Made by a program: the position numbers and the translations under genes
Shown here: one piece after another, positions 1 to 64,000 of the stretch
Layout: each line of letters starts with the position of its first letter
How positions within the stretch are numbered: the stretch's first letter is position 1
The notes under the pieces: model-generated
The model's input: only the letters and a program-made list of their open reading frames with translations
Database searches by the model: none
Told to the model about the DNA's origin: nothing
Source: Thermoplasmatales archaeon
GTDB lineage: Archaea > Thermoplasmatota > Thermoplasmata > Thermoplasmatales > Thermoplasmataceae
DNA: 64,000 nucleotides
Direction of reading: 5' to 3'
NCBI GenBank assembly: GCA_027310185.1
Contig: DAIDBH010000007.1
Span: 13,891-77,890, forward strand

Positions 1-781
1 CTGGATCGACGGTATCCAGACCCAGCTTTTTGGCGTATATGTATTCTTCTGGTATCTCAATACCTGCATCTAAAAGAATTTCAACATCCCTCATTAGATG
101 CTCTTTTGATACATTCAGTATAATTTTTCCATCCTTTATAACTACAACCCTGTCCACAAAGGGCAGTGCCCTTTCTACCTTATGTTCTACAATAATCTGT
201 GTCATTTTAACCTTGTTGTTCTGAATGAACTTGAAGATCTGTTCTGTTCCCTCTGGATCTATGTTTGATGTGGGTTCGTCCAGGATCATTATGCGAGGCT
301 CCATGGCTATTACCGATCCAAGTGCTACACGCTGCAACTCACCCCCGGATAACTTTGTTGTCTCCCGATCTATGAAACTTTCCAGTCCAACTGTTTCTAT
401 TGCCTTATTTATCCGCCTTTCCATTTCTTCTCTTGGTAGTTTAAGATTTTCAGGACCGAAGGCTATTTCATCAACTATACCATAGTTCATTACCTGCCTC
501 TCAGGATCCTGCAAGAGAGTTCCCACAGTTTTCGCTATATCAGGAAGTCTCATCTCTCTCACTTCCTGTCCCATCAGCTTAATGCTACCTGTTAGTTCTC
601 CGCTGATCACGTTTGGTATAATTCCATTTATACAGTTGATCAATGTGCTCTTTCCCGAGCCTGATCTACCAGTCAAAAGAATGCTTTCTCCCTCGTTAAC
701 ATAAAAATCTTCAATGGTAAGTGCTGGTTTCTCGTCACCGAGATATGTGAATGAAAGGTTTTTTATTTCTATTGCCTTCAT
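1..781 (-). CDS. ECF/ABC transporter ATP-binding protein (runs off window start)
   Basis: Not in ORF track; hand translation from ATG at 781 gives MKAIEIKNLSFTYLGDEKPAL...GRSGSGKST (Walker A), LSGGE signature, DEPTS Walker B; ATGA overlap with upstream gene. Confidence 0.9.
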   Translation of the reverse strand, partial: MKAIEIKNLSFTYLGDEKPALTIEDFYVNEGESILLTGRSGSGKSTLINCINGIIPNVISGELTGSIKLMGQEVREMRLPDIAKTVGTLLQDPERQVMNYGIVDEIAFGPENLKLPREEMERRINKAIETVGLESFIDRETTKLSGGELQRVALGSVIAMEPRIMILDEPTSNIDPEGTEQIFKFIQNNKVKMTQIIVEHKVERALPFVDRVVVIKDGKIILNVSKEHLMRDVEILLDAGIEIPEEYIYAKKLGLDTVDP

Positions 782-1521
782 TGTCCAATCACTCTGGCAA
801 CCCTTAAAGCTATTAATCCGGCTATAACTCCGAATAATACGTTTCCAGGAATTGATTCAGCGAATGATACCAGTATGGTCTGCCAGTTGACTATGCTACC
901 ATAAAGGAAAGGACCAAAGAAAGCCTTATAGAAGAAAGGATCTGGGAATGCCCATGTAAATCCAATGATCCCGCCAGTCAAACCTGCAAATAACTCCTGA
1001 TGTTTCTTTACGTATGATTTAGCTATCGATTTGTTAACCTTTGATCTGTAATCCCCGAATAGATTTCCCCTTCTTATGGTTATAGCCAGGTCAATGAATA
1101 GCCCGTATGTCAACGCTTCGTAAAATACGAACACGGGTTCTCCACTGAACCCATAATGGAAGATGTCACCGAGGATGTCGAATATGGCAAGACTAAGCAT
1201 TCCAACGCCTGGTTTTCTGACGAGCCCTGCAATGATGAAAATAATGATTATTCTCCCAAAGAAGCCAAATCCTATGAATGCTGTAAGACCAGGTGGAACT
1301 ATCTTGTCCAGTAATGGACCTATGAAAAATTCCCACACCACTGTAAAGGCGGCCCCGATGCCGATGTACACAAAATCAACAGTTTTATATCCCTTCAACC
1401 CTCCAGTTTTTTTGCTGTAATAAAAAACAAACCCAAGAGCAATAGCAAAATAAGCAATGACTATCTCCCAGGGAATCATTCCCGCAACACTTAGATTTCC
1501 TTCAATTCCATTTAAACCCAT
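778..1521 (-). CDS. ECF transporter substrate-specific (S) component-like membrane protein
   Basis: 247 aa, about 6-7 hydrophobic helices, 'LVRKPGVG' motif typical of S components; translationally coupled to ECF ATPase. Confidence 0.7.
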   Translation of the reverse strand: MGLNGIEGNLSVAGMIPWEIVIAYFAIALGFVFYYSKKTGGLKGYKTVDFVYIGIGAAFTVVWEFFIGPLLDKIVPPGLTAFIGFGFFGRIIIIFIIAGLVRKPGVGMLSLAIFDILGDIFHYGFSGEPVFVFYEALTYGLFIDLAITIRRGNLFGDYRSKVNKSIAKSYVKKHQELFAGLTGGIIGFTWAFPDPFFYKAFFGPFLYGSIVNWQTILVSFAESIPGNVLFGVIAGLIALRVARVIGQ

Positions 1522-1708
1522 TTTATTTCATTTATTCATGTTCCTGTATTAGTTATAAATTTTCTACATAGTATATTTTGTATTCATTTGCCATATATTG
1601 ACAATATATGAACAAATATTCAAAATAAACTTCATAGATAAAACTTATTGGGTATTAATTTCTCACTAGTTACAACATGGTGGGAGATTTGCATCATATT
1701 GAGAGAGG

Positions 1709-2461
1709 ATGAAAAGAAAAATGCTAAAAACTGTTTTGCTGGATTTTGACAATACTATTTATGATGATGTTGGAGCCATAAGAAGGGTATTCATGCAGCT
1801 TAAAACCGAGTACAGGTTTTTTAAGCCTATTCCCCTGGATGAATTGATTTCAAGATTTTATTATACGGACTACAAAATGCAGGATATGCTAAGGCAGGAT
1901 AATGCAAAGCCTTCAGACATAAATCTAAAAAGAACGGATCTGTTTCTTCAGAATATTGGATTGCCATTAAAAATAGAAATGGTGAATGAAATACACGAAC
2001 GGATAAGAGAGTTGCATATAAAATATGGTAAACCTGTTCCTGGAGCTGCGAAGCTGTTGAAAAAGTTAAAAGAAAAATATATTGTCGGAATAGTGACGAA
2101 TCACATGGGTGACTACCAGAGGGAGAAGATAGCCAGATCGAATTTTGGGGGTAACATAGATTTCCTTGTTCCGGCTTATGACTATGGTGTCTTTAAGCCA
2201 GAACCTGAGATATTCAGCATTGCGCTCAAGGAAGCAGGAGTGGCCCCCGACGAGGCCATAATGATAGGTGATAACTGGAAAGCTGACGTGAAGGGTGCTA
2301 CGCAGTCAGGCATCGTACCAGTATGGGTAAATTTCAAAAACCAGCCTGTTCCAGAGGAGGGCTTCGCAAACGTTTTAAGATTTCTTTCCCCTGCCGATGA
2401 GGTTGTTGGAATGATTGAATATTATTATTCACTTGGGTTGCCACTAATCAGTGCAGAATAA
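1709..2461 (+). CDS. HAD-superfamily hydrolase
   Basis: DFDNT motif I, VTN motif II, KPEPEIF and IGDNWKADV motifs III/IV. Confidence 0.9.
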   Translation: MKRKMLKTVLLDFDNTIYDDVGAIRRVFMQLKTEYRFFKPIPLDELISRFYYTDYKMQDMLRQDNAKPSDINLKRTDLFLQNIGLPLKIEMVNEIHERIRELHIKYGKPVPGAAKLLKKLKEKYIVGIVTNHMGDYQREKIARSNFGGNIDFLVPAYDYGVFKPEPEIFSIALKEAGVAPDEAIMIGDNWKADVKGATQSGIVPVWVNFKNQPVPEEGFANVLRFLSPADEVVGMIEYYYSLGLPLISAE

Positions 2462-2577
2462 AAAGTAATTTGCTATTTTTAAAGTGCATGAATAATAATT
2501 CAGTAACCCGGAAGATTGCCTATGAGTATTTTTCATAAGAATTTTGAGAACCTGGTAATATTCAAAATGGATATTGG

Positions 2578-3084
2578 TTAATGCGCTGCCTTTTTACCCA
2601 CTCTTCTGAACAATATCTCATATAGTGCTCCAAGAACTATCACAACTCCTCCGACTGAACTCATTTCGGAAATGGTGTCTCTGGCTTTGTAATATGCTAT
2701 ATGCAGTGGGCCGGCATCAGTTATATTGATTATGTAAAGATGATAGGCCTGATCCCATGAGGTGTCATAGAAGTGTGAGTAAAGGAAAATTGTAGCAATC
2801 CCAACCACTACCATCACTATGGGATAGTATTTTGCAAGCACATTTAATTTTCCCGTAATATTCAGATATTCAATTAATCCCATTGTCATGATGAAAAGAC
2901 TGAATACAGTGTTGATTGCCAATATGTAGTTGTTGAAAATTCCTGCTTCTAGGGTCATTGCATATGGCGCAATAACAAGCAGCAGAAACCCTATTAAAAT
3001 ATACATGTATGAGGTGTATTTTTCATCTATCCACTTAACTTCTTCAGATTGGGCGTTCTCACCCACAGAACTTCCTTTTTCCAT
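2578..3084 (-). CDS. Hypothetical membrane protein (~4 TM)
   Basis: 168-aa ORF with four hydrophobic segments. Confidence 0.65.
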   Translation of the reverse strand: MEKGSSVGENAQSEEVKWIDEKYTSYMYILIGFLLLVIAPYAMTLEAGIFNNYILAINTVFSLFIMTMGLIEYLNITGKLNVLAKYYPIVMVVVGIATIFLYSHFYDTSWDQAYHLYIINITDAGPLHIAYYKARDTISEMSSVGGVVIVLGALYEILFRRVGKKAAH

Positions 3085-3308
3085 ATTGTGATAGTTTTCA
3101 TGTAATCTTAAAATTAACTTATATACAATCTATACCCTAATTGTTAGTATTTAATTTATATTTATAGAGAGTGGTTGGTTCCCCTATCAAGTAATATGTT
3201 CCTAAGTATCAATATATAGTCCTATTATGTTTACCGATGTTAGTTTTTAGTAATTCAAACAATTAAGCAATCATCTCCTTTTCTAAATGAAAGGAAAGTT
3301 GAGGAGCG

Positions 3309-5021
3309 TTGCAGATGAAGATTAAATCCGGAAAAAATAAGGTAAATAGGGATATAAATAAACACATTGTGAGAATAGCTTATGTCATATTTATTGCAGC
3401 TGTTATGATAGGACCAATGGCAGGAGTACAACATACCGTCACTACCAGTGCAGAAATAGCACATAATGTCAATATGTCTGACACATACCAGGTTTACGGT
3501 TCAACGGATACACACAAGATAAAACATGTAATTGTTGTTATAGAGGAGAATCAGGCATTTGATACCATATTCGGAACTTATCCCTACGGTTATAAGCCTA
3601 TTGTTAACAACATAACAGATTCAGTAATGAGGCCTGAAGGACTCTACACCAATGTGAGCCAGTTGAATAATTCCAATGGTGAATTGTCATATATTTCAAT
3701 CCCAAAGGTACCATGGCTTCCTGTATTTGGTGATGCAAGTCCCTATTATGCCAATGGAAACTCCACTATTGATCCCTACGAAGGATGGAGTTCATATCAC
3801 GGAGATTACTGGTTTGACACAGAAAAAGGTTTCTATTACTATTCAGGTCCGCAGTCAATGGCATATTTTTCCTATGAGCAGGTAGGCATACTGTGGGATT
3901 ATGCTGAAGAATATTCTATCTCAGATAACTATTTCGCACCTGTAATGGGTTTTACCGAGCCAAACAGGGTAGCATACCTTCTGGGAGAGCCAGCCAATTT
4001 CTACAGTGACTCCGCAAATAATGTTGCACCCTTTAACGATACAGTTATGGCGCAACTTCAGAAAAATAACCTGAGTTGGGGATACTATGCATATGATCTT
4101 GAAAAGGGGAAGGTTCCCTGGCCAGTAGATGAATTTACCGGGGCATACAACTATCTGAGCCATTTTGGAAACGTAACCAACTTCAGGAGTGCACTTGATG
4201 GAAATGATCTGCCTAATGTGTCATGGCTTATGTTCCTTGGAGGCAGTGACAGCAAGTACGATATGCATCCTCCATACAACATTCTTTCTGGCTCAGAAAA
4301 ACTTGCATCTGTTCTGAACAGTGTTGAAACGAGCAAATACTGGAACTCTACCGCTGTTTTTATCACTTTCGATGAGGGAGGTGGATATTACGATCAAATA
4401 ACACCTCCATCCATCAATCACTTTGGACTTGGACAGAGAATACCTCTCATGATAATCTCTCCCTATGCAAGGGAGGCATTTGTGGGGAATGACACGATTT
4501 CAGGATACAGTATTACCGGCTTTGTAGACAGTAATTTCAATCTTCCCTTCTTGACAAAAACAGTTGCAGAAAGCAACAGTCAGGGGATACTGCAAATGTT
4601 CAATTTCAGCAGGAATCCAAGGTCACCCATAGTAATAAATCCTGAGAGCTGGACTTACCCGATGAAGCTCCAGCATCCTGTGCACCATGGATATGTTGCT
4701 GCTGTCCACGATCATGCTGGATATGCATATGTTTACTCTGCCCCGGAGATTAATTATCTTCTTCCCCTTGAACTAATTGCATTCGCAGCCATTGCGGTCT
4801 CGTTTAAATTTAAAAAGTTGGTATATCTGCCCCTGCCCATATTCACAGTAACAATATCGATCGCCGGATATGTTAACCAGTTCTATAACATATATTCGTT
4901 CATTACACAATATTACCTGTTCTCTTCACTCATAGGTTTGCTGGTAGCATTTGTGCTTGTATTCAGGAATCTTAGGAAAGATGGTAGATTTGACAAGAAA
5001 TTAGGTGCGGGGCAGACATAG
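3309..5021 (+). CDS. Phosphoesterase family (acid phosphatase/phospholipase C-like), membrane anchored
   Basis: IKHVIVVIEENQAFD, TEPNR, DMHPP, ITFDEGGGYYD, GLGQRIP motifs; N-terminal signal/TM and C-terminal TMs; start uncertain (TTG 3309 or ATG 3315). Confidence 0.85.
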   Translation: MQMKIKSGKNKVNRDINKHIVRIAYVIFIAAVMIGPMAGVQHTVTTSAEIAHNVNMSDTYQVYGSTDTHKIKHVIVVIEENQAFDTIFGTYPYGYKPIVNNITDSVMRPEGLYTNVSQLNNSNGELSYISIPKVPWLPVFGDASPYYANGNSTIDPYEGWSSYHGDYWFDTEKGFYYYSGPQSMAYFSYEQVGILWDYAEEYSISDNYFAPVMGFTEPNRVAYLLGEPANFYSDSANNVAPFNDTVMAQLQKNNLSWGYYAYDLEKGKVPWPVDEFTGAYNYLSHFGNVTNFRSALDGNDLPNVSWLMFLGGSDSKYDMHPPYNILSGSEKLASVLNSVETSKYWNSTAVFITFDEGGGYYDQITPPSINHFGLGQRIPLMIISPYAREAFVGNDTISGYSITGFVDSNFNLPFLTKTVAESNSQGILQMFNFSRNPRSPIVINPESWTYPMKLQHPVHHGYVAAVHDHAGYAYVYSAPEINYLLPLELIAFAAIAVSFKFKKLVYLPLPIFTVTISIAGYVNQFYNIYSFITQYYLFSSLIGLLVAFVLVFRNLRKDGRFDKKLGAGQT

Positions 5022-5555
5022 TTGTTTAATACTGTAGCATTTCTCTTATCCTTTATTCCGTGTATGTTCGAAGGTGTTGAGATGTCTGTATTTTCCATGG
5101 TTGCATCTTCCACCAATAAAAGAAGCGGGGATATGGGAACTGTGCTTGGCGTCATAATAGTCCTAATACTCATTTATGTGACATATCTCTATCTTCCATT
5201 TCTTATCAACGACCAGGTTGAAAAGATAATGAAAACATCCATAGGGCTTATATTCATAGGAATTGGAACCATGGTTCTTCTTTTCTTTGGCAGCAGATCT
5301 TCAACCGGTTCTTTCTTTACCGCAACCTTTGGCATAGCAGCAGAGGGTGTTGAGGTTGACCTGTTCCAGGTATCTTCCTATCTTATCACAAACCACCTGT
5401 TTTCTGCCTTGCTCGGTGGAATACTCGGATTTGGCATAATACTTGTTCTGTTCAGGGTACTCACCATAAGGCTAAAAGATTCAATTATGAAAGGTACAGC
5501 TATTGTGATTTTGTACACAGTAGGATTTATTGTTCTCACAAGCGGATTCTTTTGA
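5022..5555 (+). CDS. Membrane protein with duplicated EGVE motif (FTR1/UPF0016-like transporter?)
   Basis: About 6 TMs, two halves each with EGVE; starts immediately after phosphoesterase stop. Confidence 0.55.
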   Translation: MFNTVAFLLSFIPCMFEGVEMSVFSMVASSTNKRSGDMGTVLGVIIVLILIYVTYLYLPFLINDQVEKIMKTSIGLIFIGIGTMVLLFFGSRSSTGSFFTATFGIAAEGVEVDLFQVSSYLITNHLFSALLGGILGFGIILVLFRVLTIRLKDSIMKGTAIVILYTVGFIVLTSGFF

Positions 5556-5916
5556 GAAGAGATTATGAATGCAAAAATATTGCCTTACTTTAAGAAATAT
5601 CAGAAATGACCGTAATCCCTGTCCTCGGGGAGAAAGAGTGCTATCCTCACTTCCGAAAGAACAGAACATCAAGGTGAAGCAAAGACTCACAGAGATGGAG
5701 AATATTCCTTAATGGATTCAATAGCCACATTCTTCAGACTAATGGATATCACATAAAGAGGATACTTGTCCACGGATGCTTAGCTCCCCCTATCAATCTT
5801 CACAAATTTCTTCCATACATATTTTACACGTCTCCCCTGACTAATCTCAAGGAAACAATAATGGAATATATTCTACTTAGATTACATTAAAGTTGTTAGT
5901 GCTATAATGACATTGT

Positions 5917-7041
5917 ATGGAGTCTAACGAACTTGTATTACCAAATTATGAAAATGGAAGTCTTTATAATCTGGCTCAGAGCATAATAACGAGCCTGGAA
6001 CTTCAAACAAAGCACAATGGGTTGAAGGAAATACCTGTAGATGGAAAGAAAATGAGCGTTGTCCTGATAGATGGTTTTGGATACCTGGCAGGAAAAAAAG
6101 CAGGAATAATTGAAGACGGCGAACCGTATTTAACCAGTGTGTTTCCTTCAATAACTACAACAGCACTTGTAACTCTAATGTCCGGGCAACTCCCCGGTGA
6201 ACACTGTGTCCTGGGCGGCACAACTTTTGTGAAGAAATTTGGAACAATAGTGGACAACTTCCAGTTTTCTCCAGTCTATTCAAGAGGCAAAGATTCTCTG
6301 AAGGAATTTGGAACAATGAAAGACATATTCAAAGTTGAAAACACAGTTGAAAAAGCTGTCAGAATAGGAAAAAAATGCGCCATCATTTCCCCGGATTTCA
6401 TCAAAAAGTCTGAGTTGACCACCATAACTAATAGTACAGAAGGAGATCATTTTCATTACTATCACCTCTGGGACGCATTATACTTCTACAGAAAGGCACT
6501 TGAGAATGGTTATGACTATGTTTATCTTTATATTCCCTTTGCAGACAAGCTATCCCATATTTATGGACCATATTCAGAACAGAACATGATGGCGTTGAGA
6601 GAAATAGTAGAGAGCGTTAAGAGGGAAATGGAGCCCTATAAGAGCCAGTATAGATTTGTGATAACTGCAGACCATGGACATGTACCCGCAAACAAGGCCA
6701 TTCAGATGACCGATTTCCCCGCTGTACCAATCAATTTCTCCATGCCTCCATTTGGATCCACCAGGTCAATATTTTTCTCTGGTACCAGTAACCTGCTTGA
6801 ATCACTGAATAACTATCTTCCAGGTTTGAAGATATATGATAATAGCAAGAACAACCTCAAGCAGCTTCTTGGTTCATCAGAATGCAGTAAGATGACAAGT
6901 TTTGATTATATTGGAATTCCAATTAACGGAGATTCCTTTTTCTTTCCTGGTTCTCTTGACGAGGGTAACACTACCTATTTCAAGGGTAGACATGGAGGCA
7001 TGTGCAGGGATGAAATGTTAATTCCACTCATAATTTTATGA
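5917..7041 (+). CDS. Alkaline phosphatase superfamily / type I phosphodiesterase-nucleotide pyrophosphatase
   Basis: LIDGFG, SVFPSITTTA, DKLSHIYGP, ITADHGH, HGG..DEM.IP motifs. Confidence 0.88.
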   Translation: MESNELVLPNYENGSLYNLAQSIITSLELQTKHNGLKEIPVDGKKMSVVLIDGFGYLAGKKAGIIEDGEPYLTSVFPSITTTALVTLMSGQLPGEHCVLGGTTFVKKFGTIVDNFQFSPVYSRGKDSLKEFGTMKDIFKVENTVEKAVRIGKKCAIISPDFIKKSELTTITNSTEGDHFHYYHLWDALYFYRKALENGYDYVYLYIPFADKLSHIYGPYSEQNMMALREIVESVKREMEPYKSQYRFVITADHGHVPANKAIQMTDFPAVPINFSMPPFGSTRSIFFSGTSNLLESLNNYLPGLKIYDNSKNNLKQLLGSSECSKMTSFDYIGIPINGDSFFFPGSLDEGNTTYFKGRHGGMCRDEMLIPLIIL

Positions 7042-7119
7042 AAATCCCCCACAATATTGTTAACCCATATGCGTTTTCTATTTGTCAACATTTAAATAAG
7101 TTGATAACCATGGTTAATC

Positions 7120-7296
7120 ATGGAAGAAGAATCTATAATAGAAAATTTCATAAAGGCACTTGAGGGAGCAAAAGGATCGATGGAATTTAATTTCAAGGAA
7201 ATGAGTATTAAATTGCCAGGAATGAATGCTAATGTTGTTATCAATGGAACTCTGGATGTAACAGCGATGCCAGTACATGAAAAAGCAAAACAGTGA
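7120..7296 (+). CDS. Small hypothetical protein (58 aa)
   Basis: Hand-read ORF MEEESIIENFIKALEG...VHEKAKQ; TATA-like tttaaata about 25 nt upstream; overlaps next gene. Confidence 0.65.
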   Translation: MEEESIIENFIKALEGAKGSMEFNFKEMSIKLPGMNANVVINGTLDVTAMPVHEKAKQ

Positions 7297-7627
7297 AATA
7301 ATCTCAGCGATTTCTCATAGCTTACTGAATTCAGGTAATGTTGAAATCAGGATTAATGGAGAGTTATTTTCAAATGTGACAATAGATAATGGCACTGTTG
7401 AAGTTGAGATGACTGATAAAAAACTATCAAAGAGCATGTTTAAAAAGATGCCAAAGACCAGCAAACGAAGAAAAATGTTAAGCAATGTTTCAAGTTTTAT
7501 TGCATCTTTTGGTGTTGTGATTGAAATAAGAGATAAGAAGGGATTCATCCTGAAGATTGGAAAAGGTGCTCATTCAATCCTCGGAAACTTTGAGGCAAAG
7601 CTGGTAAAGCTTGAAGAGTATTTTTAG
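7277..7627 (+). CDS. Hypothetical protein
   Basis: 116-aa ORF apparently co-transcribed with the 58-aa ORF. Confidence 0.6.
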   Translation: MKKQNSEIISAISHSLLNSGNVEIRINGELFSNVTIDNGTVEVEMTDKKLSKSMFKKMPKTSKRRKMLSNVSSFIASFGVVIEIRDKKGFILKIGKGAHSILGNFEAKLVKLEEYF

Positions 7628-7756
7628 TTTTTATTCATAGTAAATGACATGATAATTCAGTTACCGGTTTCAGATCGTTTGTCAGTTACATTTTCTTCAT
7701 GGATGGAATAAATAGGATATTTTTTTATACAGTATTACCATAACAGCACAATTAAC

Positions 7757-8005
7757 ATGGCAACATATCCAAATACCGGAATCAAACCATTAGAAGCTCT
7801 AAGGGCTTCAACTGAAAAGAATGTATTAGTTGATGTTAAGGGAAAGAGAGGTTACTCTGGTACCCTTGAAGGATACGATGTATACATGAATCTTGTTCTA
7901 AGAAATGCAAATGAAATTATAAATGGAGAAGTTAGGGGCGTACACAACAGAATACTTGTCAGGGGAGACAATGTTATTTTTGTTTCGCCGTCATCAGGTG
8001 ATTAA
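7757..8005 (+). CDS. Sm-like archaeal protein (SmAP1/LSm)
   Basis: Sm1 GTLEGYDVYMNLVL and Sm2 ILVRGDNVIFVSP; adjacent to rpl37e as usual in archaea. Confidence 0.95.
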   Translation: MATYPNTGIKPLEALRASTEKNVLVDVKGKRGYSGTLEGYDVYMNLVLRNANEIINGEVRGVHNRILVRGDNVIFVSPSSGD

Positions 8006-8007
8006 AG

Positions 8008-8172
8008 ATGAGTAATGGAACAGCTGTAATGGGAAAAATGAACAGTAAGAAAGTTCATATCAGATGCAGAAGATGCGGTCATCATGCGTACCATATCAGG
8101 GAAAAGAGGTGTGCTCACTGTGGATTCCCAGCTCCCAGACTACGATCCTATAAATGGGCTAAAGCCAAGTGA
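8008..8172 (+). CDS. rpl37e: 50S ribosomal protein L37e
   Basis: Not in ORF track; hand translation MSNGTAVMGKMNSKKVHIRCRRCGHHAYHIREKRCAHCGFPAPRLRSYKWAKAK. Confidence 0.95.
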   Translation: MSNGTAVMGKMNSKKVHIRCRRCGHHAYHIREKRCAHCGFPAPRLRSYKWAKAK

Positions 8173-9559
8173 AAACTGTGCCGTAGTTGGGATATACGGT
8201 AATGAGCCAGTTTTTTTTAAAATCTATACGTCCTTGAGGACGCTGCAGCACAGGGGCCAGGAGGCTTCAGGAGTTGCAATTTATGATGGAGAGAAGATAA
8301 ATGCCCTGAAAGTGGATGGGCTTGTATATGAAGGTTTCAGGCCTTATATTGAAAAGGAAATCGTCCCTAAGGGAAATATCGGAATAGGGCATAACAGGTA
8401 TTCCACGGCTGGCATTAAGAATATAACTGGCGCAGGGCCATTTCTTATATCCACAGCAATGGGCGATATGGCCATAAGTCACAACGGAGAGATAACAAAC
8501 TACCAGCTACTGAGAGATGAACTTAAAGAGCAAGGGGTACCTTTTGTTACAACAAATGACACGGAAGTTATGCTGAATCTTCTGGCAAGAACAATCCGGC
8601 AGAAAGGGATTAAAAACGGTATCAGAAGTTCCATGGAAGTGCTTCAGGGATCATATTCTGCTGTTCTCATGATAGGAGAAAAGATGTATGCAATGAGGGA
8701 CCCAAAAGGTTTCAGGCCACTCATTATCGGGAAGGCGGGTAATGACATAATTATATCGTCTGAAAGTGCAGCCATTGATGTTCTGGGAGGGACTATCGTA
8801 AGGGATGTTCAACCAGGAGAAGTTGTTGAGATATACAATGGAGATATAAACACATTATTCATAATGAGGAGTCAGAGAATTTCTCACTGTATGTTCGAAT
8901 ACGTGTATTTTGCACGACCGGATAGTGTAATTGATGGCATTGAGGTGTATAATTCCAGGTACAGACTTGGAGTCAATCTTGCAAAAGAGGCTCCTGTTGA
9001 TGCTGATGTTGTAATACCTGTACCTGACTCTGGAAGGACGCAGGCCCTGAGTTATGCAGCAGAATTGAAGATGGAATATAGCGAAGGCCTATTCAAGAAC
9101 AGGTACTCAGAAAGGACATTTATTATGCCAGGCAATAAGCAGAGAGACGATGCAGTTAAGCTGAAACTCAATCCAATAAAATCCGTTGTACAGGGAAAGC
9201 GAATTGTCCTGGTGGATGACAGCATTGTTCGTGGAACAACCATGAAAAGAATTGTTGCATTGCTCAGGAGTTTTGGCGCAAAGGAGATACACGTAAGGAT
9301 AGCCTCACCCAAGATTATCGCACCATGTTATTTCGGTGTTGACATGAAGACCAGGGACCAGTTCATAGCGTTGAACAGGAGCGATGAGCAGATTTCACAA
9401 GATGTTGGAGCTGATAGCCTTGCATACCTTTCCATAGAAGGTCTTGTGAAAAGCATAGGAATGCCGAAAAAATCACTCTGTCTGGGATGCCTGACCGGGG
9501 AATATCCGGTGAAGATAGATGGAGAAAGGGAAGATGTCCAGACAACTCTGGAGTTATAA
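8084..9559 (+). CDS. purF: Amidophosphoribosyltransferase
   Basis: ENCAVVG (catalytic Cys), LQHRGQE, GHNRYST, CMFEYVYFARPDS, VDDSIVRGTT; true start uncertain. Confidence 0.96.
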   Translation: MRTISGKRGVLTVDSQLPDYDPINGLKPSENCAVVGIYGNEPVFFKIYTSLRTLQHRGQEASGVAIYDGEKINALKVDGLVYEGFRPYIEKEIVPKGNIGIGHNRYSTAGIKNITGAGPFLISTAMGDMAISHNGEITNYQLLRDELKEQGVPFVTTNDTEVMLNLLARTIRQKGIKNGIRSSMEVLQGSYSAVLMIGEKMYAMRDPKGFRPLIIGKAGNDIIISSESAAIDVLGGTIVRDVQPGEVVEIYNGDINTLFIMRSQRISHCMFEYVYFARPDSVIDGIEVYNSRYRLGVNLAKEAPVDADVVIPVPDSGRTQALSYAAELKMEYSEGLFKNRYSERTFIMPGNKQRDDAVKLKLNPIKSVVQGKRIVLVDDSIVRGTTMKRIVALLRSFGAKEIHVRIASPKIIAPCYFGVDMKTRDQFIALNRSDEQISQDVGADSLAYLSIEGLVKSIGMPKKSLCLGCLTGEYPVKIDGEREDVQTTLEL

Positions 9560-9560
9560 T

Positions 9561-10352
9561 TTAACTCTTGCTACTGATTTTTGAAAGGATATTGTCTATT
9601 TCTTCCTGGCTCATTATCCTGCCTGTACCGTCGGCCTTTAGTGTCAGGGCAATTTTTGCTGATAAACGCCTTGAAATTTTCCCCCTATCCTTTGGGCTGC
9701 TTCCCGATATTATATGAGACTTGTACAGGAAGCCATGCTTTGGATTGGGAATGTGTTTTGTCTTGCTGATGAAAAGTGACTTCTCAGCACCTGCCATCTG
9801 TATTGAGGATGATGGAGTGTTTACAAGCCTTTCAAGTGATTGGAAATGACCGAGAAGCTCAGCACATAATACTGGATTAATAATTCTTGATGTGTTTGGG
9901 AAAATCTCTCTTGCTTTCTCATTCAGTGACTTTTCAAGTTCCTTCTTCCTTGAAACCATTTCCGATCCAAGTTCTCCTATGGTTGAGATTGCAGGGTCCT
10001 CATTATTTATCATGTGCTGGAATAGTTCTCCAGGATCTTCCGATTCTCCAACAATCAGGCCAAGAGCCATAGATTTTTCAAATAACAGGTTGATTATTTC
10101 ATCCATTGAATTATATACATTGAAGATTTTCACCAGTTTCCAGTCCCTGCCAAGAGACTCATTCAGTTTCCATCTACCATAATCAAGCATCAGTTCCCTG
10201 AGGTCAGGAAGTGTCTTGCCAGGTTCAGTTTCAATTTCATTCTTACCCTCTGATAACGTGTTAAACAGGTCAACTGGGTTTGTAGAAAGAAGCTTATAAA
10301 CTCTTAAGCTACCTTCATTCCTGTGACCGTACCATCTAGTTCTTTCTGTCAT
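9561..10352 (-). CDS. Nop5/Nop56-58 C/D box sRNP protein (short)
   Basis: PSSSIQMAGAEKSLF, PKHGFLY, RGKISRRLSAKIAL Nop-domain motifs; likely start MTERTRWYG at 10352. Confidence 0.88.
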   Translation of the reverse strand: MTERTRWYGHRNEGSLRVYKLLSTNPVDLFNTLSEGKNEIETEPGKTLPDLRELMLDYGRWKLNESLGRDWKLVKIFNVYNSMDEIINLLFEKSMALGLIVGESEDPGELFQHMINNEDPAISTIGELGSEMVSRKKELEKSLNEKAREIFPNTSRIINPVLCAELLGHFQSLERLVNTPSSSIQMAGAEKSLFISKTKHIPNPKHGFLYKSHIISGSSPKDRGKISRRLSAKIALTLKADGTGRIMSQEEIDNILSKISSKS

Positions 10353-11448
10353 TTCTTCCCTTCTTCCTGTTCCTGTTAAACGACCTGTTGTCCCTGAAAT
10401 TTTCCCTGTGCTCATTCCTGTTCCTGTTCTCATTATTGCGATCTGGCCTCTGGTTCTGTCTCTGGGCAGGTCTCTGTGTTCTCTTCTCCCTGGACTGTGT
10501 ATCATTCACAAACTTTCTTTCCCTTGATGGTTTCTTAACATCCTCTCTTAGATGAATCTCCCTTTCTTTTGGCTGAATGGGTGCTTTTACTGAAGTTCCC
10601 GGTTCCGGGTCTATGAGAACCCTGTCAAGATCCACGATCTTTGTATCAGATATCTGGTTGAATGATGATACCATCTTCCCGGTACCCACAAGCTGTCCTG
10701 ATTCGGATATGAGGGCGACCCTTTCACCTGCCAGGGGTTCACCAATTATTGCCTTGATGCCCCCAGGATACAGATCTGAGCCATGGGCAATAGTTTTCAG
10801 TGTTGAGGCTTTTATTATTACCTTGCTGAACGTCGAAAGTAGGAAATTTGACTGGTACATGGCTGATTTAAGAAGGTGATCCTTTCCCGCCTTTGCCATT
10901 TCTACCCGATCACTCAACTCCTGGAGGGTTATGGCCATTTCTTCCCTGAATGGACCTGTGCCCAATCTTCTCAGATCGGTCATATTACCCTTGGTTCCCA
11001 GATAATATCCTATATCCACACATAGCGTCCTTATGTATGTCCCGGACTGGCATTTCACCTTGAATAATACATCCCTGTTCCTTATCTCCATTATCTCAAT
11101 ACCATAGATCTCCCTTGTCCTGAGTTTCCTTGCTACAGCACTCTTTATGGGTGGCAGCTGGTATATCTCCCCCTTGAAATGCTCAAAGGCATTTCTTATG
11201 GAAATTTCATCTGCATCAGCGTGAAGCTTCAATGTGGCTATATATTCCTTCGGATATTCATGGGCTATGTCCACAAGCCTTACACATTTTCCCAGCGCAA
11301 TAACTAATAGGCCAGTAGCCTGTGGATCCAGTGTTCCAATATGACCTACTCTTTCCACACCGGTAATCTGCCTCATCCAGTAATCTATCTGGTGGCTTGT
11401 TGGGCCCTTGGGTTTATCAATACATATAAAACAGCCTTCTTCAGGCAT
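10336..11448 (-). CDS. cbf5: H/ACA RNA-guided pseudouridine synthase Cbf5 (TruB family)
   Basis: IDKPKGPTSHQ, GHIGTLDP, SGTYIRTLC, PUA domain; likely start MPEEG. Confidence 0.95.
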   Translation of the reverse strand: MPEEGCFICIDKPKGPTSHQIDYWMRQITGVERVGHIGTLDPQATGLLVIALGKCVRLVDIAHEYPKEYIATLKLHADADEISIRNAFEHFKGEIYQLPPIKSAVARKLRTREIYGIEIMEIRNRDVLFKVKCQSGTYIRTLCVDIGYYLGTKGNMTDLRRLGTGPFREEMAITLQELSDRVEMAKAGKDHLLKSAMYQSNFLLSTFSKVIIKASTLKTIAHGSDLYPGGIKAIIGEPLAGERVALISESGQLVGTGKMVSSFNQISDTKIVDLDRVLIDPEPGTSVKAPIQPKEREIHLREDVKKPSRERKFVNDTQSREKRTQRPAQRQNQRPDRNNENRNRNEHRENFRDNRSFNRNRKKGRNDRKN

Positions 11449-11968
11449 TGGAAAAGACCATTCGGTAGATTTCATTTGCGATTTCATCAGCACTTCCTTT
11501 CTCTGTATCTATAACAACATCATATATGCTTTTATCTTCCATCAGGAAACCGAAATATTCCCTGAACCTGAAATTCTCAGATTCTTCCCGCATTACTACC
11601 TTTTCTGCTATGTTCCTGTTATTTTCCCTGATACTCACCCTGCCGATCCTCACTTCCCTTGATGCATCAAGGAATACCCTGAATGCAGGTATCCCTGCAG
11701 AATAGGATATCCAGCCTGCAAGCCTGGATTCTACTATTATATCATCGTGATCTTTTAAGAAATCCCTGATCATGTTATTCAGTGTGACATCGGTCCTGCT
11801 GTCCTTTTCTGCCATAATATTCATTTCTTCAAGACTTACATGCATCTCTTCTGACATCCGCCGGAAAAAATAACCGCCTGAATAAACCTGATATGATGTG
11901 AGACTGGATAAAATTTTTGAAACGGTTGTCTTGCCACTGCCTATGTGGCCACTTACCGTAATTCTCAT
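11441..11968 (-). CDS. cmk: Cytidylate kinase
   Basis: ITVSGHIGSGKTTV, ESRLAGW; conserved position after DUF106. Confidence 0.92.
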   Translation of the reverse strand: MRITVSGHIGSGKTTVSKILSSLTSYQVYSGGYFFRRMSEEMHVSLEEMNIMAEKDSRTDVTLNNMIRDFLKDHDDIIVESRLAGWISYSAGIPAFRVFLDASREVRIGRVSIRENNRNIAEKVVMREESENFRFREYFGFLMEDKSIYDVVIDTEKGSADEIANEIYRMVFSNA

Positions 11969-12675
11969 TGTATGGTCAATCCTTCAGATGGATTCATTCC
12001 TTCATATTTTCTGAGCTGGTATGAAAAGTCGATGTATTTTATTACCATCGTAATCAGGTACCCGACCACCATGTTTGAAATGAAGGATATTACGATCCAG
12101 CTTGGGAAAAATCCAATAACTGAATTCAGGTTGACATTGGATGCCCATGGAAATGAAACATAGGGAAAGGAAAGATGGGCCAGGAAGAAGTATAACCAGA
12201 CAAATATAAGCAGCGTAAACATAGACAATATGATGAGCGGTGCAGTGCTGCTCATCTGAACCATCTGCTGATCCATCATGCTTTCCTGCTGCATCTTCCT
12301 CAACTTATTCACCTTATCCCTGTCGTTTGACCTGAAGGCCTCATTCTGAGCTTTCCTGAAAGCCTGTGCCCTGTTCTGTGCCTTCCCGATCTTCAACCAG
12401 TCAGTGAAGAAATATCTGGGAATACCGCTCACTATACCCGTCAATATTCCTGACAGGGCAATGGTAAATACGGGATAATTATAATTGAACCCTATGAGTG
12501 GGCCAAGTGCAAACTGGAACACGCCGCCAATGGCATCCCTTATGGCCGTAACGTAAATTATGACGATACTGAAAATGAACATCAGGAAGTACATTCCCTG
12601 GAATTTTAGCATCTTCTTCTGCATCTCTTTCTGTCTGGCCATTCTCTCCATATTTGGATCCTTCACTTCTGTCAT
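11965..12675 (-). CDS. DUF106 / Oxa1-superfamily (EMC3/TMCO1-like) membrane protein
   Basis: TM-coiled coil-TM architecture; conserved between adk and cmk. Confidence 0.85.
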   Translation of the reverse strand: MTEVKDPNMERMARQKEMQKKMLKFQGMYFLMFIFSIVIIYVTAIRDAIGGVFQFALGPLIGFNYNYPVFTIALSGILTGIVSGIPRYFFTDWLKIGKAQNRAQAFRKAQNEAFRSNDRDKVNKLRKMQQESMMDQQMVQMSSTAPLIILSMFTLLIFVWLYFFLAHLSFPYVSFPWASNVNLNSVIGFFPSWIVISFISNMVVGYLITMVIKYIDFSYQLRKYEGMNPSEGLTIQ

Positions 12676-13220
12676 TTTGTTAACCTCTCCACAATTTTTT
12701 CTGCAACCTGATCGGCCAAGCCTGGGAGATTATTGATAAAGGAAACTGTTGCACCTGTATATACAGAATATGAAACTGCAAATGACCTGTTTACAGACTG
12801 ATGGGTCGTTATATCATCGATGGTCTCCTCATCTCTCGTTCTGCTTGGATCGTTATTCCTCCTCTTTCTTATTTCTTCTGGGTCAGCTTCCAGAAGAAAG
12901 AATGCACTTACCTTGAGTTCCCTGATCACCCATTCTGGCAATCCCGGAAGGAAACCTCTTGGACCCTTTATGGCCATGTGTGTATCAATAATAACATCTT
13001 CAATCCTTCCGATTGCTGATGCAGCCTTCTTTTGAAGATTAATCTGTGTATCTACACTGAGTTTCCTAATTTCGTCGCGCGATTCAACGAGCTTGATTTC
13101 CTTTGCCATTTCAAACATGAGAGTTCCAAAATTGATTATGTCGTAGCTTGTCAGCTTCTCAACAGATTTCAATACTGTCGACTTGCCAACACCTGCAACA
13201 CCAGCAATTACGACCCTCAT
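12672..13220 (-). CDS. adkA: Archaeal adenylate kinase
   Basis: GVAGVGKST, NFGTLM, DTH, GFLPGLP. Confidence 0.95.
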   Translation of the reverse strand: MRVVIAGVAGVGKSTVLKSVEKLTSYDIINFGTLMFEMAKEIKLVESRDEIRKLSVDTQINLQKKAASAIGRIEDVIIDTHMAIKGPRGFLPGLPEWVIRELKVSAFFLLEADPEEIRKRRNNDPSRTRDEETIDDITTHQSVNRSFAVSYSVYTGATVSFINNLPGLADQVAEKIVERLTK

Positions 13221-13221
13221 T

Positions 13222-15009
13222 CTACGCCCCCGAGAAGAACTGCCTGATCAGCGGATGCATCTCCATCATCTGTTCCCTTCCCATTGCCTCGTAGAACTGG
13301 ATCACTATACCTACGGCCAGCAGCAGTCCTGTTCCCGATGTCTGACCCACCGTTCCTATCAGGTCTGCCGACGCAGCCAGTAAACCAACTGCAGCTCCAC
13401 TGAATACAGTGATTACGGGAATGTATTTCTTAAGGACCCTTTCAAGGATCTTCGGATCTCTCCTGAAACCCGGAATCTGCATCCCGGATGATATGATCTG
13501 TTTTGCAACAGCTGACGGACCCATGTTTGTTGTTTCTATCCAGAACTTTGCAAACAGTATACTTGCTCCTGTCATGAATCCCAGAAAGACAACAATGTGT
13601 ATGACCTCCTCCCATGCCGTGTGATTAAATAACACGGTTGGACCGTATACCGCTGGCTGCAGTATGGGGAATAACCAATCCGCAAGACCGTTCGGCGTGT
13701 AGAGATAGAATGCCAGTCCTCCTGTTGGCTGTGATGAGGATACATTCAACACGGATGCCGCAGAAGGTGTTAGATATGACCCAAGCAGGGGATTATGCCC
13801 CAGAAGGGGAATATGAGACAGGGCCGGACTACTCCAGAACAGCAATGTCCACATTGACACGTTTGCCAGCAGGGCCGTAGCCAGGATGACAGGTATGTTT
13901 GATGCATAAAAGAGCTGAAGTGGGTATCTTCCCCTGGCACCCCTGACCCTTTCATGTGCAATGGGAAGCTCCACCTTGCTACTCTGGAAGAATGCAACTA
14001 TGAAGAATATTAACAGCGTTCCTATGAGCGCGATTATGGGATTTGGTGGAGAGAATAAAAGCCTGGGAATCCCAAGAGAACTCTGAAGATATGAGGCTGA
14101 ACCGAATATTGAAGTATATATTATATTTGGAATTGTTCCTACCGGTGGGTTATTCAGGGCCGCTGTTGTAGAAAGAGCATATGGCAATGATGTATTTACA
14201 GGAGCCCAGTTAAATGCCCCGGTAAATAGCTGTTGTGATACACCTGCAGCAATGAAGAGTGATATTCCTGAACCTATGCCATACTTGGATACAAGTTCAT
14301 CCATGAGGAATACGAGGTAGGAACCGAAGAATAACTGGGCAACAATTATGGATTCTGATAGGAAATAACCATAACCTGGAGCCATGCTGTTAAGAGATGT
14401 TATCAGAGCAGGATCTGGAACCAGATAACCGAATGCCTGAGGAATTGCCTCCACAAAGATCATCAATATGACTATTAATTTTTGAACACCCTGGTATATT
14501 GCCTTGTCATCGGAATTTGTGAGATCTATGTTGAATATCTTGGCACCGGCAAATAGCTGCATAACTATACTTGCAGTTACGATTGGACCTATTCCAAGAT
14601 CCATGAGCGATCCTTCAGCACCGGCAAATATTGCCCTGAATGATGCGAAGACATCAACAGTTTTACTCTGGTCCAGACCATATATGTATATGTTTGTTAA
14701 AACGAAATATAAGACTACGACAACAAATGTCCATAGCAATTTGTACTTGAACTGTACGTGGCCCTTGGCTTTCTTGACCGCAGGAAGTTTAGCGGTAAGG
14801 TTCTCCAGACCGTATAACTTGGACTTTTTTGGTCCCTTATAACTCAAAACCAGATATAATATAGCAAATAACGGAGCTAACAGCACCGCAGCTATTAATA
14901 ACTGGGGGAGTGGCAATTTACTGAAATACCAGAACCCGACAACAACCAGAGCATATAGGATTATTGTCGGGATACTGGATGCTTTATTCCGGTCTATCTG
15001 TTTGCTCAT
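13222..15009 (-). CDS. secY: Preprotein translocase subunit SecY
   Basis: GSLMDLGIGPIVTASIVMQL, YASNIPVIL, IPGFRRD; N-terminal extension. Confidence 0.97.
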   Translation of the reverse strand: MSKQIDRNKASSIPTIILYALVVVGFWYFSKLPLPQLLIAAVLLAPLFAILYLVLSYKGPKKSKLYGLENLTAKLPAVKKAKGHVQFKYKLLWTFVVVVLYFVLTNIYIYGLDQSKTVDVFASFRAIFAGAEGSLMDLGIGPIVTASIVMQLFAGAKIFNIDLTNSDDKAIYQGVQKLIVILMIFVEAIPQAFGYLVPDPALITSLNSMAPGYGYFLSESIIVAQLFFGSYLVFLMDELVSKYGIGSGISLFIAAGVSQQLFTGAFNWAPVNTSLPYALSTTAALNNPPVGTIPNIIYTSIFGSASYLQSSLGIPRLLFSPPNPIIALIGTLLIFFIVAFFQSSKVELPIAHERVRGARGRYPLQLFYASNIPVILATALLANVSMWTLLFWSSPALSHIPLLGHNPLLGSYLTPSAASVLNVSSSQPTGGLAFYLYTPNGLADWLFPILQPAVYGPTVLFNHTAWEEVIHIVVFLGFMTGASILFAKFWIETTNMGPSAVAKQIISSGMQIPGFRRDPKILERVLKKYIPVITVFSGAAVGLLAASADLIGTVGQTSGTGLLLAVGIVIQFYEAMGREQMMEMHPLIRQFFSGA

Positions 15010-15427
15010 CTACTTCTACCGATACCCCTGTAACGATAAGCTTATTTATGCATCTTTCGGTTGTTTTTGGCACAATGATCTTGGATTTTACCCTGAAATC
15101 TCCTGTTGAAAGAAGCTTTGTATACCCTGCAGCCTTAAGATCTACAATTATCTCTCCATTTTCATCCCTGACGAATCCCTTTGACTTGAATATCTCCATT
15201 GATTCTGCCAGTTCCTTCAGGGTAATTGGTATCTCAAGCTTTCCCTGTTTGTGACTCTTGAATCCATGGACACCGAAGTGGTTCGGATCATACTTGATGA
15301 CAAGCTGGGTCCTGTGCTTTCCCAGTCCTGCCAGACCTGATCCTCCTCTCTTTCCCTTACCTCTTCCGGATTTGAAACCTCTTCCATACCTTCCTCCTCT
15401 CTGTTTCTTGGTCTTAGTTCGTACCAT
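14984..15427 (-). CDS. rpl15: 50S ribosomal protein L15
   Basis: RGKGKRGGSGLAG; operon position. Confidence 0.95.
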   Translation of the reverse strand: MVRTKTKKQRGGRYGRGFKSGRGKGKRGGSGLAGLGKHRTQLVIKYDPNHFGVHGFKSHKQGKLEIPITLKELAESMEIFKSKGFVRDENGEIIVDLKAAGYTKLLSTGDFRVKSKIIVPKTTERCINKLIVTGVSVEVDEQTDRPE

Positions 15428-15914
15428 CTACTTTCACCCCCGGAATTAACATTCTTCTTATTAAATGATTTATCTCAGAACCCCTGTACCCAAGTGTTCC
15501 ATCCTTCTTGTACTGTAACCTGATGTACTCATATCCTCCCTTAGGTGGATGCATCCTCAGAACAGGGATTATTCCAGGTATATCTGAAAATTTCAGTTTA
15601 CCTTCCATCATTTCCTGAGCAAGGTGACTGAAGCTTTCTATACCCATATTTTCCTGGACATATTCTTCTGTCAGTGGTTTTCTTCCTTCCAGAAGCGCTC
15701 TTGTTTTAAGTACTTCTATCAGGGTCTCCTTGTCTATCTCACCCCATGTTATGTAATCCTTTGCGGTCTGTAGCATTCCCTGAAGAGTTTCTGACTCGTT
15801 GATCAGTGCCATATGATTGATGTGATGAAGCCTCATCAATGAACAGGATTTGGCTGCCTGTGGCCTTATGCCTGAAGTTCCTCTTACCCTAATTACTGCC
15901 AGCATTTGCAACAC
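15414..15914 (-). CDS. rpl30: 50S ribosomal protein L30
   Basis: AVIRVRG, KDYITWGE, RMHPPKGG, LGYRG. Confidence 0.95.
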   Translation of the reverse strand: MLQMLAVIRVRGTSGIRPQAAKSCSLMRLHHINHMALINESETLQGMLQTAKDYITWGEIDKETLIEVLKTRALLEGRKPLTEEYVQENMGIESFSHLAQEMMEGKLKFSDIPGIIPVLRMHPPKGGYEYIRLQYKKDGTLGYRGSEINHLIRRMLIPGVKVDGTN

Positions 15915-16551
15915 TCCCCTTGTATATAGGTGTACTCAAGACTATGCTCGGGTTTATCCTCATCTCTATGGTTTGCTTCAGGGCAGCGAATGTGGCTTCA
16001 GCATAATTTACTGTCGTCTTTGTATGACCCTTTGCAAAACCCCATGCATCCTCTATTCCAGCCATTCTCAGAATTGTCTTTGCGACATCTCCTGTAGCTC
16101 TACCCACTCCCTGAGGTGAAGGCTTTATTCTTACCGTTACCGAGCCTACGTGTCCTGTTACCTGAAATGGTACTGTATGTGCCCTTCCACAGCCACATTC
16201 CCACGATCCACAGCCCCTTCGTATCTCCACAATGTTCAATTTAGCGTTATTTATGGCCTTCCTTATGGCGGGTGCAGCTTCTTTAGCCTTCCCTCTACCA
16301 AGCCCAACAAATCCGTCTTCGTTACCAACGACCGCAGTTATTGAATAATTCATTCTCCTGCCTGAATCAGTCATTCTCTGAGCCCGCTCTATATAGATTA
16401 TTTCATCCTTCAGCTCCGGCATCAGTATATCAACGATCTGATACTCTCTCAGTGGGAGTTTCATCTTCAATGCCTCTGACATTGACTTAATTTCTCCTGA
16501 AGCAACTAACTTTCCAAGTTCTGTCTTCGGAGTCCACTGTTCACCTTCCAT
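15889..16551 (-). CDS. rps5: 30S ribosomal protein S5
   Basis: WTPKTELG, QRMTDSGRR, RRGCGSWEC. Confidence 0.97.
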   Translation of the reverse strand: MEGEQWTPKTELGKLVASGEIKSMSEALKMKLPLREYQIVDILMPELKDEIIYIERAQRMTDSGRRMNYSITAVVGNEDGFVGLGRGKAKEAAPAIRKAINNAKLNIVEIRRGCGSWECGCGRAHTVPFQVTGHVGSVTVRIKPSPQGVGRATGDVAKTILRMAGIEDAWGFAKGHTKTTVNYAEATFAALKQTIEMRINPSIVLSTPIYKGSVANAGSN

Positions 16552-16552
16552 C

Positions 16553-17047
16553 TTAGTTCACCTTTTCATCTATCTTCTTCTTCATTTCATCCAGCTTGAC
16601 CGGGTGTTTAACATGCTTTCCCTCCAGTCTTTCCTTGGAAGGGAATATTTCTTCAGAGCATGGAACTTCTACACCGGAGTCCGTAAATCCTTTAAGGACT
16701 GCTGATATTCTTCCACCCCTTACCAGATCGAAACGTCCTATGTCCAGAATGGCGTAATCTATATCTTTTTTCTTGACAGTCTTGCCAAGATAATATCCTG
16801 CCAGATAGCAGGATTGCGTATTGTTACCCTTTATGCCCGCAACTTTTTCCATTACCCTCGATGTCACCGTTCCTCTTATTACGTCTCCCTCGGGATCGTA
16901 CTCTGCAACCTGTGCAGTAAATCCCTTACCTGAAACCCTGACAACCAGTCTCGGGCTCTCAGACTTGAGCAGACTGAGTCTTTTCCTGTAATCTGTTACT
17001 CCTTCCTTCTTTCTTTTTAATAATGTTGGTGTCTTCATTTCACTCAC
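16553..17047 (-). CDS. rpl18: 50S ribosomal protein L18
   Basis: EGVTDYRKRL..L.S, PRLVVR. Confidence 0.95.
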   Translation of the reverse strand: MSEMKTPTLLKRKKEGVTDYRKRLSLLKSESPRLVVRVSGKGFTAQVAEYDPEGDVIRGTVTSRVMEKVAGIKGNNTQSCYLAGYYLGKTVKKKDIDYAILDIGRFDLVRGGRISAVLKGFTDSGVEVPCSEEIFPSKERLEGKHVKHPVKLDEMKKKIDEKVN

Positions 17048-17489
17048 CTAACAACCCTGCAAGTCTTATCTGTGATCTCAACTGTGCTCTGGACTTGATT
17101 GTGCCTCCCTTTACTATCCTGTAATATTTCCTGTATGTTTTAGCGTCAATCTTGTTCTCACTTTTCAGAGTTCTCAGTTCATCCCTCAGTGCTCTAATCG
17201 TCTTGATCCATCTTCTCTTCCTTGGAAATCTTGCGTTCCTGGTTCCTCTTACAGATCCGGGTCCCCTTCTTCTTTCCTTGGAAAGCTGTTTCAGTCTCTT
17301 CTTGAACCTTGCATTGGAATTGCCTTTCTTCGGCTTTGCCTGTATGACATGTTTCTCCATGAGGTTTCTAACATCTTCCCTGGTGGCTGCTTCCTGCACC
17401 AGGGTGAGACTGTCCATGTCTATCCATATCCTTGATACGCCTGACTTGTATTCATCAGCCGCTATCCTCTTAGCTGTTTCTACTCTCAT
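17040..17489 (-). CDS. rpl19e: 50S ribosomal protein L19e
   Basis: RRGPGSVRG, WIKTIRALR. Confidence 0.96.
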   Translation of the reverse strand: MRVETAKRIAADEYKSGVSRIWIDMDSLTLVQEAATREDVRNLMEKHVIQAKPKKGNSNARFKKRLKQLSKERRRGPGSVRGTRNARFPRKRRWIKTIRALRDELRTLKSENKIDAKTYRKYYRIVKGGTIKSRAQLRSQIRLAGLLGE

Positions 17490-17900
17490 CTACTGCACCT
17501 TCCTGTTCAACACTCTGATTCCAAGCTCATCAGCTCTTCCTTCGAGGACTTCCCTCTTCTTCAGTCCAACTGTTGATGAGATCCTTGCTGCTTCCCTTTC
17601 AGGATTCAGCGCTTCTATCTCCTTCAGGTTGTGCACCAGAACTTCCATGAATCCAGATGGGTGGAGATATCTTACAGCCTTTGGTCCCCTGTAACCTATA
17701 TCAACGACAGGTGGTCTTCTAGCAAGGTGCTCCCTCATCTTAGAATGGTAACCCCTTGGTTTTCGATACTCCTCTCCAAACTTCTTGTATCGGAACCATT
17801 CCTGTCTCCTGAATTCAACCCTTTTTCTCGCCTGTTCATTCTTCTGTTTCAGCAACTTTTTCTGATCTTTTGTAAGATTTGGTTTTAATGAAGATGCCAT
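17490..17900 (-). CDS. rpl32e: 50S ribosomal protein L32e
   Basis: FRRQEW, RKPRG.HSKMR, LHPSG. Confidence 0.96.
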
Positions 17901-18442
17901 TATTCTTCAGCCTCCGTTTCAATTGGGAAAATTCCATCCTGGAATATTCTCAGGTCGAATCCCCTTATCTTGGTTGCCCTTTCGATGTTTGAGCAGGTTT
18001 CGCCTATTTCTCTTTTGTCAATTCCCGTCAGTGTAATTCTGTCCCCCTTTATAGCAACCTTAGTGGCTCCTATGATCTTTGCTTCCCTCGGACTCCTCTC
18101 TCCGAGGAAATTCTCAACGAGAAGCACTGAACCCCTTACAGATACCCTTGTTGGGAAATGCGTGTAATCTACCTTCATTGTGTAAGTGAACCCTTCCTGT
18201 ACCCCCTTGAAGGTATTTTTCACTTCTGATCTCCAGGTACCTGAAACCGCCCTTGTGTATCTGTTGTCCTTTGATTTCTCTATGATGACTGAACCGTCTT
18301 TCACCAGTACTCTCACATAGTTATCAGCAAAGTTCCTGGTAACCTTTCCAAGCTTACCTGAGACTTCAAGAACTCCATCCTTCATTTCTGCCTTTACTCC
18401 GGATGGTATTTTCAATTTTTCTGATTCTTTCCAATTAATCAT
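17900..18442 (-). CDS. rpl6: 50S ribosomal protein L6
   Basis: [19 protein letters not shown]. Confidence 0.96.
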
Positions 18443-18452
18443 TTTCTTTCAC

Positions 18453-18842
18453 CTAATATATGTAAGCGAGAAGTTTTCCTCCCAGCCCGTGTTTTCTGGC
18501 TTCTACATGACTCATTACACCCTTTGTGGTTGTCACTATCAGAATACCAAAATCCTGGGCAGGCAAGTATCTGGATTCGAAGGTATCAAGGTTGACTTTC
18601 TTCACAGAGTATCTTGGCTTTATGGTCCCACAGTTATTGATGGTACTGTTGAGCTTGATCTTGAATTTGCCTCCCTGACCATCCTCGATTACCTCAAAGC
18701 TGGTAATGTAATTGTAATCCTGCATTACCTTGAGGACTCTTCCTATCATCCTGGCTGCCGGTCCAACCTCGATCTCTCTCCTGCCTATGCTCGAAGCGTT
18801 CTTTATTGTGTTTATTATATCATTTAATGGATCATGTCTCAT
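18453..18842 (-). CDS. rps8: 30S ribosomal protein S8
   Basis: DPLND, IKPRY, YLPAQDFG, GGKLLAYIY. Confidence 0.97.
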   Translation of the reverse strand: MRHDPLNDIINTIKNASSIGRREIEVGPAARMIGRVLKVMQDYNYITSFEVIEDGQGGKFKIKLNSTINNCGTIKPRYSVKKVNLDTFESRYLPAQDFGILIVTTTKGVMSHVEARKHGLGGKLLAYIY

Positions 18843-18851
18843 GTCATCACC

Positions 18852-19013
18852 TTAACTGTACTTCTTAAATCCAATGGCTGGAGCAGTTTCTCTGAAACAC
18901 TGTCTGCACATTCTGATTCCGTATCTTCTGACCATTCCTCTCTTCCTTCCACATCTCACACAACCCTCAACTCTTCCGAATTTCTTGGTTGGTCTAAGAA
19001 TTAAATTTGTCAT
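18852..19013 (-). CDS. rps14: 30S ribosomal protein S14 (zinc-binding)
   Basis: Not in ORF track; hand translation [53 protein letters not shown]. Confidence 0.96.
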
Positions 19014-19534
19014 TAATTGATCACCTCTACCTCAAATTTTTCCTTTAGAAACTTTAGTGTTTCTTCCTTTGTTATGAATAATTTTGATGAAAGGTTCTGT
19101 TTCCTGATATTTCTCTTGGAGTTTCTGAATCCACCCTTCCTCTTCAGTACGACAGCCACATCCATGCCAAATATACCTATTTCCGGGTCATATTTCATTC
19201 CCTTGAAATCGGTGTATTCTGAAACCCCGAAATATGCATTGCCCTGCTTATCTACAGAGTAGTGTGGGAATTTGTATTCTCTTGCATACAGTGCTTCTTT
19301 CAGGAATTTTTCGGCATCTGCTTTTCTCAGGGTTACCTTTGCGCCTATGGTTAATCCTTTTCTGAGATTGAATTCTCTGACAGTTTTCTTCGATGTTGTA
19401 AGTACGGGCTTGTGACCTGTGAGCATCTCTATTACCTTCACAGCCTTGTTCAATCTGTCTCCAGCCTGACCTACGCCTATATTGACAACCACCTTATCTA
19501 TGGTGATTTCCCTCATCGGGTTATCTGAATTCAC
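19013..19534 (-). CDS. rpl5: 50S ribosomal protein L5
   Basis: [27 protein letters not shown]. Confidence 0.97.
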
Positions 19535-20244
19535 TGGCTTTCACCCCCAACGATTTCTGCGCTGTTGAACTTAAGGTTTCCAATTGGGAACACATATTCC
19601 TCGATAGTTGCAAATCCTTCCTCCATTGAAATAAGGTTTGACTGGGATGACTTGCTTACCTCTATAGATTTCACTGTAGCAATTGATCCAACGTGATTTC
19701 CTCCTGTGAGGAATACCTTGGAGCCTTCCTGGAGTTTTATTGTTCCATCTATCTTCTTGTCCTTGACATTGTATAGAACGACATCACCAGTAGATATGCC
19801 CTTGTTCTCACTGACAAAGGTATATCCATCATGGCAGGCAATCATTGTCTTTCCCCCCTTGATAGTAAATTTGTTGAGAACCTTCTTTGGTTTTACGTTT
19901 GCATTCTCCTCCTTTTCAGGGACAGGGGTTAATCTTCCAAGTTTATCGTATACAATCCTGTAACTCTTCTTCAATTCCGGTATCGTGATAAGGTCCATGA
20001 AGCCGGCGGGATATTTCTTTTCCTTTATGGCTTTTCCATCCACCATCACGAATTTATTATTCAGCAGTCTTGTGATTTCTCTCTCCTTGTCTCCAAGGGA
20101 TAGGTAATCTCTCAATACATGTAACATTGGTACAGATGCATTTCTTCTATGCGGTCCAGGCATTGAGGTTGCTCCCCAGAAGTATTTCTTCCTCGGTATC
20201 TTTACAACCCTGGGTATCATCTGCCTCTTAGTTTTATTTATCAT
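19531..20244 (-). CDS. rps4e: 30S ribosomal protein S4e
   Basis: PGPH, YPAGFMDLI, TGGNHVG. Confidence 0.96.
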   Translation of the reverse strand: MINKTKRQMIPRVVKIPRKKYFWGATSMPGPHRRNASVPMLHVLRDYLSLGDKEREITRLLNNKFVMVDGKAIKEKKYPAGFMDLITIPELKKSYRIVYDKLGRLTPVPEKEENANVKPKKVLNKFTIKGGKTMIACHDGYTFVSENKGISTGDVVLYNVKDKKIDGTIKLQEGSKVFLTGGNHVGSIATVKSIEVSKSSQSNLISMEEGFATIEEYVFPIGNLKFNSAEIVGGESQ

Positions 20245-20804
20245 TCCTGTTCATCTCCTTCATCTTCTTCTGGATCTTTTTGCTCATCCTCTTCTTTTCC
20301 CTCGTTTTCCTCTTCAGGCAACTCCTCTTCACTGGAGTCTTCCGACACTTCAGTCTTCTCTTCACCCGCTTCATCAGTTACTTTTTCGGTATCTGCCTCA
20401 GTGTTTTCGTCCTGCGTCTGCTCAACGTCTTCCTGAGCCTCTGGCTCATTCTTTGTTGAGTATTCCTCAAGTACCTGATCGTTGAGTACAATATTCTTCA
20501 TCGCTGCAAGTTCCCTTATTCTTTCTGACCTTTCTTCCATGTTGAGGTCAAGCTTTGTTATTTCAATCTTTTCTGGCTGTATGGGGAATGACTTCTCCTT
20601 CCCATCGGCCTTAGCAATATTTATCCCATCTATTATGACAAGTGAGTGCCTGTGATCAACTGATGAAACTTTTCCACCTTCTCCTCTCCTGCTTCCCTTG
20701 ATTATCTTGACTATGTCTCCCCTCATTATTGGAAACTGCCTGATTCCCAGTTTTTTCCTGAGGTCTTTTTCCAGAGTTACCTTTACCTTATTCATCATCT
20801 TCAT
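20241..20804 (-). CDS. rpl24: 50S ribosomal protein L24 with long acidic tail
   Basis: KOW motif RGDIVKIIKG; operon position; start at 20804 preceded by GGTGA. Confidence 0.93.
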   Translation of the reverse strand: MKMMNKVKVTLEKDLRKKLGIRQFPIMRGDIVKIIKGSRRGEGGKVSSVDHRHSLVIIDGINIAKADGKEKSFPIQPEKIEITKLDLNMEERSERIRELAAMKNIVLNDQVLEEYSTKNEPEAQEDVEQTQDENTEADTEKVTDEAGEEKTEVSEDSSEEELPEEENEGKEEDEQKDPEEDEGDEQE

Positions 20805-20809
20805 TTCAC

Positions 20810-21208
20810 CTAAACTATAGTGGATGCAATAGCAGCTATCCTTGGCCATCTCTCTGCTGCTTCCCTGGCGACTGGCCCCTTGATTTCTGATCCCCTTACT
20901 TCTCCGTCTGGTGTTACGAGCACAGCCGCATTTTCTTCAAATGAAATGATTGAGCCATCTGCTCTCCTGTAGGGTCTCTTCTGCCTGATCACCACTGCGT
21001 AGACTACCTTTGCCCTGACATCAGGTCCACCCTTTTTTACACTTGCTATGAACATGTCACCGACACCAGCTGCCGGAACCCTCCTGGCCACTCCATGCCA
21101 GGCTTTTACATTTATGAGACTCACAATTTTGGCACCACTGTTGTCCGCGCATACCATCCTGGCTCCAAGTGGTAATCCTCTTGACTGCCTTCCGGCTATT
21201 CCTTTCAT
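20810..21208 (-). CDS. rpl14: 50S ribosomal protein L14
   Basis: CADNSGAK, GPVAREAAERWP. Confidence 0.97.
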   Translation of the reverse strand: MKGIAGRQSRGLPLGARMVCADNSGAKIVSLINVKAWHGVARRVPAAGVGDMFIASVKKGGPDVRAKVVYAVVIRQKRPYRRADGSIISFEENAAVLVTPDGEVRGSEIKGPVAREAAERWPRIAAIASTIV

Positions 21209-21531
21209 TGATCTAACCTCCCTACAACAACGTGGGATATGGTCTTTGCAAGCTTCCTGCATTCTGTGAAGAGAACCCTGTCTCCATTCTTCACTTCAAT
21301 GCAGGGAGGCAAATGTACGTGATAGCTTGATATTGACTTTATATTTCTCTCATACTTTGAGTTGAATTTCTTGAATTCCCTCCTCACCACAACACTGTTT
21401 ACCATTCCCTTCGAGACTACTGTGCCTATGATTACCCTTCCCCTAACACTCAGATTTGAGTGGTACGGGCATTTCTTATCTTCACACTGCTTTTCCGGTG
21501 GTGCAATGTCAAGTCCTATGTTTCTTGTCAT
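21205..21531 (-). CDS. rps17: 30S ribosomal protein S17
   Basis: CEDKKCPYH.NLSVRG, HLPPC, ECRKLAKT. Confidence 0.96.
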   Translation of the reverse strand: MTRNIGLDIAPPEKQCEDKKCPYHSNLSVRGRVIIGTVVSKGMVNSVVVRREFKKFNSKYERNIKSISSYHVHLPPCIEVKNGDRVLFTECRKLAKTISHVVVGRLDQ

Positions 21532-21822
21532 TTAGTTCATCCTCCTTAAATTTTTATTGATCTTCCTCAGTTCCTTGAGACGATTCTCTGGTCTGTATCT
21601 GATCAGATTTCCCTTCAACCTGTAGTCGGTCCCATCTACATTTACATTGAACTCACATGAATCCTTTGGTATTTGTTTCACCTTTTCTGGCGTTGCAACA
21701 GAAAACATATTCTTTGTCTCCTTAACCACTATTCCTGTGATTCCCTGAAGTCCACTGTTTCTTGATTCAAGAACAGTTATTTTTCTCCCGAGGTATTCCT
21801 CTCCATAAATGTTATGCACCAT
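21532..21822 (-). CDS. rnp1: Ribonuclease P protein component 1 (Rpp29)
   Basis: GIVVKETKN, RPENRLK; conserved position. Confidence 0.92.
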   Translation of the reverse strand: MVHNIYGEEYLGRKITVLESRNSGLQGITGIVVKETKNMFSVATPEKVKQIPKDSCEFNVNVDGTDYRLKGNLIRYRPENRLKELRKINKNLRRMN

Positions 21823-22124
21823 TATCCTACAACCTCCGTTTTGAATCCGATATTTTCAAGATACTTCTTTACAGAATCCCTGTGATCGCCCTGCAATTCG
21901 ATAATCCTGCCTTCCTTTACGGTTCCCCCTGAAGCAACTTTCCTTTTGAGCTGCTTGGCGATATCTTCAACGTCCTCCATCTTAGGGTCAATGCCCTCAA
22001 TTATGGTTACGTTTTTTCCATATCTCCTTTTGTCAACAGTTATTCTTACTGCCATGGTGTCTCTTGTAAAGCCATCCCATGGCTGCAGTTCCTTGGGGAT
22101 TCCTGTAAAGTTCTTATCCTTCAT
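21822..22124 (-). CDS. Translation initiation factor aIF1 (SUI1)
   Basis: RRYGKNVTIIEG, GGTVK, IELQGDHR. Confidence 0.95.
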   Translation of the reverse strand: MKDKNFTGIPKELQPWDGFTRDTMAVRITVDKRRYGKNVTIIEGIDPKMEDVEDIAKQLKRKVASGGTVKEGRIIELQGDHRDSVKKYLENIGFKTEVVG

Positions 22125-22327
22125 TTTTTAGTTTCCTCCTCGTGCTCGACTGTCCTTATCCTGGCGATCTGGCGCCTTATGGACTTTATTAATCCTGGAT
22201 TCAGGGGAGATCCTCCCATTGCGACACTTGCCCTCTGTCTCAGAAGATTCTCCTTGAGTTCTTTCATTCTTTCTCCTCTCTCTTCCTTATTCATTTTTCT
22301 TAACTGGTCCGGTTTCAATTCCGACAT
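22121..22327 (-). CDS. rpl29: 50S ribosomal protein L29
   Basis: [17 protein letters not shown]. Confidence 0.95.
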
Positions 22328-22949
22328 TTTCTGTGTTCACCTCCTTCAATACTAAATTTGACTTGTTTACCTTTATATCATCTGGAAGCTTGTAATCCCA
22401 GTTCAGTATTCTGACAGAAACTCCTATGATTCCAAGTTTTAACTTTGCCGTTGAGAATCCATATTCAATTCCACTTCTTGCGGGTTCTCCAGAGTATTTT
22501 ATTGAGCCGTAGAAGAATTTCTGACTTCTCGCTCTTTCTCCAGAAATCTTGCCACCGATCTTTATCATTACACCCCTTGCGTTACTTTCGATGATTCTTC
22601 TCAATGCAGTGTTACCTGCCTTCCTGTAAGCCCATCCCTTCTCAAGGGACATTGCAATCTTCTTTGAAACAATCTGTGGATTCAGGTCGGGATTTTTTAC
22701 CTCCTTTACCTCTATCCTTGGGCCTTCAATCTTGAATCTGGTCTTGAGCGTTTCTTCAATTTCCTGTACCTTTGATCCCCTTCTTCCTATAACCAGTCCC
22801 GGCTTGTTAACCACTAACTGTATTGATGTATCCAGAAGATTCCTCTTCATTTCGATTCCACCGAATCCGGCACTGTCAGTTTCCTTCCTGACGTACTCCG
22901 AAACAAGAAGCCTCTTTATGCTTTCGTTAATGAATTTTCGCTCTTTCAT
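22287..22949 (-). CDS. rps3: 30S ribosomal protein S3
   Basis: [12 protein letters not shown] motif, GKISGERAR. Confidence 0.97.
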
Positions 22950-23395
22950 TCTTCAACCTCCTCTACAACAATGGACAGATGAACCATATCCCTGTTGTTC
23001 GCACCTGCTCTTCCATATGCCTTGGGTGTGAATCTCTTCAACATTGGTCCCTTATTTGCCGTTATCATGTTTATCCTTAGTGAGTCTGTATCCATTCCCT
23101 TGAATTCTGCATTAGCCTTCACGTTATCTATCAGTGTCTTGAATTGCTTGACTGCCCTGACTGGGTATCTTCCCGGACCGTATCCTTTCCTGTGCGATAC
23201 AGAATCCAGATACCTGAAATATTTTATAGGCCTCTGCTTGTTCATTACATCATCCAGAAGGGCTTCTGCTTTGGAGAGGTCCATGCCCTTCAGATTATGC
23301 GCGATATTCACTGCGTCCTTGAAGGAAATGTTACAGTTCTTCCTTATGGACCTTGCAGACTTTTCCGGTATTTCATTTAATGAGTATCCTTTCAT
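22946..23395 (-). CDS. rpl22: 50S ribosomal protein L22
   Basis: GRYPVRA, PKAYGRA. Confidence 0.96.
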
Positions 23396-23401
23396 TTTAA
23401 A

Positions 23402-23857
23402 TCACTTCAGTGGCATGAACTTTGAAGATCTTGTTGCACCTACTCCTGGTCCAGAGTGCTTTACTTCTCCTCTTGTCAATGCGAATTCTCCTACATAATG
23501 CCCGATCATTTCAGCTTTTACCTCGAATTTTACGTAGTTTTTTCCGTTATGAACGTGTACTATCTTTCCAACATATCTTGGAAGGATTATCAGGTCCCTC
23601 ACGTGTGTTCTTATTTCTGGCTTCTTTCCTAGAAGTCTCTTTACGACTATTTTCTGGTCAGGTCCCATTTCTCTTTTCAAGCTTCTTCTTACTCTTGCCG
23701 GGAATACCTCAATCAGTTTTTCCTTGTCCATTTTCTGAAGTTCTTCCAGCGTGTATCCCTTGTACTTGAATTCCTTGGATCTTCCCATGGCAACTTTCTG
23801 GGATTTCCTGCTCCTCCTTCTTATGGATTTTGCCGACGCCTGCCTATTTGTGGTCAT
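23402..23857 (-). CDS. rps19: 30S ribosomal protein S19
   Basis: [27 protein letters not shown]. Confidence 0.97.
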
Positions 23858-24549
23858 TTAATTTTCCTCCTCTGTGGTGATAATCTTCCTACCTTTCTCC
23901 CTGGCGGTGTTCCCCTTCCAACTGTGCTTGGTCTACCAACGTGCTGATGGTTTCCTCCTCCATGTGGATGGTTTACAGCATTCATAGCAACGCCCCTTAC
24001 AGTATAGGCTTTCTTTGCCTTGCTCTGCAGATAGTGTATGTGTCTTCCTGCCTTCAGTATGGGAATATCTTTTGCACCTGTACCTGCAACAACTCCCACA
24101 GTTGCTCTGCACTGTGGATTCACATTCTTGATTGCCCCTGACGGGAGTTTTATAGAAACAAATTCTCCGTGACTTATAACCTGGGAATATGCACCTGCAG
24201 TTCTGCAAAGTTTTCCTCCATCTCCTGGCATTGTTTCTATATTATGAACAAGGGAACCATCTGGAATGAAGCCAAGATGTGTGGAATCCCCACTTTTGGG
24301 ATTTTCAATCTTGCCTATGTTAACTGTCTGGTCAACATATGCACCGTTGAATGCTATCTGATACAACTTTTTACTGTTGACTCCATCGAGCACAAGAACC
24401 GGCGATGTCCTGCCTGGTGCATGTATAATATCCTTAATCTTATAATTCCCGTCCTCCGGAATTCTCATTGGGCTCACATGTCTGTGCCCTGGGCTCCTGA
24501 ATACCAGTGAACCCTTTCCTCTTCTCTGTGTTATTAATAGTTTACCCAT
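23854..24549 (-). CDS. rpl2: 50S ribosomal protein L2
   Basis: [22 protein letters not shown]. Confidence 0.97.
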
Positions 24550-24558
24550 TTTAATACC

Positions 24559-24816
24559 TCAGTAAATTCCTATCCTCTCTCCAATCTCTTCAGCATTAAA
24601 CTCTGGAGCTAGTTTAATCACCGCTTTCTTACCCCTCTTGGTGTAGAGAACATTGATTTTTTCAACCTTGACGTTGAACTGTTTCTCCACATCCTCTTTT
24701 ATCTGCTTCTTAGTTGCTTTCCTGCTCACTATGAACGTGAGTTTATTTTCAGTCTGACTCTGAATCATTGTTTTTTCTGTTGCTGTTGGTGAAATAATAA
24801 CGTCTTCCATCTTCAT
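24559..24816 (-). CDS. rpl23: 50S ribosomal protein L23
   Basis: TEKTM, NKLTFIV, KKAVIKL. Confidence 0.95.
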   Translation of the reverse strand: MKMEDVIISPTATEKTMIQSQTENKLTFIVSRKATKKQIKEDVEKQFNVKVEKINVLYTKRGKKAVIKLAPEFNAEEIGERIGIY

Positions 24817-25568
24817 TCGACCTCCATATTCTTAATTGAGCTTTCAGTAAAGAGTATCAGTCTTCCACCCTTTCCTCCTGGAGCAAGCTTTGATATTGAT
24901 ATATTTTTACAATGTGAGACCTCCACACCTGGAAGAGATTTGAAGGCAGCCAGATGCATTGGTGAGTCAGTTACGATAAGAATGCTTTTAGGTGTCCTGT
25001 AAGTCCTGTTTCTCATTGTGCCTCTTCCAGCCCTGATTTTTGTTCTTTCCTTCGCTCTTTCTATATCATCCCATACGCCGAGAGACTGAAGGAAATTTCT
25101 TGCATCCCTGGTCTTTCTTATATTGTTAATTTCATCATTTACGACGACTGGGAACGTCAGTTCTTCGGAGAACATATGCCCTCTCTTTCTGACCAGTTCT
25201 GCATTTGCAGCCATGCTGAGCGCAGTTTTCCATGCAACCTCTTTTTCTTTCTTGTTTATCTTGAGTTTGAGAACCTTTTCTGCTCGTGGGGAATGAGGAC
25301 TTCTTCCTCCCTTTGTACTTCCAAGCAGGACTGCTCTTGAACTACCAGATACTCTTGGCATTCTTGAAATACCCATTCCTGGTCCTGATGTATGACCTAC
25401 TCTCCTCAGACCTGCATTGGGTGATGACCCATACGGTTTCCTGTATGAAAGTGTTACTGCCCTGAAGGCCTTTTGCATGATATCTTCCCTTAACTCAGAT
25501 TGAAAAATTTGAGGTACTTCAACCTCATGATCAACTTTTCCTTCCATATTGTAAACTGATGTTTTCAT
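24813..25568 (-). CDS. rpl4: 50S ribosomal protein L4
   Basis: KINKKE, RAGRGTMRNR, LAPGG. Confidence 0.96.
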   Translation of the reverse strand: MKTSVYNMEGKVDHEVEVPQIFQSELREDIMQKAFRAVTLSYRKPYGSSPNAGLRRVGHTSGPGMGISRMPRVSGSSRAVLLGSTKGGRSPHSPRAEKVLKLKINKKEKEVAWKTALSMAANAELVRKRGHMFSEELTFPVVVNDEINNIRKTRDARNFLQSLGVWDDIERAKERTKIRAGRGTMRNRTYRTPKSILIVTDSPMHLAAFKSLPGVEVSHCKNISISKLAPGGKGGRLILFTESSIKNMEVE

Positions 25569-25570
25569 TT

Positions 25571-26560
25571 TTAATCACCCTGCTTGGATTCTCTGGAAAT
25601 GTAAGCCACTTCAAGATTCTCAACAGAAGGAGATTTCTGCCTTGATGGATCCCTGAACTTAATTAGCCTCTTTATTGAGCCCGGTACTGAACCGTGAATC
25701 AATACATAATTTGTTCTGACCAATCCGTAATTTACAAATCCACCCTTTACGTTGATGTCGTCCTGACCCTGGGATTTGGCATATTTTATGATCCTCATGT
25801 TCTGCTGCGTCCTCTGGTGGGACCCCATCTGACCAGCCTGTGGAACCTGCCATCTTATCCAGTCTGGATGCCATGGACCCAGTGTTCCGATCATCCTCCT
25901 GTGATTTCTGTTCTTTGTTGGAAGAAGCTTTACACCGAATCTCTCAACGTGCCCAGTGAACCCTTTTCCCTTGGTCACTGAAATAACGTCCACAAAATTT
26001 CCCGGTTTTGAAAAATCTGTAAACTCTATTTCCTTTCCGAGTTTTTCAGTAGCGTACTTGATTCTTGCATCTATTGTTGAACCGCCTATCCTGGCTTCAT
26101 ATATATCAGGTATCTTCTTTGGAACTCCTGTGATAAGCCATGGTTGAAGCATCAGCATGACTCTGACCTCAGTAAGGTCCTGCGGGATTTCCTTTTCGTT
26201 TCTCTTTTTCACTTCGGGTATTACTTCAAAAAGTTCCTTATCCAGGTTATCTGCCCACTTCTCATATGTTACTCTCAGTCCATCTTCAGTTTCAGAATAT
26301 CCCCTGACGCAAACTACCTTTGCCGGTGGTACCTCAACAACAGTAACAGCAGCCATTATATTTCTTCCTGCCGTTGTACTGCTTTTCCTGTAATCGACCA
26401 TTTCAACATGTGTCATGCCAACCTTATATCCGGCGAAAGACTGAATTTTAACGTTTCCCTCAATCTCTGGCCAGCTTCTGATTGTAGACTTTAAGCTAGG
26501 CTTTCTCTTTCTATGATAGTATCCAATAGACCCTCTTCTAGGATGATGTGGTGTTGCCAT
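25571..26560 (-). CDS. rpl3: 50S ribosomal protein L3
   Basis: PRRGS, GYKVGMTH, TKGKGF, GTLGPWHP; start MATPHH preceded by GAGGTGA. Confidence 0.97.
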   Translation of the reverse strand: MATPHHPRRGSIGYYHRKRKPSLKSTIRSWPEIEGNVKIQSFAGYKVGMTHVEMVDYRKSSTTAGRNIMAAVTVVEVPPAKVVCVRGYSETEDGLRVTYEKWADNLDKELFEVIPEVKKRNEKEIPQDLTEVRVMLMLQPWLITGVPKKIPDIYEARIGGSTIDARIKYATEKLGKEIEFTDFSKPGNFVDVISVTKGKGFTGHVERFGVKLLPTKNRNHRRMIGTLGPWHPDWIRWQVPQAGQMGSHQRTQQNMRIIKYAKSQGQDDINVKGGFVNYGLVRTNYVLIHGSVPGSIKRLIKFRDPSRQKSPSVENLEVAYISRESKQGD

Positions 26561-26770
26561 ATTTTTTTCACCTCTACCGTTACACCTGTTTTGCAACAAA
26601 AATTTTTGTGCTCAACTGTGGATGCATTAACATTGCCACTGGTGTATGGTCTGTTCTTTCAGATAATGTAAGACCATATTTAAAGATTTATTAATTCTTT
26701 TTCCTTCAGACTATAAAAATTCATGGTATTAAACAACAATGGAGTGTGAATTATTATCATTTTTGGAAAT

Positions 26771-27472
26771 TCACTCCTGTCCTGAAAGAAAGAACAATTC
26801 CAGAAATTGTGAAACATTGTTCAGTATTTTGTTCTTTGCCTTGTTCAGGTGCTCCTCCACAGTAGATTCTGAGAGGGAAACGATTCTTGCAAGAGATTCT
26901 ATCCCTATGTTTTTCGGGATCTGGAAGTACCCATTGGCCAGAGCTAATTGCATCATTTTTGCCTGCTTCGTTGTTACACCAGAAAAAATATCAGAAATAG
27001 AAACGGCTGATGTGCTTCTCAATGTTTCTGGATGGATTGATTTACTTTTTTTGATCTTCACATCACCGTATTTCTCAAAGCCTCTGATCAGTTTTTCGAT
27101 TGTGCTGTCTTCTATTACAATGAGCGTGATAGTTTCCAGTCCATTTTCATATACTACTGGACCTTTCCAGAGGCTATAAAGTTACTCTGCTATTCTTATG
27201 GATGAATTCTGGATACTGCACACGCATTTGAGCATGAGTTCCACCTTTCCTTCCCTGTCTTTCCTGTACACGATATTTGTTCCCAACTTCCTTTCTATAT
27301 CTTTAAAGCCATCTTCAAGTGATTTCAGATCAATGTTTTTTCCGTAAAATTCAAGATAATCAATGTTAGAATTGCACCATCTCAGGAATTTTATATCCGT
27401 GTAATCTTTAGATAACTGGTTAAATGCCAGATGGTTATCTATAACAAGATCAATCTGCCTCATGAAAGCCAA
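26771..27472 (-). pseudogene. Bacterio-opsin-activator-type HTH regulator interrupted by in-frame TAA
   Basis: ORFs 27182-27472 and 26771-27061 share a frame; reading through TAA (27182-27184) gives continuous ...IAE*LYSLWKGPVVYENGLE...; C-terminal T.KQ..L.LA..GYFQIPK....LA....S.STVEEHL.KA. Confidence 0.85.
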
Positions 27473-27529
27473 TCCACATTGGCTATAAATATATACACTA
27501 TCTGTTTATATCTATATTGGTGATATAAA

Positions 27530-27790
27530 ATGGCAAATGTAATAGTTGAGCACAGATGGAAACCAAAGAATGGAGAGGAAGTAACAAAGGTCGTAGGAAG
27601 CATAGTGCAGATGTCTAAGGACGGAAAGCTGCCAGCAGGATTTGAACTGAAGTCAATAAACGTCATAGGTTCAGAGTCAATGGCAATATGCAACTGGGAA
27701 GCACCGAGTGTTAAAGACATGAAGGATCTCCTTGCAAAGGTAAATCCACCAACGAAACACGAAGTGTATGACGCACAGAGACTGGTGTAA
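27530..27790 (+). CDS. Small ferredoxin-like-fold protein (DUF3303/GYD-like), paralogue 1
   Basis: 86 aa, VEH.W and AICNWEAPS motifs; divergent from HTH gene. Confidence 0.75.
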   Translation: MANVIVEHRWKPKNGEEVTKVVGSIVQMSKDGKLPAGFELKSINVIGSESMAICNWEAPSVKDMKDLLAKVNPPTKHEVYDAQRLV

Positions 27791-28114
27791 TCCAGTTTAT
27801 TTTTTAATTATATCTGTTTATTTATCCTTTTAAGTTTGTTTTCAAGAACTGGCTTATAATAGATGATGATTTGTCTGGTTGTTTTAAATTTGATAAAAGT
27901 GCATGCAACAAGAATTTCAGATTTCTTGGTTGTAGAAAATAGAAATGCATGAATGCTTTATGTTCATGTTTTGTATGTGAGCATGTTAAAATAAGTTTTA
28001 AAGAAATGTTCATGAAATGTCTTACAGACACCTCAGAAATTTGGAATTTTCATATAGCCAATGCCCAACGGCCATATTAATATAAACTACTATCACATAT
28101 TATGTATGATTCGA

Positions 28115-28375
28115 ATGGCAAATATTATTGTGGAGCATACATGGAAAACTCATTATAACGAAGAAGTAAAAAAAGTAATAGCAGAAATAGTTCAGATGGC
28201 AAAAGATAAGAAATTTCCGGAAGGATTCGAACTTAAGTCTATCAACGTTCTGAAATCTGAATTCAGGGCTATTTGTAACTGGGAAGCACCCAGTATCAAT
28301 TCCATGAAGGAGTTGCTGGATAAAGTTAATCCTCCGACAAAACATGAAATTAAGGAAGCTCAAAAGGCATATTGA
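28115..28375 (+). CDS. Small ferredoxin-like-fold protein, paralogue 2
   Basis: 86 aa from MANIIVEH; colinear with 27530-27790 (GFELKSINV, AICNWEAPS, KVNPPTKHE). Confidence 0.75.
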   Translation: MANIIVEHTWKTHYNEEVKKVIAEIVQMAKDKKFPEGFELKSINVLKSEFRAICNWEAPSINSMKELLDKVNPPTKHEIKEAQKAY

Positions 28376-28882
28376 AACTTAGATTTAAAAATCTCCAACA
28401 AGCTGTAAAATTAAGCCCATATCTTCTTTCAGGCTCTTATAGAAAGTGTGCAAATACTTTCACCTATACTGATTTTAAGTCATCATGTTTCAATAAGTTT
28501 TAAGGTCTTAATTCGTCCCTTGCCACCCCTTTCGGGTAGTTCATCAGTCTTAGTTTTCCACTTTTTATGGTATATTATTCATGCTTTCACTGACATTTTC
28601 AATTTTTCTAGCCTAATTCAACTTCATAAAGGCTATTGCTTTCTTGCCCAGAAAATTATAAAAAAGCTCCTTTTCACCAAAAACTTATGTCACTCCGGGT
28701 TAATCACTTACTGGAGTTTAAATTAATGAACTTTCTCATGATTTTCTTGTGTTTTGTTTTTGGAGTCATGATCATTTATTTTCTTTTTAAATATATGTTT
28801 TTTCCAGATATCCCATGTGGTAGAAATCATCGCCGACTGCGTTTTATGCTTAAAAAAATTAATTTATCCTGTAGTTAATTTC

Positions 28883-29431
28883 TTAGGGGAGTTTTTTTCC
28901 GTCCAGCAGACTCGCCAGATGATCACTGGTATCTACTTTACCGAACCATTCCCCGAGAACGCTGTTTTCAAGTTCTACTATCTGCTCAGCCCTGATGTTC
29001 TTTCTGTCGTATGTGCTGTGGCCATCAGATGCTAGAGTGATCTTATATCCATGGGCAAAAGCATCCCTGCATGTGGAATCTACGCACAATTCTGATTGCA
29101 TTCCACAAATAATCAGGTTCTTGATACCTTCACTCTTCAGCACCATATCGAGATCAGTTTCATAGAAAGCATCTGGATAGTTCTTGTGAATAACTGTTTC
29201 TGAATCCTTTGACAGGAAAGTGTCGTAGATCGCCCATCCCTTGGTACCTGGCTCTAGAGTGTCACCCTTTTTACCGGAGTGCTGAATCATTATGACCGGG
29301 TATTTCCTCTTCCTTGCAGCATCCAGAATCATTTTCACATTTCTTATGAGATCGTCCTTCCTGAAAACTGCCTCTTCATCATCGAGCATTCCATTCTGGA
29401 GATCGATTACAAGAATTGCGGTTTCTTTCAT
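28883..29431 (-). CDS. Isochorismatase-family cysteine hydrolase
   Basis: LVIDLQN, HKNYPDAF, GMQSELCVDST. Confidence 0.92.
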   Translation of the reverse strand: MKETAILVIDLQNGMLDDEEAVFRKDDLIRNVKMILDAARKRKYPVIMIQHSGKKGDTLEPGTKGWAIYDTFLSKDSETVIHKNYPDAFYETDLDMVLKSEGIKNLIICGMQSELCVDSTCRDAFAHGYKITLASDGHSTYDRKNIRAEQIVELENSVLGEWFGKVDTSDHLASLLDGKKLP

Positions 29432-29529
29432 GTTTACAAATATCTAATCACTATAAATATATTAACAATTTGAATATTATAAAAATTATTATTTTCTTCT
29501 GGTTTTTGAAATAACTTAAGAAGAAGATC

Positions 29530-30813
29530 TTATGATTCCCTGACCTTTTTACTGTTATCTCTTCTTCTTTTAATCAGGTAGGAAGATATATCTTCAACAG
29601 AATCATCCTTTTTAAGATTGGAGAGGCATATGGGACATGCCGTTATTATTTTCTCAGACCCTGTCTCCTTAAGCTGCCTGAATCTTTCTTCCGATATATT
29701 TGAGGAGAGTTTCCCGTAGAGTAATTCATCAGGACCACCACAGCAGAATACTCTCTTACCTGAACGAACTGGCATATTTACCATGGCAATTGACTCTAGC
29801 AACATTTTTGGCCTGTTGTAACCTTCACCTCTGAGAACAAGATGGCATGGCTCGTGGTAGGTTATATTTTCAGAAGTTCCCTTGAAGTCGCTTTCTTTTA
29901 AAAGATCGAGATAATAAATTACCTTAAAATCAAAATCCGGTGCATAAAGTGAGATGGTATTTTTTAAAAGATCATATGTATGAGGGTCCACGGTAATAAT
30001 TGTCTTCACATTTCTTTTGTGAAACAGATCACAAAGATATTTTGCATATTCACTGAACTCCTTCTCATAACCAAGATCGTAAATGAATGTTCCAGGATAG
30101 GGTTCCTCTTCCTGCAAATAGCTGAATTTTATACCGGTATCCCTTAAAAGAACGTAAATATTCCTCAGATAGCCGTTCATTTCTTTTTCTGTTTTTTTAT
30201 TTCTGAAATATTTTATGTATTTGGATAATCCTGAATGCCTGGAAAGGTATCCTGCCATATTCCTTGAAAAAGTCTCTCCCATCGATCTTTCCATTTTCCC
30301 CAGTGTTTCGTTATATGCCATCATCTGGTACATGTTTCCAGTGTAAAGCAAATTGGTTGATTCTGGCTCAAATTCAAGCCCCTTTGACCACCTTGCACAC
30401 ACCTCCCGTATACCAAGGGGATTTCTATATTTCATTGTTAGTTCAACTATCATATCAGCAATGGGGTTTTTTTGATCCTTTACAGTCAACTCACCCGATG
30501 TGATAATCTCCTTTCCAATTTCACTCACCTTCCCTGCATTAACACCTGCGGGACACACCTGAAGGCAGGCGTAGCAATCCAGGCAGCTGTAGAAAGATTC
30601 GTCAATCTTTAATTCAATTAATCCCTTTCCCTTGTATTCCCTGATCATTTCCTTACCCAGGTCCACCCTTCCTCTTGCTCCTATGGAGGATCTGAAACCA
30701 CTGGATGGCAAAGTCGGACACACAGACTCACAAAAACCACAGTTTATACAGCTATTTACCTGATCTTCAAGCTCCTCTAAAAGCTTTAAACTGTACTGTG
30801 ATTTCTCAGTCAA
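29530..30813 (-). CDS. Fe-S oxidoreductase (GlcF/HdrD-like)
   Basis: Two CxxCxxCxxxCP motifs, HEPCHL, CCGG, TACPIC. Confidence 0.9.
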   Translation of the reverse strand: MTEKSQYSLKLLEELEDQVNSCINCGFCESVCPTLPSSGFRSSIGARGRVDLGKEMIREYKGKGLIELKIDESFYSCLDCYACLQVCPAGVNAGKVSEIGKEIITSGELTVKDQKNPIADMIVELTMKYRNPLGIREVCARWSKGLEFEPESTNLLYTGNMYQMMAYNETLGKMERSMGETFSRNMAGYLSRHSGLSKYIKYFRNKKTEKEMNGYLRNIYVLLRDTGIKFSYLQEEEPYPGTFIYDLGYEKEFSEYAKYLCDLFHKRNVKTIITVDPHTYDLLKNTISLYAPDFDFKVIYYLDLLKESDFKGTSENITYHEPCHLVLRGEGYNRPKMLLESIAMVNMPVRSGKRVFCCGGPDELLYGKLSSNISEERFRQLKETGSEKIITACPICLSNLKKDDSVEDISSYLIKRRRDNSKKVRES

Positions 30814-32200
30814 ATATCTTACCCCTGTTCATTATGCCGTCTGGATCGAAAGCTTTCTTTATATTCCTCATCAATGTGAGCACTTCCATTGAATTCCTTT
30901 CCCTCAACTCCTCCAGCAATAGTTCCTTTTTCTCCAGCCCGATGCCGTGTTCAGCAGAAACAGATCCACCATGCTTTAACGCAATCTTTGCAATTGCCAT
31001 CTGGAACTTTTCCACCCTATCAACATGATCCTTATTATTCAGGTCCACAAGTATATTGGCGTGAATGTTACCATCTCCGATATGGCCGAATAATACTGCT
31101 TTTAAATTGTATTCCTTAAGAGCGGCTTCAATTTCCTTAAGTGACTCTGGAAGCTGGCTAGGTGGTACTACAACATCACCTATCTCTACATATTCATCCT
31201 TCATATCCCTGAGTCCAAGTGAGGATGAATAAAGTCCCTTTCTTGCCTCATACATTTTTGCCATTTCATCCTTGTCCCGTGTGATCCTTATCACAATTGG
31301 ATCTTGCGCCTCTATTATTTTCTTAGCGTCCTCAAGCACTCTGTCTATGGATTCATGTGTTGATGCTATATCTATCATGAGCAGATAATTACTACCCTCT
31401 GGGGAGTCTATATTTCTGGCCTTTTTTATTGTTTCAAGGGACAGCTTATCCATGAATTCTGCTATATATGGTATTATTCCTCTTCCCTTAAGTTCAGAAA
31501 TAGATCTGCCCATTTTTTCCACGTCCTTGAAATACGCAAGGATCCTGCCTATCTCTTCCGGTACTGGCCAAATTTTAAGATATGCCTTTGTTATGATGGC
31601 AAGCGTCCCCTCATTTCCTGCCATGAGTGCAGTAATATCATAGCCTTTGGTTCTCTTCAGTGTTCTTCCACCAACCTCCACTATCTGTCCTCCCGGAAGT
31701 ACAAGTTCAATGCCGAGTATCCATTCCTTCGTTGTTCCATAGGTACATGCCCTGAGTCCTCCCGCGTTTGTGGATATGCTTCCTCCGACAGTTGCTGCCA
31801 TGGAACTTGCCGGGTCAGGAGGATAAAAAAATCCCAGCTTTGAAAGATAAAGATTGAGATCGTCCAGCCTTACACCAGGTTCTGCAACAACATATCCATC
31901 TTCCACATGGGTTTCCAGGATTTTGTTCATGGCAGACATGCTGATAAGGATGGAGTCTTCGCTTGGGACTGGAGATCCGGTAAGTGCTGAACCTCCTGAA
32001 CGCATTACTACCTGAATCTTTTCCCTGGAACATACCTTCATTAATTTGGAGATTTCTTCCGGACTGTTGGGTATGATTACCGCCATGGGGATATTTCCCT
32101 CAAAATATGACGCATCTTTCATATAAGGCACAAGGTCTTCCTTTTTTTCAAGCATTCTATCCCCAAAGATTTTCCTTAATTCAGCAATATTACCTTTCAT
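30806..32200 (-). CDS. FAD-linked 2-hydroxyacid oxidase (GlcD / D-lactate dehydrogenase-like)
   Basis: PPDPAS, GGSISTNAGG, GHIGDGNIH, SAEHGIG, FDPDGIMNRGK. Confidence 0.93.
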   Translation of the reverse strand: MKGNIAELRKIFGDRMLEKKEDLVPYMKDASYFEGNIPMAVIIPNSPEEISKLMKVCSREKIQVVMRSGGSALTGSPVPSEDSILISMSAMNKILETHVEDGYVVAEPGVRLDDLNLYLSKLGFFYPPDPASSMAATVGGSISTNAGGLRACTYGTTKEWILGIELVLPGGQIVEVGGRTLKRTKGYDITALMAGNEGTLAIITKAYLKIWPVPEEIGRILAYFKDVEKMGRSISELKGRGIIPYIAEFMDKLSLETIKKARNIDSPEGSNYLLMIDIASTHESIDRVLEDAKKIIEAQDPIVIRITRDKDEMAKMYEARKGLYSSSLGLRDMKDEYVEIGDVVVPPSQLPESLKEIEAALKEYNLKAVLFGHIGDGNIHANILVDLNNKDHVDRVEKFQMAIAKIALKHGGSVSAEHGIGLEKKELLLEELRERNSMEVLTLMRNIKKAFDPDGIMNRGKIFD

Positions 32201-32317
32201 CCTATCCCTTAACAATTGAAAAGACCCTGAATATTCTTAACTGTTATGGTTGATATGTCATCTATTTAAGGAAAATAATTGTATGACAATAGAAAAAGTA
32301 TGTGCATAGAACATTTG

Positions 32318-32329
32318 ATGCAGGTGCCG
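32318..32329 (-). repeat. att site: duplicated 3' end of tRNA-Gly
   Basis: ATGCAGGTGCCG identical to 46757-46768. Confidence 0.88.
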
Positions 32330-32377
32330 TGCATATATATTCAAGTCCAAAACACACACAAGTTATTTAAGCGTTGA

Positions 32378-33643
32378 ATGCTTTACATGTTCATGGATTA
32401 CACAGTGAACCTCGCAAGAGAAAGAGAAAATCTGTATAAAATCAACATACCAGATGATGCCAAAACTTCTATTGTTCACTTTATTAGAGATATGAGTATA
32501 GAAGGTCTTTCAGCAGGTCGGCTATATGCCTATACACTTAGATTGAAGATTATCGCACTCGATTTTCAAGAAAGTTTCATGAATCCTAGTCAGGACAGCG
32601 TTAAAGACTTCATGGCAAGGTTTCAAAATAGGCCCGTTAAATGGGGAGGAGGGAAGGAACATCTCCCAACAGATAACGCCATTCAAGCATATCAGGTTAC
32701 TTTCAAGCGTTTCTATAAATGGCTTCTGGGCAATAATGAATCCTACCCAGATTGCGTAAAGTGGATCAAAATCAAAAGTCCCCACCGGAGCAAACAGAAA
32801 AAACCAGAAAGTGTGATCTCCGAGAGTGAGCTTCAGAACCTACTTGATGCTTGCCTTAATGCCCGCGATAGAGCACTGATCAGCCTTCTATACGACTCTG
32901 GATGCAGAATCGGCGAACTACTCAGCATGAACGTAATAGATCTTGCTTTCGACCAGTATGGTGCCAAGATCACTGTGTCAGGAAAGACAGGGGTTAGAGT
33001 GGTTAGGATCGTCGGTGACTCTACTATATATTTGAGGGAATGGCTCAAGAACCATCCTGACAGGGATAATGCAAAGGCGCCACTATTTACAAGATTGGAC
33101 GGCGAAATAAGAGAGAGAATGGACTATGAGCAAGTACATGCACTGTTCAGAAAGGTTTCGAAGAGATCGGATATAAATAGGAGAATATACCCTCATCTAT
33201 TCCGTCACACCCGGGCTACCTTGCTTTCAATGAACTTAAAAGAACCTCTCCTCGAGAAAACTATGGGATGGGTTTATGGATCTCGCATGTCACAGGTATA
33301 TGTCCATTTAAGTGATTCCGACGTAGACAATGCAGTCCTGAGGTCTCATGGGATAATGGTTGACAATAAGAGTGATGAGCTTCCAAGACCAAAGGAGTGC
33401 CCTCGATGTGGTGAAAAGAATCCTAATGGAGCTAAATACTGCCGTAAATGCTGGTTACCATTAACCATTGATGCAACACTAGAACTAAAGGAAAAGGAAG
33501 AGCATATTCAAAAGGAACTAGAATCTAAGGGGCTGATCGACGATAAGATAAGGGCTTTGATTGAGAACATGCCTGAATCTGAAAGAACCGGAATACTCAC
33601 ATCCATAATAGAAATGGCACTCAGGGAAAAAGAAAAAAAATAA
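32378..33643 (+). CDS. Tyrosine recombinase/integrase with C-terminal zinc ribbon
   Basis: SGCRIGE (R), GKTG (K), HLFRH, MGW, QVYVH (Y); CPRCG...CRKC. Confidence 0.95.
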   Translation: MLYMFMDYTVNLARERENLYKINIPDDAKTSIVHFIRDMSIEGLSAGRLYAYTLRLKIIALDFQESFMNPSQDSVKDFMARFQNRPVKWGGGKEHLPTDNAIQAYQVTFKRFYKWLLGNNESYPDCVKWIKIKSPHRSKQKKPESVISESELQNLLDACLNARDRALISLLYDSGCRIGELLSMNVIDLAFDQYGAKITVSGKTGVRVVRIVGDSTIYLREWLKNHPDRDNAKAPLFTRLDGEIRERMDYEQVHALFRKVSKRSDINRRIYPHLFRHTRATLLSMNLKEPLLEKTMGWVYGSRMSQVYVHLSDSDVDNAVLRSHGIMVDNKSDELPRPKECPRCGEKNPNGAKYCRKCWLPLTIDATLELKEKEEHIQKELESKGLIDDKIRALIENMPESERTGILTSIIEMALREKEKK

Positions 33644-34156
33644 CTTCCGATTAAAAATAGAAAATATTTAGAGATCCTTCAACGTCTATGGTCATAATAG
33701 ATCTTTTTACATGGAAGGACTCCGGTCAAATAATCGAGTTTTAACAAAAAAGTATCATTAACTTGGGTTCTCACAATTCGTTGATAGGTCATGATGTAAT
33801 TATACCATGTCATCTGTCCTGTTTCCTATAACCTAAGGTAAACGAACTTATTTTGTTAAGGTAACCTTGAATCGTTAGGTATCACTTTTAAGGATCTCAA
33901 AAAATCATTTAGGCCAAAACTCATGAGATTAATCGGTAACGTATCGGTATTCTTTCGATGTATTACCAGGACATGCATCTTATTTTAAGATGGTCCATAC
34001 TGGTAGTCGAGATCTCTAAAAGAATAGGGATAGATTATATTCGCTGACTTCAGGCCAGAACTGAGCTGTCATTTAGACTTTTTTATGTATATAATATGAC
34101 ATTTTACATAGGCTATCGATAAAAACAGCGTGAATATAAGGATTTTATCAATATTC

Positions 34157-34963
34157 TTATCGATGATCTATCGATGGCTTATCGATGTCCTTTCGATCAT
34201 TCACATGCTTGAGATTCTTCAACGAGTTTGGATTGATATTCCTCTTCAGCTTCTTCCTGCCTTCCTTGTTGTCTGCCATCGAGTGCAGGAGCTTCTGGAC
34301 TTCCTTCTGCTTCTTCCTTATCTCTGTATCCCTCTTTGCTTCATACTGATCAATTAACCACTTTGGTGGAAGGGAAAACTGGACAGTCTTCACTGTTACT
34401 GTCCTTGTCCTCATCCCCTTGTTTGGTGTCTGGACCCTGGGATACACCATGAAGTCATCACCTGCCTTGAAGGGATTTGGTTCAGGGAGCTTTATCTTGA
34501 ATACGCCCTGTTCCTTTGTGGCTTCAAAGAAGATGTTGATCAGGCCTCTTGTCTGCGAATCAATGTAATTCCACTTTGGAACTGTGATAAAAGTTATTAG
34601 ATTACGATACCTGAAAGACTGAGCCACTACGGATATAGCCTTATTCTGGACTGACTGCCAGTCCCTTGCATTCATGAAAACACCGGCATCATCCAGGATG
34701 ACTGAATTGCCTTTCCTCAGGTTTCCGTCAATGACATAATCCACAAAATCCGTAACATCAAACATGACCTTCCCCTGGTTGTATGTTGCATCACATGTAT
34801 ATGCAAGCTCCAGGGCAGAATATGACTTGCCACTGCCTCTTGGTCCTACAAAGAGTCCAAGGACATCCATGTTCCTTGCGATCCTGTTTCTTATCCAGGG
34901 CATCAGCCAAACATCATATCTACCTCTGGAATATTGGGGATCTTCAAAGGGCAGTTTCATCAT
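34157..34963 (-). CDS. P-loop ATPase, Zot/inovirus pI-like or viral NTPase-like
   Basis: Walker A GPRGSGKS, Walker B VILDDAG followed by F.NARDW.S..N, then FRYR...FITVP...ID...R. Confidence 0.75.
   Translation of the reverse strand: MMKLPFEDPQYSRGRYDVWLMPWIRNRIARNMDVLGLFVGPRGSGKSYSALELAYTCDATYNQGKVMFDVTDFVDYVIDGNLRKGNSVILDDAGVFMNARDWQSVQNKAISVVAQSFRYRNLITFITVPKWNYIDSQTRGLINIFFEATKEQGVFKIKLPEPNPFKAGDDFMVYPRVQTPNKGMRTRTVTVKTVQFSLPPKWLIDQYEAKRDTEIRKKQKEVQKLLHSMADNKEGRKKLKRNINPNSLKNLKHVNDRKDIDKPSIDHR
34158..34198. repeat. Iteron-like tandem TATCGATG repeats with 11-bp period
   Basis: TATCGATG at 34158, 34169, 34180 and TTTCGATC at 34191; another TATCGAT at 34114. Confidence 0.7.
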
Positions 34964-35025
34964 GATCACACCCTTCAAGTTTTGTCATGGATCTTTCTCC
35001 CACAGTCCTTACAAAATCATCCATC

Positions 35026-35418
35026 TTAATCAGCCCTCACATCGTAATCTTCATCGTTTTCTACCATGTCCAGTGAATCACCAGAGGCAAGCACTATCTC
35101 AGTCTTACCATCTACCCTGAGTTCAAGGCCTTTCTCGGTTCTCACGATTTCACCGGTTCTCTTGGCCCCTGCTCCTTCATACCTGCTTCCGGATAGCCTG
35201 AATACTGACTCAATCATTACAACCGGATCATCAGGACCATCTACTTCAGATAGGCCTATTCCATCATTCTTGAACAATGTAAAGTCCTCGAAGTGGTTGC
35301 ATGCCGGTTCTGTCATTATCCTGTTAATTGTAGTTATGGCAGGACAGTAAGGGCAGCTTACCGGAACATCCTTCAATGAAGGGTCCTGCCTGACATAAAC
35401 CCTGGTTACGTTCTTCAT
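35026..35418 (-). CDS. Hypothetical protein with CxxC...CxH putative Zn ligands
   Basis: CPYC and CNH; upstream of the ATPase on the same strand. Confidence 0.65.
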   Translation of the reverse strand: MKNVTRVYVRQDPSLKDVPVSCPYCPAITTINRIMTEPACNHFEDFTLFKNDGIGLSEVDGPDDPVVMIESVFRLSGSRYEGAGAKRTGEIVRTEKGLELRVDGKTEIVLASGDSLDMVENDEDYDVRAD

Positions 35419-35505
35419 GCTTTATCTAACGCCATCACTGAGATAAACCTTATCCCATAAGCCCGGGTCCTGGCAAGTAGAACTGAATGCAATGGAATAG
35501 GTATA

Positions 35506-35549
35506 CCCCCCGTCAGGTCGATCGATCGAGGGAAATTGAAAACGGAAGG
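35506..35549. repeat. Palindromic/hairpin repeat, copy 1
   Basis: TCAGGTCGATCGATCGAGGG (35513-35532) exactly repeated at 39229-39248, followed by similar TTGAAAACG. Confidence 0.85.
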
Positions 35550-35691
35550 CTACCTCTTACCACTCCCTCGGGTCTATGGATATAGAAGAGGCTTAGAATT
35601 GCAATATGATAGATATCTGCCACGGGTAGCTGCCTTAGACAGCCACGCAATACTTAACAATTAAAAAAAAGAGGACCATCAGTAACAATCC

Positions 35692-35718
35692 TGTTACTAC
35701 ATTAACAAAAATCAATGT
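35692..35718 (+). repeat. 27-bp direct repeat, copy 1 (TGTTA-CTACA-TAACA site)
   Basis: tgttactacattaacaaaaatcaatgt vs tgttactacaataacaaaaatcaatgt at 38660-38686 (one mismatch). Confidence 0.88.
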
Positions 35719-35812
35719 GATCGATCTTACCTGAGGGATGATTGATCATATGCTATTCATCTACATGTTTTTGAATCTGCTGTCACTGTATTTTCACTTC
35801 TAGATTCTCAAC

Positions 35813-35977
35813 ATGATAGATTGGAGATACAGTATGAGTGATGTTCTACTCACACTTTCCAGGATCAAGATGTATGGGATGGAAAGAGGGGAGATCATGA
35901 GTGAAATACAGAAAAAGGCAAAAGAACTGGTAGCAGACCTGAAGCTTGATCTGGACATATTACGTAAAAAAGCCTGA
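35813..35977 (+). CDS. Small hypothetical helical protein (54 aa)
   Basis: Hand-read ORF MIDWRYSMSDVLL...KLDLDILRKKA; start uncertain. Confidence 0.4.
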   Translation: MIDWRYSMSDVLLTLSRIKMYGMERGEIMSEIQKKAKELVADLKLDLDILRKKA

Positions 35978-36151
35978 GTTAAGCTTCAAACTAAAAATGT
36001 CATAGCTGAATAGTTTTGAAATCTTTTAGGGTGATCATGCGTAAGTAATTATAGGAAAGTCCACAAGCCGTAAATTCCGGTTTACATGCCATATCGATCA
36101 GGTTAATATAACCTACTTGTCTAAGCAATTCCTTATAATACTCACTTAATT

Positions 36152-36484
36152 TTAATCGAATATACCATTTGGTGGCATGATACAGTAATGCCCACAGTAT
36201 CTTTTAAACTCTTTTTCATTTCTTATTACTATAGATAATAAATATAGCAAAGCAAGGATTTCTAAAAAGTAGTCAAAGTATATCAAAAAGATCACAACTA
36301 CTACCGTACCATGATATGCATTTGATAGTAAATAGTCTCCCCAGATAATAAGTGCAGAAAATATAAAGAAACCTATTACTTGAAAAGGTTTGAATCCAAA
36401 GATAAATGACTTTCTCATAAGCCATATTTTGGCTCTATTACTCATAGGTTCAACATATCTCCCATCTTTAAGTGGCATTTCCAA
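36152..36484 (-). CDS. Small 2-TM membrane protein
   Basis: 110 aa, two hydrophobic helices, AT-rich; downstream of the 661-aa gene. Confidence 0.6.
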   Translation of the reverse strand: MEMPLKDGRYVEPMSNRAKIWLMRKSFIFGFKPFQVIGFFIFSALIIWGDYLLSNAYHGTVVVVIFLIYFDYFLEILALLYLLSIVIRNEKEFKRYCGHYCIMPPNGIFD

Positions 36485-36612
36485 ACCTCCAAATTATGAA
36501 ACATTTCTTAGAATATAAATATATGTTATATCTAATATTTAATTTTAAGAAATAACTGCGTGATTCATTTTGGGTATTGAGTTTTTTCAAGAACATTTCA
36601 CATCCTTCCTTA

Positions 36613-38598
36613 TCAAGTATAGAATATATAAACAGAAGTGGACAGACTTGCATCGAACGTTTGTTGCTCTTCACATGTATTTCCTGTCAGTGTAGTGTTG
36701 AATAAAGTGAACCCCTCATCGTATGTAAAGTGTTCCAAAATGTCAGGAGGATTGGTTTGTACATTTTTTGATCCCACGCATACTTTGATTTCCTGTGAGA
36801 AAACATTGGCTACCTGATCGCAGCCATAATAATAATAATTATATACTTCTTCTGAGTATCCTTTGGAATTTGCTTCATCACTGCACTTAAATTGACCATT
36901 GACATATATACTATTCGTCATAACTTTGTGATCAGGATCTTGGGCATATGATCCTAAACCGATTGCAACTGTGCTTCCAAATACTATTAATCCCACTGCT
37001 GTAACGCCAGTTATCACCAATGAAATAATAGATGCTGCAATAGTCACCGATGCAAAAACAATAGGAATGAAATCACACGTATCTGTCACGCATGAAATAC
37101 CTGTAAGATTATACCTAGATGTCTGTAAGCACCCCAGATTGTTTGATAAATAAGAAAAGGATACTGCTCTATTTGTAGCTGCATACACTTCGTGATTAGA
37201 GATAAAGTCTTGATAAAGGCATACTTCCCTTGCAGTTTGAATGTTTGCTGTGTCTGGCCCAGAATATGATTTAAACGATCCACTTATGGAAGATATCAGT
37301 TTACCATAAGAATTAAGAACCTTACCTTGAGTTGGAAACTCTTGAAGATCAGGGAATACATAACCATAGTTAAAATTGATATATTCGTTGAATGCATGAC
37401 CTAACATATGCTGACAAGTCCATGTTGAAGTCCCTGGGTATTCATACGCAATTTCGAATCCACTGAAACAACCTATATTATTCACTGTTGTGCTGAAATA
37501 TTGTTCATCCCCCTGATATGCTGAGGTGGTTCCTAAAAGAATACTTGTTCCACTGCTTGTCACCTCAAAGTAACCCTCCCTTATTGGACCGTTATTTGTA
37601 CATGATGATATTTCGTATGATATGCTTATATGACCATCTGCTGAACCATTTGCAAAACATGTGGAAGATGGCTGATTTATTTCCAGGCCTGAAAGAACAG
37701 GAGGATATGTGGTAACTGGATTGCATCCGCCACCACCTCCACCGCTACTGCCTCCCCCACCTCCTCCGCTTCTACTTATAGGTTTTCCAGTTGAGATTGT
37801 CGGTGCTATTTCCGGATCAATGGTATACGTCTCGTGAGCACTTAACCTGACAGGACCGAATGAAAGTATTAATGCATTATAACCGTTCATCTTCTTGATC
37901 TCACCCGTGTGGAACAGGTTTGAGTCACATATCCAGTTTATGTCAAGTCCACCTAAGGCTATGCTGGTATTCTTCTGGCCTATGATGAAACTTGTACCGG
38001 CAAATGAATGAAACGTGTTACTGCCGTCACCTGATATTGTGAAGTTGTCTGTGCCTGGTAATACCATTGTAAAATCAACGATGTACATTGCACTAACATT
38101 CAGTTTATTCTGGAATGCTACGGATGATCCCATCCCATACTGGTGGAAGAAGAAGACATCGGCAGCCTGAGTGCTGTTCCCATATCTTACCAGATCAGCG
38201 GATGTACAGTTATTGTTCTGGATTTCACGGGTATGGTAAGAATTGAAGTCTGCCATTGACAAATTTCCAGGACTGGATGATCCTGAAACATATGGTGTTG
38301 CTACATTGCTGCTCTGTGAACTTACGGTGAAAATATCATACTGCACAGGGTATTTAGCCATGCCAAAAGAAATGATCGGCTGGCTACCCATGAAGCATAC
38401 GGATTCTCCGCATTTTGAATAGAGGGCTTCTGGAACATTGCTCTGGATGTTTGAAGATGATCCTGAATTCTGTATTGCATTATTGAAGGAAATCACAGTG
38501 AAACCTATTGAGAAGATCATTATCAGAGACAGGAAAATGACAGTTACCTTGTTAAAACTCTTTCTTGCTCCCCTATCTATATTTAGTTTGAACTCCAT
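36613..38598 (-). CDS. Secreted/surface protein with poly-Gly linker
   Basis: N-terminal signal anchor, Ser/Thr/Asn-rich beta-type region, SGGGGGGSSGGGGGGC linker, Cys-rich C-half with hydrophobic hairpin. Confidence 0.8.
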   Translation of the reverse strand: MEFKLNIDRGARKSFNKVTVIFLSLIMIFSIGFTVISFNNAIQNSGSSSNIQSNVPEALYSKCGESVCFMGSQPIISFGMAKYPVQYDIFTVSSQSSNVATPYVSGSSSPGNLSMADFNSYHTREIQNNNCTSADLVRYGNSTQAADVFFFHQYGMGSSVAFQNKLNVSAMYIVDFTMVLPGTDNFTISGDGSNTFHSFAGTSFIIGQKNTSIALGGLDINWICDSNLFHTGEIKKMNGYNALILSFGPVRLSAHETYTIDPEIAPTISTGKPISRSGGGGGGSSGGGGGGCNPVTTYPPVLSGLEINQPSSTCFANGSADGHISISYEISSCTNNGPIREGYFEVTSSGTSILLGTTSAYQGDEQYFSTTVNNIGCFSGFEIAYEYPGTSTWTCQHMLGHAFNEYINFNYGYVFPDLQEFPTQGKVLNSYGKLISSISGSFKSYSGPDTANIQTAREVCLYQDFISNHEVYAATNRAVSFSYLSNNLGCLQTSRYNLTGISCVTDTCDFIPIVFASVTIAASIISLVITGVTAVGLIVFGSTVAIGLGSYAQDPDHKVMTNSIYVNGQFKCSDEANSKGYSEEVYNYYYYGCDQVANVFSQEIKVCVGSKNVQTNPPDILEHFTYDEGFTLFNTTLTGNTCEEQQTFDASLSTSVYIFYT

Positions 38599-38659
38599 AT
38601 CAAATTATAAATTCAAATTGTATTAAATATTTGTGGTTATTTTTATATGGGCATAAATG

Positions 38660-38686
38660 TGTTACTACAATAACAAAAATCAATGT
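38660..38686 (+). repeat. 27-bp direct repeat, copy 2
   Basis: See 35692-35718. Confidence 0.88.
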
Positions 38687-38859
38687 AACACTATGTAACA
38701 CTTCATGAGGTAGTGATTTCTTAATTTCCCTGAATGTGTTACATGTTTCATAGAAAAAAGCATGCATAATGTTCTATAGTTAAGACTCAAAACGTGAAAA
38801 TATAGGTCTACAGATAAGGACTAAAAAAGGCATACATACCTTTTAGAATGTAGTAGTTT

Positions 38860-38879
38860 ATGTGTTACCGGTAACACAT
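38860..38879. promoter_or_regulatory. Perfect 20-bp palindrome ATGTGTTACCGGTAACACAT (putative operator)
   Basis: Exact self-complementarity; overlaps ATG at 38878. Confidence 0.6.
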
Positions 38880-38976
38880 GACATGGTATGATTTTGATGT
38901 GATATTCTTTCCGGTGATCCTGGTCATAGCTGTTGTTCTCCTTTGGAAAACAAGCAAGAATAAGGGCAGGGCATAA
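38878..38976 (+). CDS. 32-aa single-TM protein
   Basis: Hand translation MTWYDFDVIFFPVILVIAVVLLWKTSKNKGRA: acidic N-end, hydrophobic core, basic C-end. Confidence 0.55.
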   Translation: MTWYDFDVIFFPVILVIAVVLLWKTSKNKGRA

Positions 38977-39221
38977 TTCAAGAGAACTGGATCAACTCCC
39001 CCGGATCTATGCAGCATATCAGCTCAGGCCAGATCAGGAATGCCAATCTAACAAGGATGCAGTAAAGCACCGTTTTTAACATCTCACCAGGGTTCAATAC
39101 ATTCAGGCCACATTTCCATGGTCAGAGATCTTCCTGGTAATCACATCCTTACAAATTACTAGAAATTACGCAAATAGAAGGATAAGCGTTAAGGCATCCT
39201 GAACAGCCAGGACTCACCCCC

Positions 39222-39265
39222 CACCCCCTCAGGTCGATCGATCGAGGGGAAGTTGAAAACGAAGG
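39222..39265. repeat. Palindromic/hairpin repeat, copy 2
   Basis: CCCCTC-AGGTCGATCGATC-GAGGGG then AAGTTGAAAACGAAGG. Confidence 0.85.
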
Positions 39266-39347
39266 TGGTCATGGCGACCGTGTCTGGCCAGATGACCCGC
39301 ATGATATAAATGATAATTCAAAGAACACTAAAGAATCGGAAGAAATA

Positions 39348-39485
39348 ATGGACCTGATGGTTGAGAAGATGATCCAGAATGGACAAAAAGTGAACAAGGA
39401 GACTGCCGGTATTCTTGAAAAATTGTCAGAGATGGCCTACAAGGAACTGAATGGGGAGGAAGATAGAAATGGTAAAACGAACTAA
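39348..39485 (+). CDS. Small hypothetical protein (45 aa)
   Basis: Hand-read ORF MDLMVEKMIQNGQKVNKETAGILEKLSEMAYKELNGEEDRNGKTN overlapping next gene. Confidence 0.45.
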   Translation: MDLMVEKMIQNGQKVNKETAGILEKLSEMAYKELNGEEDRNGKTN

Positions 39486-39711
39486 AACCAGAAGGAAGAG
39501 GAAACCACCTTCCTTTCACCTGCAGCTCAAACATGTTCTTGGTGGTGTATCGCCTCTAAGCCTCCTTGCTGCATTTGAAGTATTTTCAATACCAGCTGCC
39601 AATGGGTTAATAAATATTTTTGGATTTACGAGATTAATTGCCGGAGTTACCTGGATAGGAGTTGCCCTATTCAGTGGAGGAGTGGCACTATACCTTCATG
39701 AGGAAGAGTAA
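39469..39711 (+). CDS. Small membrane protein with basic N-terminus and 2 TMs
   Basis: MVKRTKTRRKRK then two hydrophobic segments; purine-rich GGAGG upstream. Confidence 0.65.
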   Translation: MVKRTKTRRKRKPPSFHLQLKHVLGGVSPLSLLAAFEVFSIPAANGLINIFGFTRLIAGVTWIGVALFSGGVALYLHEEE

Positions 39712-40471
39712 GCAAAATTTATATTTATAAGCGCATACTATATCCATGGATCACTCTTATGCAGGAACTCAAAAGAGTAAGTCAACTCTTATCCTTTCAT
39801 ATATAATGATGCTAAGCGGTGCACTCTTATTGGCATATGCTTTTGGTGCATTCAGATTTATCTAAAATTTACAATGTAACGACATTCCATTTCTATCACT
39901 ACAGTAACAATTTCGAAACCAACATTCTAGCTTAAAATATCCCAACATAAGGGATTCTATATCAATTACACAGTTTTCAGTCAATTCATTTTTATTCATA
40001 TCAAATTTTAAAACGATTTAAGGCATATCTCAGAGTCTCTTAATAGTATTCATCACCGAAGTTTGAGGGAATTTGACAGTTTATAGTCTTTAGGAAAGTT
40101 TTGTGAATTTTGGTTAATGGACCTCTCCTGGTAACTGAATTCAAATCTCAATCAGATTGAGACATGTCAATATGTCCATTTTGTCATGTCATGATCTTGT
40201 TTTGAATGATTTATTTATATACTCTTAAGACCCAGTGAAAGAGTTCTCTTAACTTACCAATCACAAACCTATTTAAAGAGTTGAATAATGTCATGTTATG
40301 GGTTCTGTGGTTCCGATTCCCAAAAACATGATGATCCAGTCAAGTGGAAGATCTCCAGGATCTTTGTGTTAATGGCATCGAGTTTTATCCTTATGATCAC
40401 TTTCCCAGTGTCAGTGATAAGGACCACCCTGTAAATTTGTTACTGTAGTAACAGGTTTCAAAAAAATATCA

Positions 40472-40750
40472 CTATTCATTGATTTTTCTTTCTCCTGACA
40501 GGCCTTCCCATTTTCCGTAGTATGCTGCAATGCTCCTTAATGGAAGATATTTGAACAGCTTAACGTCATTGGGCAGCTTGTTATCCTGGATGAAGTTGTA
40601 GATACTATAAGGGCAGTCAGGATTCTTTCCCTGCATTGCCATATAGAAATCACAAAGCTTCATGAATTTCTCCATCCTTGCAGTCAATGGTTTTGGCATG
40701 AACTGGTCTAATGTTATCTGAACCTGCCTTGAGGGATGCCTTGAGATCAA
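40472..40750 (-). CDS. Hypothetical protein (element operon)
   Basis: 92 aa, TTG start overlapping upstream stop. Confidence 0.6.
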   Translation of the reverse strand: MISRHPSRQVQITLDQFMPKPLTARMEKFMKLCDFYMAMQGKNPDCPYSIYNFIQDNKLPNDVKLFKYLPLRSIAAYYGKWEGLSGERKINE

Positions 40751-40920
40751 GATGCACCACCCTTCATGCCATAGTCATCATCGGGATCTTCATCCGGATC
40801 GATAGGCAGCTCACCAGGATCATCAGGCAGTATGGGTATGTCTATTCCAGGTTCAATATCCCATGGCCGATCAGGATGCCGTTTTTCAGGTATTATTGGA
40901 GCTGATCGAATCGTTGTCAT
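40747..40920 (-). CDS. 57-aa Pro/Asp-rich acidic peptide
   Basis: Hand translation MTTIRSAPIIPEKRHPDRPWDIEPGIDIPILPDDPGELPIDPDEDPDDDYGMKGGAS; coupled by ATGA and TTGA overlaps on both sides. Confidence 0.7.
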   Translation of the reverse strand: MTTIRSAPIIPEKRHPDRPWDIEPGIDIPILPDDPGELPIDPDEDPDDDYGMKGGAS

Positions 40921-41393
40921 TGTGGACCATCTCCCTTATGGCCATTGGTTCTATTCTTCTTCAGCCTTTCAATGATTTCCTGCCTCTTTTCCTCACTCAT
41001 TGAGTTCCACTTTTCCCTTGCTGCTGTCATCCTGGTAAATTCTCCCTGGAAGTATCCCCGGTATGGCAGCTCATTCCTGAGATCTTCCGGCATCTTCTCC
41101 CAGTATCTATGCCTTGTAGACTTTGCCATGCCGCATTGAGGATCTCCATCAACATAGGATCTCATCTCGATCAGGATATCTAAAGGACACTTTGGAGCAT
41201 CGCATGAGTCATACCTTGAACAGTATGACATGGTTTTGATTGAAAGAACTTCTTTGGATTGTGTCAGTTCGCTTGATTTTTGTCTTTCTGTAGGTATTGT
41301 CAGGATTGCTTGATACCCCCCTGACTGTTTATATTGCCCTGACTTACCATGGGATGGGAGACCCTGCATTTTAGATTTATTTGAGGATTTCAT
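40917..41393 (-). CDS. Hypothetical protein with Cys cluster
   Basis: CSRYDSCDAPKCPLD...C motif; start uncertain. Confidence 0.65.
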   Translation of the reverse strand: MKSSNKSKMQGLPSHGKSGQYKQSGGYQAILTIPTERQKSSELTQSKEVLSIKTMSYCSRYDSCDAPKCPLDILIEMRSYVDGDPQCGMAKSTRHRYWEKMPEDLRNELPYRGYFQGEFTRMTAAREKWNSMSEEKRQEIIERLKKNRTNGHKGDGPQ

Positions 41394-41637
41394 TTACAAC
41401 CACCGTTATTATTGCTGATTTGCTTATTATGAGCCTCTTCCTGTTAGGCTGCTCTATTTCCAGGGTATACTGGCCTAGAGATCTCAGAAAGCCGGATTCA
41501 GTCCTGTTGTTGACCATGGATATTGTGAGTGATTTTCCTATCAGGGATGTATTGAGTGGTTCAGGATTGGTATAGTTTCTTGGTCCGGTCCAGATCGTTT
41601 TGACTGGTGCTTTCCCCCTGTAATCACTCAAATTCAT
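41377..41637 (-). CDS. Hfq/Sm-fold-like small protein
   Basis: LIGKSLTISMVNNRTESGFLRSLGQYTLEI...RLIISKSAIITVV aligns by eye with Hfq Sm1/Sm2. Confidence 0.65.
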   Translation of the reverse strand: MNLSDYRGKAPVKTIWTGPRNYTNPEPLNTSLIGKSLTISMVNNRTESGFLRSLGQYTLEIEQPNRKRLIISKSAIITVVVNEILK

Positions 41638-41755
41638 TACCCCCTTCATTGAAGATCTTATTGCCGATATATACCAGGACTCTAGCCAGGTAGTATGTGA
41701 TCCTGTTGTCCAGGATTCTTCTTATTGTTTCAGCTGCATTATCGCTTATTTTCAT
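41624..41755 (-). CDS. Small hypothetical protein (43 aa)
   Basis: MKISDNAAETIRR..., abuts upstream stop and overlaps the downstream gene. Confidence 0.5.
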   Translation of the reverse strand: MKISDNAAETIRRILDNRITYYLARVLVYIGNKIFNEGGNEFE

Positions 41756-41756
41756 C

Positions 41757-42053
41757 TTAATTTGCCCCCTTTTTCTGGCTTTCTTCATTCCGTAGAAATT
41801 CCAGGGCAAGAGTAGACTTGTTGATTCGGACTCTGTTCAGGGAAAATTTCCTGATCTCAAATTCATAAAGGACTAACCTGAATAAAGCACCTGAGAATAA
41901 GGCCTTATTCAGAGTTTCATCCTTGTATTTGACAGTCATGTCCTCATCCGTTCTATTCTTGAGTTCCATCTCGCAATTGAAGAGCTCGCCCAAGTTTTGG
42001 ACTGCTTCCTTCAAGCATTCCATGTTTCCTTCTTTCACTTCTATACTTTCCAT
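41757..42053 (-). CDS. Hypothetical protein
   Basis: MESIEVKEG..., preceded by purine-rich GGAGAAGTGA. Confidence 0.6.
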   Translation of the reverse strand: MESIEVKEGNMECLKEAVQNLGELFNCEMELKNRTDEDMTVKYKDETLNKALFSGALFRLVLYEFEIRKFSLNRVRINKSTLALEFLRNEESQKKGAN

Positions 42054-42057
42054 TTTT

Positions 42058-42324
42058 TCACTTCTCCTTGAGGCTTGAGGCTGCCCCTGAGCCATCCTGT
42101 AAAAAATTAAGGATCGTAAGATCTGAGTTCAGCTCAGATATGGATATCACTTTCTCAAGTGGTATTTTATGAGTTCTACCCGACTTCAACCCGTCCATGA
42201 TTATCCTGTTGAAAACTACCATGCGAAGCTCACCGGTTAGCCTGTAAGGTGCATTCTTAGGGCCGATGAAATTAACACTCACCATCGATCCCTTAAGGTT
42301 GTCAAGATCACCTGGTGATATCAT
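42058..42324 (-). CDS. Small protein, possible Sm-like fold
   Basis: LDNLKGSMVSVNF....LTGELRMV..NRIIMD....THKIPLEKVISI; ATGA overlap with helicase. Confidence 0.55.
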   Translation of the reverse strand: MISPGDLDNLKGSMVSVNFIGPKNAPYRLTGELRMVVFNRIIMDGLKSGRTHKIPLEKVISISELNSDLTILNFLQDGSGAASSLKEK

Positions 42325-44960
42325 GGCTGATCACCTTCCTTGTGATCCGGATTATCCACTATGACGGCTTTGTGTTGCTGTACAAGAGTCCATGCCAGTT
42401 CCTCAGGAACATGAGCCATGTCTCCCTTGTGAAGATAATAATCCTTGTTGATCCAGGATACACCATTAGAAAGATCTTCAAGAACAGTTACCAGGACATA
42501 ATTTATTTGTTCCAACTTCTTTCCTGTAACACTGATTGTGCCATTGTGAAGTGTTATAAGGCCATCAGCTGCCATTGAAGGTAATACCCTTTCATTGAGA
42601 TCTTCCAGGGAAACTATCAGGTCCTTGCTTTTCGTTGGCCAGTTCTCAAGAATGGTTGAAGGCTTGATCTTTATCTCAGGTTTTCCCTGAGAGATCTTAC
42701 TAGCGATCTCAAGGATAGTTTTCTGAATCCGTTGAGTTTGATTCAGTCGCATTATTTGTTCTTGTTTTGAAGTCGTGCAGGGGGGTAGATCATTTTGAGA
42801 GGTAGAATTTACGGCTTTCTCTGATGTTACGGAATCCTGCACGACTTGTTGGGGCAAACTACATACATGATCAGTGTTGTTTTTGTCAGTATTATTTTCC
42901 ATCTCGCATGGCAAGAATTGCCCAAATAAGTCGTGCAGCTCATTCAACATCAGCGGAGCACGGGAAATATAGGTTTCCCAAGTCATTTCAGGTGCTGCAC
43001 GACTTGATCTTTGTTCATCATTTTCTTCTTCCTCTGGCATGGTTGCGAATGTTACTTTTTTTCTTTTGCCTTTAAATCTTCCTTCATCTATTGTCCGTTG
43101 AGCAATCACAAATTCATGATTTCTAAGCCAAACAGAAAACGTTTGTTGCTTCACTGGTTCGATCTGTTTCCGCTTGGCCCATGCAGCATAATCCTCATAG
43201 AGATCATCCACGATCTGCATATTTTCGTTATTTTCGCTGCTTGGCTCCGGAACAATAGATTCTGCCCATACTCGAACCGAATCAGCATGGAATTCCCATA
43301 ACTTTTCAAGTTCATCGTTCGATTTTTGACTTGTAAACCTCCAATTGTTCGCCACAAGATATGCTAACCCAATGAGTCCATTCAGGAAAAAACCATCAAT
43401 CATCTTCAACATTCTAGGTTTAAGGCTCTCATCAGCTGTGGAAGCTGAATTTAGGACAATTAAGAGCATTCTTCTCCATGCTCCCCCTGCCTGTGTGATT
43501 CTAAAGAGAGGAGGAGCACTGCCCCAGAATGCCTTGAAGATCGGTCTCTCGACTGTTGGATCATGAAACTTTTTCTCCATCTCGGCGGGTTCGCCACCGA
43601 AGAGATCGTTGACTAGGGCAAAGTCGTGAATACGAGTGTGCGCCAGATCACCCCATACCAATCCTAATTTGTTCTGTAAATTCTGTTTGCTGAAGTGCTC
43701 TCTTGAATCAGCCAATTTATGTGGGCCAGCTCTAGCAAAGAGTGATTGTGAACCTACGGTCAACATCAATTCAACCGCTGCTAGATGTGTCCCTTTCCCG
43801 CTGCCTGGGTCACCGATTAGAGTAAGTATTGAACGCTCCGTTGGCAAAGGATAGGTAGTAATCAAAAGGTACCCAAGCATCTCGTAAAAGGTACGAGCGC
43901 CGTTTACACCCATAGCGCCAACCGTAAATTCCCACCACTCACGTGACTGCATCTCAATTTCAGGGTTTTTTATGTTCACATTCATAGCATAAGTTAGAAG
44001 GTGACCAGGATTGAATTCCTCGAGCCTCACGTTTAATTTATGGCCATCCCATGACCCCTGAATAGTACTGTCATTCAGGGTCATTCTAAACAAACCACCC
44101 TCTGGCGGTTGATTTAGTTTATCCCACGGAATGACGTTTCTAGCTTTCAACCTCGCAGATACCTCTTCAACCGTGGAAGTTCGTATCTCCAAGTCTCCAG
44201 GGAGTCTCAAGCATTCCTCTAGTTCAGTGATACCTAGATTTTCCTCACTCTCTTTACGATTACTTTTTTCCTTTATTTTTTTAATTTCATCCAGTATTCG
44301 CCGATCATGCAACGCGTGTATTTGTTTAGACCTCTCAAGCATTAGTCTTCTGAGTTTCTCTAGCTCCTTAGCAACCCTCACATCACCATCGAGTCGGTAA
44401 AACTTAGAGAACGAAAAGAGAGGGATTCGATCAATCTTCGCTCCTGGAGACTCAATGGATATAAACTCCAAATACTTACTCAGATTATCCGCTATTCTGG
44501 AAGTTTTTTGACGGTCTAGGTAATCTGAATAATGTTTGATCCCTTGTGCTGTTCTGATCACCTTTTCTATTGGTACTTCCCTATCCGCGGATGATTGCGT
44601 TGTCCCTTCAGATACCTGCCTATATTCTAAAAAATCAAAAGTTCCAGATTGTATTGCTCTTAAATCTCTTTTAATTTCTTCGATCTCCGAGATCCTCTTC
44701 TTGATTATTGCGCGTGTCTCTTCATTTTTAGATTCATCGAGTTTTGCATTACAATATTTTTCATCATGTTCTATTCCTATCTCAAAATTTGAGCTGTGAT
44801 CCTCATCTAAAGGACGAATTCCTCTTCTAAATAGCTCGAATTGCCTTTTTAACTGCTCATGCATACTTGGACTGTTAAAATCCTTGTTAATGAATGCAAT
44901 GTCATTATTTGTGAATTCGTCCCCTTCTGCAGGTTTTCTCTTCATTGTTTCATTCAACAT
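42321..44960 (-). CDS. SF3/D5-like replication helicase with C-terminal wHTH and GINS-B-like domain
   Basis: D5_N-like FNPGHLLTY, EMLGYLL, Walker A GDPGSGKGT, EKKF, Arg finger GAWRRM, 'LYEDYAAW' wHTH. Confidence 0.8.
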   Translation of the reverse strand: MLNETMKRKPAEGDEFTNNDIAFINKDFNSPSMHEQLKRQFELFRRGIRPLDEDHSSNFEIGIEHDEKYCNAKLDESKNEETRAIIKKRISEIEEIKRDLRAIQSGTFDFLEYRQVSEGTTQSSADREVPIEKVIRTAQGIKHYSDYLDRQKTSRIADNLSKYLEFISIESPGAKIDRIPLFSFSKFYRLDGDVRVAKELEKLRRLMLERSKQIHALHDRRILDEIKKIKEKSNRKESEENLGITELEECLRLPGDLEIRTSTVEEVSARLKARNVIPWDKLNQPPEGGLFRMTLNDSTIQGSWDGHKLNVRLEEFNPGHLLTYAMNVNIKNPEIEMQSREWWEFTVGAMGVNGARTFYEMLGYLLITTYPLPTERSILTLIGDPGSGKGTHLAAVELMLTVGSQSLFARAGPHKLADSREHFSKQNLQNKLGLVWGDLAHTRIHDFALVNDLFGGEPAEMEKKFHDPTVERPIFKAFWGSAPPLFRITQAGGAWRRMLLIVLNSASTADESLKPRMLKMIDGFFLNGLIGLAYLVANNWRFTSQKSNDELEKLWEFHADSVRVWAESIVPEPSSENNENMQIVDDLYEDYAAWAKRKQIEPVKQQTFSVWLRNHEFVIAQRTIDEGRFKGKRKKVTFATMPEEEENDEQRSSRAAPEMTWETYISRAPLMLNELHDLFGQFLPCEMENNTDKNNTDHVCSLPQQVVQDSVTSEKAVNSTSQNDLPPCTTSKQEQIMRLNQTQRIQKTILEIASKISQGKPEIKIKPSTILENWPTKSKDLIVSLEDLNERVLPSMAADGLITLHNGTISVTGKKLEQINYVLVTVLEDLSNGVSWINKDYYLHKGDMAHVPEELAWTLVQQHKAVIVDNPDHKEGDQP

Positions 44961-44966
44961 TTTTGT

Positions 44967-45182
44967 TTACCTCCCTTGTCCTGTCTTAGCTAATTGTTTT
45001 TCAGTCCTCTCCAGCTCCTTAAAAAATGCTGAACCGTGGTATTTTGTACACTTCACAGAGGATAAACTTAAACTTATTTTGGATACCTTTTTATCTTTAG
45101 ATGTATTAATAAAATTACAGTCAGGCAGCAAAACTTGGCCGTCTTTTGAAGGGGTTTCCCCAAACCCCATCACGTCTATCAT
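44967..45182 (-). CDS. Small hypothetical protein
   Basis: 71-aa ORF between regulator and helicase. Confidence 0.5.
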   Translation of the reverse strand: MIDVMGFGETPSKDGQVLLPDCNFINTSKDKKVSKISLSLSSVKCTKYHGSAFFKELERTEKQLAKTGQGR

Positions 45183-45183
45183 A

Positions 45184-45339
45184 TCATAGATCCCTCATTT
45201 GCCTTTTTGGGACCTTATTGGCCAGTTTGACTTTTGCGTAGTCACTTAATAGGTCTTCTCCGGAAAGCCTTCTCCATGCCTCAAATAACCTTCTAGGGTC
45301 CCCGAACTGGTATCCACTCTCATCACTGTTTTCTAACAT
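45184..45339 (-). CDS. Small hypothetical protein (51 aa)
   Basis: Hand translation MLENSDESGYQFGDPRRLFEAWRRLSGEDLLSDYAKVKLANKVPKRQMRDL; GGAGG upstream. Confidence 0.55.
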   Translation of the reverse strand: MLENSDESGYQFGDPRRLFEAWRRLSGEDLLSDYAKVKLANKVPKRQMRDL

Positions 45340-45517
45340 GTTCTTTGTCCTCCTTGTCCCCTTCTAAAAGTCTGCTCGTTTCATGATTAGCAGCGTATTC
45401 AATGAGTGCGATTCTAAAGAGCTGAGAAACACTAGAACCAATTCGACTGGAACACCGAACAGCGAGTGCTTTTTCGTTTTCATTAAGGGAAATTGCCGTA
45501 ACTCTTCTCTTATCCAT
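45323..45517 (-). CDS. Ribbon-helix-helix (CopG-like) regulator
   Basis: VTAISLNENEK...SSVSQLFRIALIEY; first gene of leftward operon. Confidence 0.7.
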   Translation of the reverse strand: MDKRRVTAISLNENEKALAVRCSSRIGSSVSQLFRIALIEYAANHETSRLLEGDKEDKEHVRKQ

Positions 45518-45622
45518 ATTTCATCTAATGCAGGAGATGTTTATTAAGATTGCTATAATCTCTGTATAAATCTTATGAATAATATTATAAGTTTCAGCAT
45601 ACAAATCTGAGCAAACAGTTAT

Positions 45623-46642
45623 ATGATCAAGATTATTACTCAGTTCATGGCTAGAAGAAGAAGAATGCGGATTGTTACTGGAACCTCAATTCATATCGAT
45701 GACTGGCTTTATATCGGATCAACTGAGTTAATGAACACCATCACAAATCTCTCGGGTCAGACAGATTATCAAAACCCGCTGTTGACGCTGAGTGATACTA
45801 TTCTTACTCTCGTATCTTATTCGATACAGTTTGAAGATCTCCCATCAAAGGGTGAAAAGACGCTCCTGGGATTATTAGACGCTGCGAACAGAAAAACACC
45901 TGCAATTACAGTCTCCATAAACTACAGTGACAGATTCAAATACGTGATTGATTCTCTCATGACAAAGTACAAAGTTATAGGGACTAAGATATCATTTGGA
46001 GAAGCAGTGAGGGTTGCCCTTTATTCCGCTATCAGTAGATACAACAAAGAACCAGAGAAAATACTCTTACCACTAATGCTACTCGTCTCGCTTTCTAACC
46101 CTGTGCTTACTAACAAAGAAGATTATGAAAGAATAGAAGACATCACTACCTTCACTGTTCCATCTTTTGAACCCTCAATGAAGGAGGGTTTGAAGGAATA
46201 CTATAAAAGAATACCGAATTATTTCGTAGATTCTGTTCTTGACAAAGGCAGAAGTGGTCAAATCTCCATTGGCTACCTTGCTCTAGAAATGGCAAAGATT
46301 GAGCTGTCAAGCCCTTCGGCTTACAAAGAGACGAAAGAGGAGAGGCTGTCTGATTCTGTCAATTCATCGGGTTCGGAAGTGGCGGCTATGGGATACGTTC
46401 TTTGTGCCGTTTGGTCTAAATACACGAATGATACTTTGTTGAGAGAGACATTTCGGTCTGCCGAGAATTTGGATCAGCTGTCATCGGTCCATTCCACCGT
46501 CCAGGAATCTTTCTCGGCATACTCCCTTATTCTCATGATGCTTATTTATCACAGTTCACTCATTCGTGAGATTAAGACAACCATAGCAGAGAAGGTCCGT
46601 CCATTCTACCTCAATGTATTAGACAAGTTTTTCTCGGATTAA
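45623..46642 (+). CDS. Hypothetical protein, possible RHH-containing regulator
   Basis: 339 aa; ITVSINYSD...ISFGEAVRVALY resembles RHH; divergent from CopG-like gene. Confidence 0.55.
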   Translation: MIKIITQFMARRRRMRIVTGTSIHIDDWLYIGSTELMNTITNLSGQTDYQNPLLTLSDTILTLVSYSIQFEDLPSKGEKTLLGLLDAANRKTPAITVSINYSDRFKYVIDSLMTKYKVIGTKISFGEAVRVALYSAISRYNKEPEKILLPLMLLVSLSNPVLTNKEDYERIEDITTFTVPSFEPSMKEGLKEYYKRIPNYFVDSVLDKGRSGQISIGYLALEMAKIELSSPSAYKETKEERLSDSVNSSGSEVAAMGYVLCAVWSKYTNDTLLRETFRSAENLDQLSSVHSTVQESFSAYSLILMMLIYHSSLIREIKTTIAEKVRPFYLNVLDKFFSD

Positions 46643-46757
46643 GATTATAGATATTTCTATTGAAATATTAATATATTTCAAAATTCCGATCCTAAGTATA
46701 TAAAAGAAGAGCAAAAATAGGTCTATTGTGAACCACTGTTATGGACATTTATATGTA

Positions 46758-46832
46758 TGCAGGTGCCGGGATTTGGACCCGGGTTGAAAGCTTGGAAGGC
46801 TCTCGTGCTAGACCAGACTACACTACACCTGC
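46758..46832 (-). tRNA. tRNA-Gly(TCC)
   Basis: GCAGGTG...AGAGC-CTTCCAA-GCTTT...CCGGG-TCCAAAT-CCCGG-CACCTGC-A cloverleaf. Confidence 0.93.
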
Positions 46833-46892
46833 TCACAGGGAGATTTATTCTTCTTATTTATTTCTATTTATAAGTTTCCGGTTTTCCTCGAA

Positions 46893-47579
46893 TCACTGAG
46901 CGAACGTTACCTGCTGGGTTACATTGTAATACTTTGATCCAGAATGAAGTTCTGTAACGAGCTTGACAGATGCAAGATAACCCAGATCCTTCAGGTTCAG
47001 GTATATTGCCTTGTCCTTATAATGCTGACTTATTATTGTTGTAGGTGACGCGGCCCCACCAACCAGGGCAGACGTCTTTATGTAAGATACATTGGCATTG
47101 AATGATATCACATCTCTCAGCGAATAATTAACTGGCCCAGAAGTTAGTACATATTCCCCGTTTGTCTGATTCACTGCTACCCAGACACCATTATGACTTA
47201 TTTGAAGAGACAGGTCTGGTGAAGTGTTGACGCTGATTGGCGGATTAAGCGCAATGGACCAGAACAGGATTGATGCCAGCAGGAATACCATGAGCATGTA
47301 GAATTTATGGCTTCCTTTCACTGGTAGTTTGATCCTCAGAATTCCGAGTATTTTGAATAGACCTATGAAAAGCACAATGAATAACAATATTGAAAGATCG
47401 CCCAAGCCTCTTATTTGAAGATATCCTTCAAGAAGACCAGAACCAATGGCCAGCAGGAAGACAAATATTGTACTCTTTGCCCTATCCTTTTCGTATCTGA
47501 GAAATTGTTCCTCGCTGAATTCTGGTTCTTCAAACAATGGTTCATTTTTAGGCTTAGGCATTTTTTCTGAGATGTTCAT
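46893..47579 (-). CDS. Hypothetical membrane protein
   Basis: 3 TMs plus extracellular beta-rich domain; coupled to tpiA. Confidence 0.7.
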   Translation of the reverse strand: MNISEKMPKPKNEPLFEEPEFSEEQFLRYEKDRAKSTIFVFLLAIGSGLLEGYLQIRGLGDLSILLFIVLFIGLFKILGILRIKLPVKGSHKFYMLMVFLLASILFWSIALNPPISVNTSPDLSLQISHNGVWVAVNQTNGEYVLTSGPVNYSLRDVISFNANVSYIKTSALVGGAASPTTIISQHYKDKAIYLNLKDLGYLASVKLVTELHSGSKYYNVTQQVTFAQ

Positions 47580-48223
47580 ATCATTAATGAATTTAACGCG
47601 TAAAAAGGATCCTTTGCCCTGACCACTCCAGATGAGACCAGGATGCCTGATGCACCAAGTTCTCTTGAGATTTCTACATCTTTTTTATTCTTTATACCCG
47701 CTCCCACGAGAAGCTGGGCGCCATACCTCTGGCAGATGGCAACAGCCTGCTCTATAATATGAGGCTTTGAGATGGACACGGATGTGTCACCACCAATAAG
47801 CTCCGGGGGTTCATATGCTACAACTGATGCACCCATTTCGCATATTTCTCTTGTTTCTTCAAGATCCTTTGAACATATGATCAGGTTAAAATCGAGTTCA
47901 TTTGCCTTTGAAATTGTGCTCTTTATTGTGGATTTTGGTATTCTCCTCTCGGAATGATTGACAAGTGACCCTCTTATACCGAAGGAAATTAACTCTTCCA
48001 TTAAAATGTGGCCGGTGTGAGCTCCAAAGGAAACCGAGTCTACATGCTGTGATATCAAATTTTCAAATTCTTTTCCAAGATGGATTCTGGTTACAGGTAC
48101 TGCAAATTTGAGTGCGTCCGTTGATCTTTTATTTAAGAACTTTTTCAGGATGACCTCGGTATTGTTGCCCAGGCTTTCAGAATATGTCTTCAAATTCACA
48201 ATTGTTTGAAACATGTTTTTCAT
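47576..48223 (-). CDS. tpiA: Triosephosphate isomerase (archaeal type)
   Basis: VNLKTY, GAHTG, NHSERR, AYEPPELIG, GAGI. Confidence 0.95.
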   Translation of the reverse strand: MKNMFQTIVNLKTYSESLGNNTEVILKKFLNKRSTDALKFAVPVTRIHLGKEFENLISQHVDSVSFGAHTGHILMEELISFGIRGSLVNHSERRIPKSTIKSTISKANELDFNLIICSKDLEETREICEMGASVVAYEPPELIGGDTSVSISKPHIIEQAVAICQRYGAQLLVGAGIKNKKDVEISRELGASGILVSSGVVRAKDPFYALNSLMI

Positions 48224-48351
48224 TACCCCATGCACCCATGCATAAACATATTTTGTTTTCAACGTTGAATAGTGAAGCACTTATTACTATGGAATAAAAG
48301 AAACATACAACAATGAAAATCTTTAAACCAATGTAAAGATTTAGGATGGCT

Positions 48352-48425
48352 GGGTCTGTAGCTTAGCCAGGTAGAGCGATGGACTCTTAATCCATAGGCC
48401 GGGGGTTCGAACCCCCTCAGACCCG
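48352..48425 (+). tRNA. tRNA-Lys(CTT)
   Basis: GGGTCTG...ATGGA-CTCTTAA-TCCAT...GGTTCGAACC...CAGACCC-G. Confidence 0.95.
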
Positions 48426-48776
48426 CTCTATATTTGGTTTTTTCAAATTTCATTATTTTACGGAATGTCTCAAGCCTTCAATTCTTATTATTCTTTCCAT
48501 AACGAAGTATTATTTGTTTGGAGTAACCTAGCTCTGGCTTGAGAACTGCCATAGGATGTGAGTCGTGCTCAATCTTCATAATATCATAAAACTTGTGGTC
48601 ATTTGAGAAAGCAGTTCCTAGGCATAAATAGACCCATTTACAAACGAAGATGTTTTTTTGATATTTTGAGGCACTGACTGCGACCTCGTATTTTTTCTTG
48701 ATTGTGCTGCCTTAAACCATTGTTTTGCATTTTTAATTTCAGCATCCTCAGAACCACAAATCTTTTATGAACATGC

Positions 48777-49337
48777 ATGGTGACTATAGTTGTGAAAGCA
48801 AAAAGCCACTTGAAGACCATATCTATTCTGGTGGTAATTATATTCATCTTAGCTTTAACATCAGTGGTACTGTTTCAACCAGTAACAGTGAAAAGCTCTG
48901 ATCTAGAAGAGGGAATCTGGACTGTTGATGAGAATGAAACGTATGCTTACTATGGTTTGATGTTTATATTTTATTCTTTAAATTACACCCATATATCTGG
49001 AATGATAAAATCAAATTCGACTGGATACCAGATATTTCTCATGACCCCGGGACAGATGTTTGAGTGGTTGAACGAATCCAACAGGTCTGTATGGAAGAAC
49101 AAAGATATTCGTGGAATGTTGAACGAAACAGATCCAATAGGAACAGCTACAGTGACAACAAATTTAACCCCACACATCTTCCTGAATAGCGAGGGAGGTT
49201 CCGGGAATTTAGAGCTGTCGTGGAACCTCACTACAGAAAAGAATTATGTACTTTTATTTATCAGCCAACGGGGAACTGATCAGGTGCTGTCAATTAATTC
49301 CTACCTGAAATTAAGCTACACACAGAGTATAATTTGA
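48777..49337 (+). CDS. Membrane-anchored extracellular hypothetical protein
   Basis: N-terminal TM, several N-x-S/T sequons. Confidence 0.65.
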   Translation: MVTIVVKAKSHLKTISILVVIIFILALTSVVLFQPVTVKSSDLEEGIWTVDENETYAYYGLMFIFYSLNYTHISGMIKSNSTGYQIFLMTPGQMFEWLNESNRSVWKNKDIRGMLNETDPIGTATVTTNLTPHIFLNSEGGSGNLELSWNLTTEKNYVLLFISQRGTDQVLSINSYLKLSYTQSII

Positions 49338-49412
49338 ACTTTAAGTTCAGTCCGGAACAATACAAAATTATATGATTTCTATTCAGAAAATCCTTATTAA
49401 CTTATCAAGGTT

Positions 49413-50300
49413 ATGAATATCATGAAAGCAATCCTTACAAAGAATGAAAATGGAGAAGAGCAGATCAGACTGGATCTTGCGTGGGAGTTATTTTTTCCCG
49501 GCAGCAAGGGAAAACACCCACATTACAGCGACCTGCTTTATCCCTTTACAAACTGGCTATGGACAGTTCTTGGCAATAAGTCAGGATTCATGAGGGAAGA
49601 CAGTGATGTTCCCATAACATTCAAGATCCCGGATATGGAAGGGTCTGCTCTTATGTTCATCGTGAGAATACTTTCAATGTGGTTTGATGAAGTAATCATT
49701 GACGATGGAAAGCAACAGGATAAAAATCAATGGACATTCCCAGTAACAAATGTTTATGATGAAAAACTTGACGAATCTGAGATGGCACAGCAGGTTAAAG
49801 GGGACGGATACAGCTTTAGAAACCTGATGCCTTTACTTGGACCAGGAAGAGTCTTTCCAACCGTTGAGCTTCTTGCACCTGGACAGGTTTCTGCAAGGTT
49901 GCATTCCCATTCCTCCATAGATGAGTACTATCTCATACTGGAAGGAAGTGCAACCCTGAGGATGGGCGGAAAGACAAGAGTGGTAAAAAGCGGGGACTTT
50001 ATCTCAAAGCCTGCCGGACCTGATCTAACAAGCCAGATAATAGCTGACCAGGGAAATCCAGTAAGAATCCTCGACATTGAAGTCCATATTAATGCAGATC
50101 CAAGAACAAAAGAGGTTGTTCATTATCCAGATCATGGTGAGATATTGCTGCACGGTCATGGATGGAGTTCAATAATTCCAGATAGTGCATTGATGAACAC
50201 TGACGAATTTGAGAAAAATTATGAAAGAGGATATTTCAGAAAGAGGGATGGAACATGGGAATCCAAAGATATTCCAGGATATAAAAAAAGAAATGATTAA
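49413..50300 (+). CDS. Cupin-domain protein with unknown N-terminal domain
   Basis: PGQVSARLHSHSSIDEYYLILEG cupin motif 1, GDFISKP, YPD. Confidence 0.8.
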   Translation: MNIMKAILTKNENGEEQIRLDLAWELFFPGSKGKHPHYSDLLYPFTNWLWTVLGNKSGFMREDSDVPITFKIPDMEGSALMFIVRILSMWFDEVIIDDGKQQDKNQWTFPVTNVYDEKLDESEMAQQVKGDGYSFRNLMPLLGPGRVFPTVELLAPGQVSARLHSHSSIDEYYLILEGSATLRMGGKTRVVKSGDFISKPAGPDLTSQIIADQGNPVRILDIEVHINADPRTKEVVHYPDHGEILLHGHGWSSIIPDSALMNTDEFEKNYERGYFRKRDGTWESKDIPGYKKRND

Positions 50301-50348
50301 ATGAATTGCTTCTTTTTCAGATTACTGAAAATCTTGTTTTTCAATGAA

Positions 50349-51128
50349 TCATATTTCAATATATTGAATCTCACTGTCTTCATCCGTGATTCTTGTTATT
50401 GATTTACTCATCCTTGTTTTAATTATATTCTCATAATCCTTATTCATCTCTATTCCAATTGAATTTCTTTTGTAAAATTCTGCAACAACAGAAGTCGTTC
50501 CAGATCCTAGAAATGGGTCCAGCACAGTGTCCCCTTCAACAGTTGAGGAGAGGATAACTCTCTTGAGCAACTCAAAGGGTTTCTGTGTTGGATGATTTCC
50601 AGCCCACTTTTCACTCTTTGGTGTCACAGGGATCGACCACATATTCCTCATCTGCTTTCCTTCGTTGAGTTCTTTCATTGCTTCGTAATTGAATACCCAC
50701 TTCTCCCTGGAGTGATTCTTCACCCCCCATATTAAATGTTCAGTGCTTTCTGTAAACATTCTTGTTGTTATGTTAGGTTGTGCATTGGGCTTGAACCATA
50801 CAATACTGTTGTTAATTTTCACATCCAGATGCTGCATGATGAAACCCAGTTGGTAGATATTGTGGAATGAACCGCATACCCAAAAGCTTCCTCCTGGCTT
50901 CAGGACACGCAGTGATTCGTTTATCCACTTCATGTTGAATTCAAAGAGCTGGTCCTTTGTAAATATGTCCCATGCTTCCTGCATGGTAACGTGGCTGCTG
51001 TATGCCCACCCAAGACCCTTTGATTTTGACATACCATATGGAGGGTCAGCAAAAATCATGTTTACGGAATTTTCTTCCAGTTTCTTTAAAATTTCCAGAC
51101 TGTCTCCAAAGTATATTTTATGATTCAT
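50349..51128 (-). CDS. Beta-class amino (N6-A/N4-C) DNA methyltransferase, DpnA/CcrM-like
   Basis: FADPPY, GSFHNI, WFKPNAQPN, GKQMRN, HPTQKP, LDPFLGSGTT. Confidence 0.92.
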   Translation of the reverse strand: MNHKIYFGDSLEILKKLEENSVNMIFADPPYGMSKSKGLGWAYSSHVTMQEAWDIFTKDQLFEFNMKWINESLRVLKPGGSFWVCGSFHNIYQLGFIMQHLDVKINNSIVWFKPNAQPNITTRMFTESTEHLIWGVKNHSREKWVFNYEAMKELNEGKQMRNMWSIPVTPKSEKWAGNHPTQKPFELLKRVILSSTVEGDTVLDPFLGSGTTSVVAEFYKRNSIGIEMNKDYENIIKTRMSKSITRITDEDSEIQYIEI

Positions 51129-51444
51129 CTTACCCTCTTATCCTATATTTCTGTCTCTCCTGTTAATTTCATTTTACCCGGCTTATCAACCCGAAATGAA
51201 CTGGAATTGCTCAAGGATTTATAGCTTTCCTGTAAATGTATTTACCCATTCCTCTTTCTCATCTTCATCTACTGGACAGGGATTTATGTAATCAACCTGA
51301 ACTATTCAACAGGCACCGGGCGAAATCATAATAACTTTTCACTGCGGGTTGTTCTGGGGAATCAAGACCTGTGTTTTGGTGATATTAAATATTAATATTG
51401 CAGTTAAAATCCACTGCAAGATATACTTGCAGCCAGAAGATTTT

Positions 51445-52241
51445 ATGGAGAAAAACAGGAAGGCATGGGATGAGGTTGTGCCCATACATAGTAGCCACAG
51501 AACAGGAGAGGCCCAATTCTTCAAGAATGGCGGCATTACCCTGGACAAGATTGAACTTGGAATCCTGCCAGAACTCATGGGAAAAAAGTTGCACATCTAT
51601 GCTGCAATTGTGGTCAGGATATCCTATCGCTTGCGAATCTTGGAGCAAAGTGTGTGGGATTTGATTTTTCAGAATCTGCAATCGAACAGGCAAAGCACCT
51701 ATCAAAGGAATCTGGAATAGAAGCAGAATTTGTCAAAGTTAATGTTCTTGATATCCCAAAACAATTTAATGGGAAATTCAACCTTGTCTATATAAGCAAA
51801 GGGGTTCTGGTATGGCTACCTGATGCCTGGAAATTGATGAGGTCTGCATCCAGGATATTGGTTGCAAGTGGAAAGCTATTCATCTATGACCAGCATCCAT
51901 TCGTACACCTCTTTGACTCAGATGATCATGCAGATTTAAGGATAAAGTTTGACTATTTTAGGCATAACCCATATGAATACAAGGGGTTGGATTATATAGG
52001 TGGAACAGTCTACGATGCTTCCCCAAATTACCAGTTTATGGTTAGGTTGAGCGATATTATTAACGGTATCTGTGAAAATGGAATGAAAATAGATCTCTTC
52101 AGGGAATTCAAACATTCCAAGTTTCAGAATTTTCTCGACATGATAAAATGTCAGGATGGTCTTTACAGGTTCCAGAATTATGATAATGTGGTGAGCATAC
52201 CATTAATGATGGCAGTTGTGGCTACCCGGATCCAGGAATGA
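51445..52241 (+). pseudogene. Class I SAM-dependent methyltransferase split by a -1 frameshift
   Basis: MEKNRKAWDE...GKK continues in the -1 frame as VAHLCCNCGQDILSLANLGAKCVGFDFS; junction at A AAA AAG (51582-51588). Confidence 0.85.
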
Positions 52242-52271
52242 GGCCACAGCAATGTGAGTGGATCTAAAAAC

Positions 52272-53195
52272 CTATATGAAGTTCCAAACATTTTCGGAAT
52301 AGGGAATCAGATATTTCACTATTACCTCGTTTTTCGTCTCCTCTGCCACCTGGTATAAAATCTTATAGAACTCATAAAGAACGTCAGTTGGAAGAAAGAC
52401 TGCAACTTCTATCTTTCCTGACAGCAACTTGCCAAAATAGGCTATCCTCATTATGTGCTGTTCATTTGCCCTGTTTCTTACTAGAAAGGGAAAAGGACTT
52501 CTCAATTCCATCTGGTAGAGATGGCTACTGGAATCAATGATTTCAAGGTCCTCTACAGGCATATCACAGAAGACAATAGTGTTTATATCTCCTTTTGCAG
52601 CCCCGCTGCTCTTGACTTCAGCAATTATCCTTGGACTGTCAGGTATTTCCCTGGCGTGTATATCTTCCCTGTTGATTGGCGTCACATAGGTTACAATGGA
52701 AAGTGGATAATCCATGTTTATATCATCCATCAACTTCATTATGCCTGGACTTGGGCCAAGCCATCCAATTCTTGCATTTTTGGAGTTGGGAGCATACTTT
52801 GATAGCAGTGCTGAGACCTTTTCTATCTGGCTGCTGTGGAACCTGGCATAAACATTTAGAAACCCGTCCTTCATGTCAGAACCGTTGATTATCAGGGAAG
52901 GAATTTCCACGAGCCTGTCTATTAGAATAAGTTCCTTTTCATCACTTATGGGTGAATCCACGACATATGACATCTCCCTTTCGGAAGCATTGAATTTATT
53001 CAGCAATAGATTGAGCTTCTGTATTTTACTGTTCTTTGGAAAATAAGTGCTCAACCACGTTCGTCCGCCTTTGTCATAAATGAATACAGGGAGTTTCATT
53101 TCGAGATCAGCAGTTGCCTTGAAAAACTCCGTATCCTGTCTGACCTTAAATTCCAGATACATGTCTAGAGTCTTATCTATCTCCCTTATGTACAT
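52272..53195 (-). CDS. ~310-aa paralogue family member 1 (probably Ta1207-like)
   Basis: Colinear with 54647-55576; WLGPSPG motif shared with the family. Confidence 0.7.
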   Translation of the reverse strand: MYIREIDKTLDMYLEFKVRQDTEFFKATADLEMKLPVFIYDKGGRTWLSTYFPKNSKIQKLNLLLNKFNASEREMSYVVDSPISDEKELILIDRLVEIPSLIINGSDMKDGFLNVYARFHSSQIEKVSALLSKYAPNSKNARIGWLGPSPGIMKLMDDINMDYPLSIVTYVTPINREDIHAREIPDSPRIIAEVKSSGAAKGDINTIVFCDMPVEDLEIIDSSSHLYQMELRSPFPFLVRNRANEQHIMRIAYFGKLLSGKIEVAVFLPTDVLYEFYKILYQVAEETKNEVIVKYLIPYSENVWNFI

Positions 53196-53581
53196 ATCAT
53201 GTTATGCATTTCATGGTTTTAATTCTTTTTAAGTAATTCTATAAAGATCACTTCATTATAGTGAACATTTTTCCTTAAATAAATGCCGGCTAATCCAGTG
53301 ATAAAGCAATACTGTAAAGGAGTTTATCATTATTGTTGGGAGTTACATTGAAAAACAATCCTGAATATTTTTAATTAATTATTTTAAGCCGATAATTATA
53401 ATTAGAATATCCGTAAAATTTAAAATGGACTTGAAAAGAAAGTAAATTAGCTTACCCAAGATTTCATGAAAAATTGAGAAAGGTTGCGGTGAGAGTCATA
53501 AAGTATCATGATGAATTATACAGTTGTAAGCTGTTGCAGTTGTAAAAGACATATTATACTAGTAATGAATGCAATTGTTAT

Positions 53582-54514
53582 ATGGGGATAGGCGCTGAGT
53601 TTAAGGAACTAGACGTTCTCGACTGGAAACTTCATATCTCTTTTTCTCCAGAATCAACCATAACAAGAGCCTCCAGAAAACTGAAAATAAACTCAGAAGT
53701 TGGATTGTATTTTGACGGTGAAAATACTGAAATAAACCTCTTTTTCCAGAACAGGAGGGAGATGGAAAGGGACCTGAATATATTCCTTCGTGAGTCTGAT
53801 GGTTTTCTTGAGAACGAAGTATGGAGAGTCAGAAGAAATATTGTGAAAAGATTTGATTATATTGAACTCATAAAATCACTTCTTGATATTCCCACATTTG
53901 TCCTGATATCAATATGGATCAGGGACGGAATTTTTCATACGGAATTTCTCTTTAACAGCACACAATCAAAGAAAGCTTCTGACATCATTCTTGGACAGTT
54001 AAGTGAGATGGCAGAGGGAAAGCTGGAATATGTTGGACCAAATAATGGTTTTTCAGAGATTTTAGAGGAGATAGACCAGCGCTGCGAACTTTCGGTTGCA
54101 CAGTTTGAACTACTTCCACCGGCAAAGGAGATGAAAATGCCTGAGAACCCAATGGGTGATCACTGGTACAGGATCCTTAAAAAACCCTATGGTACCGATC
54201 CCATAAGGGGAGTCTATATAATGACTGAACAACCAACCATGTCGGATGTTCTCACTGAGGTTATAAAAGACAGAGTTTATGAGGCTACAACTGACAATGC
54301 TTTTCTTTCATACTTTGTTTCAGAAATGCATATGAAGAGAATACCAACCATAACAGCAATCCAGAAGCTAGACAAGCCGGTATTCCTCCTGTGGATTGTT
54401 TTTCCATCCCTGTTCAGGAATGAAATACTCAAAATTGCATCTGATGCGAGGGGGGACCTGCCAAACTGGCATCCTGCACTGAAATCACTGGCTTCCCTGA
54501 AGGAGATAATGTAA
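53582..54514 (+). CDS. ~310-aa paralogue family member 2
   Basis: LDVLDWKL, SEVGLY, YVGPNNG, NPMG..W.RI.K.P. Confidence 0.7.
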   Translation: MGIGAEFKELDVLDWKLHISFSPESTITRASRKLKINSEVGLYFDGENTEINLFFQNRREMERDLNIFLRESDGFLENEVWRVRRNIVKRFDYIELIKSLLDIPTFVLISIWIRDGIFHTEFLFNSTQSKKASDIILGQLSEMAEGKLEYVGPNNGFSEILEEIDQRCELSVAQFELLPPAKEMKMPENPMGDHWYRILKKPYGTDPIRGVYIMTEQPTMSDVLTEVIKDRVYEATTDNAFLSYFVSEMHMKRIPTITAIQKLDKPVFLLWIVFPSLFRNEILKIASDARGDLPNWHPALKSLASLKEIM

Positions 54515-54646
54515 TTAGTTCTGCCACTCTTTCAAGGTATTTTTGTTTCTTACCACATCTTATCTTATAGTTTATAAATTATAATATTAATATATATTAT
54601 CCGTAAAATAATAATAAACTCTTTAATAGTATGAGAATATGAGATC

Positions 54647-55576
54647 ATGCATTTTGCTGACATCGACAAAATCTTGGATAGAAGGATGGTCCTTACAATG
54701 AAACAGGATAACGAGATCTTCCAGGCATCAAAGGAGATCGAAGCCAGGATACCCATAAACATCCTTGAGGAGGATGATAAAAAATACATGCTCATAAATT
54801 TTCCAGGTTCCTTCGGTGAAGTACAGAAAAATAAGATATTCCTGAAAAAGTATGAGGCAAAAAATATAGGATCTCATTACGTGATTAAGGAGAGAATCAA
54901 CCATGTTGATAAATGGAAATATATCAATGAAATCATGAATGTGCCATCAGTGGTCGTCAACAGGATAAACCTGAAGCAGGGGCTTATTGCTTTCTACTTC
55001 AGGTTTCACCATTCAGTGAAGAATGTAATTTCCAATATCCTGTCCAATTATACGGATGGGGAAGATGGGTGGATAGAGACAATGGATCAAACACCCGGAA
55101 TATTGAAAATTCTTGACAGGCTGGACCAGTTCTATTCTCTCGGCATGATTCAGGTTTCCGTTCCGCTTAGTGAGGAGGAGAGGAAAGAAGTTGGGTTTAT
55201 CAGGGATGACTTTATAGGTGAAAGCAAGAATAACTTCAGATCAGGAAATGGCATAAGTGCGATCGTTTATACGGGAGGAGTCGTAAATAATCCTCATCTG
55301 GATGAGATTGACGGGAATTATGGCCTTTATTCAATGAATCTTGAAGACCAAACTCTTCTTGGATGGAGGGAAAAATTGAACACAATACCGGTAATCAGGT
55401 TCAGGCAGTTCGTTAGGATTCGAAACAATGAACTTCATATACTTACACTTCTCCCATATTCTCAGATAGATCTTGCATACAGGACCTTTGTTGAGGAGAT
55501 AGGTGAAATTAACAGGCATGATGCAACCCTGGATTTTGCATCAAAATATGACAGGAATATAATACTGGATTTCTGA
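54647..55576 (+). CDS. ~310-aa paralogue family member 3
   Basis: Colinear with 52272-53195 (ID..LD, QD.E.F.A, VPSVVVN, RFH.S, PGI). Confidence 0.7.
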   Translation: MHFADIDKILDRRMVLTMKQDNEIFQASKEIEARIPINILEEDDKKYMLINFPGSFGEVQKNKIFLKKYEAKNIGSHYVIKERINHVDKWKYINEIMNVPSVVVNRINLKQGLIAFYFRFHHSVKNVISNILSNYTDGEDGWIETMDQTPGILKILDRLDQFYSLGMIQVSVPLSEEERKEVGFIRDDFIGESKNNFRSGNGISAIVYTGGVVNNPHLDEIDGNYGLYSMNLEDQTLLGWREKLNTIPVIRFRQFVRIRNNELHILTLLPYSQIDLAYRTFVEEIGEINRHDATLDFASKYDRNIILDF

Positions 55577-55667
55577 AATTCTTCATATAGCTTAAAATCC
55601 TTTTGATAAAGGTCCCATTTTTTAAACAGATTTAAAATATTCCCTACTCATTCATTATCTGGTTGGA

Positions 55668-56843
55668 ATGAATGTTGATGAAGCTATAGATAAATTATTT
55701 CCAAAGATAATTGATCTGTCTAAAAAAATTTACGGTTATGCGGAACTTGGAAGCGATGAAATAAAATCTTCAGGTGTACTGGCAGGTTACCTGGAAGAAA
55801 ATGAGTTCAGGGTTGAGAGAGATTACAGGGAGATGAAGACAGCCTTCAGGGCAGATAATGGCCATAAGGGATTGAGGGTTGGTCTTCTAGCGGAATATGA
55901 TGCACTTCCTAACGGACATTCATGCGGGCACAACCTCATTTCAGCATGGGCTGCTGGAACTGCCGCTACGCTAAATCTCCTGGGAGAGAATTTCAATGTA
56001 AAGGTTTATGGAACACCTTCAGAGGAGGGCATTGGTCCCTATGCAGGAAGTAAATGCCTGCTTGCAGACATGGGGGCATTCAAAGATACGGATTTTGTCA
56101 TAGGTGTACATCCTGATGATAGGTGGGCCGTGGGATCCAAAGCACTTGCTGACATGACACTTGAGCTGAGATTCCACGGAAGGTCTGCCCACGGGGCCGA
56201 TTCTCCTGAAAAGGGCATAAATGCACTGGATGCTGCTGTTGCAACATACAGTGTAATAAATAGCCTGAGAGGGTGGGCAAAGCTGGATAAGCATCTTGTG
56301 ATTGGAATGATTTTCACGGAGGCTGGAAGGGCAACAAATGTGATCCCTGAAAGGGCGACACTGCAGGTAGAGATGAGATCAACATCCACAGAATTCCTGG
56401 GTAAATTTGAGAATAAGGTGAGAGATGCTGCCATGGGAGTTGCATCAGCATATGGCGCAGATTTAACAATAGAACAGGTAACGCCCCTCTACAAGACATA
56501 CATAAACAACAGAACAATTAATTCATTATTGAAGGAAAATCTTGCAAAAATGAAGATTGATGCAGGTGATGCTGGTTCAGAAGCAGGTTTTCCTTCTGGA
56601 AGCACGGACGAGGCAAATGTAAGCTGGGTTGTACCAACAGGACATCTGGATTTTCCAATAGGTTATGCAGGAATTCCGGGACATTCAGATGAGTTCAGGG
56701 ATGCAGCTAACCCTGATAAGGCTGGAAATAACCTGAAGAAGGCCATAAAGGCTACAGTTCTCACAATCCTGCAGATTGTTGACGAAAATAAGATAAAACA
56801 GATAAGGGACGATTTTCAGAATGGTGACAGCAATGAACAGTGA
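55668..56843 (+). CDS. M20 family amidohydrolase (AbgB/ACY1L2-like)
   Basis: AEYDALP.GHSCGHNLI, GTPSEE, GINALDA, GSTD..NVS. Confidence 0.92.
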   Translation: MNVDEAIDKLFPKIIDLSKKIYGYAELGSDEIKSSGVLAGYLEENEFRVERDYREMKTAFRADNGHKGLRVGLLAEYDALPNGHSCGHNLISAWAAGTAATLNLLGENFNVKVYGTPSEEGIGPYAGSKCLLADMGAFKDTDFVIGVHPDDRWAVGSKALADMTLELRFHGRSAHGADSPEKGINALDAAVATYSVINSLRGWAKLDKHLVIGMIFTEAGRATNVIPERATLQVEMRSTSTEFLGKFENKVRDAAMGVASAYGADLTIEQVTPLYKTYINNRTINSLLKENLAKMKIDAGDAGSEAGFPSGSTDEANVSWVVPTGHLDFPIGYAGIPGHSDEFRDAANPDKAGNNLKKAIKATVLTILQIVDENKIKQIRDDFQNGDSNEQ

Positions 56844-57786
56844 ATTCAATGAGGTAAAGGAGATAATTGCCCCGCCGCACCTGTCTCCGGGAGATGATAT
56901 AAGGGTGATTGCACCGGCCAGTGCACCCGACATGAAGAATCTGTCCAAGACCATTGCAAGGCTGTCAAAGCTTGGATACAGGGTATCACTTGGAAGAAAC
57001 ATAAGGAGGCTTGTGCAGAGAAATTCCCTTGCAGCCCCCATGCAGGACAGGGCCCAGGAGATCATGGAAGCGTTCCAGGATGATTCTGTAAAGGCAATTG
57101 TCTGTGCAAGAGGTGGTTACGGTTCAATACACGTATTGCCTTTTCTGGATTATGACGTTATCAGGAGTCATCCAAAAATCTTCATGGGATACAGTGATAT
57201 AACAGCGCTCCACATGGCATTCAACAAGCTTTCCGGACTTATCACCTTTCACGGACCCATGGCTGCATCCGATCCTGATGAATTCCATAAGTCTTCGTTC
57301 AAGCTGCTAGTTGAAATACTTGGTGGACAATCCAGTGATATTTCTGGCTTCGTTGAGAATGTTGTTAAATATATTCACAAGGGAAAAGTTGTTGGAAGGT
57401 CCCTTGGCACTAACATATCTGTTGCCATTTCCCTCATAGGGACACCATATATGCCCTCAACAGAAGGAAGGATACTCTTTGCAGAGGATACTGCCATTAC
57501 TTCTGGTGATCTTGACAGGTATTTTTCTGTGCTCAATTTGACAGGATATCTTCAGGCTTTTGCAGGTTTTGCATTTGGTGAGTTTAAGCAGATCAACAGC
57601 AATGAAGAACCCATGCCCTATATTGAGGATATTATCCAGCAATACATGGATCAGATGAAGAAACCTTCCATTTATGGGCTTCCCTTCGGCCATGGAGAGG
57701 ATCAGATGCTGATTCCACTCAATGCAAGAATGTCCATATCTTCAGAAAGACCTTATGTAGAACTGGAACAGAGCATAGTGAATTAG
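56833..57786 (+). CDS. S66 peptidase (LD-carboxypeptidase/MccF-like)
   Basis: ARGGYG, GYSDITA (Ser), FHGP, LFAED (Glu), FGHG (His). Confidence 0.93.
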   Translation: MNSEFNEVKEIIAPPHLSPGDDIRVIAPASAPDMKNLSKTIARLSKLGYRVSLGRNIRRLVQRNSLAAPMQDRAQEIMEAFQDDSVKAIVCARGGYGSIHVLPFLDYDVIRSHPKIFMGYSDITALHMAFNKLSGLITFHGPMAASDPDEFHKSSFKLLVEILGGQSSDISGFVENVVKYIHKGKVVGRSLGTNISVAISLIGTPYMPSTEGRILFAEDTAITSGDLDRYFSVLNLTGYLQAFAGFAFGEFKQINSNEEPMPYIEDIIQQYMDQMKKPSIYGLPFGHGEDQMLIPLNARMSISSERPYVELEQSIVN

Positions 57787-57885
57787 CGAACGAAAGAAGA
57801 AAGAAATCGTTCCCTAAAAAATTAAGTGTTCCTATAGGTTGTGTTCGAATCTAGATTTGTGGAGTCTGGAATACAGGTTAAAATT

Positions 57886-58077
57886 TCAGTCCCTGTAATC
57901 CTCGACCTCTTCAAGCGATCTGTTCACAAGATCAACCAGTGAGGTTGAATCCTGCATGTCATGGAACCTCTGGGCATGTGCCCTTGCATGCTCCTCTACC
58001 TCTTTCCTTGTCTTTGCCGTGACCTCATAATCGCATTCCTTTCCTGTTGTCCTGCACCTGAATCTGAACTTTGACAC
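57886..58077 (-). CDS. DUF1059-like small metal-binding protein
   Basis: FRC..TG.EC...HA...H. Confidence 0.8.
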   Translation of the reverse strand: MSKFRFRCRTTGKECDYEVTAKTRKEVEEHARAHAQRFHDMQDSTSLVDLVNRSLEEVEDYRD

Positions 58078-58220
58078 AATGGACTGTAAACAGAACCATG
58101 TTAAAAATTTTGTTATTCAATCTCTATTCAATACTGGAAAATGAAAATTTCCCGCGAATCAATATCTTAAATCCCTGAATCACTTCATAAGTGTTAAATT
58201 CGTTGAAATCAATTACATCC

Positions 58221-59732
58221 ATGGAAGATGGAGTTGTTGAGATCGACGGGTTCACCCTCAATGCTGAGAAATATCAGGATATTGTTCTGAATAAAAGGAG
58301 GGTTGGAATTTCAAAGGACACAATAAGAAATATACAGAAGTCAAGAGAATCTCTTGTTAAGCTTATAGCATCTGGAAAAAACATTTACGGGGTTAATACA
58401 GGATTTGGCAGCCTGCTGAACAGGAAGATCAAGCCTGAGGAGGAGAAACAGCTGCAGGTTAACCTTATACGGAGTCATTCAGCAGGATTTGGAAAACCGC
58501 TCAGCGAAGAGAAGGTTAGGGGCATTATGCTGGTAAGGGCAAACAGCCTCTGCAGGGGTCAATCTGGATGTACTGTTGACCTTGTTCAGGGAATCATGGA
58601 TTTCCTTAACATGGAAATTTATCCCTATGTACCAGAATTCGGATCTGTGGGTTCCAGCGGAGACCTTGCACCTCTTTCCCATATCCTGCTTGCCATGATG
58701 GGAGAAGGTGAGATCATTGTGAATGGCGAAAGGAAAGATGCAAAAACTGTGCTGGAAGAGAAGAATATTGTTCCCTATGAACTGAAGGAAAAGGAAGCAC
58801 TGGCTTTCAACAACGGAACTGCGGCCATAACCGGGATTGGAATGCTTGAGCTCATAAGGGCAAAGGAGAATGTGGCCCTTGCAACCGGATCTGCAATTCT
58901 TTCAATGGAGGCCATGGGGGCAACAAGGAAGGCGTTCACCCCCTGGGTACTTAAGGCCAGGGACCAGCCTGGACAGGCAAAAATAGGAAATGTGTTATAC
59001 ACCAGACTTGATGGGAGCGCGAGCATTGAGGAAGGTGACAGAAAAAAGATTCAGGACGCATATACAATAAGGTGCACACCACAGGTTTTTGGCGCCGTCG
59101 TTGATACGATCAATTATGTTGAATCAGTGCTTGTTAGGGAAATGAACTCCACGACAGACAATCCACTGGTGAATGACGAGGAATATATCTCGGCAGGCAA
59201 TTTTCATGGTGAACCTGTAGCCCTTGTCTGCGACTTCCTTGCAATTGCACTTACTGATCTTGGCAACATGGTTGAGAGGAGGATTGCGAGGATCACGGAT
59301 GAGAATCTAAGTGGCCTGGATGCTTTTCTTGTAAAGAATAACGGCCTTAATTCAGGTTTCATGATAGCCCAGTACACTGCAGCTGCACTGTGCAACAGGA
59401 ACAAGATCCTTGTCTATCCTGGATCTGCGGATTCCATACCCACATGCGCAAATCAGGAGGATCATGTCAGCATGGGCGCAAATTCAGCAAACAAACTCAC
59501 GGAAATCAATGACAACCTGAACAGGATCATATCCACAGAATATGTACTTGCAGTGCAGGGAATGGATCTCAGGAACAGTTCATATTCAAAATACTCTGAG
59601 ATGATCAGGAAGGAAGTGAGAAAACATATATCCTTCCTGGAACAGGACAGGCCGATATACAGGGATATGGACAGAATGCAGGAGATCATGAAAGGACTTG
59701 GGGAAGAAGTTTATAGGGAAATATTCCACTGA
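58221..59732 (+). CDS. hutH: Histidine ammonia-lyase
   Basis: YGVNTGFG, LIRSH, GSSGDLAPL, QDAYTIRC, GNFHG, NQEDHVSMG. Confidence 0.9.
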   Translation: MEDGVVEIDGFTLNAEKYQDIVLNKRRVGISKDTIRNIQKSRESLVKLIASGKNIYGVNTGFGSLLNRKIKPEEEKQLQVNLIRSHSAGFGKPLSEEKVRGIMLVRANSLCRGQSGCTVDLVQGIMDFLNMEIYPYVPEFGSVGSSGDLAPLSHILLAMMGEGEIIVNGERKDAKTVLEEKNIVPYELKEKEALAFNNGTAAITGIGMLELIRAKENVALATGSAILSMEAMGATRKAFTPWVLKARDQPGQAKIGNVLYTRLDGSASIEEGDRKKIQDAYTIRCTPQVFGAVVDTINYVESVLVREMNSTTDNPLVNDEEYISAGNFHGEPVALVCDFLAIALTDLGNMVERRIARITDENLSGLDAFLVKNNGLNSGFMIAQYTAAALCNRNKILVYPGSADSIPTCANQEDHVSMGANSANKLTEINDNLNRIISTEYVLAVQGMDLRNSSYSKYSEMIRKEVRKHISFLEQDRPIYRDMDRMQEIMKGLGEEVYREIFH

Positions 59733-59744
59733 ATCAAGGATATA

Positions 59745-60266
59745 TTATCCCATAAGTGAACCACATGAGGGACAGAATTTTGCATCTTCATCGACAAGAG
59801 CCTGGCACTGCCTGCACCTTACCTTTATGACCTCCTTTTTATTTTCAGGGTTTTCATTTGCCGGTTGCTGGCCCGGTGTTATGTTCTGTACAACAATTCC
59901 TGGCTGGGATTGGGTCCCACCCTGATTGTAGGTAAGATTCCCCGATTTTGCAGATGCAATCTGGTTGATCCATAACTGTGGCTCCTTGACCTTGAATGTG
60001 TAATGGCTTCCGTCTGCATTGATCCTGAACTCGTGACCCTTGAAGATTATATCCTTCTTCTTATCTGCTACGAGGACTGAGCTGAGAGGTATATTCAGCA
60101 GAACTACATCGTGTTTATCCTTCACAAAAACCATTCTCCTGCTTTCCTTTGTAGTTTCAAGTACAATCCTCTTGTTTGTAAGGATCAGGTTCCCCCTTTC
60201 CTTTCCATCTCCTGTTTCGACCCCATGTTCTGTAAGCAGAACAGCCTCTCCGGCATCAAATAACAT
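59745..60266 (-). CDS. PH-like domain plus C-terminal zinc ribbon protein
   Basis: GNLILTNKRIV, WINQI, CRQC...FCPSCG. Confidence 0.8.
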   Translation of the reverse strand: MLFDAGEAVLLTEHGVETGDGKERGNLILTNKRIVLETTKESRRMVFVKDKHDVVLLNIPLSSVLVADKKKDIIFKGHEFRINADGSHYTFKVKEPQLWINQIASAKSGNLTYNQGGTQSQPGIVVQNITPGQQPANENPENKKEVIKVRCRQCQALVDEDAKFCPSCGSLMG

Positions 60267-60331
60267 TTATATCATAATGATAACTTGTCAAGATATTTAA
60301 GGATTAGATAAGAGGCACACTTAACTCCATA

Positions 60332-61279
60332 TCAGGATTCTATTTCCTGGAATACATTGAATGGTTCAATCCACTCCTGAATGGACTGGACCCTCCTGAT
60401 CACAGGGTTCAGGCCCATTTCCATCAATCCTGTTTCCCCAAGAATCTCCAGTAGTTCAGATGTAAATATTGATGGATGGATTATGTAATACCTCATTATC
60501 CCATTATTTAGGGAATGCATTTTCAGCATCACAGGTATTCGCTTTTTCCTGAGGTTATTGCTTATATCGGTGAATAGAGGATTATGAACACTTGCCTCGT
60601 AGAGTCTCCCCCTCACTATTTCTTTCATATTCCTTCCAGGGATTTGTCCTTCCCTTACTATATAAACAGCTGAAACGGTTCTTGACTCATAGGGTGATTT
60701 TATAATCCTGAACCAGCTGTTTCCGAGGGAATCTATCTGTACCGGGAATTTAATTGGGTCTATGGTGAAATCATATTCCAGCACTGAAACGCTGGACCTC
60801 ATTCCAATTTCTTCCAGTGTATTTTTTATACCACCGCTCGGTCCGAGATATTCTATTCTCACTTCAGGTATTCTGTCAAGTTTTTTCAGTAGTATTGATG
60901 AAATACTATCAACCTTCACCCTGGAAAAAATTAGCTCAACTCTGTAAACACCATTTTCCAGCCATGCTGAAGACAGTACGGTTGAGGGTGTTCCCACAAG
61001 CTCGATCATCAGTTCCCTGAAGTTCGCTGAAACATCCATTTTTCTTGATATTCTCCATATGTTATTCTTCTTCACTGCATCCATGCTGTTAAGGAAGATG
61101 AATAATTCACGATTCATTTTTGGATCCTCTGGAAAGAAGATGCTGACCTCTGTTTCCTCCCCATCGACATAAATGCCCATTTCCGAGGTTATCCTGTATT
61201 TTCTTGAACCGTTGGACAACTCTGTGTCCGGGGAAAACGAAAGCCTGAGTTTCCAGTCAAGAGCATCACTGTCCTTCAA
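60332..61279 (-). CDS. ~310-aa paralogue family member 4
   Basis: DALDWKL, SEMGIY, EYLGPSGG, W.RI.K.P. Confidence 0.7.
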   Translation of the reverse strand: MKDSDALDWKLRLSFSPDTELSNGSRKYRITSEMGIYVDGEETEVSIFFPEDPKMNRELFIFLNSMDAVKKNNIWRISRKMDVSANFRELMIELVGTPSTVLSSAWLENGVYRVELIFSRVKVDSISSILLKKLDRIPEVRIEYLGPSGGIKNTLEEIGMRSSVSVLEYDFTIDPIKFPVQIDSLGNSWFRIIKSPYESRTVSAVYIVREGQIPGRNMKEIVRGRLYEASVHNPLFTDISNNLRKKRIPVMLKMHSLNNGIMRYYIIHPSIFTSELLEILGETGLMEMGLNPVIRRVQSIQEWIEPFNVFQEIES

Positions 61280-61409
61280 TATAATCAGGTCTAGATTTAT
61301 CCAATACTTAAATTTAGTTATAAAGCACTTTCTCTGCCTGGTCGTTTCATAAATCTAAAACGAAATGCAGTTTCAACAATTTCTCTGAACTGATAAAATA
61401 TCTTAAATA

Positions 61410-62360
61410 TTATTCTCCTTCTAGCCACTCCCTGAGAGTTTCTATTCGTTCCAGATCAATCTTCCATCCTTCAAATTGCCGTGCTATATCGGATAAGAGC
61501 CGTATTAGTTCATCGGTGAAAATAGATGGTGCAACTATATATGCCTTCAAGTTCGGCTTTTCAAATATCTGTACCCTGCTTAATGTTACGATGTTCCTTC
61601 TTATTATTTCCATGTTTATTGCATTCACCACTTCATTTTTGGTCTTCCCATAATAAACGCCGTCAGTTATCTTTCTTATTTTTTTATTATGCAGTTCAGG
61701 ATCATCCGTGAGATATACAGCTTCTATGGACTGTGTTTCAAGAGGCATCTTCAGTATCCTCAACCAGCTTTCATCTACCAGGTTGTCTCCTACCTGTTTT
61801 TCATCGGATTTTGCCCTAAGTGACATCTGAATTACACTCAACGGGTTTCTTCCATCAACAATTTTCAAAATCCGCTCATAACCCTCGCTCGGCCCAAGAT
61901 AATCTACATTGAATTTCCACTGGTCACCTTTGAATCTGAGAATGGCTTCAGAAACGGAATTTATCTCGGTATATGAGAACAGGAATTCTGTAAAATACCT
62001 GCCCTTATCGAGCCAAACAGAGGAAAGGACGCACGAGGGTACATCCAGTAATTCCCTTACTGTGTCTATATATTCTCTTGATTTCGTTACCTTCCTGTGA
62101 ATTCTCCAGATACCATTTTCAAGTACACCTCCTGATTTGGAAATAAATATGGAAAGGTCTCTCTCTATATCTGGTCCATCCGGAAAATAAAGGTTGATCT
62201 CAGCTTCCTTTCCCTCCAGATGAAAACCTATTTCTGATTTTATTCCGAATTTCCGGGATGCCATGGATACTTCAGTTCCTGGTTCTATGGAAGCAATCAA
62301 CTTCCAGTTCAACATATCCATTTTCTTCAGTATTCCATGCCCGTAACCCGCTTCATTCAT
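61410..62360 (-). CDS. ~310-aa paralogue family member 5
   Basis: DMLNWKL, SEIGF, DYLGPSEG, WLRILKMP. Confidence 0.7.
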   Translation of the reverse strand: MNEAGYGHGILKKMDMLNWKLIASIEPGTEVSMASRKFGIKSEIGFHLEGKEAEINLYFPDGPDIERDLSIFISKSGGVLENGIWRIHRKVTKSREYIDTVRELLDVPSCVLSSVWLDKGRYFTEFLFSYTEINSVSEAILRFKGDQWKFNVDYLGPSEGYERILKIVDGRNPLSVIQMSLRAKSDEKQVGDNLVDESWLRILKMPLETQSIEAVYLTDDPELHNKKIRKITDGVYYGKTKNEVVNAINMEIIRRNIVTLSRVQIFEKPNLKAYIVAPSIFTDELIRLLSDIARQFEGWKIDLERIETLREWLEGE

Positions 62361-62495
62361 TTAATTTCTCCAGATTAATAAATAAATTTGTTTAAATTCT
62401 ATTAAACAAATGACGTCTATTTATAAAAAACATTTGGTACAAATTGTTGCTAAAATAGCGTTACTTTCATATGTTTTAATGCCACTTCAGAGATA

Positions 62496-63437
62496 TCATG
62501 GGAGAATTTTTTCTTTGTAGATCCATTCTCCGATATTCTGTACCCTGAATATCTTTGGCTTCCACTGATCGAACGATGATGCAACCTGCCTGACAATATT
62601 TATATATTCTCCAGAAAAAATGTCAGGAACCGCTGTCAGTGTATAAAATTTCCTTCCTTTCAGAATGTTTATCTTCGATATACATGGAATCCTGCTTTCA
62701 CCCATCATCCTGTCCATCTCCCTTATGAATTCATTCTTTGTAGCCGCAAAGTAAATCTTTCCCGGGACTATCTCCGTAACATCTTTCCGTGATGGCTTCT
62801 CTGTGGTGAAATAAATACCATTTATGTCCCCCTTGCCAAGTGGTGTTTTTTCTATTCTCACCCATTCATTTCCCATGGGATTCCGCTCCAGCTTAAGTTC
62901 CTCATCCGGTGGATCGGTCTCGATGCCTATAAGTGTTAATGTTGTCCTTTCCGTGATCCTTTTGATAGAATTCCTGAATCCACCGCTAGGTCCAATATAT
63001 TCAACCCTGACGTCAGATTTTTCAGCTAGTTCCTGCAAGATCACCCTTGATACATCTTCTATTTCTGAATCGTGGAACAGGAATTCTATTCTGTATTCTC
63101 CTTTGGATATGCTGAAAGATGAAAGTACAACTGAGGATATGCCAAGTAACTTTCTTGCTATATCCGTCAGCTTGAAATTCTTTCTGGCAATGCTTCTTAC
63201 CCTGTATATATTGTTCATTTCCATAGCCTTGGACTGATTGAGAAATATTACCATCTCTCTCTGCATTTCTTCGGTTTTCTTCACGAAGAGATTCATCTCT
63301 GTTATCTCCTCCTCGAAGATGAACCCCAGCTCTGACTCTATGCCAAATTTCTCAGTCTTTTCTGCGGTACCACCCTTTGGTCTTGATGAAAGGCAGACCT
63401 TCCAGTTCAAAGCATCCAGTTGTTCCACATTATTCAA
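62496..63437 (-). CDS. ~310-aa paralogue family member 6
   Basis: DALNWKV, SELGF, EYIGPSGG, NPMGNEWVRIEKTP. Confidence 0.7.
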   Translation of the reverse strand: MNNVEQLDALNWKVCLSSRPKGGTAEKTEKFGIESELGFIFEEEITEMNLFVKKTEEMQREMVIFLNQSKAMEMNNIYRVRSIARKNFKLTDIARKLLGISSVVLSSFSISKGEYRIEFLFHDSEIEDVSRVILQELAEKSDVRVEYIGPSGGFRNSIKRITERTTLTLIGIETDPPDEELKLERNPMGNEWVRIEKTPLGKGDINGIYFTTEKPSRKDVTEIVPGKIYFAATKNEFIREMDRMMGESRIPCISKINILKGRKFYTLTAVPDIFSGEYINIVRQVASSFDQWKPKIFRVQNIGEWIYKEKILP

Positions 63438-63697
63438 CTCCCTTTTTCAGCTATACGCAATTTACTGAATCGAATCAATTTTGACAGTATATATGCTGTT
63501 ACACTCATAAACTGTCAACATATATAACATATTGTCCTTATAATAAGGTTGACCGGCCCTTCTATCAGATAAACTTCTCCATCCGGAGAGCCAGTTCTTA
63601 AATTACCTGTGAAGCTCACTGCCATTATTCCCATCAATCATGTATGGTCATTGAGTCTTCAAGAATGTTTATATATAGATATTGGAATTCCTTACGC

Positions 63698-64000
63698 ATG
63701 CATTTCACAAAAAAAGAAATATATGCTATTATTTCCGTTGTGGTGGTCATTATTGTGGTGGTATCAAGTATTGCAATTTATTCCAACATGTCAAAGGGCA
63801 GTGCTCCTGTCCCACTTTCAAAATATGTTAAGATTTCCAACAACGATCTTCTGAGTGGAGGACAGGATCATATCTATTTCATATCATGGTATGGATGTCC
63901 CATAGGTGCAGACAATTCATGGGTCCTTTACAGCTTCCTAAACTCCACTAGAGATGTTGCTCCAGACGTTGTTCTTCACCAGTCCATAGCAGGAACACCT
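63698..64000 (+). CDS. DUF929-like membrane-anchored thioredoxin-fold protein (runs off window end)
   Basis: Hand translation MHFTKKEIYAII...FISWYGCPIGADNSWVLYSFL. Confidence 0.75.
   Translation, partial: MHFTKKEIYAIISVVVVIIVVVSSIAIYSNMSKGSAPVPLSKYVKISNNDLLSGGQDHIYFISWYGCPIGADNSWVLYSFLNSTRDVAPDVVLHQSIAGTP

Follow-up and report, generated by a model that had tools for sequence, protein, structure and literature searches.

Whether a 14,439-bp insertion (positions 32318-46756) flanked by an FAD-oxidase gene and tRNA-Gly(UCC) in an acid-mine archaeon is a virus, a satellite, a plasmid or a remnant was examined in the 64-kb stretch of DNA that contains it (the window). To our knowledge, no virus of acidophilic, wall-less Thermoplasmatales has been isolated. 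The published work located on such elements in Thermoplasmatales consisted of generic genomic-island surveys and one remark on a gene for a 'Fuselloviridae-type packaging ATPase' in an E-plasma genome (PMC10354927).

Insertion site and integrase

Only two exact copies of the 12-nt direct repeat ATGCAGGTGCCG occur in the window, even with one mismatch allowed (chance expectation, 0.08 matches; at least two copies in 1 of 100 shuffles). The left copy (attL core, 32318-32329) duplicates the tRNA-Gly 3' end, and the right copy (attR core, 46757-46768) overlaps the 3' end of tRNA-Gly(TCC) (46758-46832, minus strand), consisting of the tRNA's final 11 nt plus 1 nt. Empty sites were sought at the loci of seven relatives that carry the left-flank FAD-oxidase gene. 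Three loci, all from the same genus (G012, G003 and G015), are empty, with tRNA-Gly(TCC) ~45 bp 3' of the FAD-oxidase gene, and the break point in the alignment coincides exactly with the 12-nt repeat; one locus (G011) carries the same element, and no tRNA was present at the remaining three. The att duplication given in the initial annotation was thus confirmed, and the element entered the 3' end of tRNA-Gly(UCC) by site-specific recombination, the 12-nt core restoring the tRNA. The predicted attP, read in sequence from the joined ends, has imperfect inverted repeats of 11 bp, paired at 10 positions, on either side of a 7-bp spacer (GGTGCCG), an arrangement typical of tyrosine-recombinase core sites. 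Related elements also adjoin tRNA genes (tRNA-Asp in L031, tRNA-Glu in L039).

The integrase, int421 (32378-33643, plus strand), is XerA-like with a C-terminal zinc ribbon and matched Pfam Phage_integrase (PF00589, 4.3e-22), a PHROG integrase family (5e-27) and, below cut-off, NCBIfam XerA (1.2e-31). Its gene is whole, as first described, with the start codon 49 nt 3' of the att core. Neither the circular junction, for which a search had been proposed, nor an empty-site joint was present in the contigs of three DNA runs, which is weak evidence because contigs lose rare forms.

Leftward operon and divergent ORF

Eleven ORFs on the minus strand (40472-45517; p64, p51, p71, hel879, p88, p112, p61, p90, p158, p57 and p92) make up an overlapping leftward operon, running from 45517 to 40472, in which neighbours overlap or stand at most 6 nt apart. 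Both this operon and its SF3-type helicase had been recognised in the initial annotation, and both stood. The helicase, hel879 (42321-44960), is an SF3 primase-helicase of P4/pRN type with a winged helix; it matched PHROG primase families (6e-15 and 3e-12) and, below cut-off, TIGR01613 (1.6e-10). Searched against plasmid records, its SF3 part matched five, including pRN-type plasmids of Sulfolobus and Acidianus (24-25% identity), where the matched genes are annotated 'phage/plasmid primase, P4 family'; by sequence, this part resembles RepA of pRN plasmids. For the prim-pol part, phmmer against PDB gave 0 matches and the structure model reached a pLDDT of only 40. The ORF that heads the operon, p64, matched an RHH-type family only weakly (DUF6290, E 0.0016), and the divergent p339 (45623-46642, plus strand) gave only weak RHH-type leads and was assigned no family, so that the 'regulator pair' originally proposed was not confirmed as written.

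ATPase and p130

The P-loop ATPase atp273 (34157-34978, minus strand) is of the SSV1 B251 / His1 ORF16 / LSV-48N type. Its profile (alignment A3, 15 sequences) was compared by hhalign, giving probabilities of 95% for SSV1 B251 (E 3.8e-8, 191 columns), 93% for His1 ORF16 and 99.6% for the LSV-48N ATPase, and LSV-48N was also the sole record matched by tblastn among 50,697 phage records (27% identity, 3e-14). The earlier description of the protein as 'Zot/pI-like' was replaced by this profile type, since Pfam Zot (PF05707) scored 14.5 bits (E 0.024) against a cut-off of 20.3; assignment as an inovirus Zot/pI protein was rejected, as was assignment as a pleolipovirus VP8-like protein (HRPV-1 VP8, only 1.4% by hhalign). 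A match to PHROG_5484 (3e-10) carries the family label 'DnaA-like replication initiation protein', and named relatives of atp273 were found in viruses only (SSV1, His1 and LSV-48N). We know of no established function for B251-type ATPases.

In relatives of the window type, the gene of p130 (35026-35418, minus strand), a Cys-rich, zinc-ribbon-like protein, lies directly 5' of the ATPase gene. Its family (fam9) was found in 5 of 12 loci compared and also in metagenome loci L096 and L097.

Membrane and surface proteins

Hydrophobic segments in three products bear out the small TM proteins reported initially. tm86 (39451-39711, plus strand; start at 39451 or 39469) has a K/R-rich N-terminus, an FHLxLKHVLGG motif and two hydrophobic helices; tm39 (39746-39865, plus strand), directly 3' of it, is a single-helix membrane protein; and tm110 (36152-36484, minus strand), with a homologue in L032, has 2-3 hydrophobic segments. 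Among 169 genomes from the order, 21 carry tm86; nine of these also have the ATPase gene, and in eight of the nine the two genes stand at most 5 kb apart. tm86 forms tandem paralogues in G103 and G106, keeps 15 invariant columns across 13 sequences, and has 29 cluster representatives among 1.84 billion proteins; tm39 stands directly downstream of it in 19 tblastn rows from 18 loci, some overlapping each other. Many tm86 copies in other genomes contain stop codons. The tm86 profile gave 0 matches to PDB and, among PHROGs, nothing under E 0.005 and no capsid family, and no element protein has detectable homology to known capsid proteins. The initial statement that no capsid, terminase, relaxase or T4SS gene is recognisable was upheld in Pfam, PHROG and NCBIfam (18 ORFs scanned, 14 of them in NCBIfam). 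The term 'capsid-less' is not established, because tm86 (with tm39), a conserved cassette that travels with the ATPase in relatives, is a lineage-restricted candidate for a capsid or membrane protein.

The surface protein noted at the outset was confirmed in spk661 (36613-38598, minus strand; 661 aa), a membrane-anchored protein that has a hydrophobic helix at its N-terminus and two more at 507-552, together with beta-sandwich domains and a Gly/Ser linker. In the PDB comparison of its model (pLDDT 52), the N-domain resembled galactose-mutarotase-like supersandwiches, and no pleolipovirus spike was among the matches listed. The family occurs in 34 of 169 genomes, and since the N-domain family is also found in genomes lacking an ATPase match (for example G132, five copies), spk661 need not be a virion protein. 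No PHROG match was obtained for spk661, tm86 or tm110.

Mosaic structure

Three gene remnants were located on the plus strand: what is left of an IS transposase gene, its 3' end, containing an in-frame stop (35719-35983); p45 (39348-39485), probably left over from a second ATPase gene (C-terminal tail), which matches the tail of the L041 ATPase ORF and a stretch of L051 that lies 3' of the ATPase match and just 5' of the tm86 gene; and a conserved spacer with the first 17 codons of a small integrase gene (39957-40355), cut at 40355, of which codons 3-17 were matched (40310-40354). A 42-nt repeat with palindromic core TCGATCGATCGA (D1a, 35508-35549) has a second copy at 39224-39265 (83% identical); joints fall at these repeats in metagenome contigs, and D1a is contiguous in G004, relative to which the block 35560-39241 is circularly permuted. 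As the gene remnants show, the element is a mosaic to which at least two recombining relatives contributed. The 21 main ORFs are all open. The possibility raised in the initial annotation, that the locus is a decayed fragment of a larger element, was borne out in part: the element is a mosaic with remnants and has larger relatives.

Relatives and distribution

The larger relatives have many more genes, with an 8-10-gene block around the ATPase that is absent from the element; six keep this block (PKD-repeat giant protein, fam16, fam11, fam5, fam6, fam7 and fam12, plus fam17). One relative of the larger type, with an ATPase 73% identical, lies in the same genome on contig C2, is full of IS copies and ends at the contig edge. 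G011 (98% complete), which holds the identical element, gave one ATPase match only. Free circular relatives with the ATPase family were found in metagenomes (L114, 14,977 bp with an 89-bp terminal overlap; L145, 8,443 bp with a 47-bp overlap). The element family is specific to its lineage, in acidophilic, wall-less Thermoplasmatales, and no gene other than the ATPase is common to any isolated virus.

The element has spread recently. Its ends are identical in other mine metagenomes, against a divergence of 1.4-1.9% in the chromosomal flanks: runs X5, X9 and X11, from three studies, gave 0 differences in element pieces of 4,114, 3,803, 4,115 and 1,504 nt, whereas host flanks had 12 in 784 nt and 10 in 696 nt; of the 16 differences in a contig that bridges attL, at least 15 fall in the flank. 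Besides possible source samples, carriers were found in seven studies (mine waters, tailings and sediment), and RNA-library contigs cover int, ATPase with p130, tm110 with spk661, p92-p112, and p339. Four scans of IMG/VR returned no relative.

Comparison with known systems

SSV1 (Fuselloviridae) shares with the element the B251-type ATPase, a similar size (15.5 kb vs 14.4 kb), integration in a tRNA gene and a small two-helix hydrophobic protein (VP1 and VP3 in SSV1, tm86 in the element). It differs in that its att site lies inside its int gene, whereas the XerA-like int421 stays whole on integration, and in that the element has an SF3 primase-helicase, unsupported by any SSV1 match, and no match of VP1/VP3 capsid type (tm86 vs VP3, 0.4%; vs all 30 SSV1 ORFs including VP1, <20%, with single-sequence templates of limited sensitivity). 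The nearest ATPase in an isolated virus is that of the lemon-shaped Haloferax virus LSV-48N, which is likewise described as having no ORF that resembles a known capsid protein (PMC12714723). LSV-48N differs in its haloarchaeal host and 24.9-kb genome, and when ten element families were compared with 32 of its 37 CDS and with the 30 SSV1 ORFs, none reached 20%. His1 (Halspiviridae) likewise has an ATPase homologue in ORF16, but its genome is a linear molecule that has terminal repeats and encodes a type-B DNA polymerase, whereas the element integrates via att sites; no polymerase family, such as the protein-primed PolB of Halspiviridae, was found in the element's 18 ORFs scanned (Pfam, PHROG), and VP21 (ORF21) gave 0.2% against tm86 in a comparison covering ORF16 and ORF21.

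The Sulfolobus hybrids pSSVx and pSSVi combine a plasmid replicon with a B251-type ATPase, as does the element. With these and the pRN family the element shares an RHH-like first operon gene, and the SF3 helicase part of hel879 matches 'P4 family primase' genes of pRN-type plasmids; the element differs in size (14.4 kb vs about 5-8 kb), in a host from a different phylum, in having its own membrane and surface proteins and in that a prim-pol was not detected (PDB phmmer). Of the A153 and B251 pair of the pSSVx type, the ATPase has its counterpart in the element, and p130 stayed below 20% against SSV1 A153. Pleolipoviridae (HRPV-1), whose spike is VP4 and membrane protein VP3, resemble the element in a spike-like membrane protein, small membrane proteins, an ATPase, a small genome and a host with no rigid wall, but differ in the ATPase itself, VP8 alone having been compared directly. 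PICIs and inoviruses recall the order of int, regulators and pri-rep and the ATPase beside small membrane proteins; PICIs, however, occur in bacteria and are defined by genes that hijack a helper phage; no Pfam or PHROG family for phage interference or capsid redirection was found in this element of an archaeal host. The closest analogues are archaeal hybrids of pRN plasmids and fuselloviruses, in place of the 'PICI-like' affinity first suggested.

Interpretation

Since a plasmid-type operon is joined with a spindle-virus-type ATPase and small membrane proteins, the element may be an undescribed kind of virus. The reading that we prefer, on which the sequence evidence leaves us evenly balanced, is that of a temperate element of an undescribed lineage, either virus-like or a plasmid-virus hybrid, which is integrated here, is probably still mobile and would form particles. 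After excision, hel879 would replicate the circle; the B251-type ATPase, with p130, may work at the membrane, in delivering the genome or in assembly; a lipid-associated shell could be formed by tm86 and tm39, the basic tail of tm86 pointing toward the DNA; spk661 might serve as an adhesin; and particles would bud from the wall-less host without lysing it. A narrower version is tentative and somewhat doubtful: the element and its relatives would belong, as proviruses, to a family not yet described, whose viruses are temperate, contain a membrane (spindle-shaped or pleomorphic), infect wall-less acidophilic Thermoplasmatales, circulate in acid mine waters, have only the B251-type ATPase in common with known spindle viruses, and build their shell from tm39 and a new two-helix protein with a DNA-binding tail (tm86). 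With integration site and attP defined, the element family is a testable candidate, and its hallmark ATPase links it to spindle-shaped viruses of Crenarchaeota and haloarchaea; particles, if found, would make this the third major archaeal group with B251-ATPase viruses and add a new capsid protein, and if there are none the element would be another plasmid-virus hybrid.

An integrative plasmid with no particle of its own, its ATPase acting in replication initiation and its membrane proteins being cargo or serving surface exclusion, is unlikely. The PHROG_5484 label, the relation of the Rep to plasmid Reps, the lack of a capsid homologue among the matches, the wide occurrence of the spk661 domain family in host genomes and an RNA-library contig covering spk661 in the integrated state fit a plasmid, but the ATPase's exclusively viral named relatives, the conservation and ATPase linkage of tm86-tm39 across diverged elements, and the absence of relaxase, T4SS and partition genes (Pfam, PHROG and NCBIfam scan) speak against it. 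We consider it quite improbable that the element is a helper-dependent satellite, a plasmid-virus hybrid with its own replication and integration that has kept just the ATPase/p130 pair and a few membrane proteins and is packaged in particles of a larger relative in the same host. Its pRN-type Rep and B251-type ATPase do recall pSSVx and pSSVi, it lacks the block that surrounds the ATPase in the six larger relatives, and such a relative is at hand on C2; that relative, however, is IS-riddled and cut by the contig end, G011 has the identical element with a single ATPase match, p130 gave no match to SSV1 A153 at 20% or above, and the element itself encodes a tm86-tm39 cassette and a surface protein.

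Equally, there is little probability that recombination between at least two elements in the chromosome produced a defective composite unable to leave. The transposase, ATPase-tail and integrase remnants, the permutation relative to G004 and the lack of an excision joint in the contigs would suit such an origin; set against them are the open main ORFs, the intact int421 and att cores, the identical element ends in strains whose flanks have diverged, and a tm86 gene that, unlike many of its copies elsewhere, contains no stop codon.

Insertion site and attachment sequences

ARAGORN placed the tRNA-Gly(TCC) gene at 46758–46832 on the minus strand, and this tRNA was the sole match in an Rfam search. 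The 12-mer ATGCAGGTGCCG was found in two copies in the 64-kb window, at 32318–32329 and 46757–46768 (still two with one mismatch permitted; chance expectation 0.08 matches, two or more matches in 1 of 100 shuffles), the right copy being the 3′ end of tRNA-Gly. An FAD-linked oxidase gene forms the left flank, and triosephosphate isomerase is encoded in the right one. The left flank was searched over 31 genomes, with a match in 12, and the loci of seven relatives were then examined. tRNA-Gly(TCC) lay ~45 bp past the oxidase gene in three of these (G012, G003 and G015; same genus), the identical insertion was present in G011, and no tRNA was seen at three, the more distant ones. Since such empty-site relatives exist and the alignment with them breaks exactly at the 12-nt repeat, 32318–46756 is a 14,439-bp insertion, and the element coordinates of the initial annotation were borne out, with repeat copies at both ends. 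Base composition showed no sharp contrast, G+C being ~0.33–0.45 within the element and ~0.34–0.43 outside.

When the element ends were read as a circle (46740–46768 with 32318–32345), inverted 11-mers paired at 10 of 11 positions around a 7-bp spacer, GGTGCCG. Such a predicted attP would have the layout usual for tyrosine-recombinase core sites; attB, as present at the empty sites, does not share the inverted-repeat symmetry.

Integrase and replication operon

Pfam places the integrase int421 (32378–33643, plus strand) among the tyrosine recombinases (4.3e-22). It has a zinc ribbon at residues 341–363, and archaeal XerA was its nearest NCBIfam model (1.2e-31, below that model's cut-off). Further right, 11 ORFs with overlaps or gaps of at most 6 nt form a leftward operon (45517 to 40472, minus strand), whose first gene, p64, gave a weak RHH-type match (DUF6290, E 0.0016). 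The divergent ORF p339 (45623–46642, plus strand) had no family match, and its leads were weak and RHH-like only.

The replicon is of the SF3 primase-helicase type. hel879 (42321–44960), encoded in this operon, matched the TIGR01613 model 'phage/plasmid primase, P4 family' at 1.6e-10, below cut-off, and PHROG primase families at 6e-15 and 3e-12 over residues ~300–650, together with a weak winged-helix match. Among plasmid records hel879 matched five only, four of them small pRN-type plasmids of Sulfolobus or Acidianus (24–25% identity). Its N-terminal 300 residues gave 0 hits in a phmmer search of the PDB, and an AlphaFold model of hel879, from a 10-row alignment, had a mean pLDDT of 40.

The ATPase

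All Pfam matches of atp273 (34157–34978, minus strand) were sub-threshold (AAA_25, E 0.022; Zot, E 0.024). With the Zot match at 14.5 bits against a cut-off of 20.3, the Zot/pI-like ATPase of the initial annotation was rejected; the profile matches fall among spindle-shaped viruses instead. A profile of 15 sequences (the window ATPase and 14 of the 18 distinct relatives listed) was compared with SSV1 B251 (probability 95%, E 3.8e-8, 191 columns), His1 ORF16 (93%, E 3.1e-7), the ATPase of the lemon-shaped Haloferax virus LSV-48N (99.6%, E 4e-24) and HRPV-1 VP8 (1.4%, E 0.036); direct profile comparisons with His1 and HRPV-1 covered ORF16, ORF21 and VP8 only. The high values for the first three and the low value for VP8 assign atp273, at the level of sequence profiles, to the spindle-shaped-virus ATPase type, neither the pleolipovirus nor the inovirus type. 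A pleolipovirus provirus, an initial idea, was rejected on the VP8 comparison. Searched against 50,697 phage records, atp273 had one match, LSV-48N (27% identity, 3e-14), and against PHROGs it matched PHROG_5484 ('DnaA-like replication initiation protein') at 3e-10.

Close relatives of atp273 in public records (51 hits) are named 'hypothetical protein' and are without a Pfam domain; a passage on an E-plasma genome notes arCOG02242, 'viral packaging ATPase ... typical for Fuselloviridae' (PMC10354927). Among 169 genomes of the order, 29 carried the ATPase; 25 of these belong to the host's family, out of 102 other genomes from that family. The ATPase also occurred in 85 metagenome stretches, and no relatives turned up when IMG/VR was scanned with the ATPase, with spk661 and with the two alignments. 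One ATPase 75% identical to that of the window (P0049) comes from a MAG labelled 'Candidatus Parvarchaeum sp.' by NCBI, a label that could be a binning artefact or may mean that the element family reaches DPANN archaea living on these hosts.

Small membrane proteins and surface protein

In tm86 (39451–39711, plus strand), a K/R-rich N-terminus is combined with two hydrophobic helices and the conserved motif FHLxLKHVLGG; directly downstream lies tm39, a 39-aa single-helix protein (19 tblastn rows at 18 loci, some mutually overlapping). tm86 was present in 21 of the 169 genomes, and the host's family, with its 102 other genomes, contributed 18 of these; several copies elsewhere have stop codons, and G103 and G106 carry tandem paralogues; where a genome had both tm86 and the ATPase, they lay at most 5 kb apart in eight of nine cases. 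The family is narrow, with 29 cluster representatives at E ≤0.001 among 1.84 billion. An alignment was made of 13 intact sequences, leaving out truncated or stop-containing rows, L072 and the second L066 copy. Its profile yielded no usable match in the PDB, the PHROGs or the ESM Atlas; a tblastn search with tm86 at E up to 10 gave 0 matches in the 50,697 phage records; and no relationship was detectable with His1 VP21 or SSV1 VP3, each compared as a single-sequence template.

The surface protein spk661 (36613–38598, minus strand) consists of an N-terminal helix, beta-rich domains, a Gly/Ser linker and two hydrophobic helices at residues 507–552. It was modelled from a 12-row alignment (L085 and L094 dropped for stop codons; L089, L092, L093 and L095 left out) with a mean pLDDT of 52, usable at residues ~55–265 and moderately so at 300–390. 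In the model, residues ~55–265 resemble galactose-mutarotase-like supersandwich domains, with target-normalised TM-scores of ~0.5 to the YidC periplasmic domain and aldose-epimerase-like proteins. The matches in BFVD were to generic beta-sandwich proteins (TM ≤0.24); tblastn (E up to 0.1) gave 0 matches in the 50,697 phage records. Its N-domain family occurred in 34 of the 169 genomes, all within the host's family. Because the family is often multi-copy and is also present without an ATPase match (G132, five copies), spk661 may be a host-type surface protein borrowed by elements.

Related elements and mosaic structure

The window element is one of a family and is mosaic. ORF clustering across 12 loci gave two layouts. 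In the window-type layout (L031, L032, L033 and L034), the Cys-rich p130 (fam9; 35026–35418, minus strand) precedes the ATPase, with fam13 in between in the relatives. The replication operon of L034, and that of the second L032 copy, leads directly into the p130–ATPase block. The larger layout (n = 6; L030, L035, L037, L038, L041 and L042) has a conserved block around the ATPase, comprising a giant PKD-repeat protein (Pfam PKD_4, 2.7e-81), fam16, fam11, fam5, fam6, fam7 and fam12, further on an ArdC-N/zincin-like protein (weak matches), and then tm86 with a 210-aa integrase. One of these, L030, belongs to the window's own genome (contig C2; 15,106 bp) and is a larger second element, related to that of the window and laden with IS copies. 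Its PKD-repeat protein is at least 1,600 aa long and its ATPase is 73% identical to that of the window; the block of conserved proteins, an ArdC-N/zincin-like protein and the 210-aa integrase are also present. Among its IS copies is an ORF pair that looks IS200/IS605-like by inspection. A circular copy was considered for C2 and rejected, terminal overlap being absent.

Related elements adjoin tRNA-Asp and tRNA-Glu. Two ATPase-bearing metagenome contigs, L114 (14,977 bp) and L145 (8,443 bp), are probably complete circular genomes, because their termini overlap (by 89 and 47 bp, respectively). L114 is G+C-rich and comes from a different host group; by inspection, one of its ORFs is resolvase-like, and it also encodes TM-anchored surface proteins and a hydrophobic protein of 99 aa.

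Within the window element, an IS transposase gene has left a remnant of its 3′ end at 35719–35983 (C-terminal part, with an in-frame stop). Other genomes of the host's family match this stretch at dozens of places; intact versions of the ~260 nt are present at many places there, often at contig ends. The stretch 39348–39485 matches the C-terminal tail of the L041 ATPase ORF, and in L051 the matching stretch lies past the ATPase match, immediately before the tm86 gene. A small-integrase stump, of which codons 3–17 are left, ends at 40355, the point at which the homology shared with six relatives breaks off.

Two pairs of direct repeats bracket the tm110–spk661 block: D1 (35508–35549 and 39224–39265; 42 nt, 83% identity, palindromic core TCGATCGATCGA) and D3 (35692–35718 and 38660–38686; 27 nt, 96% identity). 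D1 was absent from the relatives' loci searched with up to 10 substitutions. The D1-bounded block 35560–39241 is circularly permuted relative to G004, since window stretches 38821–39241 and 35560–35989 are contiguous there (L032 9132–9958) and metagenome contigs join ~39221–39231 back to ~35560–35571, joints that the permutation explains.

Nature of the element

The comparisons above establish the integration, the type of replicon and the family of the ATPase. Three lines suggest particle formation, with tm86/tm39 and spk661 as the putative building blocks: linkage, protein architecture, and the viral nature of the named relatives found for the ATPase. A virus-like element or hybrid is put at even chances; the element works most like archaeal plasmid–virus hybrids and small temperate spindle or pleomorphic viruses. 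The features tested place it outside Fuselloviridae, Halspiviridae and Pleolipoviridae.

A particle-less integrative plasmid, which the plasmid matches of hel879 would favour, is judged unlikely, the same linkage and viral ATPase relatives speaking against it. The window element is without the conserved ATPase-surrounding block of its larger relatives, one of which shares its genome; that it is a satellite of such a relative is nevertheless improbable in our estimate. Equally improbable is a dead composite: the element carries three scars (IS remnant, ATPase-tail match and small-integrase stump), and all 21 of its main ORFs are open.

Spread, RNA-library contigs and CRISPR

Words of the element were present in 20 runs from nine studies, two of which are possibly the source of this DNA; the other seven cover mine drainage, tailings and sediment. 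Contigs from three metagenome DNA runs of three studies (X5, X9 and X11) were compared with the window. Element pieces showed 0 differences in 4,114, 3,803, 4,115 and 1,504 nt, whereas chromosomal flanks in the same contig sets showed 12 differences in 784 nt and 10 in 696; attL-bridging contigs in X5 and X11 had 16 differences each, in X5 at least 15 of them within the flank. Identical element pieces beside differing flanks fit recent spread, or recombination into diverged strains. Other metagenome contigs, at 90–97% identity, came from relatives. Neither an attP nor an empty-site joint was among the contig joints listed, and contigs cannot show rare forms.

Contigs of an RNA library from a possible source sample, in which DNA may be present, covered int, ATPase with p130, IS remnant with tm110 and spk661, p92–p112, and p339 through the tRNA into host genes; none was listed over 38578–40344, which for contigs does not imply absence. 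One 2,826-nt contig (35752–38577) spans the IS remnant, tm110 and nearly all of spk661 at a mean word depth of 1,270, against 86–109 for host-flank contigs, depths that cannot rank genes.

CRISPR spacer matches, named in the initial annotation as a check, were sought in one own-genome array and among relatives, and none appeared there. The array on own-genome contig C19 (28255–29453; 36-nt repeat, at least 17 repeats, at the contig end) yielded 16 spacers with 0 matches to the element and 0 to the fetched relatives' loci, and none of eight short DNA matches of the element in relatives lay inside a repeat array.

Beyond the right end, a 228-aa ORF (46893–47579) matched no Pfam family. In X5, X9 and X11 contigs, tRNA-Gly is joined directly to ~47575–47583, and because the ORF is bypassed there, it is variable among related organisms.
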